DNA from: Yuukianura sp. NJ FZ-2021
Taxonomy: Eukaryota
Reading direction: 5' to 3'
Assembly (NCBI GenBank): GCA_046563655.1
Contig: CM102288.1
Location: 5,270,001-5,334,000, forward strand
DNA length: 64,000 nucleotides
Shown: piece after piece, positions 1 to 64,000 of the stretch
How positions within the stretch are numbered: position 1 is the first letter of the stretch
How the letters are laid out: each line of letters starts with the position of its first letter
Notes under the pieces: model-generated
Database searches by the model: none
The model's input: only the letters and a program-made list of their open reading frames with translations
What the model was told of the DNA's origin: nothing
Position numbers and translations under genes: made by a program

Positions 1-1679
1 CAAATTGCATTTGATTTTCTAAATGACGAATACGACTTGCCTTATGTAAGAAAACTCGTACCCAATTTTTCCAAGTCATTTTAAACAAAGTAAACTTTTA
101 ACTTTAAACAAACAAACAATTTTATTAAACTTCCACTTCTTTTCTACTCAAAATTATTTGTTAACAGTTCTTCAAACTTCAGAAATTGTTATTCTTGTGT
201 CTTTCGTTTAGATCGTGAGTGGATACGATTCGGTGCAGTACACGATGACGCATTTGCAAGACCTGGTTCAATACTTATTTCAAGTCTACTCAATATTTAC
301 CAACTCCCACCAGAGGAATTTGGTAATTGTGTCAAAATATTAACAATTTAGTTAGTTACAAAAATTCTCAAATTTTTTAAAAATATCTGATATTTGTCAT
401 TCACTTTTTATATAGTCATTTGAGAGCCAAAAGCCCGCGAGAAAACTTGTACGATCTGCAACCTTCAGCACAAATGATTCTCACGGACATTTTGGTAGAA
501 CAAAATTTTGATTATACCCTACAATTAACTCTGTTCGTTATGATTTTTTAAAAATTGCTTTTCAAAATGAAATTCAGTTTTTAAAAAATACATGAGAGAG
601 TCTCAATGATAGTGAATAAATGCTTTGTTGTTCTCCAGGATCAACTCGAACTGGTCACTGCATTCGAAATTTACAACAAAAGTTCCAGGGTCTAAGCTTT
701 AGTCCTTCGGAGTCCAGAGAAGAGCGCTGCACAAGAAGACGAGATGCAGAGAGGTCAAAAGCCAAAGTAATGCAGTTCATGTCGTCTGTTCAACAGCGCA
801 GGAGTGAAGCCGAGAAAGAAGCGAATGACGCTCGGAGAGACCGAGTTGTCAAAAGTATCCGAGCGGTTCACGTGACACAACCGGAGTCAAATTCAGTCAG
901 CCGATCAGCGTCGACTTCAACGAAAGACAGCGACGATTTTTTCAACGAATACAACATGAGACTATGGCGACAATCAGTGCCAACTATGGAGGAACGAATG
1001 GGCAAACTCCAAAATGCTTTTGCAACTCCGTTAACGGTAACTCCAGAAACTTCTCAATATTTCAAAAAAAAAAATTTTTTTTTTGTTCGTAATTTTGGTA
1101 AAAAGAAAGTTTTCAAAATTTCCATTTCAGAGCGCCAGTTCGGACAAAGAGGGAAAGAAAAGCCTGAAGAGAGCCAAGTCCTGTGCTGGAGTGACCCCAC
1201 GAGGAATAGCCGCTGCAAAGGTCAACACGAAAGACTGGGTTCAGCAAGTCATTGCTCAAAAATTTCCAGACGCGCCAGTACTCCAAACTTTTAAAGTTTC
1301 CGATAAGATTGCCCAGGAGGCAGAGGTGGATGAAATTTTGGAAAATCCTCAATATAGTGACCCGCCTGTTACAACAGAAGCTTTTCCTGAAACAATCGAA
1401 GCGATTAATAGTAACGTTGTGATTGATGACGTCACGTGCGATAACGACTACATAATTCTGGGCCGTGTCCCAGAACGCGTATTTTACTGTGCCCAGACAG
1501 AAAATAATTTCGAAAATGAAAGTGGACGTGAAACTGGAGCTGATTTCTGTGGAAACCCGTCAATAAAAATTCAAGAAACCCCGCCCATTGAATTTGACGA
1601 AAACGATGAAGATTTACTGGAAATTCTGGATCCTGAGGACCTTGACCACCTCGAAGCGTGGGCTGGAAAGTACCTGTAG
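1..1679 (+). CDS. 3' part of a divergent, C-terminally truncated MICAL-like (calponin-homology domain) protein; 5' end outside window
   Basis: GT-AG exons <1-45, 212-322, 416-494, 639-1036, 1131-1679 splice in frame. QIAFDFLNDEYDLPYIVSGYDSVQYTMTHLQDLVQYLFQVYSIF resembles the end of a MICAL-type CH domain. FNEYNMRLWRQSVPTMEERMGKL and AKVNTKDWVQQVIAQKF resemble post-CH segments of arthropod MICAL (recalled, not searched). Ends in an acidic tail. Confidence 0.6.
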
Positions 1680-1885
1680 AAAGCAATTTCAAAGACGAAT
1701 TTCAAAATTATTAAACTGTCGAATAGGTACTTTTCAAAATTTTAAAAGTTTTTAACCTTTTTTCTCTAAACCAAGCTGTGGTGGCTAATATTGATGTCCA
1801 ATTTTTTTTGTATTAAAAAATTGAAACACTAAAAATTAGAATATAAATAAACAAAATTTACAAACCAGATAAAATTGTTGAAGCG

Positions 1886-2220
1886 TATTCAAAAGCAGTC
1901 GTGTATCAACCGGGTTTATTTTTGGTAATGCCTAAAACAAATTTCACTCAACTATGGCATGCCGCAACTCATCTTCATTGCTAACATATTATGCACTAAA
2001 AGTCAATCTCATTTCAACAGAAGCGATCACTCCCTGTGAGCTGAACTGAAGTGTTATTTTTTCATTTCAAGGTTAAATTCGTTATACCTACGACAATGGA
2101 GTTTTAGTATTAAATTGAGTTTTCGATTAGACAACTACGGTTATCTGCCACCTATAAGGGGCAGAGATCTGAAACGAGGTTCAGTGCCAGTTCGACTCCG
2201 TATATGAGAAAAACTGCAAT
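1886..2220 (+). promoter_or_regulatory. Copy of the CYP upstream/promoter block with TATA (2153) and Inr-like TCAGT (2181)
   Basis: Colinear similarity to 7960-8318 (upstream of the second CYP) and to about 5560-5880. TATAAG to the Inr A is 30 bp. Confidence 0.65.
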
Positions 2221-2402
2221 CATTATCCTAATCGACATTTAAGTCAAGCTGAACGTAGGTTACCGAGCGTACTGACGGAAGTTACTCGAAAACAATACAA
2301 GTACTAGTAAGTCATTATCATTTTTGAAGCAGTTTATAACACGTATCGGCGAATACTTATACTTCATTAGTGACAAATAATTTGTAATGATTGATTTTAG
2401 AA

Positions 2403-2975
2403 ATGGGAGGTGAGTGGCAATTTGTATTTTACAAATGCGGGATTAAGAAGGATAAAAGGCAGGAGGACTTTCCTTTAAGGCAGTATCAGGAATCACTGTT
2501 AATTATTCGCAACAAATACAAGGACATACTGAAGACGGTTACAGGTCATATCCAGACAGACTATCATAGACCCAGAAATTATACTGCTGAATGGTGCATT
2601 GAGGATGAAGCTCCTAGGAACGGAGACAATGTCTTTGCAAAATTCAGCTATCACTGTATTCGACCACAATGCCATGGCCTATCCTACCTTGAATCAGTAC
2701 CTGATCTCGGCAACTTGGTTGCAGGTTGGGTATTGTACTGGAATCCTTCAATTGCTTCGCAACAGGATCGCTTCTATTCTCATGTTTTTGCTCGTTGTGC
2801 ACCCCGCTCCTTCATCAGGAAGTCCGTAGAAATTCAACTCAACTTGCAAAGGAAATATCCTGAATACTTTATGTTTGACCTTTTGGATGGGTTCTCTGGA
2901 GTTGGGTGTCTTTGTGAAAATAGATGCAGATGTGGCAACGAGGCCCGATTGCCAAATTCAAATTATGTTTTATAA
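2403..2975 (+). CDS. Orphan 190-aa protein, intronless CDS, C-terminal CxCxxxCxC
   Basis: Open 573-nt frame in AT-rich DNA. ATG lies 2 nt after a TTTTAG acceptor (2400), with a probable 5'UTR intron from GTAAGT at 2307. AATAAA near 3124. Confidence 0.55.
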   Translation: MGGEWQFVFYKCGIKKDKRQEDFPLRQYQESLLIIRNKYKDILKTVTGHIQTDYHRPRNYTAEWCIEDEAPRNGDNVFAKFSYHCIRPQCHGLSYLESVPDLGNLVAGWVLYWNPSIASQQDRFYSHVFARCAPRSFIRKSVEIQLNLQRKYPEYFMFDLLDGFSGVGCLCENRCRCGNEARLPNSNYVL

Positions 2976-3484
2976 ATATTAAGTTGGAATATCTTTTCTG
3001 AACTGTAAACTAACTCTCAGTAAATTATTACAATGTACATTTTCTGTGGTTTGAAATATCCTTTGATAAAAACATAGCAAATTAATTAATTCAATTGAAA
3101 TTTAATAAGTAAATTAAATATGTAATAAAATGAAAGTGATTTTTTAAATTACAACGGGAAATTCCCTAGTTGAAATTTCTAAGTTAAAAGCGATGAACTT
3201 TTTAGGTAATTGAAATTACTTTGGAATTCTTAAAAAACATGCCATGAAAGAAGTACGCTCAGTAGGCATAACAGTGCGGCATGGTACCGAATACCATGTG
3301 TATCGCATACTTGACAAATGGGTAAAATCGGATAAAATCCAGTTCCGAGTTGACTAAATTGAGTATCTTCCGGAGAAAACATTAAATCCGGATATACCAC
3401 TACCAAGTACACCATTTTCGAGAAGAGTGAGCGGAAAAAATATTTTAAACATCCAGCAAGACTGGCTATACTATTAGCTCTATA

Positions 3485-4140
3485 ATGGTATATGTTTGAA
3501 AATTAAAAATGGTATATGTTTGAAAATTAAAAATGGTATATGTTTGAAAATTAAAAATGGTATATGTTTGAAAATTAAAAATGGTATATGTTAGAAAATT
3601 AAAAATGGTATATGTTTGAAAATAGAAATATATATATGTTTATAAGAGGGGGCTCACTACCTATTGATTAGGATAGTGAGGCCCACGCTGAGCATGCGCT
3701 GAAAATAGAAATACTAAAAATGGTATATGTTTGAAAATAGAAATACTAAAAATGGTATATGTGTGAAAATAGAAATACTAAAAATGGTATATGTTTGAAA
3801 ATAGAAATACTAAAAATGGTATATGTGTGAAAATAGAAATACTAAAAATGGTATATGCTTGAAAATAGAAATACTAAAAATGGTGTATGTTTGAAAATAG
3901 AAATATATATATGTTTATAAGAGGGGGCTCACTACCTATTGATTAGGATAGTGAGGCCCACGCTGAGCATGCGCTGAAAATAGAAATACTAAAAATGGTA
4001 TATGTTTGAAAATAGAAATACTAAAAATGGTATATGTGTGAAAATAGAAATACTAAAAATGGTATATGTTTGAAAATAGAAATACTAAAAATGGTATATG
4101 TGTGAAAATAGAAATACTAAAAATGGTATATGCTTGAAAT
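3485..4140. repeat. Composite tandem array: 24-bp units, then 32-bp units, with a 275-bp higher-order repeat carrying a stem-loop
   Basis: GGTATATGTTTGAAAATTAAAAAT at 24-bp period (3487, 3511, 3535...). GGTATATGTTTGAAAATAGAAATACTAAAAAT at 32-bp period (3722, 3754, 3786...). Identical hairpin cassette at 3650-3684 and 3925-3959. Confidence 0.95.
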
Positions 4141-4156
4141 TTACGGTATGTGATAA

Positions 4157-5060
4157 GTGATGGAGTTCATGGCGTCTGTTCAACAGCGCAGCAGCAGTAG
4201 TGAAGCCGAGAAAGAAGCAAGTGACGCTCGGAGAGACAGAGTTGTCAAAAGCATCCGAGCAGTTCACCTGACACAGCCGGAGTCAACTGTCAGCCAATCA
4301 GCGTCGACGTCAACAAAAGACAGCGACGATTTTTTCAACGAATACAACATGAGGTTATGGAGACAATCAGTTCCTACCATGGAAGAACGAATGGGCAAAC
4401 TCCAAAATGCTTTTGCAACTCCGCTACCGGTAAACTTCAGAACATTCTCAAAATTTCAAAGAAATTTTTTTTTTCGTAATTTAAACAAAAAATTTTCCAA
4501 AATTTTCATTTCAGAGTGCTAATTCAGACACAGAGGGAAAGAAAAGTCTAAAGAGAGCCAAGTCCTGTGCTGGAGTGACCCCACGAGGAATAGCCGCTGC
4601 AAAGGTCAACACAAAAGACTGGGTTCAGCAAGTCATTGCTCAAAAATTTCCAGGCGCGCCAATACCCCAAACTTCCAGAATTTCTGAAACGAATGCCCAG
4701 GAAGAACAAATCGGTGAAATTTTGGAAATTCGTGAATCGACTCAACCGCCCGCTAAAACTCAAGTTGTTTCTGAAACAATCGAAGCGATTAAAAGCGACG
4801 TCAGTGATGGCGTCATGAGCGACGGCGACGACGTAATTCTGGACCGAGTCCCAGAACGTGTATTTTATTGTGCCCAGGCAGAAGATAATATAGAAAATGA
4901 AGCTGAACTTGAAGTTAACGCTGAATTGAATGGAAACCCGCCCATAAAGATTCAAGAAAACCCGCCCAATGAATTTGATGAAAAAGATGAAGATTTGCTG
5001 GAATTTTTGGATCCTGTAGATCTTGACGACCTCGAAGCTTGGGCTGGAAAATACCTTTAA
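4157..5060 (+). pseudogene. 5'-truncated duplicate of the MICAL-like gene (last two exons; frame still open from ATG 4160)
   Basis: Exons 4157-4429 and 4515-5060 are paralogous to about 767-1036 and 1131-1679. Similarity stops at the tandem array and upstream exons are absent. Confidence 0.6.
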
Positions 5061-5921
5061 AACACAATTTAGAAAGCAAGTTTCACTTTTTTAAGTTTAA
5101 AACATTCAAATTTTTCAGTTTTTAACTTTCTTTTTCTCCAAAGGAAGAAGTGTTGTACTAGCAATAGTTGATACCGAGATTTTTTTTCTCAAAAAGTTAA
5201 AGGCTAAGCAAACCATATTAAAACCTGAAAAAAATTTGAAAGTTCACTCACAATGCAATGTTGTATCAACTTGATGGGAGCAGAATGCCAATGCTACGAA
5301 TGGAATGCTCCGGGTTTTCTCGAAACCAATTTCTTCGAAAAGTAAATTGCTCCGAAATTATAAAAAAGTACATTAGTGTCATTAGCGTTAAATAGGTTAG
5401 GCTTTTTTAGGCTAACAATGATGAGATTACCCTTGTAGTGATACTACAAGGTCGGATTAGATAAGCATGTATAACTATTTTTGGAACAATCTGGCCATCC
5501 AAGCAGTTAACTTTCCTGAGCAATTTATTCGAAGCAATGCGGTCCGGAGCAAAGGCAAAAGGCATGTTTTGTTATTGAATTGAAACAAATTTGACTTAAT
5601 CATGTTTCATGTACCAACTCATCTTCACTACTTAACGCAATACATATTGGCACAAATACTCAATGTCATTTTAACAAAAAATGACACTGAAGCGACAACT
5701 CTATTTGAAATGAAATTGAAGTGTTGTTTTTACGCAACCAAAATTTCAAGGTTAAATTTCTTACACCTACGAAAAAAGAGTAACTACTACTCAATTAAAT
5801 TTTGGATTAGATAGCAGAATTAGTCTCTGTTCGGACGTACTACGGACTACTTTGTACAGAAGTAGACCTGCTATTTTTAAGTGCAAACTTAAATTTGTTT
5901 TATTTTCATAGTTTTCACAAA

Positions 5922-7770
5922 ATGTTTTGGCTACTTTTTGTCGTTTTTGCCATTTTATTTGCTGTTTGGTTTGGAATTCAAGAATACTTAAAAAGGAGTT
6001 ACAGTTACTGGGATGCAAGAAATGTTAGATTTGTTGATATCCGAAAATTTTATTCTATTTTTGACGGAATCCTGCTCAAATACACAATTAGCGAAAGCGA
6101 ACTAAAGACGTACAATGCAGTAAAAAATGCAGGAATCAATACGTTTTGCGGATTAGTCGAATTCGGAACTCCCGAATTTTACGTCGTTGATCCAGAACTT
6201 ATCAAAACTATTTTGGTAAAATTTCATGTTTCACATTGAAAAATACTGAAGAATATATAAATTCATACATAAATTTATGCGTTGTTTATAATTTTTGGTT
6301 TTGAAGATCAAGGACTTTGATAGTTTTGTGGACCGAAGAGTTGTGGTTACCGGAAACAGTGACATTTTTGGTAAAATGCTGGCAAATATGAAAGGTCAAG
6401 CTTGGAAAGACATGCGCTCTACAATGAGTCCCACATTTACTACAGGAAAAATTCGTCGAATGTATTCCGTTTTCAATGACTCTTCTGAAAAACTAGCAGA
6501 TTTTCTACGAAAACAACCTTCGGAAAACGGAGAATTTGAACTACAGGCCGTTTTTACACGGTACACAATGGACGTCATTTCTTCTGCTGCTTTCGGACTC
6601 GATTCGCAAAGCTTCCAAAATTTAGACTCAGCTTTTTCCAAGTACACGACTCGATTTCAAAACCAATTTTCTGGAATTGGAGGCTTCAAACTTCTCGTTG
6701 CATTTTTTTCTCCCAAAATTCTTGAGTTTTTCAAAATCTCGCTGTTGGATCAGGAGGCTGCTGATTTTTTTGCAAATGTCGTCAAAAGGACAATTGCACA
6801 CCGGGAAGCCACAGGAGAAAAACGTCAAGATTTTTTGCAACTGATGATGGAAGCACGCCAAAATTCGATTGAACCTGTCGCTCTTGATGAAATGAGTACA
6901 TTTGAAAAAGACGCCCAAATTCAAAATTTTTCCAAAGTTCAACTAACCGAGGACTTGATTTTGGCGCAAAGTTTGCTCTTTTTCCTTGGCGGATTTGATC
7001 CAATTGAAACGATGCTTCGGCTTGCAGCGTATGAATTGGCACTTAACCAGGACGTACAAGACAAGCTTTTTGAAGAGCTGAAGGGGGCGTATGAGAGAAA
7101 CAAGGGACAGTTGACCTATGACCTCATCATGCAATTGGAATATTTGGAGAAGGTCACATCAGAAACACTCAGGAAATGGCCGCCGGGCATCCGCTTGGAA
7201 CGCAAAAGTACGAAATCTTACAAAGTTCCTAACTCGGACGTCACAGTTGATCCGGATACACTAGTCGTTATTCCTGTCTACGGAATACACATGGACGAAC
7301 GTATAGATTTGAATTTATATTTCACAGAAATAATTTGTTTTTATTATTTAAATTTAATTAATTTCACTTTATTTATTTTTTAGGGTACTATCCACAGCCG
7401 GAAAAATTCGACCCGGAACGATTCAGCGCAGAAAATAAGGCAAAACGACACCCATTTACTTATATGCCATTCGGTAATTTACAACATACAGACACCATGC
7501 CATACAGTTTACATGGGTTTAAAAAATTTGTGTGTTTTTTTTCTTAAAATTTCAAATATTGTTTTAGGTTCTGGTCCTCGCAACTGCATAGCTATGCGGT
7601 TTGCATTGGCCGAGGGGAAAGCTGCTTTAGCTCATTTGATTCTGAACTTTAAATTTGAACCTTGCGCAAAAACTGAAATTCCGCTAAAATTTAAAACGGC
7701 GTCACCGATGTCACCGTTCAAGCCGGTAAATGGCATGTGGCTTCGAGTTACACCAAGGAAGGAACAATAG
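5922..7770 (+). CDS. Cytochrome P450, clan 3 (CYP6/CYP9/CYP3-like), atypical I-helix GGFDP
   Basis: Exons 5922-6215, 6307-7300, 7384-7473, 7568-7770. N-terminal TM anchor, WxxxR, ETLR, FDPERF, heme motif [11 protein letters not shown]. Confidence 0.95.
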
Positions 7771-8360
7771 TGACATGGAAAAAGAATATCCCACAGACAA
7801 GCATCAAGAATAAGCTTCAACAAGTTGCAAAATAAACGTATCAAGAAATTTCTAGCGATTTCTTCCATATGGTTAATGTTGATGTCGAATTTTCTTTCTT
7901 TTTATTATAAAGTAAAGGTAGAATAAAAAAATATTAAAAATTGAAAAAATTCTCAAGTTTATTCAACAGCACTGTTGTATCAACCGAGTTTATTTTTGGC
8001 ATTGTATAAAACAAATTTCACTCAACCATTGTCATGTCTTAACTCATCTTTGCTGCTAACCACATTATGCATTAGCACAAAAAGTCAATGTCATTTCAAC
8101 AAAAAATGAAACTGAAACGAAGACTCTACTTGAACTGAAGTTGAAGTGTTGTTTTTCCATGAACAAAATTTCAAGGTCGAATTCGTTACATCTACGACAA
8201 AAGTGATATTGCTGGTGCTAAATTGAATTTTTGATTAGATAACTACAGCTATTTGCCACTTATAAGTGGCACAGAGATTCAGTGCCTGCTCGACTCTGCA
8301 CACGAGAAGAATTGCAATTTTACGAATTTAAATTGGTTCCAATTTCATAATTTAGACAAA

Positions 8361-10193
8361 ATGTTTTGGCCACTTTTTGTCGTTTTTGTCATTTTCTTTG
8401 CTTTTTGGTTTGGATTACAAAAATACTTAAAAAGGAATTACGGTTACTGGGATTCAAAAAATGTAAAGTTTTTTGATCTCCGAAAACTTTATTCTGCATT
8501 TGACGGAATACTGCTTAGGTACACAATTGATCAAAGCGAACTCAAGACGTACAATGCAGTAAAAAATGAAGGAATCAAAACGTTTTGCGGATTGGTCGAA
8601 TTTGGAGCTCCCGCATTTTACGTCGTTGATCCAGAACTTATGAAAACCATTATGGTAAAATTTTACATTTTAAAAAAGTTTCAAATTTGAGGACAAAATT
8701 TATGTTCTTTTATTTTTAAACTTGAAGATCAAAGACTTTGATAGTTTTGTGGACCGAAGAATTTTCGCCACCGGAAAGACAGACATTTTTGCCAAAATGG
8801 TATCAAATATGAAAGGTCAAGTTTGGAAAGACATGCGCGCTACAATGAGTCCAACATTTTCAACCGGAAAAATTCGTCGGATGTATTCCGTTTTCAATGA
8901 CTCTTCCAACAAACTAGCAGATTTTCTTCGAAAACAAACTTCCAAAAACCAAGAATTTGAACTTCGAGACGTTTTTACCCGATACACAATGGACGTCATT
9001 TCTTCTGCTGCCTTTGGACTCGATTCTCAAAGTTTTCAAAATTCAGATTCAGATTTTTCCAAGTACACGAAACGATTTCAAAATCAATTTTCTGGAATTG
9101 GAGCCTTCAAATTCCTAGTTGCATTTTTTTCACCCAAACTCCTTGAGTTTTTCAAAATCTCACTTATGGATAAAGAGGCTTCTGATTTTTTTGCAAATGT
9201 CGTCAAAAGGACAATTGCTCATCGCGAATCAACTGGAGAAAAACGTCAAGATTTTTTGCAACTGATGATGGAAGCGCGCCAAAATTCGATTGAACCTGTC
9301 GCCGTTGATGAAATGAGCACTTTTGAAAAAGACGCCGAACTTCAAAATTCTTCCAAAATTCAACTGACTGAAGAGTTGATTTTGGCGCAGAGTTTGCTTT
9401 TTTTCATTGGTGGATTTGATACAATTGAAACCTTGCTGCTGCTTGCAGCGTATGAATTGGCACTTAATCAAGACGTGCAAGATAAACTGTTTGAAGAGCT
9501 GAAGGGAGCATATGATGGAAACAACGGACAGTTGACCTATGATGTTGTTATGCAATTGGAATATTTAGAGAAAGTTACTTCAGAAACACTCAGAAAATGG
9601 CCGCCGGGCATTCGACTGGAACGGAAAAGTACGAAATCTTACAAAGTTCCTAACTCGGAAGCGACAATTGACCCGGATACACTTGTTGTTCTTCCCATCT
9701 ATGGAATACATATGGATGAACGTATGGATTTGTATTTATTTTATAAAATAATTAGTTTATATACATATTCACCTAATTCTAATTTGTGCTGTTATTTTTT
9801 GGTTAGGGTACTATCCTGATCCGGAAAAATTTGATCCCGAACGATTCAACGCAGAGAATAAGGCCAAGCGACATCCATTCACTTATTTGCCATTCGGTAA
9901 TTACACTAAAGAGTCCATAGCATACAGCTTGCATGGGTTTAAAAAAACAATTATTATAAAATAACAACTATAGTTTTTTTCTAAAACATAAAATGACATT
10001 TTTAGGTGCTGGTCCTCGAAACTGCATAGCTATGCGCTTTGCGTTGGCCGAGGGAAAGGCTGCTATAGCTCACTTGATTTTGAACTTTAAATTGGAGCCT
10101 TCCGCAAAAACTGAGATTCCTCTTAAATTTAAGACAATGTCACCCTTCAAACCGGCTAATGGTTTGTGGCTTCGAGTTACACCAAGGAACTAA
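8361..10193 (+). CDS. Cytochrome P450, clan 3, tandem paralogue
   Basis: Exons 8361-8654, 8728-9721, 9807-9896, 10006-10193 (first three exon sizes match the neighbour). [26 protein letters not shown]. Confidence 0.95.
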
Positions 10194-11220
10194 CATTACT
10201 GGAATACAAAAGGATATCCTACAGTCGTTAGCAATAAGCTCAAACATGCTGCAATATTTAACGTGTCCATTAAATTCAAGAATCTTTGCCGCATAAGGCA
10301 ATTAGACTTTTAATGTCCTTTTCATGTTAAAAAGCCAAATTGCGACAGAAGGAAATTAAAAAGTGCGAAGCAAGCAGAAGTTGCTAAGATTAAATTATTT
10401 CACGCATAATTAAATTAACGTAGAAAGTATTTGTACAAAAAATTTGGAAAAGTTTATTACGTTTCTCTCATTTCTCTGCACTACAAGAAAATCCAATGGA
10501 AAAAATTTCCATGGATTTTTTCAGTGTGAACAAACCAAAATCCACTCTATGAATAGAAAATCCATCCACACCTTCTCTGGGATGATCCATCCAGAGAAAG
10601 TAAATCTGGTGTGTGAACTGTATTGCCGTCCAGTGGAACGAAAATCCATCCTGTGGTTCTGTGTGAACCCGCCTTAATGAACCGGTTTCACTTTTGAAAA
10701 ATCATGCCCAAACTGAAAAACATCAAAGTTGAGTTATTGGAAAACCTGTCATAGAAAAACTTTTCTTTGTTTTTCTTTGTTTACCACCTGGTAGTGCTGA
10801 TGTAATTGGCACAAGTAAATGTTACTTGCGTAATTCAACTGGTGTAATGACGCGGAAGCACCGTAACTGATGTATTTGCCCTTTATACAAATGACACTTA
10901 TACACTAAAACTTTTATTATGCAAACTTGTAGTGCAATATATCATTTGGAAGTAATAAATATTAATTTACTTTGACCTTGAAACGTGTGTTCGTTCTAGC
11001 TGCTTTTTACTCTTATTTAACAGGGACTATTTAAATAAATCTCCACTTAACTCAACCCAAATCAGTTCAAAATCTCCCTCTCCAGAATTTAGTTGAAACA
11101 TTTTGAAATTCCAATTTCAAAAAGCCACATTTTACATTAAATGTGCAACTGCTCGTCAAACACAAGTCTGTTACCATATTGATCCCGGCACACCGAAGCT
11201 TAAAAAAACTAAAAAGAAAA

Positions 11221-12165
11221 ATGCATGTCGATTTTGCTTTAAGAATTTTCACACCATTGCTGTCGGTCTTACTTGCACATCAAGTTGAACTTTCTTTTGC
11301 GCAGGTATAATTTCCAGTTTTCAGAATCTCAGAAGTTCAAAAATTTCACTATTTTGAAAATTCTTTTAATAAAATTAGTTTCCAAAAAAAATTTCAGGCT
11401 CCCCTAGTTCCTACTGAGCACATTGACTACATCTTCCTCCGTTTGTCGCACCTCCTGGATCAGACGCCACGTGAAATTTCAAAACTTCGCGCCCTCCTGA
11501 ACGAAGAACTTGAAAGATCACCGGCATACAAAGAAGCTTGGACCGAAGGCACAGAAATTTTTAAATCCCGAAAATCGCAACTGATCAACCGCAGAGACCT
11601 GTTTCGAGTGCCAGACGAGTATCACATTGCCCTCATCACTTATACTATTCACGACACGCCCAAAGATTGGCCATTCTACAGCGTCTTCAACTCAGCTACG
11701 CGCAAACTCGCTACGGGCACGGATGTTGAAAACTTCAAGTTCAAGAGTTTCTTCCAACTTCTGCATCTTGCAGTGGAAACTTTAGGAAAAAAGAAAAAGT
11801 TCGCTCCGAAGTATGACAAACTGTTCCGAGGAGTGACGATTCGCTATGATTGGTTGTCTGATCAGGACGTTGCATTTCAGCAGTTCACTTCTCTGTCAGA
11901 GAATCGAACAGTTTCTGAAATTTATTCTGGAGGAGTTACGTTGTTGGTTTTCAAAAATATGGAAAACATTGGAATTTCAATGGAGTACCATTCTAAATTC
12001 CCGGGAGAATCCGAAATTCTGGTGTCTCCTTTCCAGGTTTTTGAAGTTACCAAGGTTGTCCCGGGAGATGGAGAGAGTTTTGACATGTTTGAAATGGAAC
12101 CAACAAATGCCAAAACGGGATTCAGGTATTTTTGTGACAAAAAGCCCCAGGACGACTATCTGTGA
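11221..12165 (+). CDS. Secreted ecto-type (ARTC, R-S-EXE) mono-ADP-ribosyltransferase, 283 aa
   Basis: Signal-peptide exon 11221-11304 (MHVDFALRIFTPLLSVLLAHQVELSFAQ) plus exon 11398-12165. Motifs HIALITYT, FYSVFNSATR, LFRG, FTSLS, SKFPGESEILVSPFQVFEV. Confidence 0.85.
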
Positions 12166-12822
12166 CGTTAATTAGCTGAAGACGGACTAAATTTGTTAAT
12201 TGTGTCTGTTATGTTCGGAGTAATATAAATATAATGTTGAGTTATATTATATAGTATAGTTATATTGCTGTATAAATTTTGAAAATGAAATAAATACTAA
12301 AATTGTACTCGTTGTGTCTTTGATGTTTTATATTTAAAAAGTTTCTAATTTCATATTAATAAAACACACAATCTTTCTAAACGTTTTTTTTTCCAGGTTG
12401 AAATTACGGTTTCAATCATGAGTGCAAAACGTGTTGTTATGTCCAGCAATTTTTAATTTCTGCAGTGAAAATCTTGAATTTGTTAATTAAACTTTATCTA
12501 GCAGTTGGAAAATATTTTAGGAGTTCATGTTAATGTTTAGTTTCGTGTTTGATTGTCATTAACTCCAAGAACAAGTTGAAATTGGCGTGTTTTGTTAAGT
12601 CAAAGCACGAGAGACGGAAGTGACTTCCAGACTTTCTTTAAAACTTACTCTTTTCTAAATTTTAGGACAAGGAGACACTTTGGTAAATTTGACACACTTC
12701 GGTGACCCTTCAGAAATAAAAGCACTTGAATGAATTCCAAATGCCTCAGTCGTCATTTCATAATGCGTGTAAAGCCAACTTCAATTTTTAGTGTCCCTCG
12801 AAATTTAAAATTTCCAGCCAAA

Positions 12823-15700
12823 ATGGCTGGAACTTTTGGAAGTAACAACAACCAAGCTGGAAAGCCTTTTGAAAGTCAAGGTGACCTGTGCTGCGGCCAC
12901 CCGCCGCTGACATGCCATGCTATTGACTTCTGCAACGAAACGGCAATGCATGGCCTCAAGTACATTGTTCAACCAAAACGGCATTTCGCCGAAAGGTAGA
13001 GTTTACTTTTTTCGAACAAATTGGTTCGAAACAAATTGGTTCAAAAAATTGGCGCGAAAACAACTTGGTTTGAAGCAAATGTGTTCGAAATGCTTAAAGT
13101 ATTTCGAAATGGATTTAAACATTTTCTTCCAAGCAATAACGTTCTGTTTTTATAAGGAATTAGCTAATTTTAAATTATCAACACATTATTCCAAAGGAAT
13201 TTTCACGAAAACGTAAACCGAGGATAATTGTTTGATTTTGGCGGGAATTGTTTTAGGCTGTTTTGGTTGGCGTCTTTTGGCATTGGCCTTGGTCTGTCTG
13301 TGTGGTTGATCCAAGACGTTTTCCGGAAGTACAAGGAAAATCCAATCATCGTTTCCTTCTGGCCAGTCGAAACACTCGTTTCGGAAGTTCCGTTTCCCGC
13401 CGTAACTGTTTGCAACATGAACAGAATTCTAAAAAGCAAAGCATTGGAGTACATCAGGTAAACAAATTTTTTGATACTCATACGTAGTACTGCATCTCAA
13501 CTTGTACTTTTCTTGCAGAGCTGCGCATGCAGTTGACCTAGATGCAGGTCAGTTGACCCCTGAGGCTATTAAGGCATTGTCTAATTTCTATAGCCTCAAC
13601 CATGTCTGCTCATCTCCCAAAAGTTTCACGCAAACTTTTAATTTGAGCGCCACGGAGGGAGTGGCAGACGAAAGGATTATAAACAAAGTCAAAAATTTGA
13701 AACTCACCTCCAACGACACCTCTCTACATTATTTTTTCAAAGAGGTAACATTTTCCAAAATTTCGAAAGTTTTTGAATATCCTGCTTTTTTTACACAAAG
13801 CTATTTTCTGCTTTTTAAGAGTTCGCAACCATGCCGTCAAATGATTCCGCTCTGTGTCTGGCGTGACAATGTGCGCAATTGCAGTGAACTTTTTAGACAC
13901 ATCGAAACTGGTACAAAATATTGCTTACCCTTGAAAATTTCTGGTTTACAATTTTGAAAACTTTTGGTTTTCAGATTTTGGAAAATGCTGCACGTTCAAC
14001 ATGGCTCCCCAACTCCTCCTGACAACATTCAAGTATGAGTCATACGACACGGAATTTAATTTTCAGAAATTCTCGAAAAAAAGCAAAAATTTTCATTAAC
14101 TTCTGCTTTTTATTGTAAAAATTTGAAAATTGCAGTAATCCTGCCAACGCGAGTGCGAAATCCCGCGAAGCTGCTGCTGCGTGGAGCTCAGTCGGCTCTT
14201 CTTTGGACACGGAGGACCTTGTTCCGAAAACAACCGAAGCCAAGGAGCGACTTGCCGAATTTCCATTTCCGCGCCGCGCCAGAAGCGCTGGAAAAACTTA
14301 CGGCCTCTCTTTCCTCTTACGACCGGATTTACCCGAGTACTTTTGCAGTGGATCTGATTCAATAGGATTCAGAGTAAAACTAACAAAATTTCAACAAAAG
14401 CTGAATAGTTTTTATGAATTTTTACATTTATATTACTTCATAATTTTTAATTTTGAAATTCTTAAGATCACTACCCATTTTACGACAGCGATGCCTCATC
14501 TGATTGACTTTGGAACTGTTGTTGAACCGAGCTCAGAAGCTTTCATTCAGGTCACTCCAGACATCACCATTGGAGATGACAGCATCAAAGGACTTTCACT
14601 CGTAAGTGGGTCAAAGGTCATCAGAGGTCATTGATCTTTCTCGGGTCAATGACCTTCAGTTATGGAAAGATCAATGTTACAAGTAGGTCATTGACTTTTC
14701 TTAGGAAAGCAGAAGGTGCTACCTGAAGGGCGAGTTTACTCTGAAATTTTATCGATTCTACACAAGAGAAAACTGTATTGATGAGTGCGTGACAAACACC
14801 ACTTTTGAGGTAAAAAACAATTTTTTTTTTCGAAAATTCACTCAAAATTGAACAAAAATTTCTGAAATTTTCCCACTTTGCATACGCTATACGCTTACGT
14901 CAGAATTGCCATTGTGTTCGCTACTATATGACAAGTGAGACAAACACTTTGTTCAAAAAAACGTTTGAAAAAAAATTTTTTTCACAGAAAAATGAAACAA
15001 AATCGTAACAATTTTTTTTGAAAATTGCAAAAACTGCCAGATGATGGAACTCAACAGTTGTGTGGACCAACAAAATTCAATTGTACGGAAATTGTACGTC
15101 GTAAGTGAAAAATATTCAATTAACCTGATCTTTGACAATTTGAAAATTGGCGGGATTTGTTTTTAGATAAAATTTTGAATGCGAGAGACGGACAATTCTG
15201 CCATCAATGTAGACCAACTTGTACTGAAATCAGCTACAGCACCGCCACCACATTCACTCCCTTGCAAAGTGATCTCGAACTTTGGAGCAGCACTACCAAT
15301 ACGTAAATGCAAAAAGTGCAACAAACAATTAGCTCAGCACAAATTACTCTGAAAAATATTAATTACTTTTGAACTTATTGCTGTTGAACTGCTTAGAACG
15401 AATCACAACGCCTCCATTGTCCACCTTTTCTTCTCTGAGCAAAGTTTCTACCCCAAAATTCGGAAGGAATTGTTTGGCATCACTGATCTGACTGGTGAAT
15501 TTTTTTTTTACAATATCACAGAAACTTAATTTTAAAAACTTATTTCTAAATAGAATTCTGCTTTACATTAATTTCGTTTATTTTAAATAATTTCAGCGAG
15601 TGTTGGTGGTTTGCTGGGCCTTTGCCTTGGTTTCAGTGCGTTGAGTGCTGTCGAACTTATTTATTTTCTCACCATCCGACCCTGGGCCACAAGACCTTAA
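12823..15700 (+). CDS. DEG/ENaC (pickpocket-like) sodium channel subunit, 13 exons
   Basis: FCNETAMHGLKYI pre-TM1, TM1, VPFPAVTVCNMN, TDFGKCCTFN, Cys-rich thumb (RRCY, ENCIDEC, CHC, CRPTC), TM2 ASVGGLLGLCLGFSALSAVELIYF. All exons join in frame via GT-AG to TAA at 15698-15700. Confidence 0.93.
14608..14697. promoter_or_regulatory. Intronic cluster of nuclear-receptor half-sites (DR1, DR4, three IR1/EcRE-like elements)
   Basis: GGGTCAaAGGTCAtcagAGGTCAtTGATCT ttctc GGGTCAaTGACCT ... AGGTCAtTGACTT within intron 14602-14704. Half-sites are unchanged in the copy at 62920-63022. Confidence 0.45.
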
Positions 15701-16262
15701 GCAATTTTTTTTTCATTTAAAAATTTTAGATCGTATATGGAAATTCAAACATTTTTTTGGAATTTTTAAAACTCTCTGATGAAGATTCGAATTTTTGTTT
15801 TAAAAAAAACCTTCGACAAGAATTCCGTCAGGACTTCGACTGCTATCCATCAACAAATTTTTGCTCAAAAGTAGTTTTGTTTTGTAAAAACAAGAAAAGC
15901 TTTTTTTGAAGTCAACTTAATCATATAATATCGTGACTGTTTTGAGGTCACGTCAAAGGCAAGTTAAGTCCTGTGATATCGTGTCCACTTTAAGGAACGA
16001 GCATTTTCAGGCTTGCCAATGGTTCTAGTATTCAGAACTAAATATTAATGAAATTGAAAGTATACGTTTGGATTAGGAAAATGCTTTGAAAAATATCCAT
16101 GAAATTATTTAGCAATTCAAAGAAACGCGCGATTCGACTTTCATAAAGTTCGAGGTAATTATACAATTCGCCACAGTTATTGCCTCGTGTGAAGTTGAAA
16201 TCCACAAATATAACTTTTTAGTTGTGTGTTAACAGTTGCTTTAAAGAAAACAGGATTTCAAA

Positions 16263-18696
16263 ATGAGTTTAATTATACCGTTGGTTTTAAATTTCCTACT
16301 ATTCTTACCCATTAATTTTGCTTTTGACAAACGGGAGTTAATGGTGGAAAATTTAAATCAATACTTGAACTTTTTCAGCGATTGCAGAGTCCATCTTTAT
16401 TTTGACAACAAAAATGTCGGTTTAGAGGAACCTTCAATTCCTGTCTACATTGGAAACGTACGTTCGACTCCCAGTCCAACAAGTCTTGACAATTTCTTCA
16501 CCACTAAAACTCTACAAAATTGGCACTATGAGTTGTATCTAAACGCCTCCGATTCAACATCTCACTTTTGTGTCATCTATTTCTTTATTCATTACAAAAT
16601 GAATTGGGCTGGATTCTTTGGAACAAGTGCATTTCAGCGCGGCGAATTTCTATTTTTTCCGGGAGCAACCGTTTCCTTTGTTATTTTCCATGATCCTAAA
16701 GTAGAAGAGCCACGAAAGAATACCGGGGGCAAATATTTGGTAAACTATGAAATTCCATATGCAATTTGTAAGCTACAAGAGAAACATTTCTCCAAAAGAG
16801 CGGCTCATCGGCGTTACTTTGCTGTAAACAGAATTGTGCTTGGGGAATTTATGAACAGAAGAGATGAGGTGTTTCCAATCCCTTTGATTTGCAGATTGGC
16901 CCACGATAAACAGTATTGCTTGCCGAGCAAGCAAATGCTTCGTATAACCCTATATAGAAATAGTCAAGGAAAGTTCGTACGGTTTGCAGTAGATGGGAAA
17001 CGCTGCGGCCCAACCGATGTTAACATTACTGATGAAATCGTGACTAAATTTTTTGGGCCTCCAGAAAAGATGGTGAGCAATACATTATGGTTGCGCAACT
17101 CAGTGAATACGACGAGAATACATCATCATGATGGTCTTGTATCCTTAGACGACGTCAGTATTTTTGATATCCATCTTCTATTTCACTTGATTGGTGCCAC
17201 AATTAGCTGTTTTACGGTAATTCATGCAGATAAATTTGTGGACCCACCGAACACAGGTTCCTATTTTTTAATGCCAATGAATAACCTAATGTTCGACGAC
17301 GTTGTAAGAGTGCTCGGAATTGACAGAAAACCAGCATTTGTGGACTACTATTCGTCTTGGCCCAAGATGGTGGTACAAACGGAAATAAACAAAGTTCTGT
17401 TTGCAACTTGTGATGGTGTTCACACTGCATTGTCTTTTGAAATTTATTTGGATCCATTCGACTGGCATATCTGGCTGTTCATGGCTTTTTCTGTCGTTCT
17501 CTTAATTCCTACGTCGCTGGCCGGGGTAACGCTATTAAAACAACATAAAGTACAATACGTGATAATTTTTGCAAAGTACGTCGAATCTGCACTGTTTACC
17601 TTAGTTGACGTAAGTTCCAGTATTAGTGACAAGGTACTGGAAAAACTACAACTAAAATCCTACCATCGAGTTGTGTTTGGAACATGGCTCATACTGTGCG
17701 TTGTGTTGGTCAATGCATACAAGGGGCTGTTTACCTCCCAAATGTCTGGGCCACTAAAACCGCAACATACGTACATAAAACCAACAGACCTCGGAGGCTT
17801 TTTACTATTTGGAGCAGGCTCCAAAACTATGGCCCGAATTTATGCAAAATATCAAAAACAAGACTGATGTATATATTAACCCAGTGTACTGCGACTGCTT
17901 GGATCTTGGCATTCGTGTCGGCCCAAAGAGGTCGCACGACGATTGTGGTGCTTTGAAAAGAGTTAGAGCTCAATTGGACTACGTCCGCTCGAACTATGTC
18001 ACAAACACGACAGTAACAGACGCTTTCTGTCGCCAGCTTCCGCCTGAAGTTGCAGCTGACTATTGGACAATCTTTCAACTGGGTGGGTCTGACGCAAATG
18101 CAAAACTAAATTGTACGCGCGACAGTTGCAAACCGGTGTTTATAAGCTACTTATTCTCTGGCAGGGACGAAGAAGATAAAATTTCTAAGTTTGCCGAATG
18201 TGATAAGGTTGCAGTTATGGATTACAAAGATGACGTTCACTACATTGTAAACAACTTAGTTATAGAGTCCCAGGGCAATAAGTCAGTTCCCAATCAGTTT
18301 ACCATAGGAAAAGAACCAGTGGCTTCAACATGGGAGGGGTATGTTCTTGAGCGCCCCTATCCAAAACTTAGACTTGCTCAGTCCAGGATTCTCCAAAGGT
18401 TGCAAGCTCTCGTCGAAAATGGAATTCAAACGTTTTGGCAAGGCTGGTTTGAGTGTATAACAGAAGGACAAATTAGTACATTGGAAACTAAAGAAACGGC
18501 GGCAAAGGTACGGCTGTTACCGAAAACGATTACACTGGAAACAAACATTGTGTCCAGTGGTATTGTGTGGGCTGTCGGAGTTGTAGCTGCTATGGTGGTT
18601 TTCATTGGTGAGAAGTGCTCAGTCATGGACTCCCGTACAGTTTGGATGGAGTTTCAGCTATTACTGTGCATTTACAGCTTTAGCCGAAAAAATTAG
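16263..18696 (+). pseudogene. Intronless divergent ionotropic-receptor (variant iGluR)-like gene with one frameshift (pseudogene or sequence error)
   Basis: Signal peptide, TCDG...SFEIYLDPFDWHIW+TM1, FGTWLILCVVLVNAYKGLFTSQM (M2), LQALVENGIQTFW plus final TM in the second ORF. The two ORFs are offset by +1 between 17779 and 17867. Confidence 0.75.
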
Positions 18697-19243
18697 TTTT
18701 GACTATTGCTGAATAGTTAGTAAAAGTTTTAGAATAACCACACCATGAAGTATTTTGAACACGTTCCTATTAGTTTAAAAACCAAACTTCCTTTGAATAT
18801 TTGAAAGTTGGAGACATATCCCAACCGGGAACCAAGCTTTCTTTGTAATTTCAGTCGCTTGCAAAACAAAAAATGTTGTCAATGTTTTTTTTGCCTTAAC
18901 CAGAATCCTTTAAAAAATACTTACAACACCAGTGAACAAAATGCAACCAGAATTTCTCCTAAAAGTTGTGTAAAGGGGAAGTTGAACCAATTGTAATTGT
19001 AAATAAAATAAGTTGTGATTCCGCTTTCACATTTTGAGAGAGAAAAATTAAGACTAATTTTTTTTTGTTACTCAAATTTTTCAGACGATTATAAAGAATT
19101 GAAACTGTTACTAAATGAAGTTGCAACATGGATTTCAACTAAATGTACTTGTAGAAGAATACGCAGGTCTAATTCGATTGAGTTAAGGCAACGCGGAGTA
19201 ATGTAGTGGCTAAGTCGCGTGTAACCCCAGTAGGAACAATTTT

Positions 19244-19560
19244 GGGAAATTTCGCCGGAATGCTCTAGGAAGGTGGGATTTCGCTTTTTTTCTATCTTTA
19301 GATTTTTCAAATAATTTCTAATAACTCTAAATTAACCCAATTAAAAACGCGTATATACATCATGTCGTGATTTTTGTTTCACAAAATGTTGGGCGAAATT
19401 TATTAGAAAAGTGATTCGAACTATTTCCCAAGTAAAAGTCAATTAACGTAAAGTTTGGAATTTCCCTAAATTAGTTTTTTAATCGTTTCGTCTGAACCAA
19501 TTTAACCTAATCTCAATATCCGGGCTAATTAGCAGAATCCAGGCTATGTATGTATAAATA
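19244..19560 (+). promoter_or_regulatory. Promoter of the MiAMP1-like gene: kappaB-like sites and TATA box
   Basis: GGGAAATTTC at 19244-19253, GGAATTTCCC (reverse GGGAAATTCC) at 19457-19466, TATAAATA at 19553-19560. Confidence 0.5.
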
Positions 19561-19662
19561 CCGTTAAATCTTTCTTTTGCCCTAACTTATAAACAAAGTT
19601 TACAAAACGCGTAAATTATTTTTGAGGAGAAAAGTTGCGAATTTTCTGCTTCTCGAAAAATT

Positions 19663-20039
19663 ATGGCCATGCCAACTTTATTGAGCATTTTTGTCGTCGT
19701 TTTGGTCTTCGGGGTTATTGGTAAAAAAATGATATTATTCAGACAAAAGTTAAACTTGAAGAGCAATCTACTAAATCGTTTTTTAAAGTCGCAGTAGATG
19801 GAAGTCGTTTCGTAGCCTCGAGCTACAGCAACTTCAGTGGAAGCAAAAGTACAATCACGGCTTGTGGCTGCAGCAGCATTACACGGAGCGGCTCCTACAA
19901 ATGGACTGCGCAGGGTCAAACTGGGCGTGTGTACAACCAAGGAAACTGCCAAGGAGTTGCTGATTTTACGTTGGCTTCGGACACAGATACACAACAAGCC
20001 TCTGGATTTGGATGGAAAAGTATATTTATTGTTTGCTAA
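19663..20039 (+). CDS. Secreted MiAMP1-family (beta-barrelin) antimicrobial peptide
   Basis: Exon 19663-19720 (MAMPTLLSIFVVVLVFGVI), phase-1 intron, exon 19795-20039 (in-frame alternative acceptors at 19789 and 19798). Mature peptide SRFVASSYSNFSGSKSTITACGCSSITRSGSYKWTAQGQTGRVYNQGNCQGVADFTLASDTDTQQASGFGWKSIFIVC aligns end to end with MiAMP1 (CGCS.I, GQT...YNQ..C.GVA, FGWKSIFI.C). Confidence 0.9.
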
Positions 20040-21075
20040 CACAACATAAACTAAAAGGTTACTTAAGCTCCGTTACACAACATAAGTTATCTTAGACTAG
20101 GTAACATAACTTAATCTAGTGAGGTCATGTAGTTACGTGACCTGGCTAAGCTCACTAACTAACCTAACTCACTAACCTAAAATCCAATCACACCAAAACT
20201 TGGTCACTTCATTACCATCATACAAAAATTTGCTAATAGTGCGCTTCTGAAATTTGGACACAATTAAAATTCTTTCCCTGAAAACCGTTTAGGAAATAAT
20301 AAGTTGATGCTTCTGAAATTTATTTTTCTTAACTTACAATCTCTTTCCTCAAAATTTGTTCTCGTTTTGCAATTTTTTAGTTACATAAGTAAGAAACGAT
20401 CTGCCAAGAATTCTTCCGGCTTGTTCCAAATTTGAGAACCGTGCAAAATTTTCCACAAATTTGGTATAAAAATTGTATCCTTTGTGGTACTATAAATCAC
20501 GTAAACTCAAAATTGTAACTTTTGCGCTACATGGTGGATAACCAACACCGGGAAAATGGATACAAATTTCGTGTATTGCAACTTTACCGTGACGTATGTT
20601 CATCTAACCAAACGAGGCAAATGGTTTTGTAATATTATTTTTCAAGTGTTTTAACTTTAAAAAAGCATTGAAAAAAAAAATAACATAATGCCCAGAAAAA
20701 AATTGAAATTTTTAATCCTTGTGTAAGTGTTTCTTTCGAACTTTTTAATATATGGCCGTTGGCTCGGGCGACCTTCACTGAAATGCGGAACTGAAGCGAG
20801 GTCAAGCACTAGTTTTAACGCCAGTTCAGAACCGACTTTGAATTAATTACGGAGACAGTGGTGTCGAAATTTTGAAGAATCTGTTGAAAACGGGGTTGAG
20901 TGAAGTGGCCCAGTCGTGGTCAAATTTATCAGGTTGCGGTTAGGAAGCTTTCCTGTTTCCAGCAATTTGACTTAATTAACTTCGACTAATTTACAGCCAA
21001 AGATTCATCAGGCGATGGATTTTAAGTTTCGGAAGCACAAGCACACGCAGTGTCTCTTTGACACTATTTCACATC

Positions 21076-23154
21076 ATGAGTTGGTTCAGTTGCTGCTTGA
21101 ATTGTTTCTACTGCTTCCGGAAACGGAGTCGACGCACGCGCAGACTCGATGGAGACAGTCAGCAACAAGCCATGATTCTTCAGGAAAATTCTGCTCAGAA
21201 AAATTACACTGATTTGGGCAATGTTCTTCCCTCCACGTCCAACAAAGGACTTGTAAGTACACAACGTTTTCCTTGAAAAATATTTTTTTGATAGAATTTC
21301 AAACGAAAAAATGTTGGTTTACTAAATTTGTGCTTAGGAAATCGTGGTTGAGCTAACTATTAATATTACTAAATTGACAGAGTGAAAAGCAATTCTTGGA
21401 AGGCGTAGAGGGACTAATGGACGATGCAGAAAACGTACCAAAAGCTAATTTGGGAAGACTTAAATTCCGCGTAAATTTCAAAATTTTAATGAAATTTCGA
21501 ATTTAAAACTCTTATAACACAATTTAAATTCGGTTTTAATTTTTCAGCTTCAACATGACCCAATTGCCAAATCACTTTCAGTCTTCGTGCTAGAAGCCGA
21601 TGGTCTACCAGCTATGGGTAATTTAAAAAAAAAAAGTTAATCAAAATTTGTACCGTGTTAGAATTTTTTTTTTGAAAAAACACGTTTAATGCAAATGCAG
21701 ATCTTGGCGGCACATCTGACCCTTACGTTAGAATTTCTCTGCTGCCGGAACGTGAAGGCCAATTGAAAACATTTGAAACTCGAGTTCAACAGAAAACTGT
21801 TACTCCATCTTTCAATGAATGTTTTGTCTTTCCGGTATTCAAAAAAGTCCTAAAATTGAAAGAAAGCAAACTTTTCGTCTGTTTTTTGAGTGTTAAAAGA
21901 ATTTGTGTGTGTTTTTTTTGTAGAATGTGCCATTCAGTGAATTGATGAACAAGACCCTGGTATTGGCTATGTTTGACTTTGACCGCTTTTCAAAGCATGA
22001 TCCCATTGGAGAGCTGCGCATTCCCCTCTTCTCTGTGGATTTTATCCACCCTGTTGACGAGTGGCGCCCTCTTCAACCCATTGAAGATTCAGATATGCGT
22101 GGAAACAAGTTAGGCGAGCTTTGTTTCTCACTGCGTTACGTCCCCACCTCTGGAAAACTAACAGTGGTCATAATGGAGGCTAAGAATTTGAAGAAGATGG
22201 ACATGGGCAGCGGCCTTTCGGGTTAGTTTTTGAAATGGGTATGGCACAAACTCCTAGAAAAAGTATAGTCTGTTCGACCTGGCTGCATTTTTATCACTTA
22301 TTATGGGAACTATGAACGTCGTTTTATGAAATATCAATTGAATCATCAATTTTTAACTTCTCGAGACAACTAGATCATAAAAAATTTGGGGTCAAAGGTC
22401 ACCACACCAGTGGTAATTTTTCAGTCCGGTCGCACTGACTCTTTCTTCTTATAGGATTATTTGTGTTATGCCTTTTCTATTAACTTTATATTAAACTATT
22501 TCATATTAATTCATTTTTTTGTAGATCCATTTATCAAGATCTATTTGATGCAAAAAGGGAAGCGTTTGAAGAAAAAGAAAACGACAATTAAAAAACGAAC
22601 ACTCAATCCATACTACAATGAGTCATTCACATTCGATGTTCCGTTCAAGAACATTCCGGTATACTCTTAAAAACTAAAAACAAATAACAATATATCAACA
22701 AACTTCATTAACATAGACACAGACTGCATGAATATAAACAAACCTCTTGGCATATGTTTTAACACGCAATGTGACTAATGGAACGATAAAATTCGTCGTT
22801 TTACTTTTTTTTTGCCAGTATTTGTTTGCTTACTTTTGCACTTTTGGTATCACCGTTTCGTGGATTTTTGTGCGCGGAGTGGCTAAATCTATTTTGCATA
22901 AGTGAAAACCACCAGTCGATTTTTACTAAAATTTTAGTCGTCAAAATTTTACTTTTTAGGACATTTCTTTGGTGTTGACGGTGATTGACTACGATCGGCT
23001 GTCCAAATCGGATCCAATTGGACGAGTTGTGGTGGGTTCGAAGGCGGGAGGACTTGAATTACGGCATTGGACAGACATGTTAGCATCTCCTAGAAGACCA
23101 ATTGTTCAGTGGCATATTCTGAGAGACCCAGACGACAAGAGAGACGACGATTAA
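21076..23154 (+). CDS. Synaptotagmin-1-like tandem C2 protein (start uncertain)
   Basis: Exons 21076-21252, 21381-21470, 21548-21617, 21701-21834, 21924-22221, 22525-22658, 22960-23154. C2[13 protein letters not shown]...[11 protein letters not shown]2B KMD...[22 protein letters not shown], WHxL. Frame is also open upstream to an acceptor at 20996. Confidence 0.88.
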
Positions 23155-23358
23155 GACAACTGATACAACTTAATGCTACTGCTTAATTTACTGAAATTGA
23201 TTTAAAATTAAGTAATAAAATGTCTTGTTATATTACACTTTGTTTTAAAACTAGGAAAACCACTTCATAGTTTGGCTTTGTCTGTCTGTCCGCTCGGGAA
23301 CATTTTGAAAACATTATATTTAATGTAATTCTTGTTCCGACAGAACGGTTTTAAAGTA

Positions 23359-23520
23359 CCGAGTGTTTCAAGCCCCCTAGTAATTTTAATTAGATAATTT
23401 TCTAAATTTTACGAATTTTTAGTCCTTTCCCCCATCTCACAGCATTGGACCACCCACGCTTTAAAGGAATTTACTCCCCACCCAAGAGAAAATTTTTACG
23501 GGGGGTAATGGTGCACTCGG
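23359..23520. mobile_element. Putative Tc1/mariner-type MITE, 162 bp
   Basis: TA|CCGAGTG...CACTCGG|TA with subterminal inverted CCCCC/GGGGG tracts. Confidence 0.55.
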
Positions 23521-25454
23521 TATAAAGAAAAACGTGATGCCGGCGGCATCTTTGCTAGGAAAAACTCAACTCTGCTTTCTCTTTTTACCCCAAGCGACTT
23601 AACAACGCAGAGTGGAGCGCATTGTCTTTTGGTGCTGAAAATCACGGAGTTTTAAATTTTACAATGTTGGCTTTATATTAAGTATTTGGATAATTTTCTT
23701 AAATCTTTACGGTTTTATCCATTTGTTGTCAGCTTTATAACTATGGAATTTACATCGTCATGGTTGAACCCACCCACTAACTTTTGTAAGTTCCATTGTT
23801 ACGTTTGTAGCATTTTGTGAGCAGAATTGCCAAAAAGTTTCCTTAAAATGTTTATTCATGACTCAGGTTCTTTCTTTCCTGTATTTATCTGTCTCCCAAA
23901 TTTGAAACCCAGGAACTTCCGAAGCGTAAAATTAGTCGGAGAAAAGTCAAAGGAACGAAGTGAAAGTTAATTCCTCACTTTCTCCTGTCTTCACTTTTAA
24001 GTTTACTAAAGGATCTTACCTGCATTCTTCATTACAATTCTCTCATTTGATCCTCCTTCTGCTCCAGAGAACTTTCTCAAGGAACAAAACGAACAAAATT
24101 ACATCACTTTTCTTCCTACGTCGAACAGTTTTTGACTTTCACAAACGAACTCTCTCTTCCAGAAACCTGAACCCCATGTGCTCCGAATTCCAAAAACATT
24201 TTCAAACAAATCAACCAAATTTAAAACCACTCATGTATGCATCACCATGCCCAATTCTCAAACTTAAAGCTTTTAATCCAACTAACGAATGGGAGTTTTG
24301 AATGCTGAAGCAAGTTTTAGTCCATAATATAGTCATTTAGAAACATAAAGTTCAACGTTGTAATTGTATAACTATTGCATAAGCCTCACGTACATGATGA
24401 AAAATCAAACTGCAAGTAAGTAGTTCAACCTGATCGCTAAATATTTAGGTCGCCGTCTGCACTTTCCATAAAATGTAAAAACATAAATTACTTCTAGTCG
24501 TTTTTCCATTTCTACAAATTGAAATACTCTTTGAAATTAGAGCCAAAAAGTTATTAGCCTTGACTCCTGGTTGTCCTCTCCTGCACATTAACGTTATGTT
24601 TAAATATGTAATAAACCTACTGACAAAAAGAGTTAGAGTTCTTTGCATCACTCTCGTCGTCACATTTTTATGAAAGTCGTAACTCGCTCTTTCTCTTTTT
24701 GAAAACATTAAAACCTTTTTGAGACTCAGAACTTGGAGAAAGTGGGACTTTGATTCCCGTTTTTTCCAGCGATCAAAGTCACCATTGACGACTGTAGGAT
24801 GGAGATGCGGAAAAGTGGGAAATGGGAAAAGAGGAAATAGAAATGGGGAAATGGAAAAGGAAAGTGTGATCTCACTTGACTTAATGTTGCCTAATGCTTT
24901 CTCCACTTTCACTTATCATTTCCCATCATTACATGAGACATGAATTCCATTTCAGCCCTCAACCACACCAAGTCAATCTTCCTTCTGCATCTCTGACCTT
25001 TAGTCTAGCTCTCTTCCATTGACTTTCTTCAACGGGTCACGACGTTTCGACTTTTTACTCTTCACTCTCTTCGTTTTCAAAAATTTACTTTCTCTTTCTA
25101 AACCTAACCTAATCCTAGTTTTACCGAATCTAGAAAAGCTTTTTCCAACACTTTGGGAATCTTCCATCTGCTCTCCAGCTCAGCCTCTAGTGCTTTTGTC
25201 AATTTAAAAAAAAATTGAAAAGTGAAAATATTGATTTCTAGTTGACAAAATATTTCAACAACGAGGCAAAACGTTTCCGCTTTGATGGAAATGCTATCAA
25301 ATAGAGAACACAAAAGGAAATTGACTTTCCTCAGATTTTGTAGTTTTTCACAATGTCCTGGAAAAGAATCAAATTCTAGTTAGCAGGGTCATTAAACTTG
25401 ATTTTACGGGTGTTGGTCGTGATTTTCAAAAAAAACAAGTTCTAGGAGGAAGGT

Positions 25455-25743
25455 CAAGGTTCCTTGACAACCGAGTTGCATTTCCTACAACAGGTTGTTT
25501 AATAACTCAGGGTTTCCAAAAATTTTACTTCAGATCAATTTCTGCACCAATTTTGTTTATTTTTTTCCACAATTTTTTTTTCAAACTTTGAACACTAAAT
25601 GGCAAAAAAAAGTTGAAAATTGGCATAGAGCTGGAAGTAAGTTCAATCGGTTTCATTTTTGAAAATTTTTACACAAAATCGAAAAACTGGAGTTATTGGA
25701 CAACCTGCTGTAGACAAAACATCTTCATTGTTTACGAATCTTG
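25455..25743. mobile_element. hAT-like MITE (CAAGG-terminal family)
   Basis: About 55-bp imperfect TIRs (CAAGGTTCCTTGACAA...CAGGTTGTTTAATAACTC and its mirror). 8-bp flanks AGGAAGGT / GGGAAGGT. Confidence 0.7.
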
Positions 25744-26810
25744 GGGAAGGTTGTTCCAAACGGGATTTTTTTTTGTACAAAATGGGCTCAAGGATACAGC
25801 AGCCTTTGTTAGCGTTAGGTTTAGGTTAAGGGGACATTGAGCGGTAGTTGTGCAGTAGTAAATAAGGAAATTGGTTTTACTTGGAATAATAGGGACATAA
25901 ACTGTCTCAGGAGAAATAAAAGCCTGTCCATAAAATGGAACTTCTACCTTAACTCCAACAAAAAACAAAAGGGGAACACAGGAAGTGTGTTTTAAGCTTA
26001 AATGTGGATCATTTCCAAACAACTTTCACCACTTTCCTTTCTTTTCCCTCACAGTTTCAGTTATAGCACAAAAAGTTTTGCTGAAAAGACGTAAAACCTT
26101 TAGGAAAATGAACTTTTTGAAGAAAAATTTCTTCAAATATGAGTAGACATTTAGACTCAAACTTTCACTCAATTTGGACATTTATGGGTTTTGACAATGG
26201 ATTCACCAATAGTGAAGGTGTTTTTGACAAACTTTTTTTGGAATAAAAAGATGAAAAACTGGATGAAAAGCTATACTAAAAAATGACAGTCTTTTTTGTC
26301 GTAAACTTAGAAATACTGAATAAGAAAAATATTGAGCTTCAAATATTTTTTAAACAACAGCGTTTCGTTCTGCTAAACCTTAAAAAATGAAACATTCAAA
26401 ACACTTTTGTTTTTTGAAAGGAAAATTAGGCCATGTTATGTTTTGAAAAAGGTTTGGCTAGGCTGATTAACATTTTTTTCTAAATGAGTCAAGGCTACAA
26501 CCTTTATAAAAGTTGAGAACTGGGGCTCCGGCGTTGACCTTGACCTTGGCTTTCAAATTTTTTTTTTCAAATTCAAAGAGAATGAGAATGTCTTAGGTAC
26601 CTAAGCTTCTCCTGAGCCTAACCTTAGATGCTACCTGTTTAGTTTCTAAGGGCACGATGAATTTTTTTGAGTCAACAAAGCCAAGGGACTGGAGAGAGGT
26701 ATGGAGCGATTTACAATTGGAGATCCAGGCACATTCGTCTATTTGACTTGGTGACATACGCTCCAAAGAACGAAAGGAAACTGCATAACCTAATGGTAGA
26801 CGTTACTAAA

Positions 26811-28043
26811 ATGGCACAACCTGGAAAAATAAGGGCATTACGACTGGGGACTTATTTGCTGCTGCTCGTTGCTCTGCACACTGCTGAAACTGTTGCAGAA
26901 TTTAGTGGAATTGGCAACTTCCCTCGAGGGAACACACAACCACAAGTCGAAACGGTAAAACACATCAAAAATATATGTTAACAAAGTGAATATGAGTTTG
27001 GCTTCACGATTGAGCTGTTCTGTAATACTTTTTGGAGTAGAATTTTGCCTATTTATATTTATTTTATTTACGTTTCTCATAATTTGTGCTTGTGCTAACT
27101 CGTCCTTATGTTTAGATTTTCAATGCTCAAAAATCTCGACACCTTTTGGATGAAATCCACTTTGATGTTCACAGCGTTTTGCGAGATAGGCATCAGCGAG
27201 GCTTGGAAGATTACAAAGTTAGTAATTTCTCGTCAATTTATAAACTCGAAAGTTTTTTTTTTGTAAGACTTAAAAATTTTGAACTGTCTTAACTTCTTTC
27301 TGACAACAAAAATTTAGGCTTGTAAAACTGAACATGCAGCGGATACCGGACTATCTAAAGTTTCCACTTGCTTGGAGTCTCTATTTGGCGGGAGTGCGGG
27401 TTCATCCGGGGATCAGCAAACAATTTCAAGCGGAGCAATTGGCTCAGGAACTTATGGTAGCCAATACCCGGTAGGTCAAGGTGTTGGGTACACCGGTATG
27501 GGTCAACTGCCAGGTCAAGGTCAACAGGGTCAATTCCAACAATACCCGTCTCAGTTTGGACAACAAGGTCAATACCCGTATCAGCAGGGCCAGCAAGGTC
27601 AATACCCGTTTCAGCAGGGTCAGCAAGGTCAATTTCAGCAGTACCCTTACCAACAAGGACAACAGGGGTCATTCCTGGATCAGCAGTATGGAAACCCAAA
27701 TTGGCAGTATGGGCTGCAGAATGAGTACACTGGAGGGTACCCATTTGGAAACAGTGCCACCAACAATGGAGCGTTCCAATATCCAGGATTCAGCACAATG
27801 GGTCAACAAGGTCAACAACTGAGTAATATGGGTCAAGGTCAACTGAGTAATATGAGTCAACAGGGTCAGTTTGGTTCGATGGGCCAATCACCATACCTCT
27901 CTCAGCTGTACAGCAGACTTCCCATTGGGCAGCAGACTACTGCGCTGGGAGCTGGTACTGGTTATCCCAGCAAGAGATCAGTTGTCGTTTCGAAAGGCAA
28001 ACCCGTGTACCTCCTGAAGTCAACGAAACCGGTCGTCGTTTGA
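26811..28043 (+). CDS. Secreted Gln/Gly/Tyr/Pro-rich repetitive protein, 323 aa
   Basis: Exons 26811-26954 (hydrophobic signal YLLLLVALHTAETVA), 27116-27217, 27318-28043 join in frame. GQQGQ(F/Y) repeats. Confidence 0.8.
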
Positions 28044-28502
28044 AATTTGCTTTTCCAAATTTTCAACTTTTGAAATTTATTGTTTTCGGTTAAAGAATTA
28101 TAGAATTTCGAAATTCTTGTTTCCAATTGTTCTAAGATTGAAAATTCATCGTCCTAAATAATCCTTTTTTTTTGGAATTTTACGTTTTCAGCTTAATTCA
28201 CAAATGTTGAAATTCACTCTTTTGAATAATTTAGCAACGCTTCCAGTTTTTGAATTGAAAAATAAACTGAAACACTGAAAGTGAAAGAGCCCAAAAATAA
28301 ATTTTGGAGCCAGAGTCAGTCAACTGGATAGGAAAGGAAAGCTCCGTTAGAACAAACGGCTTTTTCTGAAAATACACTCACGAAAATGTTTAAAATTCAA
28401 AATGAAACATGTCACAAGTCATTTCAAAACAAGTTTAGTTAGACTCTGCGTTGGCTGCTTCAAAGTTCAGTTGATTGCATTTGAGCAACGCTTCTAACAA
28501 AA

Positions 28503-28809
28503 ATGAAAAGTTTCAGTTCCAAAAGATTTCTTACGCAATTCGCAATTGTGGCCGTCTCTGTTTTGTTCACAGTTGACACAACTTCTGCTCTTGTGGTATG
28601 TTTTTTAAATTTAGATATTTATAATAATTTATTTAGATATATAAAATAACTAAAGTCGAATTAATCTTGACTTATGAATTTAACTTTGGAATTTATGTAC
28701 GCAGTGTCCCTTAACAGGAAAGATAGAATGTAATCGTTTGTTGGGACTAACTGGCGGGTGTCCTCTTGGAAGGCTTTGTTCAGTTGCTAACTGTTGCGAA
28801 ACATTGTAA
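28503..28809 (+). CDS. Small secreted 6-Cys peptide, 65 aa
   Basis: Exon 28503-28595 (MKSFSSKRFLTQFAIVAVSVLFTVDTTSALV), phase-0 GT-AG intron, exon 28705-28809 (CPLTGKIECNRLLGLTGGCPLGRLCSVANCCETL*). Confidence 0.75.
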
Positions 28810-31256
28810 ATTTTATAAACATGAATCGCTTTGAAAAAATATAATTAGCGTTTTCACGATAATATTTTTGAAATCTTTGTCTATATCTAGGTTGGAGTCA
28901 ATTTTACTCAGAAATGAACTTCAAGCACCTCCGACTTTATCCAAAGCAACTTCACCCGAAATTTTAGAAAAGCCAAATGAAAATATGGAAGTGAAATCAC
29001 ATATCCCAATTCCTTCGCCATTGGAATTTGTGAGTGTCAACCTCGCGTTCACTGTTTGTCAAAATGCAACTTGCGTTTCACACACGGACAAAAAGTAAGA
29101 AAAACCGCCAATTTTTGAAGTTGAATTTTGTTTCTGACATTGTTTGGAATTTCAACTATGACTCCAAAGTTCTGAAATTCTTTTTTGAGTTTCTTTTAAT
29201 TTCTTAAAAAATGCTTTTATTTCTTTCATTCTCAGGCAGCCAGAGTCAACAGTTGCAGAATAAGGATCTGAAATATTTTTATAAAATATAAAATTACTAT
29301 AAAATAGTTTTGTATTAATTTATTTTATACTTTATACACAATAGTATAAAAATTTAGGTTTTCTTTCTCACCTGTTTGGCTTTGTTTTAAAATAAATGAC
29401 TCAATAAATATTAAGAAAAACTCAAGACAAAGAACTCCGCAAAACAAAGAAGTTTTTTCTCAAGCTCTAGGGAATTTTTCTCGTTTTTTAAAACAAAAGA
29501 ACGGATTTTTTCCCGCTCTTATTTTGGTTTGGTTTAGGTAAGAAAGTTAGGTTAGAACAAAAAACAAAGAAGCGGAAAAAAGTAGGATTTGATTTATTTA
29601 TATCCCACTAAATTTGAACTTATCTCCCCCCACTGCTTTTCTCCTAGAAGGATTTTGATTAGTTAACTTTGATTCTAAAGTTCTTGGTCCTTATTATCCT
29701 GCACTACTAACTTCTACATGTGAACCTCCAGCGCTAAACTCAAACTCTCATATCAACTTTCGCAACTCACAAACTTTTTTTATCAGGGAGAGAAAGTTTG
29801 GGCAGGAGAGAGTAACGAATTTTGAAAATCAGGTTCATCTGTGTTGTGTTACGCAGAGAGGAGTTGTTCACAGGAATGGAGCTGGTAGTGTACAGATCTA
29901 TTGGTTAAGGTATAGAAGCCTAATTGCACTTGACAGGTAGCAAGAAAGCTACTAATTGGATTTACACCTTCTCCACTAATTAAGTGACTTGAGATGAGTT
30001 CGTCTGCGTCTAAAACAACTAAAATGTATAAACGCTGTTCACAAGTAGCGACGGCCAACACTATCAATGAACCAAGTTTGTAAAGGAAAAGCTTCTATGT
30101 CAAAATCATTCACCTGACATTTTCTGGTTGAATGTCATAAACTAATTCTACTAGAAAACTATTTGCTGCTCATTTTTTAATTTGCCGTTCAGATGTACCG
30201 AGAACATAAAATTGAACGTGAAAATTTAGCCACTCCGAGTCAAAATCTACACGGATTTCTACTCAGATCTCGAGGATTTGCAGTGTAAATGTAGAGTAAA
30301 AATTTGTCCAGTTGTATAGGAACGATTACGGTAGGCAGACAAGCAGACAAACAGACAGACAAAGAGAAGGAATTTTACAACTAAAGTTCCTTGAGTACAC
30401 GGAAGCTAAAATCGACTTTATTTAAATCTCACTTAAACAAGTGTTCTTCAAAAACTTGTTTGAAATGTAGGTTTTCAGTTTTGAAATTTGATAGCGTTAG
30501 ATTTTAGGTTCTATTGAAACCTGATTCAGCAGAATTTCATTTAGACTAAGCGAACGTGAAAATTATCAAAGGATCTGCTCTCATAATGAGATAAATTAAT
30601 TTCCAAAACGCTCTTAATGAAATGAAATCCACAGTTCAGTACGCTTTTTCCATTTCTGCTTTTTCCAAAATTTCAAACCTTCCCTCCTAACTGGTGACAA
30701 AAGGCCCAGATTTCGGAATCTCTAAACTCTCATTATTAATTAACAAAAACGAGACCCCGCGAAACTTAAAAGTTTTCAGAACAAAAACTTTTTCCTTTCG
30801 TTGTTTAATAATTTCTCGGATTCATAGAATATCCTCCTTTAAAATTTTGAAACCAAGTTTCAATTTTGCTTCAGTTCTTTTATAGCTTCGAGCCACAAAT
30901 TGGAACCGTTTTGGAATCGTACCAACTTTTTCAGAAAATTTAAAAACTTCCCGCCCAAAAATTTCCGGTGAACTCTCAAATTTTAATGAGAAGGTTGAAA
31001 CGTAAACTTGATCTTTCCCAATTCCCGCTCCTGTTCCATATTTAATTCAAATTAAACATTTTTCAAAAAGTTTTTCAAAAGAGAAGTTCAAAATCCAAAG
31101 TTGTTGAGAAGAGTTTTTTGAACTGAGCCACCCTATGCTCTTTGAACGACTTTGATGTAAGTGGATTAAAGTTTTTTCGGCTAAATTTTTTTCCGAAATG
31201 GAAAAAAGTGAAAGGAAAAGTATACATTTTGCAGCGGTTCAAAAAACCAGGAAAGT

Positions 31257-31809
31257 TTAATTTTGAAAACAAACACAGTATTTCATGAGTCGTTGATCTT
31301 GTCTAATTTTCTTTTGATGTATGTCGACACAAACGAATGGAGCCACAGAGCTGTTGGACAGGGTGGATGGATTAGGCTCAACTTTTTCAAAAGCAGAGTC
31401 AAAAGTACAGAAACGACTTCGAAGGTGACAGTTGACCATTTCATGGTAGTCGTAGCTTAGTGGCTTTTTGCAACTTGGTGGAGGAATTACCGTTGGAGGA
31501 CACACACAAAGTCCCGTTATGGAGCACTTTCCGTGCCCTCCAGGGCCCCCTCCCTTCGACCCGCACATTTGAGTGCACCAGAACATGGGTTTCTGTCGAC
31601 AGTGTTGCCAGTCGCCACCTTCCAGCATTCTCTGTAAAACCAGAAATCAACAACGGTTTTTAATTTTTTTTTATACTTTTTATGAGTTTTTCGATTTCAG
31701 ATTTTTTAGATTTTGAGAAAAGTAGTTACAAAAATGGGCTTACAGGACACAATGAGACCGCGACGAAGAAAACAACGTTGGATTTGGTGAAATACTTTCC
31801 AGAAATCAT
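31257..31809 (-). CDS. Secreted two-domain CSalpha-beta defensin-like protein
   Basis: Exon 31809-31744 (MISGKYFTKSNVVFFVAVSLCP, GTAAG donor) plus exon 31631-31257. First domain C-x7-CxxxC-x10-GxC-x5-CxC, then a Pro-rich linker and a second 6-Cys domain ending CxC. Confidence 0.75.
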
Positions 31810-34800
31810 GTGACGGCGACAGGTCACGGGGTCAACCTGACCAGCATTGTCCAAAAGTATGATTTAGTAGAACTTTAGGTTATGTTAACCTAAGTTTAGA
31901 GCAGTTGGAAAGCCCGACTTTGGTTTTAAGTTGATTAAAAGTGAAAGTTAAGTTACACTGGAATGGAAGACTTATGGCCGCAGCCCAAAAACCCAAATGA
32001 CAAAGTGCTACGGGTAGTTTGGAACAGTTAATCAAAACCATAAATTTCAATTGTCATAAAAATCTATTGTTATCATCTTTCTATTGAAAAGCAAATGAAA
32101 AGAAAAGAGTAGTGACTCACCTTATCTAGCTTGGAATTTGGCAATCTGCCTTCCAAAAATCCATTTAAAGGTAATAGGGTGTAGAAGGAATGGAAACCGC
32201 AGGAATTTGTGGAGCACACGGCTGGATCAGCGTTAGCTCAATTACATTATACAATTAAATTAGGCCAGTCTCAGTGCTATTACATATCAGCAGAATTTAA
32301 TTAGCAAAAGAATGACAAAATATAGTATGTTGTCCATGCATAAAAACAAACTACATTGCTTTTTTAATTCTTAGTGCTCGTTATTTGAAAAAGTAAAAAA
32401 TCTCCTGAACATATCTGAAGGACTTGAATTGAATTTTGATAAAAGGAGAATCACTTTTGATGGAGTTGAATTTTTAAAATTGAATTTTCAAAAGTGAGCT
32501 AGTCAAGTCAAATCCACTAGAAAAAGATGGTGACTGGAAAAGTCCTGTCAAAAATCGAGAGAATTTTTTTTTGTGAAAATCCAAGCGTAGGAAGTTAGAA
32601 ACTTAGGTTAAAGGTGACAATAACTTTCGCAATTAGAATTAAAGAATTTTAGTCTCTTTTGAACAAACTGTTTGACACTCCTCCAATTATAATTTTTCAA
32701 CTTTCTTCACTTTCTCTCGATCCAGTAACTCCAGAATCCAAAAAAGTGTCACAACTTTTTTTTCAGTTAGAACTTTGTTGCAAAAAGTTTAAGTCCACGT
32801 GAGCTCTTCACTTTTTTCTAGTCAAGACGCGAGAACGACAGAATTCCAATTTCAATTTGAAAATTACATCCAGTCGGCTTTTTTTCACTTAACTTTTCTT
32901 TTTGAAAAAAAAAACGAAGTCCACCAATTTTTTCTTAAAATAATGTGCTAAGTCCTACTTGCATCTTGGCTTTAAGTGAACTTGATTAGGAGTTAAGGGG
33001 GCAGCGAAAGTGTAGACTCCTATCTCCGCATGATCTCATTCCTGCCTTTCTCCGTGGTCCTTTGGTGCCTATTTCAATCAAAAGAAAATACTTACACTTT
33101 CTGCTCACTTCCTCCTTGCAATTCCATTGCCCGTGGACGTCCAAATGAAAATCTTTGTCATTCCACGGAATTACTTAGGCAGCACACGTCCACAGGAAAC
33201 GAGAACATGAGGGCCAGAATGCTCAAAGACCAAGGGGAAACTGCTTCCTTCCTGTACATTGACGGCTAAACGTCATTGGGTAAACAGAAATTGGATCAAC
33301 AACAATCGATTCAGCTGCGAATAGCATTACAAATTACAGTAAAACTATTTTGAAATTGGTCGGTTCAAAAAATTCTTTTTTTTTTTGTAGCGTAAAATCA
33401 AATATTGTGCTTGCATGAAGTCAAAGTTCGATGACAATATTTTAGTTCCATCGACAAGGTTAGGTTAGGAGTGCCGAATTTCAAAAGGAAGACGTCAAAG
33501 GAAGTAAGTTTTAGTTTTTGATACCCCGGAGAGAAGCAAAGGTGTGGATGAAAGGAAGAACTTTAGGTGTGAGAGATCAAGATTCATATCGAAATTCAAA
33601 AGTAGTTTTTAGTTATTAGAATTTTTGAAATTTGAATTTTGAGAGGATGAGGGATGACTTGAATTGGTTCCTTTCGTAATAATGAATATCAATTCCTTGG
33701 GCGTCTATCGAAACAGCAGTAGAGAGGAAGAGAAAGTTGAGAAAAGCAATTTACTAACTTTTCTCCACACTTCCACTCCCATGAACCACTTTCTCCATCT
33801 CTTTTTTTAAGACTCAAAATAAAAACTCAAAAAGTTACACTCAGAGTTCAAAAGTTCACGAAGCTCAAAATTTCCGCTCCAGTTCAAAATTCAACTTTCT
33901 CAGGGCTTTTAGTTTCTTAGACTTTCGCTACAAAGCTTTTCAAAAGATTTCAAAAGTTCTTAAGTATTTCCTAAATATTTTGCTTTCTTTTGACTTTTCT
34001 TACTAAAAGCCCATTTTGTTGCCCATCAACATTTTTTTTCAAGTTAAATAAGGCTAAGCTGCGTGTTTGATTTTTCTAACATAGTATTTTTTTTGAGTTT
34101 TTGAAAAGAAATCCGAAAAGTCATTTCAGATGTGTTTTTTTTCAAAATGGAGAATGTGTACCTTCTACCTGTGTTTGAAATGAGAAAATATTGGATATTT
34201 CCCGAGTCTTTGCTCGCCATATTGTCCTGAATAGTTGAAATTCCAGACGGATCTTAGGAATTGGGGTAAGATGACTGGGAAATTGGAATGTTGCGGAGGA
34301 ACAGAGGGAGATTGATTCATTTGATTTGATTTCCCCAGAATCGCATTGGAGATCAAGTCATAAATTCCCATGACACTCTCCACATGTCACATGTCAAGGG
34401 TCCTCAAGTACCCCTTCTGTGCTGGACGTGCCTTAGAAACAGGTGCCTCGAATGGATACGCTTTCTCCAGTACTGCTGCAATGGATCTTACTATAACACT
34501 GTTACTGCTGGAACTGCTGCTTTCTACAACTCCAAAGAACCATGCCATTATGCTAGTTAATAATTTAAGCGCCAAAAACCTAAACAAAAAATTCTAAGCA
34601 AATTAAAAATTGTATGCAAGTTAAAACTAAAGTAAGCTTAAGAATTTTATAACAAAAATCGAAGCAATGGGAATCTGAGCAGACGAAAAATCTAAACACA
34701 AAACTCTAAGCATAAAAATCTAGGCAAACAAAACTCTAAGCACAATAAATCTACTGAATAAAAATTATGCAAGCTAAAACATCAACAAACTTAAAACCAA

Positions 34801-36545
34801 AGGAAACTAAGTTTTAAGAATGCAAGTCAAGATAAGAACAACTGCACTTTCAGTTAATTAAGCACGAATAAAAACTTTAACAGGCTTGGAGAAAGTGGAA
34901 GCTCTATTACGCCTGAAAGTCTAAGCAAGAAAAAATAAGCATCAATAATAATCAAAGCAATTAACTAAGCACCAAAAATATAAGCAACCAAATTCCACAG
35001 AAGGCGAAAAATCTCCAAAAGCAGTTATATCTTTAGGTTGCCTACAGTAGTAACTCATCTTTTGCAAAATAAATGTAACACTTCAAAAGCATCAAAATTT
35101 GCTTAGAAATTAGACTGCTTAGGTTTTAGTTGCCTAGATATTTTGTGTATAGGTAATTTGCGCGGAGATTGTGCATGTTGTGAACCCCGGACGTGTGGAT
35201 GAGAAATCAGGGGCGTATCCTTGCAGAGTCGCCTCAACTTGAATAAAATATTAACCATGTTTTTGGTTGAAAGGAATTCTGGTTGAAAAGAAAGGAGTTC
35301 CGTCTCCAGAATTGTGATCTCCGATTCCTCTGGGTTCTTTTCCGTCCTAAGATGGATGATTTGGAAATATCTTATTTTGACAGCAGATACTTCTAAACCT
35401 AACGTAGCCTAACGTTAACCTAAACGGAACGTGAGAAAACTTTGGTTGACGGAGGACTGTGTGATACATGATAAACAGCCAGCAAAAAGTTCTCATCTCT
35501 GCGACGAAACTCTTCAACTACAAGTTTCTCCAACTCCAAAATCCTGAACTAGTTCCGGAAAAAGCCTGAAAAATATATAAATTTTTTTCAGCCCGTTTTT
35601 AATACTTTACACTGCACTTTTTTTGAGTTCAGCAAACAGTTTTTCATTTAGTATTCAGATTTTAAATTTGAATTTACAAAGCTCAAGCTGCCGAGGGCTT
35701 TTCGTTTGATCTGACAGGCTACATTTTGTTTTTTTGTTTTTTTTTTTTTAAATATTTTTGAAATTTGAATTTGTGTTAAGTATTTCCGTTATGAGCTTTT
35801 TGTAAACTCGCTCTGTACACTACGGTCATTAGAGAAATGGTCTCATCAGTTCGTTCGTTCCAATAAAATCCTGGTGTGTTCATGGAAACTCCGTTCCTAA
35901 TGTTCTCACGTTCCTCCACTGACTCATTTTCACTACTTTCTCCATGCTCTCCTGTCACCACATGACCATCCAGCAGTCTACAAGTCAACGTAGTCGGTCC
36001 AAATCCTAAGTTAGGATAGTCTAATGCTACCTGAACTGAACTTTGCCAGGAAAGAAGGAATAGGTCAAAGGTCATCAAAAAAGAAGTCTGGACAGGAACG
36101 TGTGCTGGACAGGTCAGAGAGACAGAGTTGATCGTAGTGTTATTTGGCGTGTTGGAGTGAAATTAATAGTGAGAGAGACTGTTTTGAGGTTGGCGGGAGA
36201 AATTGATTGAAGTTGGAGTGGGACAGGGGACATGGATTACAATTTCGTTTGGCACTGTCTCTCCTGTGATTAATTGTTTTCCGCCACCTTCACTTTCTCT
36301 CTAACCTAACCTCGGTGCTGCAAAACCGTAAGCTTCGTCTTAACATTTTGACACCTTAAAAGTTTTTCTAAAAGCTTAGCAACTTATACTTTGAAAACTT
36401 TTTCCTGAGGGACGTCTTTCGTAAAAAGAGATTTCGGAAGTTAAAATGTTAGAAGAAATTTTGTTGTTTTTGGATTTATTTGATTTCTTAGCAACTTAAT
36501 TAATTTTTTAAATTTTATGTTTTATTTATATTATTTTAATCCTTT

Positions 36546-38822
36546 TTAGCGAGGTTTGACTGACAGAAACAGTTTTCCACCGTCAGGTTTGAAACCAGAA
36601 GTTTTCGAATACTTCATGGGAATTGGCGTTTTTGCGGTTGGTTCAAGCTGGAAGTTCAAAACTAAGTGAGCAATTGCAGCTTTTGCTTCTGCAAGAGCGA
36701 AACGCATGGCGATGCAGTTTCTAGGTCCAACACCTAAAATTTTAAACGACGAAATTAATATTTAACTAACATTTTTGAATTGTTTTTTGAAAAACTGAAA
36801 TTTTGTTTCGAAATTTGAATTTTTTGAATGAACTATACCAAATGGCATGTAGGCGTAAGGATTTCGAGCGGCCTTGGCTTCCGCAGAAAATCTTTCCGGG
36901 TCAAATTTTTCTGGATCAGGATAGTACTCTAAAAAACAAAATTTCATTAAATTAAAACTTTAATTCATTAAAAAATTCAATTAAAAGTCGGTTCAAATGT
37001 TTAGAAAACTATGAACTACCTTATAATTACAATTCCAATTACTGTAATTACTGTAATTATAATTACCCGAATCATGGTGAATTCCGTAAACTTGGGCTAC
37101 TACAGCAACACCTTTGTCCACAACGACGTCTGAGTTTGGTAGTTTGTAAGGTCGTGCAGTAATCCGTTCTGTCCTGACTCCTGGCGGATACTTGCGCAGT
37201 ACTTCTGAAACGACTTTGTCCAAATACTCGATTTTCATAATCAAATCATGATCCAATTTCCCACCGTTGGATTCACTCGCATCACGAATCTCTTCGTACA
37301 ACTTCGTCTGAATTTCAGGATGAACTGCTAATTCATACGAAGCAAAAAGCAGTACAGTCTCGACCGTGTCAAATCCAGCAAAGAAAAACAACAAACTTTG
37401 GGACAAAATGAGATCCTCAGTTAGTTTCACTTTGTTGCTTGATTTTGCGAGTTCTTCCGAAACCATTTCGTCAATTTCCGTCTCTTCCTTGGCTTGTTGA
37501 TTCTTTGCTTCAATCATCAACTGCAAAAAGTCATCTCGAACTTCCCCAGTTGCCTCGCGGTGTTTAATAGCTTTTCGAGTAACCTCGGCAAAAAAAGTTG
37601 TAGACTTTTTGTCGCTCACGGAAACTCCAAAATATGCAAACACTTTTGGAAATAGGAGCATTGCGAACAAAAGGAATATGCGTGGAATTGAAACTGTCTG
37701 AAGCCGTTTGGCCATTTTGCAAAACTCGGAGTCCGTTTCTCCAAAATTTTGACTGTCCAATCCAAAAGCAGCGGAAGAAATGACATCCAAGGTGTAGCGT
37801 GTGAAAATGTCACGCACTTCTAGTTCTGTTTCCCCTTTCTCAACTTTGTTCTTAATAAATTCCGCCATTTTGTTGGAAGATGAACCGAAAACGTCAAACA
37901 TTCTACGAATTTTCCCAGTAGTGAAAGTTGGACTCATGCTTGACCTAGAAAAAATAAAAAATTAATCAAGGAAGAGGCTTCAAGGTTCCTTGACGACGAA
38001 AAGTTAATTTTGTTTAACAGGTTGGGTACTACCTCGCTTGCTGGCAAATAAACGAAAAAAGTAGTCCCAATTTAGTACCAATCCAAAAAAATTTATACCA
38101 ATTCGTATGCAAAATTAAAAAAATTGCTTATTGCTATGACTAGGATGCCTTGGAATAAAAGTGGAAAATTTTTGGCAAAATCAAAGAAAACATGAAGTAT
38201 TACCCAACCTTTCAAAGATAAGTAACAAATCAACAAACCTTGGAGTGGCCAAGCTCAAAGGTCACGAGGTCAGCTAGCATACGCTATTGTTAGGTTAATA
38301 AAAATTGCATTACCTCATGTCTTTCCATTCTTGATCTTTGAGATTGATCAACATTTTGTGAAAAAGTGGGTCCGATTTGGAAAAATCAAAAAGTTGTCTC
38401 CGATTCACAAAATAGTCAAAATCTTTCACCTTTGCGTTGAAAAAACAGAAGAAAATTAGAAATTTTCTAAATTTTAGTGTTTCAAAAATAATATATTTTT
38501 TTTTCATTTCTTATGTCCAATTTACCATAACGTGCTTGATCATGTCCAAATCCATAATGTAGAGACTTGGACTTCTGAATTCAATGACCCCGGCATACCG
38601 TTCACCCGTTCGTTTCAATTCATCGTACATCAGGCGTTCAATGATGTGAAACGGATTTTTGAATGTGAGGCGATCATACAATGACATGACTTTTGAATGT
38701 TCCAGGAAAAAGATTCCTCGAGATGGCCAGTATTTCCTGTCTCCACCGGAGTACTGCCATAAGGCATACACTGCCCCGCCAAGTAGAGCCACCACAATTA
38801 GAACCCACCAGACCCACCACAT
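36546..38822 (-). CDS. Cytochrome P450, clan 3 (more distant paralogue)
   Basis: Exons 38822-38526, 38429-38314, 37944-37067, 36928-36839, 36733-36546. [26 protein letters not shown]. Confidence 0.93.
37981..38242. mobile_element. hAT-like MITE in CYP intron 2
   Basis: CAAGGTTCCTTGA...TCAACAAACCTTG ends, inverted subterminal AGGTTGGGTACTAC/GTATTACCCAACCT, colinear with 49170-49411. Confidence 0.7.
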
Positions 38823-41379
38823 TTTTCTTTTGTTCTTTACTGTACAGTGGTCAAATAGAAACTGGTATTTATATTTTAAGTTCTAACGGTTAGGTTTGGT
38901 TTCTGCCTCTGTTCGTTTTTTTGCTCAATTGAGTCACTCCGTGTTAAATTTCCGTCCTCCTCAACAAATCCATACGTAGATAACCTTGAGTTTTATTTTT
39001 GTGTTAAAGTTTTTTATGAAGTTATGCTTTTAGAGTGGACTGGAACCACAGAATATTGACCAAAAAAGTTCACATGCAATTAACAGTGTGTGTTGAGTCA
39101 GAGAGTCCTGGAAGATATATCTATCTTTATAGAGTCCTGCCTACATTGTTCTGGAAAAACACTTCAATTCAAATCGTTCTTTTGCGAAAAATTATCACTT
39201 TATGCAATTATATGATAAAACTGCTAATAACTTTGTTCTTTCTAGAAAAAGTTTTTACAAGCTGAACTTAAAGAAGGCAGTAAGCGAGTCTGGCCTACGC
39301 CGTACATTCAAAAATCTAAAAACGTCAAACTTTTTTGACGCCAAAATTGAAATAAGTTGTCGTATTGGATTTATGTTTAGTTAATTAGTTAATTACTTAT
39401 TAGTTTGGTTTGTACTCTTAGCCAGCTGAAAGTAATCAAATGAACTATGACGATTGTGACTATATGACATATTATTGGCAACGTCTGAGTTAGATATTTG
39501 TATATATTCTGAAAACGACTTTTTTCGTTTTTATAATTTAAAAAAAAATGAAAATGGATTCAAGTTTTCTAGAAAGAGCCAAAGTTGATGGAAGTAAGGA
39601 TTATTGGAGAAGTAAATACGACGGGGAAGTCTGTTGTGTGTCCTCCACTTCAATTGGGATTTTGACTTTTTGGAAGTTTTTTTTCAAAAGACAGAAAGCA
39701 AGTAGCAGGAGGAAGAAGGAAAATAACCATAATCCCCACGACCTCTTACTTTCACTTGCTTTTTAGAAGAAAGACGAAATGAGGTCACGGGGGTCATGGA
39801 AACTATTATAGTGACATTTGTCTTCATTTCCTGCTGTCTCGAACTCACGAGAGGTCACAGACAAAAGTGACAATGATGGAAACCTTGTCAAAAATATACT
39901 TTCTCTACATACTTTCACTTTTTTTAAACGGATCGTAAGAATGGTCTTAGCAGCTACTGATCTGCGTCACACGTTATGTGCTCAATTGCATACACAGAAC
40001 GCTTTTTTGAAATTTTTTTGTTGAAAAATTCAGAATTTTGGAAAATTCGAAACAGTGTTTGTAGCTTTTTGTCAAATTCGTCAGATTTTTGTTGTTGCTC
40101 TTTCGAAAATTAGGTTTTCTGAGTAACTAAAAAGCCTATCATACTTCATCATGACTCTAAATTTGAAATGAACACGCATCACATTAGTTTAGGCCCATGC
40201 TGAATTTGTCAGCGTGACAGGATGTGAACAGAAGATGACACTTTTTCTCTTCTTTTTCTCCAGTTATGTTGAAACCTAAGCTAAAGTTGAACCTTATGCA
40301 CTGACACTGCCAGCCATACTTCCAATGACACTTCCATGTCTGCCCAAACACGAAAAAAGTAGTCGAAGAAAACACATTCCACCAACTTGCAACATTTACA
40401 TAAAAAATAAACTTCAAAGTTTCCCTCTTACACACATTAAGTCCAAAGGGAAATGCCACTTTCCAAACCTACTTTTTAAACAGAAAGCATATGCTGCTAC
40501 ACTGCTGCGATCACAAAACTTTTGCATTTCAAAATTTGAACAAATTTTTTAAGTTGTAAAATTTTACAGTTCCTACTTTACTACCAATAGAATTCCACAA
40601 TATACGTGTAACTACTTTTCAAAATATTGGTTCATTTTTTTCAAATTCCAACTTCAACATTCGATTTTGATATTTTTTTCAGGTCTGTTCTAAAAACCAT
40701 GTAAAAATTTCAAAAATTTTGTGTGCACTTGAGCGAGTGTTATCCTGACTGACAAAATATTAAAGTCTTTTGAGGGATCACCTTTTCCCATCATGTTCTA
40801 AAGCTTCTTTTTTCAAAAACGCGGGCTTTTTTTATAACTATTTTTTTAAATGGCGTTTTCCTTTCAAAAAATGGAGCTTTCCTTTCAAAAATGAAGTTTT
40901 GGTGCCACGGGGAAGAGAAAGCGCCTGGAGAAAGCATTTCCCACTTTCCAATCCCCCCATCATCTCCCAGGTTCTCCTGACGACAAGTGAAGAGGGATGA
41001 TGATTATGGTGTGCCATTAGCTTTTCACTAGGATTTTAATGGCTTTTTCCGTAGGTTACAAAGGAAGATCCTGTAAGTAGGGCAGGGACAAGAATTTCAA
41101 CGCAAATCCTGTCCCCTGGCTATCTCCACCCAAATTCCATGTTTTCTTCAACAACCGGCATTACTTCAACTGTGCAGAGCTTCTTTTTGAAAAAGGGATT
41201 CCGAGGAAGAAAGTGTTTCAAATGACAATAGTAATAACCTTCTGGGTTTAGTGGAAATTCATAGTACAATGGGAAATGTGCACAAAAGAGCTGCACATTT
41301 CTTTGAATTTTCGTACTTTGCGTAACAAAAATGGACTTTGAGTTTAAAAAAATCCATTTCTTGTTTAAAAAGTTCGCTC

Positions 41380-41529
41380 TGTATAAAAATTCCAAACAGT
41401 ATAAACACTTCCGATCACTGTAAACGATTCCGATCAGTATAAACAATTCCGATCACTGTAAACATTTCCGATCAGTGTAGACAAAATTCCCATCAGCAAT
41501 TCCGATCAGTGTAGCGAAGTTTCTGATCA
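41380..41529. repeat. 19-bp minisatellite (TAAACAATTCCGATCAGTG-like), about 4 good and 3 degenerate units
   Basis: Recurring TTCCGATCA at 19-bp spacing. Confidence 0.85.
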
Positions 41530-42466
41530 AATTCACTCGGCTTTCAAAAATTTCTTGCTACATGTAAACAAAAGTTAAGAATCCTTAAAAACTTTTTCAA
41601 AACAGAAGCATGATGCAACATTTGCGTTTAAAAGTTTTGATCGAATTTGTGAAATTTTGCAGTGAAACTTGAAAAATTTGGTTAATGCTAAATTTAGCAA
41701 AGGAAAAAAAGTCACCAACCGTAAAGGCATCCACCCTTAGCGGCTTCTGTGTAAAATTTTGTTTTGTATAATAGCATCACCTAAAAGTTAAAAGTCTCTA
41801 AAACTTGTTCTAAAGTGAAGGAAATGCAACTTTATGGGTTTCAAAACTCTTTTAAACAGGCAATTTTGCAGTGAAAGCTTAGAAGTTAGGGTAGTAGGTT
41901 GACAGAAACCTGAAAAAGTAAAAAATGTGTCACGCTCATGCGCTGAGAGTGTCAATGCGTTATCGACTCCTAGAGTCTCTGCATGGTGCCAATTCGTCAA
42001 GATTAGGGTTTTGGCTTGAAAGTGAAAGCTGGTAAGATTTCTTTTCGAGTGACAGAGTTCTCCAGAGCCTCCAGGCACTTCCTGAAGTGGGCTATACATC
42101 AATCCAACAGTGTCCAAGTCCAGGAAGTGTCTAAAAAGTTCAATTTCAACAAGATCACATTGTGATCAAGAGAAACTAGCCTGGAGGATGTACAGACAAG
42201 CCAATTGAGCCAAATTCATCAACATTTTCTTTTTAGAAAGCAAACAGGCACAAGCCAACCCTTAACCTAAACGAACAACGTAAAAACCTTGGACAAAGAA
42301 ACGTCAGTTTCTGCTGCTGCGATTCACTTGACCTTTCTTAAGGTCACTTCTCATCAACGTCTTCATGATTCAATGTCTAACTGTGCTTCCAGAACCAAGC
42401 GGATCCTCAGAAATAAAGCAGAGTCAGTTGTCTAAGAAGATTTCTAGAATTTTAGGATCTAGGTGT

Positions 42467-42521
42467 TGGATTGTGGATTCCAGTTTCTGGATTGTGGATT
42501 CCAGTTTCTGGATTGTGGATT
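42467..42521. repeat. 21-bp tandem repeat x2.6
   Basis: TGGATTGTGGATTCCAGTTTC repeated. Confidence 0.9.
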
Positions 42522-44253
42522 ATGGAACGAGAGAGGCTGACCCTGCTTTGTTCTGTGGCCATTGTTCTTAGTTAACTTCATTGGGGAAAAGGCGTGCCTA
42601 GAGCCATGGTCCACAAGAGAAAGTCCAAGTTGCTTTCCGTCTCTATGATAAATTGCTTTCCTTTTCCTCCAGGAGAAAGTCCGTTCAAAGTTAAAAACAC
42701 TTATCCACATATACTTATAAAACTATACACACATACATTCTATATTTGTACACATGTATGCATAGGTTGGTTGCATTTGTAGCAGAAGAATAAAAAGCGG
42801 AAGGATTTGAAGCTCGAGAGCACAGGCACAAGGAAAGCGAGTACTGGAATTCCTTTTTCATCTCTTAATTCATTACTTTCCTCATAAATTTCACAAAATA
42901 CTAAATTCTCTTTACTTCAACTTTCGAATTAAAAACTACCTCAACTTTTTTCAACTCAAGTGTTTTACTAATAAGTTCTTATTTACAATAAACACTTTCA
43001 CTCTATTCTACTAAGGTTAATTAATTTAGTTTAACCTAGGCTTACAAAAGAAACTTTCAAAAAATGATGAAAAGTGCACTTCAAAGAAAAAAATGGAGAA
43101 CAGAAAAAAAATTTTACCTCACCTAGCATTTAACCCAAGTTTTCAAAAAACGAAACTTATATAGTACATATAGATTACAAAAAAAAATGTTTTCAAAATT
43201 TCGTTGTTTGTTGGTTTTGTTTCGCTTTAAATTTCGCGTTTCACATTTCATTTCACATTAAAAAAAAACAGTTTTAATTCCTGTTTTATTTTGCGAAGTA
43301 GTTTCAATTAATCTTCCGCCAGTTTTAGCTTTAATTGAATTTCGTCCAATCCAAACCGTATTCCGGATAAAGATGATAAATTACCTCATCAACACTGAGA
43401 ATTTAGCATCACACTTTATGCAACAAAACAGACCAAGGATTGTGATTGATTGAGCGAATAGCATTCGTCTGATCAGAGTAGCGAAGATTCCTGAATTGCA
43501 AATTTTAGCATACTTTTAGCATACGCTGCAAATCATCGCCTAAGTCTCTAAACAGGTTTAGATATTGTAAGGTTAAGTTGTTCGTTTTTAATATGATTAA
43601 AACCAAATAGTGTGAATGAGTCGTGCAAAGTGGATTTCTACAATTGAGAAATCCTCTTTTTTGTGTCATTTTGGACCGCGTGAAAGTGTTTTGATGATGA
43701 ATGAGTTTGCACAGAAGCAAAGTGAAAGCCGGGTTTTGAAACTTTTGCTAGCTAGGCGCCCAAAACCTGAAATTTGGAGTTCCATTTGTTTTGGAATATG
43801 AAAGGAAACGGTAGCAGAGAGGGATGAGATGCGTTATGTGAAAGTGGATTCGGAAAAGTTTTGTTGTCTCTCCTGATGATAGTAATCATGATTAATATTT
43901 TGGAAATGGAGATTTGAGTCGACGTGGGCTTTTTGGAAAAAGGGATTTTGGTGAAACGAAAATGCAAAATTCATTCAGAGCCTAATGCCTTTCCTTCCAT
44001 CCCATCCAATGGAATCATAATTTGTCAATGATCGAGTCAATTAATTACAATGGGTTTGACAGGACGAAGGCTTGTCCTCACCACAATGCTTTCTCCTCGT
44101 TAGTTAGGTTTATGTTAGGTTAGGTTTTTGGAAAATACCATTAGGTTTACATTAGGTTTTTGGGTGTTTGGAGTGTTGGATTGGTAGCTACAGGCGGAGG
44201 GAATTAGGAACTGATTGGATTGGTTTGTGGTACCATTAGGTTGGAGAGGAGGT

Positions 44254-44285
44254 GGGGAGGGAGTGGGGGGAGTGGGGGGTGGGGG
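44254..44285 (+). other. Potential G-quadruplex
   Basis: GGGG A GGG AGT GGGGGG AGT GGGGGG T GGGGG. Confidence 0.6.
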
Positions 44286-47200
44286 TGCGGAGCTTAGTTG
44301 TATCCTGATGACATGATGATGATAGGATTCTCATGTGTGAGAGGCTTGTTCGTCTTATAGTATGAAGATTAGTATGCGTAATATCTCTTTTCCTTTGTTT
44401 ACCACCATACACATAACTTTTCAGGAGCCTTGATTTAATATAAATGAATTATGACACATTATAGTTATGTTTATATTTTACAAAATTTATAGTTTTTATC
44501 ATTGTTTGGGCTAGTAAGCCGGGAAAACTCGTTTGGAAACAGTACGGGCGCAGGAATCGAACCAGCGTCAGTTCAATTCCAGATACTCGCTCTGACCGCT
44601 CAACCAGCGAGCGGTGAACTACTAAGCATTCCAATCCAACTTCCAATGAAAATTTTTACAGGACTTTTAGCTGCTAAAATGCAAAAAACGGAGTAAAAGT
44701 AGAAAAATGTGACGGCGGGAAAAAATTTTTCTCGCGCGTGTAATGAAAATAATTTCGACGAAAAACTTACAGCATGGCACGAAATTGAATTTTAGTTTTT
44801 TTTTGTACAAAGGAAATGGCGAAACATGATGCATAAAATCTTCTCAACATTTCTTCTCTCTTTTACATTTTTTTCAATCTCCTTTTTTTGCGTAACATGA
44901 TTTGAATTGAAAAAAGTACAAAGAGACTCTGGAATTTTAGCATTTTGCAAACCAAGAAAAAAATTCTCTTTTTTTTTAAATAAGAAATAAAGTCCTTTGC
45001 GAATTTGAAGCCACGCTGCTCTGAAGTTGCCTTAAATGCAAAGCGTATTCTTCTTTTCTCTTATTTTACTGCACGTACTTACATGTACCAAAGCAAGCTG
45101 CAGCTCAACTCCCATTTTGCACATAAAAATCCAGTGTAAGGAGAGACGAAAGAAAGTCTCGTCCTCTTTCTTTCATTTATTCCTTCCAAAAACGCACGGG
45201 TTCGAGCCCCACAGCCTTCCCTCAGAAAAAAAAAGTTTCCTGGTTTTCCCTTTGGATTTTCCAAGTTTAGTCTTTCCTTTCAGTTGAGCAGCTCCGACAG
45301 CAGCCTCTGCGACGCAAGTCCTCAAAGGCTCCTGATCTGCTCTAAGCTGCACCAGCATCGCTGCAGAAAGTGCTGCTTTCACTCCAGTCCTCTCCAGCTT
45401 CAGCTCCACGAAGGAACACTTTGCTTTTGTTCTGCTCAAACCCCAAGTGACTTCCAAATAGCCATTAACTCACCACCACCAATGTGAAAACACTCTGCAC
45501 GTTCAGTTTCCCTTTCGATTTTTCCCGCCAAAAGTGAAATCTTAGAGAGAGTGAAATTTAGAGGGAAGTGTACAGGAAAAGTTAAGAGAGAGTTTAAATT
45601 GAGAAGATGCAGACGTGCGTTTCAAGTGGAGTTGAACTCAAACGTGGTGCTCAGTGTCGCGAAACGGTTTTGTTAGACTAACTTTTTAGTACGTTGTTTT
45701 TAAGATTAGTGAAACTGTTTGTGAATTGCCTGACTTAAAAACTTAACTTAATCCTAGCCTAACACAATGGAAATTCTGTGCAGTTCGAATTGAAAACTTT
45801 CTGTCGTGTCACAAAGTAGAGTTCCATTTCGATGAGAGACACTTGAATGGAGGCTTGCGAAGAGCCACTTTCTCCACTCAACTTTCACTTTAGTTGTAAA
45901 ATGGAACTTGGTTTATGCAGTTAGGCTAACGTAACCTAACATAAGAGTTCCTGAAACTGTTGAACTACAAATTTTGAATGACGGAATTCACGTGACACGT
46001 TTTCTCTCTTTCGAATTTTCTGGAAAAAAGTTTCAAAAGAATTTTGAAAGTGAAAAAGTGCGTATTTTATAAACTTGGATCACTCACAACTCATGTAAGT
46101 CGGCCAATTTTTGTTGGATTCTTTTTTTTTTTTTTTACAAAAAAAATGTTTTCTAGAAAACTTTTACTTCTATACTTTCACTTTTACGGGAAAAAAGAGT
46201 TAGTGGATGAACTTTATCTCGTGAAGCGATGAGTAAATTTGTGCAGTAAATTTGAGATTAGGTTAAGGTAGACTAGCCTAACCTGATTCTAGGCTCTAAC
46301 ATAATAACCTAACTAATTATTAATGGTAGGTTTTCGTCATATGGTTTACGTCGTGCAGTGCCTTCCCTTCAGGGTATAAAGGCTAATCCTCTCCCGAAAC
46401 AAGAAACCGCCAAAAAACTTTGTTCTTTCAAAATTTCTATTCAGAGATGAAACTCTTTTCGTCCGATGAGAAACAAAGTCTTAACTTTTGGCGCTTTTCG
46501 CTCCTTTCATTTTCTTCATCTCCCTTGCGAAAGTTTTTCCTCAATTTTTTTCAAAAATTAAATTTCCTGAAATTTTTTTTTTTAAATTAAGCTTATTTAG
46601 CCTTTCTTCCAAAACCGAGATCGTCCACAATCGTCCACTCTTGAAAACCGGGAAAGGCTTAATTTAACTAAACTCTTCAAAAAAAAACTGAACAATTTTG
46701 TAACTATGACTGTTGAACTGTAAAAGTAAATGAGGAAAAGTATCTCTTGTGAGACTTCTTCTTCAAAAATTTTTTGAAAAAGTAACGAAGCGAAAGCAAA
46801 GAAAGCTGTGGGTTTTTGAAAAATTTTGCCGAATACAATGACGTGACAAAGAATTAAATGTAGCAAAATTTGTCAACAGAAAAGCGACACGAAAAGAAGC
46901 AGCGAAAAAGTGGAGTTGACAGAGCTGACAAGAACCTCGTGCAAGTTGGATTTCACGTAACACAGAGAATGTAGCGTCGGAATTCCAATTGGAAGTTAAG
47001 TTAAGAAACCTCAGTTAGGTTAAGTTGAAAGAAGTGTTGCTTTCTTGAAATTCCCGCTTTCAACTTAACTTAACTGCAGAAGGAAACCAAACATCCCAGG
47101 ATTGTAAAAGTGGATGGATGAAGATGAATATTTAATTCACAAAGAAAGCCATTCTGTCCATTCCCGTGCTGAGTTCATAACGACCCACTCTCAACCCAGC

Positions 47201-49169
47201 AGCTATGCTCTTAACTCATTGAAATCTCCACAAACACTTTCACTTTCCAACAAACGCACTTAAACCTTCCAGTCTAACCTAAAATAACCTTAGTCTAACC
47301 TAAGAAAGTAGAATTGGGACTTACTTACAACGATACTCTTCTGTCACTTAGCCTAATTCTACACTTTCCTTTTAAAACAACGCTAACTTCATTATTCACA
47401 TTTTCTACTCGAGAGAAAGTCAACTGGGACCACTCTAACGTCGTTTCACCTCTTAGCTTCATGGAAAATGATAATTGAATGCTGTCGTTTCGTCTCCAAA
47501 CGACACGAGTCAACTCTAGTTCTCTAGTGTTTTCAAATTTAAAAAAAAATTCTAAGATTCAGATTTTAATTTTTTTCTTTAAATAAAAAAAGCTTTTTAA
47601 ATAATTTCACAGCATGGACGCTTTTCTGAGCAAAAACCTTTTAAAATAGACTGAATTATAATGAAAAACGCAAAAAGCTTTTTTTTTTTAAATATGAAAA
47701 AGTCTATTAAACAATTTATAAGCACTTTTGCGAATGTAAAATCTTTGTAGATTTAAAACATTAATTTTTAAAATTAGAACAAGCGACTTTTTATGAAAAG
47801 TCGAACATTGTTTAAACTAAAAAAAGAATGTCTGATCAAAACTTGTCTAAAAAAAATCATGTTTCTTCTGCGACTTTTTTTGCAGTGTTTTTCGAGTTCC
47901 AATATAATGACATTGAGATGAAAGGAATTTTTCTGTGTCTATTTTGGGGACATTGGAATTGCATGGGATATTGAAATTTGAAAATTCTGGACGTTGATTC
48001 ATTTCGGTTGGAGAAAGTGTATTTGGCTTCCAAAAAAAAAGAGCGGAAACGAAAAACTTTTTGTTGATGAGAGTTGAAGAATTTTGTAGGCGAGGCAGGC
48101 GTCCGCCTTCAATCAAATTATATTTTATTGTACAACTTTCTTTCTCTTTACGAAGAGAAAGTAAAAGAAAGTGAGGTAAAGAGGAAACATTTTTTGTAGT
48201 GAGGAGACTGACTGCAAGTCTTCTGGATTTGTGGGCCATCAAGTCTTAGGCCCATTTCAAATTTACATTTCATAAAAAAGAGAAAGTTGCGTAGAAGAAC
48301 CAAGCTCAAGTCAGTGGCATCAAAATTTGTTCAGTTCAATCATAAAAATTGTCCTATGTAAGGCTTCATATGAAAAGAAGATTATAGTCTTCTTTGAACA
48401 TGAAAAAAAAAAACCTTTTTGTGGAAACGTCGCTGCCTTTCATGTTTCAAATTTTTAAACCAAAACGGGAAATATTCAATTTCCGCTTTACAACTTTTAA
48501 TTTTGAAAGGCAGTATGATCTTTTCTTTAAGAAGGAGAAAGTTAGGATATTTTTTTTGCATTTTAACTTAAACTTTTCACAGTTTAGAAGAAAATTTGCA
48601 CGTTGGGAGAAGAATTTTCAACACTAAAAGTCGGTGCTCCACTTTTGATTTTTAATGAGGTGTTCTGATAAAAAAAAAACAAGGTTGTGATTCAGTTTAG
48701 GTTGACTTTACATATTTGAAACTTTTGAACTTTTGGAGAAAAAAAAAGTGACTTCAAATGGTTTTATTTTTTTCGCACCAAATAATGAAAGTGTTTTCGC
48801 AAAATCATACGGTGAAAATGATATCATTTCTTGGGTGAAGAAAAGACTTTGTTAAGGGTTTTGTTTTGAAGTACAAAGGAAGTTGAGTTTGCTTTTGCGT
48901 TCCTCGTGGGGCTCGTGGGGCTTTGGTTAGGTGGGACTCGTGGGATCTAATCTAATCTTTCCTTTCTCTTTCTTCCCCGCCCGTGTAATGCCATCATCAT
49001 TAGAATCTTACCTCTGTTGGACCCCTCCAGGAAAACTACAATGGAGTTTCACAGTTCCACTATCACTTTCTTTTCTTCTCACTTTCTCAGTTTAGCCACG
49101 ATCCCAAGAGTGAATGCCTCGAATATGAATTTTTGGCGGGAAGAAGGCTAGGGAAGAGATGGTGGCTAC

Positions 49170-49411
49170 CAAGGTTCCTTGACAACAAGAAATGAATTTT
49201 CTTTAACAGGTTGAGTACTACCTCACTTGTTAACAAAAAAAATGGTACTAATTCAATAAAGTGGTACCAAAATTCGTATGCAAAATTTAAAAAGTTCGGC
49301 TGTATTTTTATGACTACGATACCATGAAATGAAACATCCTCTTTTTTTTTGCAGAATCGAAGAAATAAGGTATTACTCAACCTGCAAAAAAATCAAAGTC
49401 ACCAAACCTTG
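49170..49411. mobile_element. hAT-like MITE
   Basis: CAAGGTTCCTTGAC...GTCACCAAACCTTG, 8-bp flanks GTGGCTAC / ATGGCTGC, homologous to 37981-38242. Confidence 0.7.
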
Positions 49412-52400
49412 ATGGCTGCCCTCATTCCATTGGTTCAATTTTTCAGTTTCATTTCCCGCTCACTTTTCCAACTTCTTTTGTCCTCTGAGTTTGTTACCAA
49501 AATTTTTGAAATAGTTTCAAAAACTGAAATTTTCCCTCCAGTCTAAAAACAGGAGTGAAAAGAACACTAATGATTCCAAATTTGGAGTTAGAGGAGAGCG
49601 GAGAGGCGACGTCCTTTGTTGTCCTAGTTTTGAAACAATTTTTTGAAAAAGAGAAAGTTGAGGGAAACTTTCCGTTTTGAAAAATGTGCGGGAAAAAAGA
49701 ATTTGAAACCCTGGAGGCTGCCAAAACAAAAAGCAACTGGAAGTTCACATCGCAGTGGAGTTTTGCTGCCGGAGTAAAGTTGAATTTTGTTCAGCCACGA
49801 CAGAAATTATGATGATGAGGCGTCTCCCTTCACCTCCTCGTTCTTTTCCGCTATCCAGCTTCTAATGAAACTCAAAACTTCAAAAACATCATTTGAACTG
49901 ACGTTATGCAGGCTTTGAACAAAACACAAATAAACTTAGGAAAAACCGTGGAGATTTTTTGCTAATTTGCAATTTTTGGCAATTTCCTTCCACGCTTTTA
50001 GTAACAGAAAGTTCCACGCCTTGTTCCTACTTTCCCTTCAACCAAATTTGAATTTAATTCGAAATGGCTGTGAACTAATGTGAAATTTGGGACATGGAAC
50101 TAAGGAACAAGCTATAATAAAAAAAAAGTAACCAAGCAGGATTTGTACTCACGTCTATCTCTACCATGAAAGACACTTCAAGCCAGTGGGCTTGAATTTT
50201 TTTCACATAGGGGTCTTACGATTTGAAAATGACGCAAAATTGGTAAACTGGTATCTTTTTTTTTCTTTGAAATTTGGATGTTTGTGGAAGTTCTTTTGGG
50301 AATGTGAAATTTTAAATCCTTTAAATCCTTAAATTGGATCCTGAGCGTCTTCCCCGCTGTGCGAAGTTTCTCAGAAAGATCATGTTGGAGACGATACCTT
50401 TCCCGAAGGCCAAAAGGAAAAATAACCGGAAGACTGCAGTGGAAAGCTTGGCGCGAAAAGGATTCTCCGTTTTGAATTTAAGCTCAAAACGATCCAAATC
50501 TTATTTTTGATAGTTTTGGAGGAAAATTTGAAGCTTCAAAGCCTACCTTGTCAAACGAAGAGACAAAGGAAAAGGGATTTTCATTATTCAATTCAATTGG
50601 CTTCTCAAAAGTAATAGCTTCAAAAGCAATCTTTCAAAAATATAAACTGACAACTTTGAGCAATGACAATTACATCTAAAACGATTTTAACAACAAAATA
50701 TTTCATCAGACGAATTGTGTTTTAGGCGCAAAAAAAATTGTTTACCGGGAAAATATAACGGTTTTTGCCGTTAAAAAGAAGCTGTTTTGAAATGCTGCGT
50801 GATCAGTAAAAAAATGGACGGGAAATTTCTATGATCCGGGTCGTTGTATGCCTCTCGTATTACATTAATTTCCTCTTTAGTCGAAAGGAAAACAGGATAT
50901 TCACTTATTTATTTTTCTTCCGGCTCAACTTACACTTCCTTCCAACTACTTTCACCTTAAACCTAACCAATTTGAACCTTATTTTCAAAAATTCAATTTT
51001 TCTTGGTAAATCCTTCAATCCTTATTTCGAAATCGCCTTTTTTCGAAACTTGTCTACTCAAATTTAAATCTGAAAAGAACAAATAAAAAGGAAAAGGAAA
51101 TTGGATTTTGCCGACGGAGGATCATGTGTATAAGATGATCCTTTACTAATGGTGTGTTTATGTAAGTAGCATAAAATTATGTTTCGGCTCAACGGGCTAA
51201 ATTCCGACCTAACATAAACAACAAAAATAGTATAAAATAAAAAAATATATAGTATAACATAACTTCGTCGCCGTATCCTCCTAATCTGTCGTAGTATCAT
51301 AATGCCATTCTGAAACCTAACAAGCAATCAGATCGAAAAGTGCCAGGAAACGATATCGGTTTCACTTTCTTTTTTTTTTTCAAAAAAATATTAGATACGT
51401 GGAAATTCAGCGAAGTGAAAATAGTTGTATTGAAAGTGGCTCCTTTTTTGAAATTTTGTCTTAAAATAGATCTTCTTAGGGAGGGATTGGGAGATCAAGG
51501 ACTTTTCTAGCCAATACCTTCCAGGGGAATACTGGACTTCCAAATTGGATTTGGACTCGAACTTACCTTCAGTGAGTCTAACAACGTCCAATTTGCTTGT
51601 CGTCTCTAGCCACTTCCACTTTCACTTTTTTCATACCAAGCCTAACAAAATCTAACGTAAAAAAACAAGAAAAAGTGATATGCCTTTACACCGAAAACCT
51701 CTTGGATTTGAATTGAATTTGAATAACGAGGGTAAAAGTCGGCATGATCTTCTCCCTGCGAAAAAATTCAAATTCAAACTTTCGTTCCTGCTCTCGGCAG
51801 ATCCAGAATCACATAAAACATAAATTTTATAACATCATGCACTCACACCCTCCGCGCTCTCTTGTTTTGTTCAAACGGGTCATTTTTCAAACGACTTTTG
51901 ATTTTCACAAAAGTTTAGGTTAGGTGATGTTCTGAGAGAGAAAATGTCTGACCTTTCCATTTTCCAAAATTGACCTCTCGAACAAAAGCACTAAACTAAA
52001 GAAAAGTGTCAACGATTCAGGAACCAGTCACGGACAGAGCGGCTAAATTTGAACTTTGGTGGACCAGAAAAGAGCGGAAGTTTGGATCCAACATAAACAT
52101 GTCCATTATACATTACCATAAATTACTCCTACACGATGCCTCGAAACCTGGGGCAAGCTTTCAAACCAACAACTTTCTCCGAAAGGCACAATGCACAAAC
52201 GGAGCCAAAAAAAATTTTTCGAAAAAAAAATTCCTAAAAACATGGAACTGAGTCAGACTTTTTCCTTAATGGAAAACCTACTCCAGCAGCACCAAACTTT
52301 TCCTGAATTTCATTTCAATTTTCTTTGTCCTTATCTGTTCCACGGCAGACGAAAAAGTGAAGAAGAGAGAAAAAAGCGGGAAAAAAAACTTGAAAAAAAC

Positions 52401-52967
52401 GCAAGGCGCGCCGTCGTTTGAGAAAGCAGTAAAGTGCAGATTTTGAAACACGGCGAGTTTGAGGCACCGCTGGAATGTTACAGAATGTTTACAAACGTCG
52501 AGATTTCTAAAACTGCGGTATTTTATGCACATAAAAAAGAGCGGAGGGAGTAACTTATACTAAAAATGAGTAATTTTTCCTCTGCACAGCCATACGGAGT
52601 CATTAAGCATACTTAAAGTGGGAGAGAAATTAAAGACTTTCACTTTTGTAGAAAGTGGATTTGTGCAAATGAAGAAAAAGATGGGGAGGTCATCAACTAA
52701 TTTTTTAAATTACTTTCTCCCGAGCACGCAATTTTCCGGTTTCTGCTACTGAAATGGGAGTTACAGACCATTGTAAATCATTTCCTTCCTTCCTACTAGT
52801 ACTACTTCTGCTTTTGCATATTCCCAAATTACCGTTAATTGCACTCTCAGCTTTCCGTAAATCATCAACTTTTTTCTCAGAATTCCAAAACTAAAAATTT
52901 TTTAAACTAAATCTTCACTTTATGAATCTCTGAAGGAACATTAAAGTTGCAAAAGCTGAAAATTTCA

Positions 52968-53067
52968 NNNNNNNNNNNNNNNNNNNNNNNNNNNNNNNNN
53001 NNNNNNNNNNNNNNNNNNNNNNNNNNNNNNNNNNNNNNNNNNNNNNNNNNNNNNNNNNNNNNNNNNN
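52968..53067. other. Assembly gap (100 N)
   Basis: Run of exactly 100 N, typical of a gap of unknown size. Confidence 0.99.
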
Positions 53068-53612
53068 GTGCCAATTCAGACAAAGAAGGAAAGAAAAGTC
53101 TAAAGAGAGCCAAGTCCTGTGCTGGAGTGACCCCACGAGGAATAGCCGCTGCAAAGGTCAACACAAAAGACTGGGTTCAACAAGTCATTGCTCAAAAATT
53201 TCCAGGCGCGCCATTACCCCAAACCTCCAAAATTTCTGAAACGAATGCCCAGGAAGAACAAATCGGTGAAATTTTAGAAAATCGTGAACTGACTGACCCG
53301 TCCGCTAAAACTCAAGTTGTTTCAGAAACTATTGAAGCGATTAAAAGCGACGTCACTGATGGCGTCATGAGCGACAGCGATGACATACTTCTGGACCGAG
53401 TCGCAGAACGTGTATTTTATTGTGCCCAGACAGAAGATAATATAGAAAATGAAACTGAACCTGAAGTTAACGCTGAATTGAATGGCAACCCGCCCATAAA
53501 GATTCAAGAAAACCCGCCCAATGAATTTGATGAAAAAGATGAAGATTTGCTGGAATTTTTGGACCCTGCGGATCTTGACGACCTCGAAGCCTGGGCTGGA
53601 AAATACCTTTAG
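53068..53612 (+). CDS. Last exon of MICAL-like copy (5' part lost in gap)
   Basis: Near-identical to 4515-5060, open to stop after ...EAWAGKYL. Confidence 0.6.
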
Positions 53613-54466
53613 AACTAAATTTATAAAACAAGTTTCATTTTGTTAAGTTTCAAATATTCAAAATTTTCAGTTTTTAAGTTCCTTTTTCTCCAAACGAAGA
53701 AGTGTTGTACTAGCAATAGTTCATACCGAGATTTTTTTCTCAAAAAGTTAAAGGCTAAGCAAACCATATTAAAAACTGAAAAAAAATTTCTAAAGTTCAC
53801 TCACAATGCAATCTTGCATCAACCGCGTATTGTTTCATGGGGGCAGCATGCCAATGCTACGAATGAAATGCTCCGAGTTTTCGCGAAACCAATTTCTTCG
53901 AAAAGTAAATTGCTCCGAAGTTATAAAAACGTACATTAGTGTCATTAGCGTTAAATAGGTTAGGCTTTTTTAGGCTAACAATGATGAGATTACCCTTGTA
54001 GTGATACTACAAGGTCGGATTAGATAAGCATGTATAACTATTTTTGGAACAATCTGGCCATCCATGCAGTTAACATTTCTGAGCAATTGGTTTCGGAGCA
54101 ATTTATTCGAAGCAATGCGGTTCGGAGCAACGGCATAAAACCAATTTTGTTATTGAATTGAAACAAATTTGACTTATCATGCCCCAACTCATCTTCGCTA
54201 CTTAACGCAATAAGTACTGACACAAAAAGTCAATGTCATTTTAATAAAAAATGACACTGAAACGACAAGTCTTATTTGAAGTGTTGCTTTTACGCAACCA
54301 AAATTTCAAGGTTAAATTCCTTACACCTACGAAAAAAGAGTAAGTACTACTTAATTGAGTTTTGGATTAGATAGCAGATTTAGTTTCTGTTCGACTTTGT
54401 ACAGAAGTACACCTGCTATTTTTAAGTGCGAACTTAAATTTGTTCTATTTTCATAGTTTTGACAAA

Positions 54467-56307
54467 ATGTTTTGGCTACTTTTTGTCGTTTTTGCCATTT
54501 TATTGGTCGTTTGGTTTGGAATTCAAGAATACTTTAAAAGGAATTACAGTTACTGGGATGCAAGAAATGTTAGATTTGTTGATATCCGAAAATTTTATTC
54601 TATTTTTGACGGAATCCTGCTCAAATACACAATTAGCGAAAGCGAACTAAAGACGTACAATGCAGTAAAAAATGCAGGAATCAATACGTTTTGCGGATTA
54701 GTCGAATTTGGAACTCCCGAATTTTACGTCGTTGACCCAGAGCTTATCAAAACTATTTTGGTAAAATTTCATGTTTCACATTGAAAAATACTGAAGAATA
54801 TATAAATTCATACATAAATTTATGCATTGTTTATAATCTTTGCTTGAAGATCAAGGACTTTGATAGTTTTGTGGACCGAAGAGTTGTGGTTACTGGAAAC
54901 AGTGACATTTTTGGTAAAATGCTGGCAAATATGAAAGGTCAAGCTTGGAAAGACATGCGCTCTACAATGAGTCCCACATTTAGTACAGGAAAAATTCGTC
55001 GAATGTATTCCGTTTTCAATGACTCTTCTGAAAAACTAGCAGATTTTCTACGAAAACAACCTTCTGAAAACGGAGAATTTGAACTACAGGCCGTTTTTAC
55101 ACGGTACACAATGGACGTTATTTCTTCTGCTGCTTTCGGACTCGATTCACAAAGCTTCCAAAATTTAGACTCAGCTTTTTCCAAGTACACGAATCGATTT
55201 CAAAACCAATTTTCTGGAATTGGAGGCTTCAAACTTCTCGTTGCATTTTTCTCTCCCAAAATTCTTGAGTTTTTCAAAATCTCGCTGTTGGATAAAGAGG
55301 CTGCTGATTTTTTTGCAAATGTCGTCAAAAGGACAATTGCACATCGTGATGCCACTGGAGAAAAACGTCAAGATTTTTTGCAACTGATGATGGAAGCGCG
55401 CCAAAATTCGATTGAACCTGTCGCTCTTGATGAAATGAGCACATTTGAAAAAGACGCCCAAATTCAAAATTTTTCCAAAGTTCAACTCACTGAGGATTTG
55501 ATTTTGGCGCAAAGTTTGCTCTTTTTCCTTGGCGGATTTGATCCAATTGAAACGATGCTTCGGCTTGCAGCGTATGAATTGGCACTTAACCAGGACGTAC
55601 AAGACAAGCTTTTTGAAGAGCTGAAGGGGGCGTATGAGAGAAACAACGGACAGTTGACCTATGACCTCATCATGCAATTGGAATATTTGGAGAAGGTCAC
55701 ATCAGAAACACTCAGGAAATGGCCGCCGGGCATCCGCTTGGAACGCAAAAGTACGAAATCTTACAAAGTTCCCAACTCGGACGTCACAGTTGATCCGGAT
55801 ACACTGGTCGTTATTCCTGTCTACGGAATACACATGGACGAACGTATGAATTCGAATTTATATTTGATAGAAATAATTTGTTTTTATTATTTAAATTTAA
55901 TTAATTTCACTTTATTTATTTTTTAGGGTACTATCCACAGCCGGAAAAATTCGACCCAGAACGATTCAGCGCAGAAAATAAGGCAAAACGACACCCGTTT
56001 ACTTATTTGCCATTCGGTAATTTACACCATAGAGACACTATTCCATACAGTTTGATGGGTTTAAAAAAATTTGTGTGTTTTTTTTCTTAAAATTTCAAAT
56101 ATTGTTTTAGGTTCTGGTCCTCGCAACTGCATAGCTATGCGGTTTGCATTGGCCGAGGGGAAAGCTGCTTTAGCTCATTTGATTCTGAACTTTAAATTTG
56201 AACCTTGCGCAAAAACTGAAATTCCGCTAAAATTTAAAACGGCGTCACCAATGTCACCGTTCAAGCCGGTAAATGGCATGTGGCTTCGAGTTACACCAAG
56301 GACGTAA
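54467..56307 (+). CDS. Cytochrome P450 clan 3, counterpart of 5922-7770 (GGFDP)
   Basis: Exons 54467-54760, 54850-55843, 55927-56016, 56111-56307, intact. Confidence 0.95.
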
Positions 56308-56882
56308 CAATAGTGACATACAAAAAGAATATACCACAGAAAAGCATAAAGAATAAGCTTCAAAGTATTGCAAAATAAACGTATCAAGAAATTTCGAGCG
56401 ATTTCTTCCAAACGATTAATGTTGATGTCGAATTTTCTTTCCTTTTATTATAAAGTAAAGGTAGAACAAAAAATGCAGCAAACAAAAACAGCACTGTTGT
56501 ATCAACCGAGTTTATTTCTGGCATTGTATAAAACAAATTTCACTCAACCATTGTCATTTCTTAACTCATCATTGCTGTTAACCACATTATGCATAAGCAC
56601 AAAAAGTCAATGTCATTTCAACAAAAAATGAAACTGAAACGAAGAGTCTACTTGAACTGAAGTTGAAGTGGTGTTTTTTCATGAACAAAATTTCAAGGTC
56701 GAATTCGTTACACCTACTACAAAAGTGTTATTACTGGTACTAAATTGAATTTTCGATTAGATAACTATAGCTATTTGCCACTTATAGGTGGCGCAGAGAT
56801 TCAGTGCTTGCCCGACTCTGCACACGAGAAGAATTGAAATTTTACAAATTTAAATTGGTTCCAATTTCATAATTTAGACAAA

Positions 56883-58717
56883 ATGTTTTGGCCACTTTTT
56901 GTCGTTTTTGCCATTTTCTTTGCTGTTTGGTTTGGATTTCAAAAATACTTAAAAAGGAATTACGGCTACTGGGATTCAAGAAATGTGAGATTCTTTGATC
57001 TCCGAAAACTTTATTCTGCATTTGACGGAATCCTGCTTAGGTACACAATTGATCAAAGTGAACTCAAGACGTACAATGCAGTAAAAAATGAAGGAATCAA
57101 AACGTTTTGCGGATTGGTCGAATTTGGAGCTCCCGCATTTTACGTCGTTGATCCAGAACTAATGAAAACCATTATGGTAAAATTTTAAATTTTAAAAAAG
57201 TTTCAAATTTGAGGACAAAATTTATGTTCTTTTATTTTTAAACTTGAAGATCAAAGACTTTGATAGTTTTGTGGACCGAAGAATTTTCGCCACCGGAAAG
57301 ACAGACATTTTTGCCAAAATGGTATCAAATATGAAAGGTCAAGTTTGGAAAGACATGCGCGCTACAATGAGTCCAACATTTTCAACCGGAAAAATTCGTC
57401 GGATGTATTCCGTTTTCAATGACTCTTCTAACAAACTAGCGGATTTTCTTCGAAAACAAACTTCCAAAAACCAAGAGTTTGAACTTCGAGACGTCTTTAC
57501 CCGATACACAATGGACGTCATTTCTTCTGCTGCTTTTGGACTCGATGCTCAAAGTTTTCAAAATTCCGATTCAGATTTTTCCAAATACACGAAACGATTT
57601 CAAAATCAATTCTCTGGAATCGGAGCCTTCAAATTCCTGGTTGCATTTTTTTCACCAAAACTCCTAGAGTTTTTCAAAATTTCACTTATGGATAAAGAAG
57701 CTTCTGATTTTTTTGCAAATGTCGTCAAAAGGACAATTGCTCATCGCGAATCCACTGGAGAGAAACGTCAAGATTTTTTGCAACTGATGATGGAAGCGCG
57801 GCAAAATTCGGTTGAACCTGTCGCGGTTGAAGAAATGAGCACATTTGAAAAGGACGCCGAACTTCAAAATTCTTCCAAAATGCAACTGACTGAAGAGTTG
57901 ATTTTGGCGCAGAGTTTGCTTTTTTTTATTGGTGGATTCGATACAATTGAAACCTTGCTTCTGCTTGCAGCGTATGAATTGGCACTTAATCAGGACGTGC
58001 AAGACAAACTGTTTGACGAGCTGAATGTAGCATATGAGAGAAACAATGGACAGTTGACCTATGACGTTGTTATGCAATTGGAATATTTGGAGAAGGTCAC
58101 TTCCGAAACACTAAGAAAATGGCCGCCGGGCATTCGCTTGGAACGGAAAAGTACGAAATTTTACAAAGTTCCTAACTCAGAAGCGACAATTGACCCGGAT
58201 ACACTTGTTGTTCTTCCCATCTATGGAATCCATATGGATGAACGTATGGATTTGTATTTATTTTATAAAATAATTAGTTTATATACATATTCACCTAAAT
58301 CTAATTTGTGCTGTTATTTTTTGGTTAGGGTACTATCCCGATCCGGAAAAATTTGATCCCGAAAGATTCAACGCAGAGAATAAGGCCAAGCGACATCCAT
58401 TCACTTATTTGCCATTCGGTAAATTACACTAAAGAGTCCATTGCATACAGTTTGCATGGGTTTAAAAAAAACAATTATTATAAAATAACAATTATAGTTT
58501 TTTTCTAAAACATAAAATGACATTTTTAGGTGCTGGTCCGCGAAACTGTATAGCTATGCGGTTTGCACTGGCCGAGGGAAAAGCAGCTATTGCTCATTTG
58601 ATTTTGAACTTCAAATTGGAGCCTTCCGCAAAAACTGAGATTCCGCTTAAATTTAAGACAATGTCACCCTTCAAACCGGCTAATGGCTTGTGGCTTCGAG
58701 TTACACCAAGGAACTAA
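56883..58717 (+). CDS. Cytochrome P450 clan 3, counterpart of 8361-10193
   Basis: Exons 56883-57176, 57250-58243, 58329-58418, 58530-58717, intact. Confidence 0.95.
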
Positions 58718-59745
58718 TATTTGTGGAATACAATAGGATATTCCACAGTCGTTAACAATAAGCTCAAACATGCTGCAAAATGAAACGTGTCCATTAAATT
58801 CAAGATTCAAGAATCTTTGCCGCATAAGGCAATTAGACTTTTAATGTCCTTTTCATGTTAAAAAGCCAAATTGCGACAGAAGGAAATTAAAAAGTGCGAA
58901 GCAAGCAGAAGTTGCCAAGATTAAATTATTTCACGCATAATTAAATTAACGTAGAAAGTATTTGTACAAAAAATTTGGAAAAGTTTATACGTTTCTCTCA
59001 TTTCTCTGCACTACAAGAAAATCCAATGGAAAAAATTTCCATGCATTTTTTTCAGTGTGAACAAACCAAAATCCACTCTATGAATAGAAAATCCATCCAC
59101 ACCTTCTCTGGGATGATCCATCCAGAGAAAGTAAATCTGGTGTGTGAACTGTATTGCCGTCCAGTGGAACGAAAATCCATCCTGTGGTTCTGTGTGAACC
59201 CGCCTTAATGAACCGGTTTCACTTTTGAAAAATCATGCCCAAACTGAAAAACACAAGAGTTGAGTTATTGGACGACCTGTTGTAGAAAAACAATTTCTTT
59301 GTTTACGACCGCTGGTAGTGCTGATGTAATTGGCACAAGTAAATGTTACTTGCGTAATTCAACTGGTGTAATGACGCGGAAGCACCGTAACTGATGTATT
59401 TGCCCTTTATACAAATGACACTTATACACTAAAACTTTTATTATGCAAACTTTTAGTGCAATATATCATTTGGAAGTAATAAATATTAATTTACTTTGAC
59501 CTTGAAACGTGTGTTCGTTCTAGCTGCTTTTTACTCTTATTGAACAGGGACTATTTAAATAAATCTCCACTTAACTCGACCCAAATCAGTTCAAAATCTC
59601 CCTCTCCAGACTTTAGTTGACACATTTTGAAATTCCAATTTCAAAAAACCACACTTTCCATTAAATGTGCAACTGCTCGTCAAACACAAGTCTGGTGCCA
59701 TATTAATTCCTGCATACCGAAGCTTAAAAAAAACTAAAAAGAAAA

Positions 59746-60687
59746 ATGCATGTCGATTTTGCTTTAAGAATTTTCACACCATTGCTGTCGGTCTTACTTG
59801 CACATCAAGTTGAACTTTCTTTTGCACAGGTATAATTTACAATTTTTAGAATCTCAGTTCAAAAATTTCAAAAATTTGAAAATTCTTTTTCTAAAATTAG
59901 TTTCTAAAAAATTTTTCAGGCTCCCCTAATTCCTACTGAGCACATTGACTACATCTTCCTCCGTCTGTCGCACCTTCTAGATCAGACGCCACGTGAAATT
60001 TCAAAACTTCGCGCCCTCTTAAACGAAGAACTTGAAAGATCACCGGCATACAAAGAAGCTTGGACCGAAGGCACAGAAATTTTCAAATCCCGAAAATCGC
60101 AATTGGTCAACCGCAGAGACCTGTTTCGAGTGCCAGATGAGTACCACATTGCCCTCATCACTTATACTATTCACGACACACCAAAAGATTGGCCATTCTA
60201 CAGCGTCTTCAACTCAGCTACGCGCAAACTCGCTACGGGCACGGATGTTGAAAACTTCAAGTTCAAAAGTTTCTTCCAACTTCTGCATCTTGCAGTGGAA
60301 ACTTTAGGAAAAAAGAAAAAGTTTGCTCCAAAGTATGACAAACTGTTCCGAGGAGTGACGATTCGCTATGATTGGTTGTCTGATCAGGACGTTGCATTTC
60401 AGCAGTTCACTTCTCTGTCAGCGAATCGAACAGTCTCTGAATATTATTCTGGAGGAGTCACTTTGTTGGTTTTCAAAAATATGGAAAACATTGGAATTTC
60501 AATGGAGTACCATTCCAAATTCCCGGGAGAATCCGAGATTTTGGTGTCTCCTTTCCAAGTTTTTGAAGTTACCAAGGTTGTCCCGGGAGATGGAGAGAGT
60601 TTTGACATGTTTCAATTGGAACCAACAAATTCCAAATCGGGATTCAGGTATTTTTGTGACAAAAAGCCGCAAGACGACTATCTGTGA
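59746..60687 (+). CDS. Secreted ARTC-type ADP-ribosyltransferase, counterpart of 11221-12165
   Basis: Exons 59746-59829 and 59920-60687, R-S-EXE motifs intact. Confidence 0.85.
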
Positions 60688-61172
60688 CGTTAATTAGCCG
60701 AAGATGAACTAAATTTGTTAAATGTGTCAGTTATGTTTTGGGTAATGTTAAGAAAACGTTGAGTTATATTAAACTACTGTATAAATTTTGAAACTGAAAT
60801 AAATTATACTATAAAATTGTACTACTCATTGTGTCTTTGATGTTTTATATTTAAAAACTATTTGAAAATTTTATTTTAGGAGTTCATGTTAATTTTTAGT
60901 TTCGTGTTTGGCTGTCATTAACTGCAAGAGCAACTTAAAATTGGCGTGTTTTGTTAAGTCAAAGTCCGAGAGACGGAAGTGACTTTTTTTAAACTTACTC
61001 TTTTCTAAATTTTAGGACAAGGAGACACTTTGGTAAATTTGACACACTTCGGTGACCCTTCAGACATAAAAGCACTTGAATGAAAATCAAATGCGTCAGT
61101 CGTCATTTCATAATGCGTGTAAAGCCAACTTCAATTTTTAGTGTTCCTCGAAATTTAAAATTTCCAGCCAAA

Positions 61173-64000
61173 ATGGCTGGAACTTTTGGAAGTAACAACA
61201 ATCAAGCTGGAAAGCCTTTTAAAAGTCAAGGTGACCTGTGCTGCGGCCACCCGCCGTTGACATGCCACGCTATTGACTTCTGCAACGAAACGGCAATGCA
61301 TGGCCTCAAGTACATTGTCCAACCTAAACGTCATTTCACTGAAAAGTAAACTTTCATTGGTTCAAACAAATGTGTTCAAAAAATTGGCGCGAAAACAACT
61401 TGGTTAGAAGCAAATTGGTCCTAAGCGCTGAAAGTTTTAGGCCGGAATGGATTTAAATACATGTATCTCATAGTCAACTTTCTTTTTATAAGGAATGTTC
61501 TAATTCCAAGAAATTTAAGATGGTTCCAAAGGGATTGAGGCGAAAACATAAACCGAGACAGATAGTTTGATTTTGGCGGGAATTGTTTTAGGGTGTTTTG
61601 GTTGGCGTCTTTTTGCATTGGCCTTGGTTTGTCTGTGTGGTTGATCCAAGACGTTTTCCGGAAGTACAAGGAAAACCCAATCATCGTTTCCTTCTGGCCA
61701 GTCGAAACGCTCGTTTCAGAAGTTCCGTTTCCTGCCGTCACTGTTTGCAACATGAACAGAATTCTAAAAAGCAAAGCATTGAACTACATTAGGTAAACAA
61801 ATTTTTTATTATGCATCACTGTGCTACGTTTGAACTTGAACTAAAATTCCAGATCTGCACATGCGGTTGACCTTGACTCTGGTCAGTTGACCCCTGAGGC
61901 TATCAAGGCATTGTCCAATTTCTATAACCTCAACCATGTCTGCTCATCTCCGAAAAGTTTCACGCAAACTTTTAATTTGAGCGCCACGGAGGGAGTGGCA
62001 GACGAAAGGATTATCAACAAAGTCAAAAATTTGAAACTCACCTCCAACGACACTTCTCTACACCATTTTTTCAAAGAGGTAACAGTTTTCAAAATTTTGA
62101 AACTCCTTGAGTAGCATGATTTTTAACAAACGTATTTTTGGTTTTTAAGAGTTCGCAACCATGCAGTCAAATGATTCCCCTCTGCGTCTGGCGTGACAAT
62201 GTCCGCAATTGCAGCGAACTTTTTAGACACATCGAAACCGGTACAAACTATTGCTTACCCTTGAAAATTTTTGATTCGAAATTTTGAAAACTTTTGGTTT
62301 ACAGATTTTGGAAAATGCTGCACGTTCAACATGGCTCCCCAACTCCTCCTAACAACATTCAAGTATGAGGCATGCGATATGGAATTCAATTTTCAGATAT
62401 TCTCGAAAAAACAAAATTTTTCGATAACTTCTGCTTTTGATTTTGAAAATTGCAGTAATCCAGCCAACGCGAGTGTGAAATCCAGAGAAGCTGCTGCTGC
62501 GTGGAGCTCAGTCGGCTCTTCTTTGGACACGGAGGACCTTCTTCCGAAAACAACCGAAGCCAAAGAGCGACTTGCCGAATTTCCATTTCCGCGTCGCGCC
62601 AGAAGCGCTGGAAAAACTTACGGTCTCTCTTTCCTCTTACGGCCGGATTTACCCGAGTACTTTTGCAGTGGATCTGATTCAATAGGATTCAGAGTAAAAC
62701 TAACAAAATTTCAGCAAAAGCTGAATAGTTTATGAATTTTTACATTTTTAATATTTCATAATTTTTAATTTTGAAATTCTTAAGATCACTACCCATTTTA
62801 CGACAGCGATGCCTCACCTGATTGACTTTGGGACTGTGGTTGAACCGAGTTCAGAAGCTTTCATTCAGGTCACTCCAGACATCACCATTGGAGATGACAG
62901 CATCAAAGGACTTTCACTCGTAAGGGGGTCAAAGGTCATCAGAGGTCATTGATCTTTCGAGGGTCAATGACCTTCAGTTATGGAAAGATCAATGTTACAA
63001 GTAGGTCATTGACTTTTCTTAGGAAAGCAGAAGATGCTACCTGAAGGGAGAGTTTACTCTTAAATTTTATCGATTCTACACAAGGGAGAACTGTATTGAT
63101 GAGTGCGTGACAAACACCACTTTTGAGGTAAAAGCAATTTTTTTTTTTCGAAAATTCACTCAAGATTGAACAAAAATTGCAAAAAATTTTCCAATTTGCA
63201 TACGTTATACGCTTACGTCAGAATTGCCATTGTGTTCGCTACTACATGACAAGTGAGACAAACACTTTGTTCAAAAAAACTTTTGAAAAATTTTTTTTCA
63301 CAGAAAAATAAAAAAAATCGTAACAATTTTTTTTTGAAAATTGCAAAAACTGCCAGATGATGGAACTCAACAGTTGTGTGGACCAACAAAATTCAATTGT
63401 ACGGAAATTGTACGTCGTAAGTGAAAAGTCTTCAATTAACTTGATTTTTGACAATTTGAAAATTGGCGGGGTTTTTATTTCTAGATAAAATTTTGAATGC
63501 GAGAGACGGACAATTCTGCCACCAATGTAGACCAACTTGCACTGAAATCAGCTACAGCACCGCCACCACATTCACTCCCTTGCAAAGCGATCATGAACTT
63601 TGGAGCAGCACTACCAATACGTAAATACAAAAAATACAACAAACAATTAGCTCAGCACAAATTACTCTAAAAAGTAATTACTTTTGAACTTATTACTGTT
63701 GAACTGCTTAGAACGAATCACAACGCCTCCATTGTCCACCTTTTCTTCTCTGAGCAAAGTTTCTACCCCAAAATTCGGAAGGAATTGTTTGGCATCACTG
63801 ATCTGACTGGTGAATTTTTTTTTACAATATCACAGAAACTTAATTTTTAAAAACATATTTATAAATAGAATTCTGTTTAACATTAATTTCGTTATAATTT
63901 CAGCGAGTGTTGGTGGTTTGCTGGGCCTTTGCCTTGGTTTCAGTGCGTTGAGTGCTGTCGAACTTATTTATTTTCTCACAATCCGACCATGGGCCGCAAG
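61173..64000 (+). CDS. DEG/ENaC (pickpocket-like) channel, counterpart of 12823-15700; stop lies just outside the window
   Basis: Same 13-exon structure. Reads ...LIYFLTIRPWAA at the window edge. Confidence 0.9.

Follow-up and report, generated by a model that had tools for sequence, protein, structure and literature searches.

An intact, duplicated ART-family gene of an arthropod, with a predicted soluble and secreted product

The gene, its second copy and their surroundings

The window, by which we mean the whole 64,000-nt stretch of DNA that was analysed, carries a two-exon gene of the ADP-ribosyltransferase (ART) family on the forward strand and a second copy of it farther along the same strand. 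The features of the locus, with the means by which each was placed, are as follows.

11221-12165, forward strand: two-exon gene, read from the sequence and translated
11221-11304, forward strand: exon 1, with ATG at 11221 and 28 codons for a signal-like peptide, MHVDFALRIFTPLLSVLLAHQVELSFAQ (MHVD...SFAQ); from translation
11305-11397, forward strand: intron of 93 nt, GT...AG, phase 0; a predicted splice from sequence reading
11398-12165, forward strand: exon 2, 255 codons and a TGA stop, holding the entire ART domain; from Pfam ART, AlphaFold2 and Foldseek
11827-11829, forward strand: codon of R144, the R of R-S-EXE, within LFRGV; from alignment to YRG of rat ART2.2
11890-11898, forward strand: codons of S165-L166-S167, STS-type motif; from alignment to FTSSS of ART2.2
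12007-12015, forward strand: codons of E204-S205-E206, the EXE motif, with E206 as the presumed catalytic Glu; from alignment to Q-E-E of rat ART2.2
12289-12294, forward strand: AATAAA, candidate polyadenylation signal about 125 nt past the stop; from sequence reading only
59746-60687, forward strand: second copy of the ART gene, with exon 1 at 59746-59829, intron at 59830-59919 and exon 2 at 59920-60687; from tblastn
4516-15693, no strand assigned: left copy of a segmental duplication carrying the ART gene, with its partner at 53068-64000 reaching the window end; from self-blastn

The original prediction had described a signal exon followed by one large catalytic exon, and this is the arrangement that we read: a signal-like exon of 28 codons, a 93-nt GT..AG intron and an exon of 255 codons. 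All of the motifs that it quoted (AW, HIALITYT, FN.ATR, FKFKSFFQLL, LFRG, FTSLS and ESE) lie within exon 2, where the protein reads KEAW, EYHIALITYT, FNSATR, FKFKSFFQLL, LFRG, FTSLS and GESE. Both copies of the gene have canonical splice sites. The exon junction, AQ|APLVPTEHIDY, is mirrored by the homologue P0004, which is 52% identical to the window protein and has a signal-like N-terminus continuous into ...AEAPLLATEHIDF. Because the N-terminus of P0004 runs unbroken across the equivalent junction, the splice between the exons is supported, and we infer that exon 1 is joined to exon 2 to encode a signal peptide and an ART domain.

According to tblastn, the second copy is 96.9% identical to the first over 255 residues and 100% identical in the exon-1 peptide; its intron is 90 nt long and has the same GT...AG ends. 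Eight of the 255 residues differ between the copies (V4I, I63V, E168A, I175Y, E232Q, M233L, A238S and T240S). At the nucleotide level the identity is 98.8% in exon 1 (1 of 84 nt differs), 95.8% in exon 2, 87.8% in the intron (11 mismatches of 90 aligned positions, and 3 gap columns) and 85.2% in the first 175 nt of the 3′ flank. The codon differences comprise 22 synonymous and 8 non-synonymous ones, for which the Nei-Gojobori method gave dN = 0.0138, dS = 0.1395 and omega = 0.099. Since omega is this low and the frames are open, both copies are intact and have been kept under purifying selection since their divergence. The 5′ flank (10200-11220) is 96.7% identical between the copies, which is above the intron, the 3′ flank and the synonymous sites (dS 0.14); it may be a conserved regulatory region or may reflect gene conversion.

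The gene lies in a segment of at least 11 kb that has been duplicated in direct orientation, with 91-94% identity and many indels between the copies; the right copy runs off the window end. Self-blastn aligned the copies in two blocks, 4516-12340 with 53068-60857 (93.75% over 7874 columns) and 12513-15693 with 60872-64000 (90.8%). Besides the ART gene, the duplicated segment contains a pair of P450 genes and the beginning of an ASC-like gene. We judged it unlikely that uncollapsed haplotypes are the source of the two copies, given the dS of 0.14 and the many indels; that reading is also countered by the arrangement as direct copies on one contig, with 37 kb of unique sequence holding other ORFs between them.

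Pfam searches of 20 long ORFs in the window identified cytochrome P450 at 6292-7383, 8674-9819 and 36993-37961 (minus strand), the last of these being an extra fragment that lies between the duplicated blocks. Tandem CYP9-like P450 genes, about 80% identical to each other, are situated just upstream of each ART copy, at 5567-7855 and 7994-10280 on the left and at 54145-56339 and 56531-58804 on the right. The closest named relatives of the P450 exon are from the springtails Allacma fusca (43-45% identity) and Orchesella dallaii (39%), with insects at 38% or below; metagenome proteins reach 66%. On this comparison, which involves a single, fast-evolving gene family, the DNA probably comes from a springtail or one of its near relatives. 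Downstream of the ART gene there is a multi-exon series of ORFs at 12800-14634 (and at 61000-64000), and the ORF at 13475-13957 gave a weak, below-threshold Pfam match to ASC (amiloride-sensitive sodium channel / pickpocket-type; E = 6.8e-4). The GC content is 35-38% throughout the window. The P450 and the weakly ASC-like ORFs that flank the gene, together with its spliceosomal-type intron, give it an arthropod setting. The window thus holds a genuine arthropod gene, intact and duplicated, in a eukaryotic context.

Two other features of the window were seen in passing. At 16245-18696 on the forward strand lie two long overlapping ORFs of 540 and 305 aa with no significant Pfam match. The start of the first is signal-like, hydrophobic segments lie towards its end, and by eye we take it to resemble a divergent membrane protein of the ionotropic-receptor type. 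The stretch 3484-4139 contains internal tandem-like repeats, with several offset self-matches at 72-89% identity.

Family membership, fold and relatives

The exon-2 protein matched the Pfam ART profile (PF01129, NAD:arginine ADP-ribosyltransferase) with E = 2.1e-24 and 86.5 bits, residues 28-221 aligning with profile positions 21-204 of 222. As the cut-off of this profile is 22.3 bits, the motif match is not a product of chance. No other Pfam family came near significance for this protein, and ADPrib_exo_Tox was absent. A sequence search of the PDB at E<=1 matched only rat ecto-ART2.2 and a pair of point mutants of it, the best E being 1.2e-4; in that alignment FRG was paired with YRG, FTSLS with FTSSS and G-E-S-E with D-Q-E-E.

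The AlphaFold2 model, computed from a 37-sequence alignment (A1), had a pLDDT of 91.3 and a pTM of 0.88, with helices in residues 9-129 and strands in residues 142-235. When the model was compared with the PDB by Foldseek, rat ART2.2 ranked first (1gxy_A; E = 1.3e-11, TM 0.64/0.72, 22% identity), and the next ranks were taken by the bacterial R-S-E transferases XopAI, HopU1, ExoS/T, Vis and C3. The predicted fold is thus of the ART2.2 type, in which a helical lobe at the N-terminus is followed by a beta-sandwich core that binds NAD. The bacterial mono-ARTs (XopAI, HopU1, ExoS/ExoT, Vis and the C3 exoenzymes) have the catalytic core fold in common with the model, with Foldseek E values of 6e-9 to 1e-6, but their identity is 12-19%, their TM to the query is 0.43-0.62, and none of them appeared in the sequence search at E<=1. 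Profile and model both bear out the ART assignment that had been made from the motifs.

The R-S-EXE signature, also named in the original prediction, is in place, with R144, S165 and E204-S-E206 aligned to catalytic residues. S165 and E206 are invariant in alignment A1. Across a larger set, divided by the trees described below into a hexapod side of 55 rows and a vertebrate side of 84, the R144 column is R in 54 and 81 rows, respectively, the S165 column is S in 54 and 82, and the E206 column is E in 54 and 82. The position two residues before the catalytic Glu, E204 in the window protein, is E in 49/55 hexapod-side rows and in 66/84 vertebrate-side rows, 16 of the latter side having Q. From these alignments, membership in the ART family (ARTC) and the identity of the active site appear near certain. 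The best-matched structure, rat T-cell ART2.2 (PDB 1GXY / 1OG1 / 1OG3 / 1OG4), shares the N-terminal helical lobe, the R and S motifs and the catalytic Glu with the window protein, whereas it has Q-E-E where the window protein has E-S-E.

Relatives were sought at several scales. A word-indexed search of 5.8 billion proteins returned three, at 46-57% identity, all of them metagenome proteins with PF01129. An exhaustive search of 1.84 billion cluster representatives gave 214 at E<=1e-3, 45 at E<=1e-10 and 6 at E<=1e-30. Thirty of the clusters were looked up, and an organism name was found on nine: Orchesella dallaii (4), Bradysia, Tribolium castaneum, Tenebrio molitor, Latimeria and a bird. A metagenome scan with the single protein found nothing; when it was repeated with a 6-sequence alignment (A2), one locus emerged, L001, which is 36% identical and cut at its contig end. 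This locus (1-924 of a 3048-nt metagenome contig) holds a 5′-truncated ORF with a Pfam ART match of E = 9.5e-22, an E-D-E motif and a hydrophobic C-terminal tail, and it appears from its sequence to belong to the Orchesella-like type.

The rarity implied by the original prediction is not borne out by these counts. In addition to the 214 clusters, PF01129 relatives have been annotated automatically in Tribolium, Tenebrio, Bradysia and Orchesella, with labels such as “ecto-ADP-ribosyltransferase 5-like” (Bradysia, Tribolium castaneum) and “arginine ADP-ribosyltransferase”. Because the databases already label relatives in several hexapods, the window gene extends a known family and does not found a new one. 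A proteome study of crab accessory-gland secreted fluid also names an “ecto-ADP-ribosyltransferase 5” (PMC4549300). No characterisation of a hexapod ARTC was found in the literature searched, a coverage that stopped short of subscription journals and bioRxiv supplements.

Two trees were computed. The first, by FastTree, had 139 rows, made up of the 150 listed matches less 13 fragments, repeats and multi-domain proteins, plus both window copies; the second was a quick IQ-TREE run on 61 rows. In both, the family falls into two parts, with support of 98-99. One side comprises 84 rows with both vertebrate-named rows, and the other 55 rows with all seven hexapod-named rows and the window copies; we call them the vertebrate side and the hexapod side, labels that are inferred from the minority of rows bearing names. 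P0003, P0004 and P0005 share a clade with the window copies (support 96-97), and P0006 comes next. This clade lies inside a group of 26 rows that also contains an Orchesella clade and a Bradysia clade, and the beetle sequences fall in another group.

The named hexapod relatives (Orchesella dallaii CAL8069579/583/591/593, Bradysia coprophila XP_037047871, Tribolium castaneum D6WII6 and Tenebrio molitor XP_068901888) are 27-40% identical to the window protein and share its Pfam domain, its tree side and its R/S/EXE columns. At 401-535 aa the Orchesella proteins exceed it in length; they contain acidic or N-glycosylation-like linkers and end in hydrophobic tails, whereas the window protein is tail-less. 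The four Orchesella dallaii paralogues (P0009-P0012) lie on one 11-Mb contig under close accessions, CAL8069579 to CAL8069593, which suggests a tandem cluster.

Predicted topology

The peptide encoded by exon 1 is basic at its start, contains a hydrophobic core of 11 residues (maximum Kyte-Doolittle mean 2.31) and has small residues ahead of the exon junction; at the equivalent place, strong signal-like N-termini are also found in the homologues P0004 and P0006. The other end of the protein is hydrophilic over its last 25 residues, the maximum 11-residue Kyte-Doolittle mean being -0.46, as against 2.25 for P0004 and 2.2-3.4 for the Orchesella proteins. A hydrophobic C-terminus of the GPI-attachment type is thus absent from the window protein and present in P0004, L001 and the proteins of the Orchesella clade. 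Since it has no such tail, the protein would be released rather than GPI-anchored. Taken together, the hydrophobicity profile and the homologues suggest a secreted product.

The window protein has a single cysteine, C246, so that the original prediction was right on both this count and the missing GPI-like tail. Vertebrate ecto-ARTs have four conserved cysteines, which form two disulfides, and rat ART2.2 is both GPI-anchored and disulfide-bonded. Four alignment columns are Cys in 52-71% of the 84 vertebrate-side rows and in 0-5% of the 55 hexapod-side rows, and at these columns the window protein has L19, Y139, M188 and F245. In contrast to ART2.2 it has no tail, and it has none of the four cysteines of the vertebrate side. 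The description of the protein as vertebrate-like accordingly stands for the fold and the active site and fails for the disulfide framework, the four columns being missing from the hexapod side. A secreted protein without disulfides is unusual, and this counts against secretion.

The vertebrate enzyme nearest in topology is ART5. In the literature, ARTC1-4 are described as GPI-anchored and ARTC5 as secreted (PMC9027952), and ART5 is placed in the same Pfam family with an R-S-E triad containing “RGV” and an E-x-E motif (PMC7955679; PMC9027952). However, ART5 is not an orthologue of the window gene, the window clade being on the hexapod side of a split with support of 98-99; ART5 itself was compared by description only.

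Among the hexapod-side rows that start with Met, 5 of 51 have a signal-like N-terminus, all five in the window and Orchesella clades, a count that is partly an artefact because unspliced metagenome gene calls miss the signal exon (P0003, for instance, starts at the equivalent of exon 2). A signal-like N-terminus is also missing from the annotated proteins of Tribolium (P0026) and Bradysia (P0017), and in this the beetle and fly relatives differ from the window protein. The small number of signal-like N-termini suggests that the hexapod-side branch may be ancestrally intracellular.

Proposed function and alternatives

We propose that the window gene encodes a soluble, secreted, arginine-specific mono-ADP-ribosyltransferase with an ART5-like topology, and we consider this the probable account, in which secretion and specificity are the inferred parts. 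Exon 1 would provide a cleavable signal peptide, and the mature protein of about 255 residues would fold as rat ecto-ART2.2 does, its helical lobe at the N-terminus preceding a beta-sandwich core for NAD binding. Equipped with the full set of R144, S165 and E204-x-E206, the enzyme would bind NAD+ extracellularly and modify proteins outside the cell or on its surface by passing a single ADP-ribose to their arginine side chains, with some NAD-glycohydrolase side activity. Lacking a tail, it would be released rather than held by a GPI anchor, as is the topology of vertebrate ART5.

The protein might instead be mainly an extracellular NAD+ glycohydrolase, which removes or senses extracellular NAD+ and does not modify proteins. 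The closest solved structure is that of rat ART2.2, which is mainly an NADase, and the same fold and residues serve both reactions; the fold alone is therefore no proof of transferase activity. Nevertheless, ART2.2 has Q at the -2 position (Q-E-E), whereas the E-S-E of the window protein corresponds to the signature of arginine transfer: Glu at -2 in R-S-EXE determines arginine specificity, according to Laing et al. 2010 (PMC3102197). The retention of this Glu in most hexapod-side rows (49 of 55) also speaks against the hydrolase, which we regard as unlikely, and the sequence motif suggests that the window enzyme is arginine-specific.

We give a similarly low rating to an exported toxin, defence factor or seminal-fluid factor that acts on the cells of other organisms, such as microbes, predators or mates. 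Pierisin and CARP-1 are invertebrate enzymes of the ARTC class that target DNA. Pierisin is reported to be a two-part protein of 98 kDa with a receptor-binding C-terminal region, whereas the window protein is a bare ART domain of 255 residues, with neither a cell-binding nor a translocation domain. Furthermore, the strong purifying selection between the copies (omega 0.10) is at odds with the diversifying pattern often found in toxins. An outward-acting factor would fit the predicted soluble and secreted product without a membrane anchor, the recent duplication of the gene, the bacterial effectors and toxins that follow ART2.2 among the structural neighbours, and the ART5-type protein named in the crab accessory-gland fluid proteome (PMC4549300).

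A non-secreted, intracellular ART is very improbable. Exon 1 would then lie outside the transcript, and the protein would resemble the beetle and fly relatives (P0026 and P0017) that begin without a signal; the 5 of 51 signal-like N-termini and the lack of disulfide cysteines are in keeping with this. However, an in-frame ATG is missing from the beginning of exon 2, and the APLVPTEHIDY with which this exon opens aligns with the post-signal region of P0004. Between the copies, exon 1 has also changed less than the intron (1 of 84 nt against 11 of 90 aligned positions), each copy has canonical splice sites, and many of the relatives are unspliced metagenome gene calls, which are prone to miss a signal exon.

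It is scarcely credible that the gene is a bacterial contaminant, was recently acquired from bacteria or is decaying as a pseudogene: ART domains are common in bacterial toxins, but the gene has an intron and P450 and ASC-like neighbours within one contiguous window of uniform GC, a vertebrate ART is all that it matches in the PDB at the sequence level, both trees place it with hexapod-named sequences and apart from the vertebrate side, a weak, pattern-based scan of 185,579 prokaryote genomes with A2 gave 39 pattern matches and 0 relatives, and the open frames and omega of 0.10 of the two copies counter a pseudogene.

A wider picture can be put forward tentatively. Hexapods of the springtail type may have an ecto-ADP-ribosylation system of their own, parallel to that of vertebrates, in which GPI-tailed paralogues (the Orchesella clade, P0004 and L001) would exist beside a released soluble form, the window gene. 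The ART scaffold would be free of disulfides, its beetle and fly relatives apparently intracellular, and the secreted forms would have arisen when a separate signal exon was gained. In immunity, defence or reproduction, the soluble enzyme would then act outside the cell as an NAD+-dependent effector that modifies arginine. Intact, duplicated and maintained by selection, with a predicted secreted topology, the window locus is a clean example, and it would be a convenient place to start asking whether arginine ADP-ribosylation takes place extracellularly in organisms other than vertebrates. Two points are mildly interesting in themselves: the scaffold lacks disulfides, and springtail-type sequences include both tailed and soluble forms.

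A minor observation concerns the differences between the two copies. The original prediction had pointed to SENR/SANR and SEIY/SEYY, just after the STS-like motif, and these are indeed among the 8 of 255 residues that differ: they correspond to E168A and I175Y, so that 2 of the 8 changes fall within about 10 residues. The clustering is only mildly above expectation and was noticed post hoc. By position, we take this stretch to match the “PN loop” of C3-type ARTs, a name found in the PDB titles of the Foldseek matches.

Follow-up and report, generated by a model that had tools for sequence, protein, structure and literature searches.

The MiAMP1 family (Pfam PF09117) was first described in plants, and a review treats it as a plant family in the part of its text that is available (PMC7476358). 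Its reference member is MiAMP1 of Macadamia integrifolia, whose structure has been solved (chain 1c01), and pine Sp-AMP and PmAMP1 are further plant beta-barrelins. MiAMP1 itself is antimicrobial and has a pI of about 10 (PMC7476358, same portion), and the disulfides of the classical form have been mapped as C11-C65, C21-C76 and C23-C49 in one paper, as far as its accessible text goes. According to the accessible portions of the respective sources, pine Sp-AMP3 binds beta-1,3-glucan (bioRxiv 10.1101/127746; PMC7476358), does not bind chitin and deforms hyphae (bioRxiv 10.1101/127746). Beyond plants, PF09117 has already been published from fungi and from a subset of the Actinobacteria, and a Streptosporangium becharense homologue with two cysteines and a pI of 8.67 inhibits yeast (both from the accessible portion of PMC9903846). 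The actinobacterial 'MiAMP1 family antimicrobial peptides' are found in Streptosporangiaceae, Thermomonosporaceae and some Streptomyces; they are secreted, mostly have two cysteines and one disulfide, and are encoded by high-GC, intronless genes. Among fungi, Basidiobolus ranarum has three such hypothetical proteins (KAK9703259.1 with its two paralogues), and Mortierella species have others.

Transfers of genes for enzymes into springtails are well documented. To our knowledge, cross-kingdom transfers of complete antimicrobial peptides into animals are few. The springtail genes described as transferred, among them a beta-lactam cluster, microbial-type terpene synthases and carbohydrate-degrading enzymes (PMC5200902, PMC13638087, PMC9460274 and PMC10051947, each in its accessible portion), resemble the gene studied here in that microbial genes lie among host genes; those genes, however, specify enzymes, whereas the present one would specify a ready-made, gene-encoded antimicrobial peptide. 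The accessible text of a 2023 survey of springtail antimicrobial peptide genes (PMC10051947) contains neither the word 'macadamia' nor the word 'crystallin'. Our literature search found no paper joining MiAMP1 with Collembola, and the literature on MiAMP1, on PF09117 and on horizontal gene transfer that it covered shows none on animals.

Here we compare these systems with a gene at positions 19663-20039 (+) of the window, by which we mean the whole 64-kb stretch of DNA that was analysed. This gene is probably the first animal member of the known MiAMP1 family, and was probably acquired horizontally.

A two-exon gene of the MiAMP1 family

The gene model, read directly from the sequence, consists of two exons separated by one intron. 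The features of the locus that the analysis draws upon are the following:

16245-18693 (+): upstream neighbour, an arthropod-type orphan gene with two long open frames of 540 and 305 residues
19553-19558 (+): TATAAA motif, a possible core promoter about 105 nt 5' of the ATG, by pattern match only
19663-19720 (+): exon 1, 58 nt, with the ATG at 19663, encoding MAMPTLLSIFVVVLVFGVI plus the first base of codon 20
19721-19794 (+): intron, 74 nt, GT..AG (GTAAAA...CGCAG), phase 1, GC 0.27
19795-20039 (+): exon 2, 245 nt, encoding the MiAMP1 domain, with the TAA stop at 20037-20039
20263-20268 (+): ATTAAA, poly(A)-signal-like, the sole such hexamer within 660 nt past the stop, by pattern match only
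21676-23151 (+): downstream neighbour, synaptotagmin-like, its exons encoding two C2 domains (Pfam); best PDB match synaptotagmin-1 (E 1.5e-19)

The spliced frame measures 303 nt, that is, 100 codons and one stop. The ATG at 19663 stands in a good context, with a stop in frame 17 codons 5' of it. As the open frame that contains exon 2 (19725-20036) has no Met ahead of the domain, start codon and leader can be reached through the splice only. Translated, 19794-20036 gives a sequence of 81 residues (P0001) with the motifs CGCSSI, GQTGRVYNQGNCQGVA and FGWKSIFIVC; direct reading thus bore out the two-exon gene with a putative leader and the three motifs that had been described in an earlier note on this DNA. 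A second TATAAA is present at 19588, again as a pattern match only. An Rfam scan of 17000-23000 gave no match, a scan for bacterial promoters and terminators, which is irrelevant to this gene, was empty, and tblastn with the peptide within the 64-kb window returned the gene itself only.

P0001 scores 57.4 bits with the Pfam MiAMP1 model, over positions 9-76 of its 76 and against a gathering cut-off of 26 bits; at an E-value of 1.7e-15, a chance match can be discounted. It also matches the solved MiAMP1 chain 1c01 with an E-value of 2.1e-11. In an alignment of 60 rows (alignment A4), 57 of the 60 sequences likewise match PF09117 individually, and the window peptide keeps all 11 of the invariant or nearly invariant columns. 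The gene is hereby confirmed as a genuine member of the MiAMP1 family, which has the beta-barrelin fold. No family of NCBIfam was matched by the peptide, and a word-indexed protein search with it returned no candidate, a result that is uninformative for an 81-residue query. Certain Ascomycota clusters of a protein atlas were considered as relatives and not used, their scores being weak (at most 0.90, with recognition below threshold).

An AlphaFold2 model built from the 60-row alignment has a pLDDT of 95.9, a pTM of 0.83 and eight strands, and predicts a Greek-key beta-barrel of the betagamma-crystallin-like type, as in 1c01. When this model was compared with the PDB by Foldseek, 1c01 ranked first (TM 0.83/0.88, with an rmsd of 1.5 A across 78 columns) and was the only solved relative among the structure matches; the next matches were betagamma-crystallins at E-values of 0.02 or worse. 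The agreement with both the Pfam family and the MiAMP1 barrel that the earlier note had anticipated is thus found, in the latter case for a predicted structure.

The alignment with 1c01 permits a closer comparison. It contains the Macadamia motif strings that the earlier note had given, and it places the four cysteines of the window peptide upon C21, C23, C49 and C76 of MiAMP1, the positions of the third pair being without cysteine. The claim that both partners of one disulfide are missing and that the other two pairs are kept is accordingly correct, save that the missing pair, there numbered C11-C64, is the C11-C65 of the published map. With MiAMP1 and the other plant beta-barrelins the window peptide shares the Pfam family, the predicted barrel, a putative leader followed by a domain of about 76-80 residues, and the equivalents of C21-C76 and C23-C49. 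Relative to MiAMP1 in particular, the C-terminal FGWKSIFI.C is nearly identical and identity over the structural alignment is 37%; the window peptide differs in the missing third disulfide, in a loop that is 2 residues longer, in GSYKW instead of GGYxF, in a pI of 8.5-8.8 as against about 10 (PMC7476358, available portion) and in having an animal as host.

Exon 1 supplies a hydrophobic leader of 19 residues that aligns with the leaders of homologues, and this hydrophobic run, together with the homologues' leaders, suggests a putative signal peptide. The leader MAMPTLLSIFVVVLVFGVI is atypical in that it contains no basic residue and has no basic n-region. By analogy with the A-x-A/S-x-F-V-A-Y junction of homologues (slash at the cut), cleavage would be expected after VDG. 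A mature peptide cut there would have 78 residues, a mass of 8.3 kDa and a pI of 8.8 (computed values; the computed range for the window peptide is 8.5-8.8). Four cysteines are present, and the charge of the window peptide is mildly basic.

Relatives, subgroups and candidate donors

A HMMER search against 1.84 billion protein representatives (E <=1e-3) matched 53 proteins, two of which are long repeat proteins and were omitted from the trees. Thirty of the 53 were looked up; 21 of these carry an organism name, and 9 have metagenome or run sources only. There is no animal among the 21 organism-named relatives, which are made up of Basidiobolus ranarum, four Mortierella entries, five actinobacterial entries and 11 plant entries (three Stephania, two Papaver, two Cryptomeria, and one each of Anthurium, Adiantum, Macleaya and Pinus). 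The best named match is the B. ranarum protein KAK9703259.1 at 57% identity, one of three paralogues in all. As for the remaining 23 of the 53, a quick tree places 20 in a clade of two-cysteine actinobacterial proteins, among named Actinomycetota, and the other three (P0036, P0048 and P0049) in a clade that unites plant six-cysteine with Streptomyces four-cysteine proteins. A scan of GTDB with one genome per species found 50 loci, 50/50 in Actinomycetota; they come from Streptosporangiaceae and Thermomonosporaceae, besides two Streptomyces loci with 58% identity in tblastn. The plant six-cysteine rows are 34-44% identical to the window peptide, and Stephania cephalantha proteins 47-48%. In JGI metagenomes, a single-protein scan for springtail orthologues matched 254 stretches, none encoding a relative, and a scan with a four-row alignment found 4 loci only, of 61-73% GC and bacterial in look.

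Since no animal relative was found among those named and the contig is of an arthropod, horizontal acquisition, as the earlier note had proposed, is the best reading; its direction is suggested by the richness of the family in actinobacteria and plants against the single animal occurrence here. The search for relatives and the phylogeny that had been put forward as a check on this proposal had a divided outcome: the search showed no animal among the 21 organism-named relatives, and the trees and topology tests described below do not single out a donor.

The 60 rows of the alignment can be sorted into four types:

Type (a), six cysteines: 10 rows, of which 7 are named, all plants; a loop of 11-12 residues before GW; GGYxF in 9 of the 10
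Type (b), four cysteines, short loop: 4 rows, Streptomyces and Embleya; a loop of 11-12 residues
Type (c), two cysteines: 38 rows, actinobacterial; a 13-residue loop in 36 of the 38; mostly GSYKW
Type (d), four cysteines, long loop: 8 rows, namely the window, Basidiobolus, three Mortierella, the Stephania row P0004, and rows P0003 and P0018; a 13-residue loop; an SY/SF-x-W/Y motif

The character set of the window peptide (four cysteines, no extra pair, a 13-residue loop and GSYKW) is identical to that of Basidiobolus, Mortierella, P0003 and P0018. Compared with the classical plant beta-barrelins, it lacks the six cysteines, the short loop and GGYxF, and it lies outside the plant clade. The label 'plant-type' under which the gene had initially been described therefore finds no support, PF09117 having been published from fungi and Actinobacteria and the window displaying the fungal four-cysteine character set. 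Nor does the interpretation of the lost disulfide as a selected variant survive, because absence of the third disulfide throughout the four-cysteine subgroup makes it a trait of that subgroup rather than a local loss in the animal. Judged by these sequence characters, the four-cysteine, long-loop form of early-diverging fungi, Stephania and the arthropod represents a subgroup of its own, placed between the two-cysteine actinobacterial and the six-cysteine plant forms.

Among described systems, the Basidiobolus and Mortierella proteins have the highest named identity to the window peptide and share its cysteine pattern, loop length and GSYKW; their hosts are fungi. The actinobacterial members have the 13-residue loop and GSYKW in common with it, at up to 58% identity, and the pI of the S. 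becharense peptide (8.67; PMC9903846, accessible portion) lies within the range computed for the window. The identity to the best actinobacterial loci (58%) equals, in effect, that to Basidiobolus (57%).

Trees were built on 84-100 columns, a quick one of 101 rows and a careful one of 61 rows; for the latter, 8 rows that were long or redundant had been left out, as had 32 actinobacterial loci that were nearly identical. The centre of the tree, which holds the window and type (d), is without resolution. In the careful tree the window falls outside the plant six-cysteine clade (99/93), outside the clade that joins the latter to the Streptomyces four-cysteine rows (98/93), and outside the two-cysteine actinobacterial clade (93/80). 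In AU tests, forcing the window together with three fungal-type rows cost 0.54 lnL (p 0.48), a grouping to which the test is thus indifferent, and forcing it together with nine plant six-cysteine rows, a group picked after the quick tree was seen, cost 8.8 lnL (p 0.20), which is worse and still no rejection. Neither the tree nor the AU tests discriminate between donors. The characters and the identity values, by contrast, point to a fungal (or actinobacterial) source rather than to the classical plant clade. A plant donor appears unlikely, although one of the Stephania type, whose sequences also combine four cysteines with a 13-residue loop, retains some probability; a soil microbe is the more likely source of the transfer than a plant.

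Linkage of the gene to the host genome

The window has 36% GC and contains one 100-N gap. On both sides of the peptide gene, Pfam matches identify window genes that include several P450 genes, a NAD:arginine ADP-ribosyltransferase frame, ASC-channel fragments and C2 exons. The best matches of a 396-residue P450 frame are soil-metagenome proteins (61%); its named matches are led by two springtail proteins, from Orchesella dallaii (40%) and from Allacma fusca (41%), after which come insect CYP9 proteins at no more than 36%. The contig is that of an arthropod, probably a collembolan or a close relative.

The earlier note had placed the gene between an ionotropic receptor (IR)-like gene and a synaptotagmin. 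The synaptotagmin stands, its C2-bearing gene starting 1.6 kb 3' of the peptide gene. The IR-like identification does not stand in the same way: the upstream frames match no Pfam family, have one metagenome homologue at 28% identity, and lie nearest, in a language-model-based protein atlas, to arthropod clusters (0.95) and to iGluR/IR clusters (0.85-0.89), a lead from which the gene is possibly a divergent ionotropic receptor.

In composition and structure the peptide gene is akin to these neighbours. Eight introns of the adjacent P450 genes, with approximate limits, are 69-97 nt long, have a GC of 0.12-0.26 and begin with GTA donors, and the intron of the peptide gene (74 nt, GC 0.27, GTA donor) resembles them, which agrees with its earlier description as spliceosomal. 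The exons have a GC of 0.43-0.47 and a GC3 of 0.44, inside the 0.29-0.55 spanned by eight host frames; the actinobacterial homologues have 60-67% GC within the gene. A search for direct or inverted repeats flanking the gene, as the mark of a mobile element, found only short, AT-rich, chance-like pairs, and a 20-nt motif search for a repeat upstream of the gene found no match.

Four DNA runs contain the stretch, three of them from one sample and one (X4) from another study with another organism label. An 844-nt contig of run X2 covers 19582-20424 with 3 differences and reaches, beyond the gene, 385 nt into the AT-rich 3' flank. Run X4 has a 347-nt contig that shows 6 differences over 19699-20041, as well as one of 2441 nt that extends from 20338 into the C2 exons and overlaps the 3' flank on the X2 contig. 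The gene is about 98% identical in the second organism label. Contig depths over gene and flanks are alike in all four runs (for instance 193-223 against 187-246 in X1, and 3.4 against 3.8-7.5 in X4). The first sample contains, in addition, lower-depth contigs of about 87% identity that lie over the gene (19669-19976) and over the flanks (18443-18805 and 20012-20891); as these take in gene and flanks alike, the locus as a whole must have a second, diverged copy. On the 5' side, none of the contigs listed runs through a high-copy element at about 19093-19200, and among them 19146-19475 is without cover, as are parts of the X4 3' flank; it is the assembly that links the gene to its upstream neighbour. 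The physical link to host genes thus consists of arthropod genes on both sides, tiled contigs in the 3' direction and matching depths of gene and flanks in four runs from two studies. We conclude that this is most likely an intact nuclear gene of an arthropod, in all likelihood a springtail or a close relative.

Proposed history, alternatives and implications

The explanation that we prefer for the observations as a whole, and which we consider likely, is that of an arthropod nuclear MiAMP1 gene that was transferred from a soil microbe, adapted to its host and encodes a secreted antifungal peptide. The gene would have entered the animal lineage by horizontal transfer, with an early-diverging fungus of the Basidiobolus or Mortierella kind as the most likely donor and an actinobacterium as the alternative. 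After the transfer it would have come to look host-like, with a short, AT-rich GT-AG intron that separates the leader from the domain and with host-like GC and GC3. Once freed of its leader, the peptide would be secreted as a compact barrel held by two disulfides and, by analogy with the tested members of the family, may act extracellularly on the envelopes of fungi and possibly of Gram-positive cells. Given the activity of its relatives and the retention of all conserved columns, cell-wall glucan is the best guess for a target, probably beta-1,3-glucan, and a fungus-grazing soil animal, exposed as it is to fungal pathogens, would in this way gain an additional antifungal effector. With its pI of 8.5-8.8 the window peptide is less basic than MiAMP1 (about 10), a difference that we counted against this explanation. 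It is by analogy, then, that we infer the 'domesticated antifungal effector' of the earlier note.

Several alternatives have to be weighed against this explanation. The gene might have been transferred and remained intact by chance, being unexpressed or without antimicrobial function. The non-canonical ATTAAA as the only poly(A)-like signal past the stop and the leader devoid of basic residues would fit such an idle gene; its frame is nonetheless intact, with 11/11 conserved columns kept and a very confident structural model although the base composition has drifted to host values, and it is preserved at about 98% identity under a second organism label, on account of which we think this unlikely. 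Still less likely, in our estimate, is a transfer of a classical MiAMP1 from a plant followed by loss of one disulfide under selection in the animal. Three linked characters set all ten six-cysteine rows apart from the window (their extra cysteine pair, their loop of 11-12 residues, and their GGY rather than GSY); the window lies outside their clade and outside its join with the Streptomyces four-cysteine rows; identity is 57-58% to fungal and actinobacterial members as against 34-44% to the plant six-cysteine rows; and with the disulfide missing from the whole subgroup, a loss in the animal is not needed. These points outweigh what speaks for a plant origin, namely the first description of the family in plants with 1c01 as sole solved relative, the Stephania cephalantha proteins, which at 47-48% identity have the same four-cysteine, 13-residue-loop pattern, and a sister position to the six-cysteine plant clade that survives the AU test (p 0.20).

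The closest named relative belongs to a fungus that lives with animals, and short GT-AG introns occur in fungi too; the gene could accordingly be a fungal one, for example from a gut or cuticle associate, that was misjoined to arthropod sequence, the more so as 19146-19475 is unbridged among the contigs listed and the scaffold contains, besides an N gap, a duplication that looks suspicious. Such a contaminant or chimera is, however, hard to square with a gene depth equal to that of the flanks in 4/4 runs, with a 3' flank of the gene contig that overlaps the 2441-nt contig of the other study reaching the synaptotagmin-like exons, with a diverged second copy that takes in the gene plus both flanks, and with an intron whose length, donor and GC are like those of the neighbouring P450 introns next to a host-like GC3, and we give it a small chance. 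The smallest chance of all we give to ancient vertical inheritance, by which MiAMP1-like genes of early eukaryotes would have survived patchily, here in one arthropod lineage. The family does have a patchy distribution among plants and fungi too, the tree is without resolution at its centre, and annotation readily misses small genes, which leaves protein searches blind to unannotated arthropod copies. Against this, the search of 1.84 billion representatives yielded no animal among the 21 relatives that carry an organism name (of the 30 looked up, out of 53), an identity of 57-58% is high for a peptide of 80 residues after more than 1 billion years of divergence, and transfers would still be required for the bacterial members.

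Returning to the preferred explanation, its most specific form is that a soil hexapod captured the first animal MiAMP1/beta-barrelin from the early-diverging soil fungi (or actinobacteria) that it lives among and eats, that the gene was given an intron and host regulatory sequence, and that the peptide is now secreted as an antifungal defence of the animal's own; we rate this form at slightly better than even. If it is true, a microbial weapon has been turned by an animal against microbes. The recognition of a four-cysteine, long-loop subgroup also corrects the current picture of the family. An animal MiAMP1 would extend a plant, fungal and actinobacterial family to the Metazoa, would add a class of effector that lies outside what homology-based surveys of springtail immunity have looked for, and would provide a small antifungal scaffold, stabilised by disulfides, for which an animal cell is the natural site of expression.

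An 11-kb stretch in two copies, and other genes of the window

A stretch of 11 kb occurs twice in the window, with 91-94% identity between the copies, and each contains two P450 genes, an NAD:arginine ADP-ribosyltransferase (ART) frame and ASC fragments. The second copy begins directly 3' of a gap of 100 Ns (52968-53067) and continues off the end of the window. This repeat is either a true segmental duplication or a haplotype left uncollapsed in the assembly. Should the second copy extend past 64000, another copy of the MiAMP1-family peptide gene might be located some 4 kb beyond the window end, which would agree with the approximately 87%-identical contigs of lower depth from the sequencing runs.

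The P450 genes of the window are CYP9-like and clustered, with five coordinate ranges; their closest named relatives are CYP9-type proteins of springtails and beetles, and at the sites checked in two of the genes the introns are about 70-95 nt long. Both ART frames are single long open frames situated in an arthropod contig. Two further long open frames, which overlap each other, were orphans: a Pfam search recovered no family for them, and their one homologue, from a metagenome, is just 28% identical. In the protein language-model cluster atlas they lie near arthropod orphan clusters and, at lower similarity, near clusters of ionotropic receptors.

Features of the window
4516-15693, first copy of the 11-kb stretch
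5922-7758, CYP9-like P450
8412-10187, CYP9-like P450
11311-12162, + strand, ART open frame (Pfam PF01129, E = 2.8e-24)
16245-18693, + strand, two overlapping open frames of 540 and 305 residues
36549-38789, - strand, CYP9-like P450
53068-64000, second copy of the 11-kb stretch
54467-56304, CYP9-like P450
56883-58711, CYP9-like P450
59908-60684, + strand, ART open frame (Pfam PF01129, E = 8.2e-25)

A high-copy element 5' of the peptide gene

At 19093-19200, 460-570 nt upstream of the peptide-gene ATG, there is a short high-copy element, at which the summed contig depth in sequencing run X1 reaches 1864 versus about 200. Loose contig ends are numerous at 19093/19095 and 19193/19201, and all listed contigs are interrupted by this element 5' of the peptide gene.

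Relatives in Basidiobolus and Stephania

Three PF09117-type proteins of Basidiobolus ranarum, P0002, P0055 and P0056, bear the UniRef name 'Lactococcin 972 family bacteriocin'. This automatic name looks wrong, judging from sequence relationships, because P0002 falls among the MiAMP1-family sequences in the alignment and trees, and P0055 and P0056 are other members of the 90%-identity cluster that it represents.

Stephania cephalantha has several MiAMP1 homologues of the 'fungal-type' form, with four cysteines and a 13-residue loop, in contrast to the usual six-cysteine plant form; two of its homologues carry unusual C-terminal extensions. The Stephania proteins P0004, P0005 and P0052 all come from one 50-Mb contig. 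The four-cysteine form may have reached this plant by a transfer of its own, or it may represent an ancient branch of the MiAMP1 family within plants.
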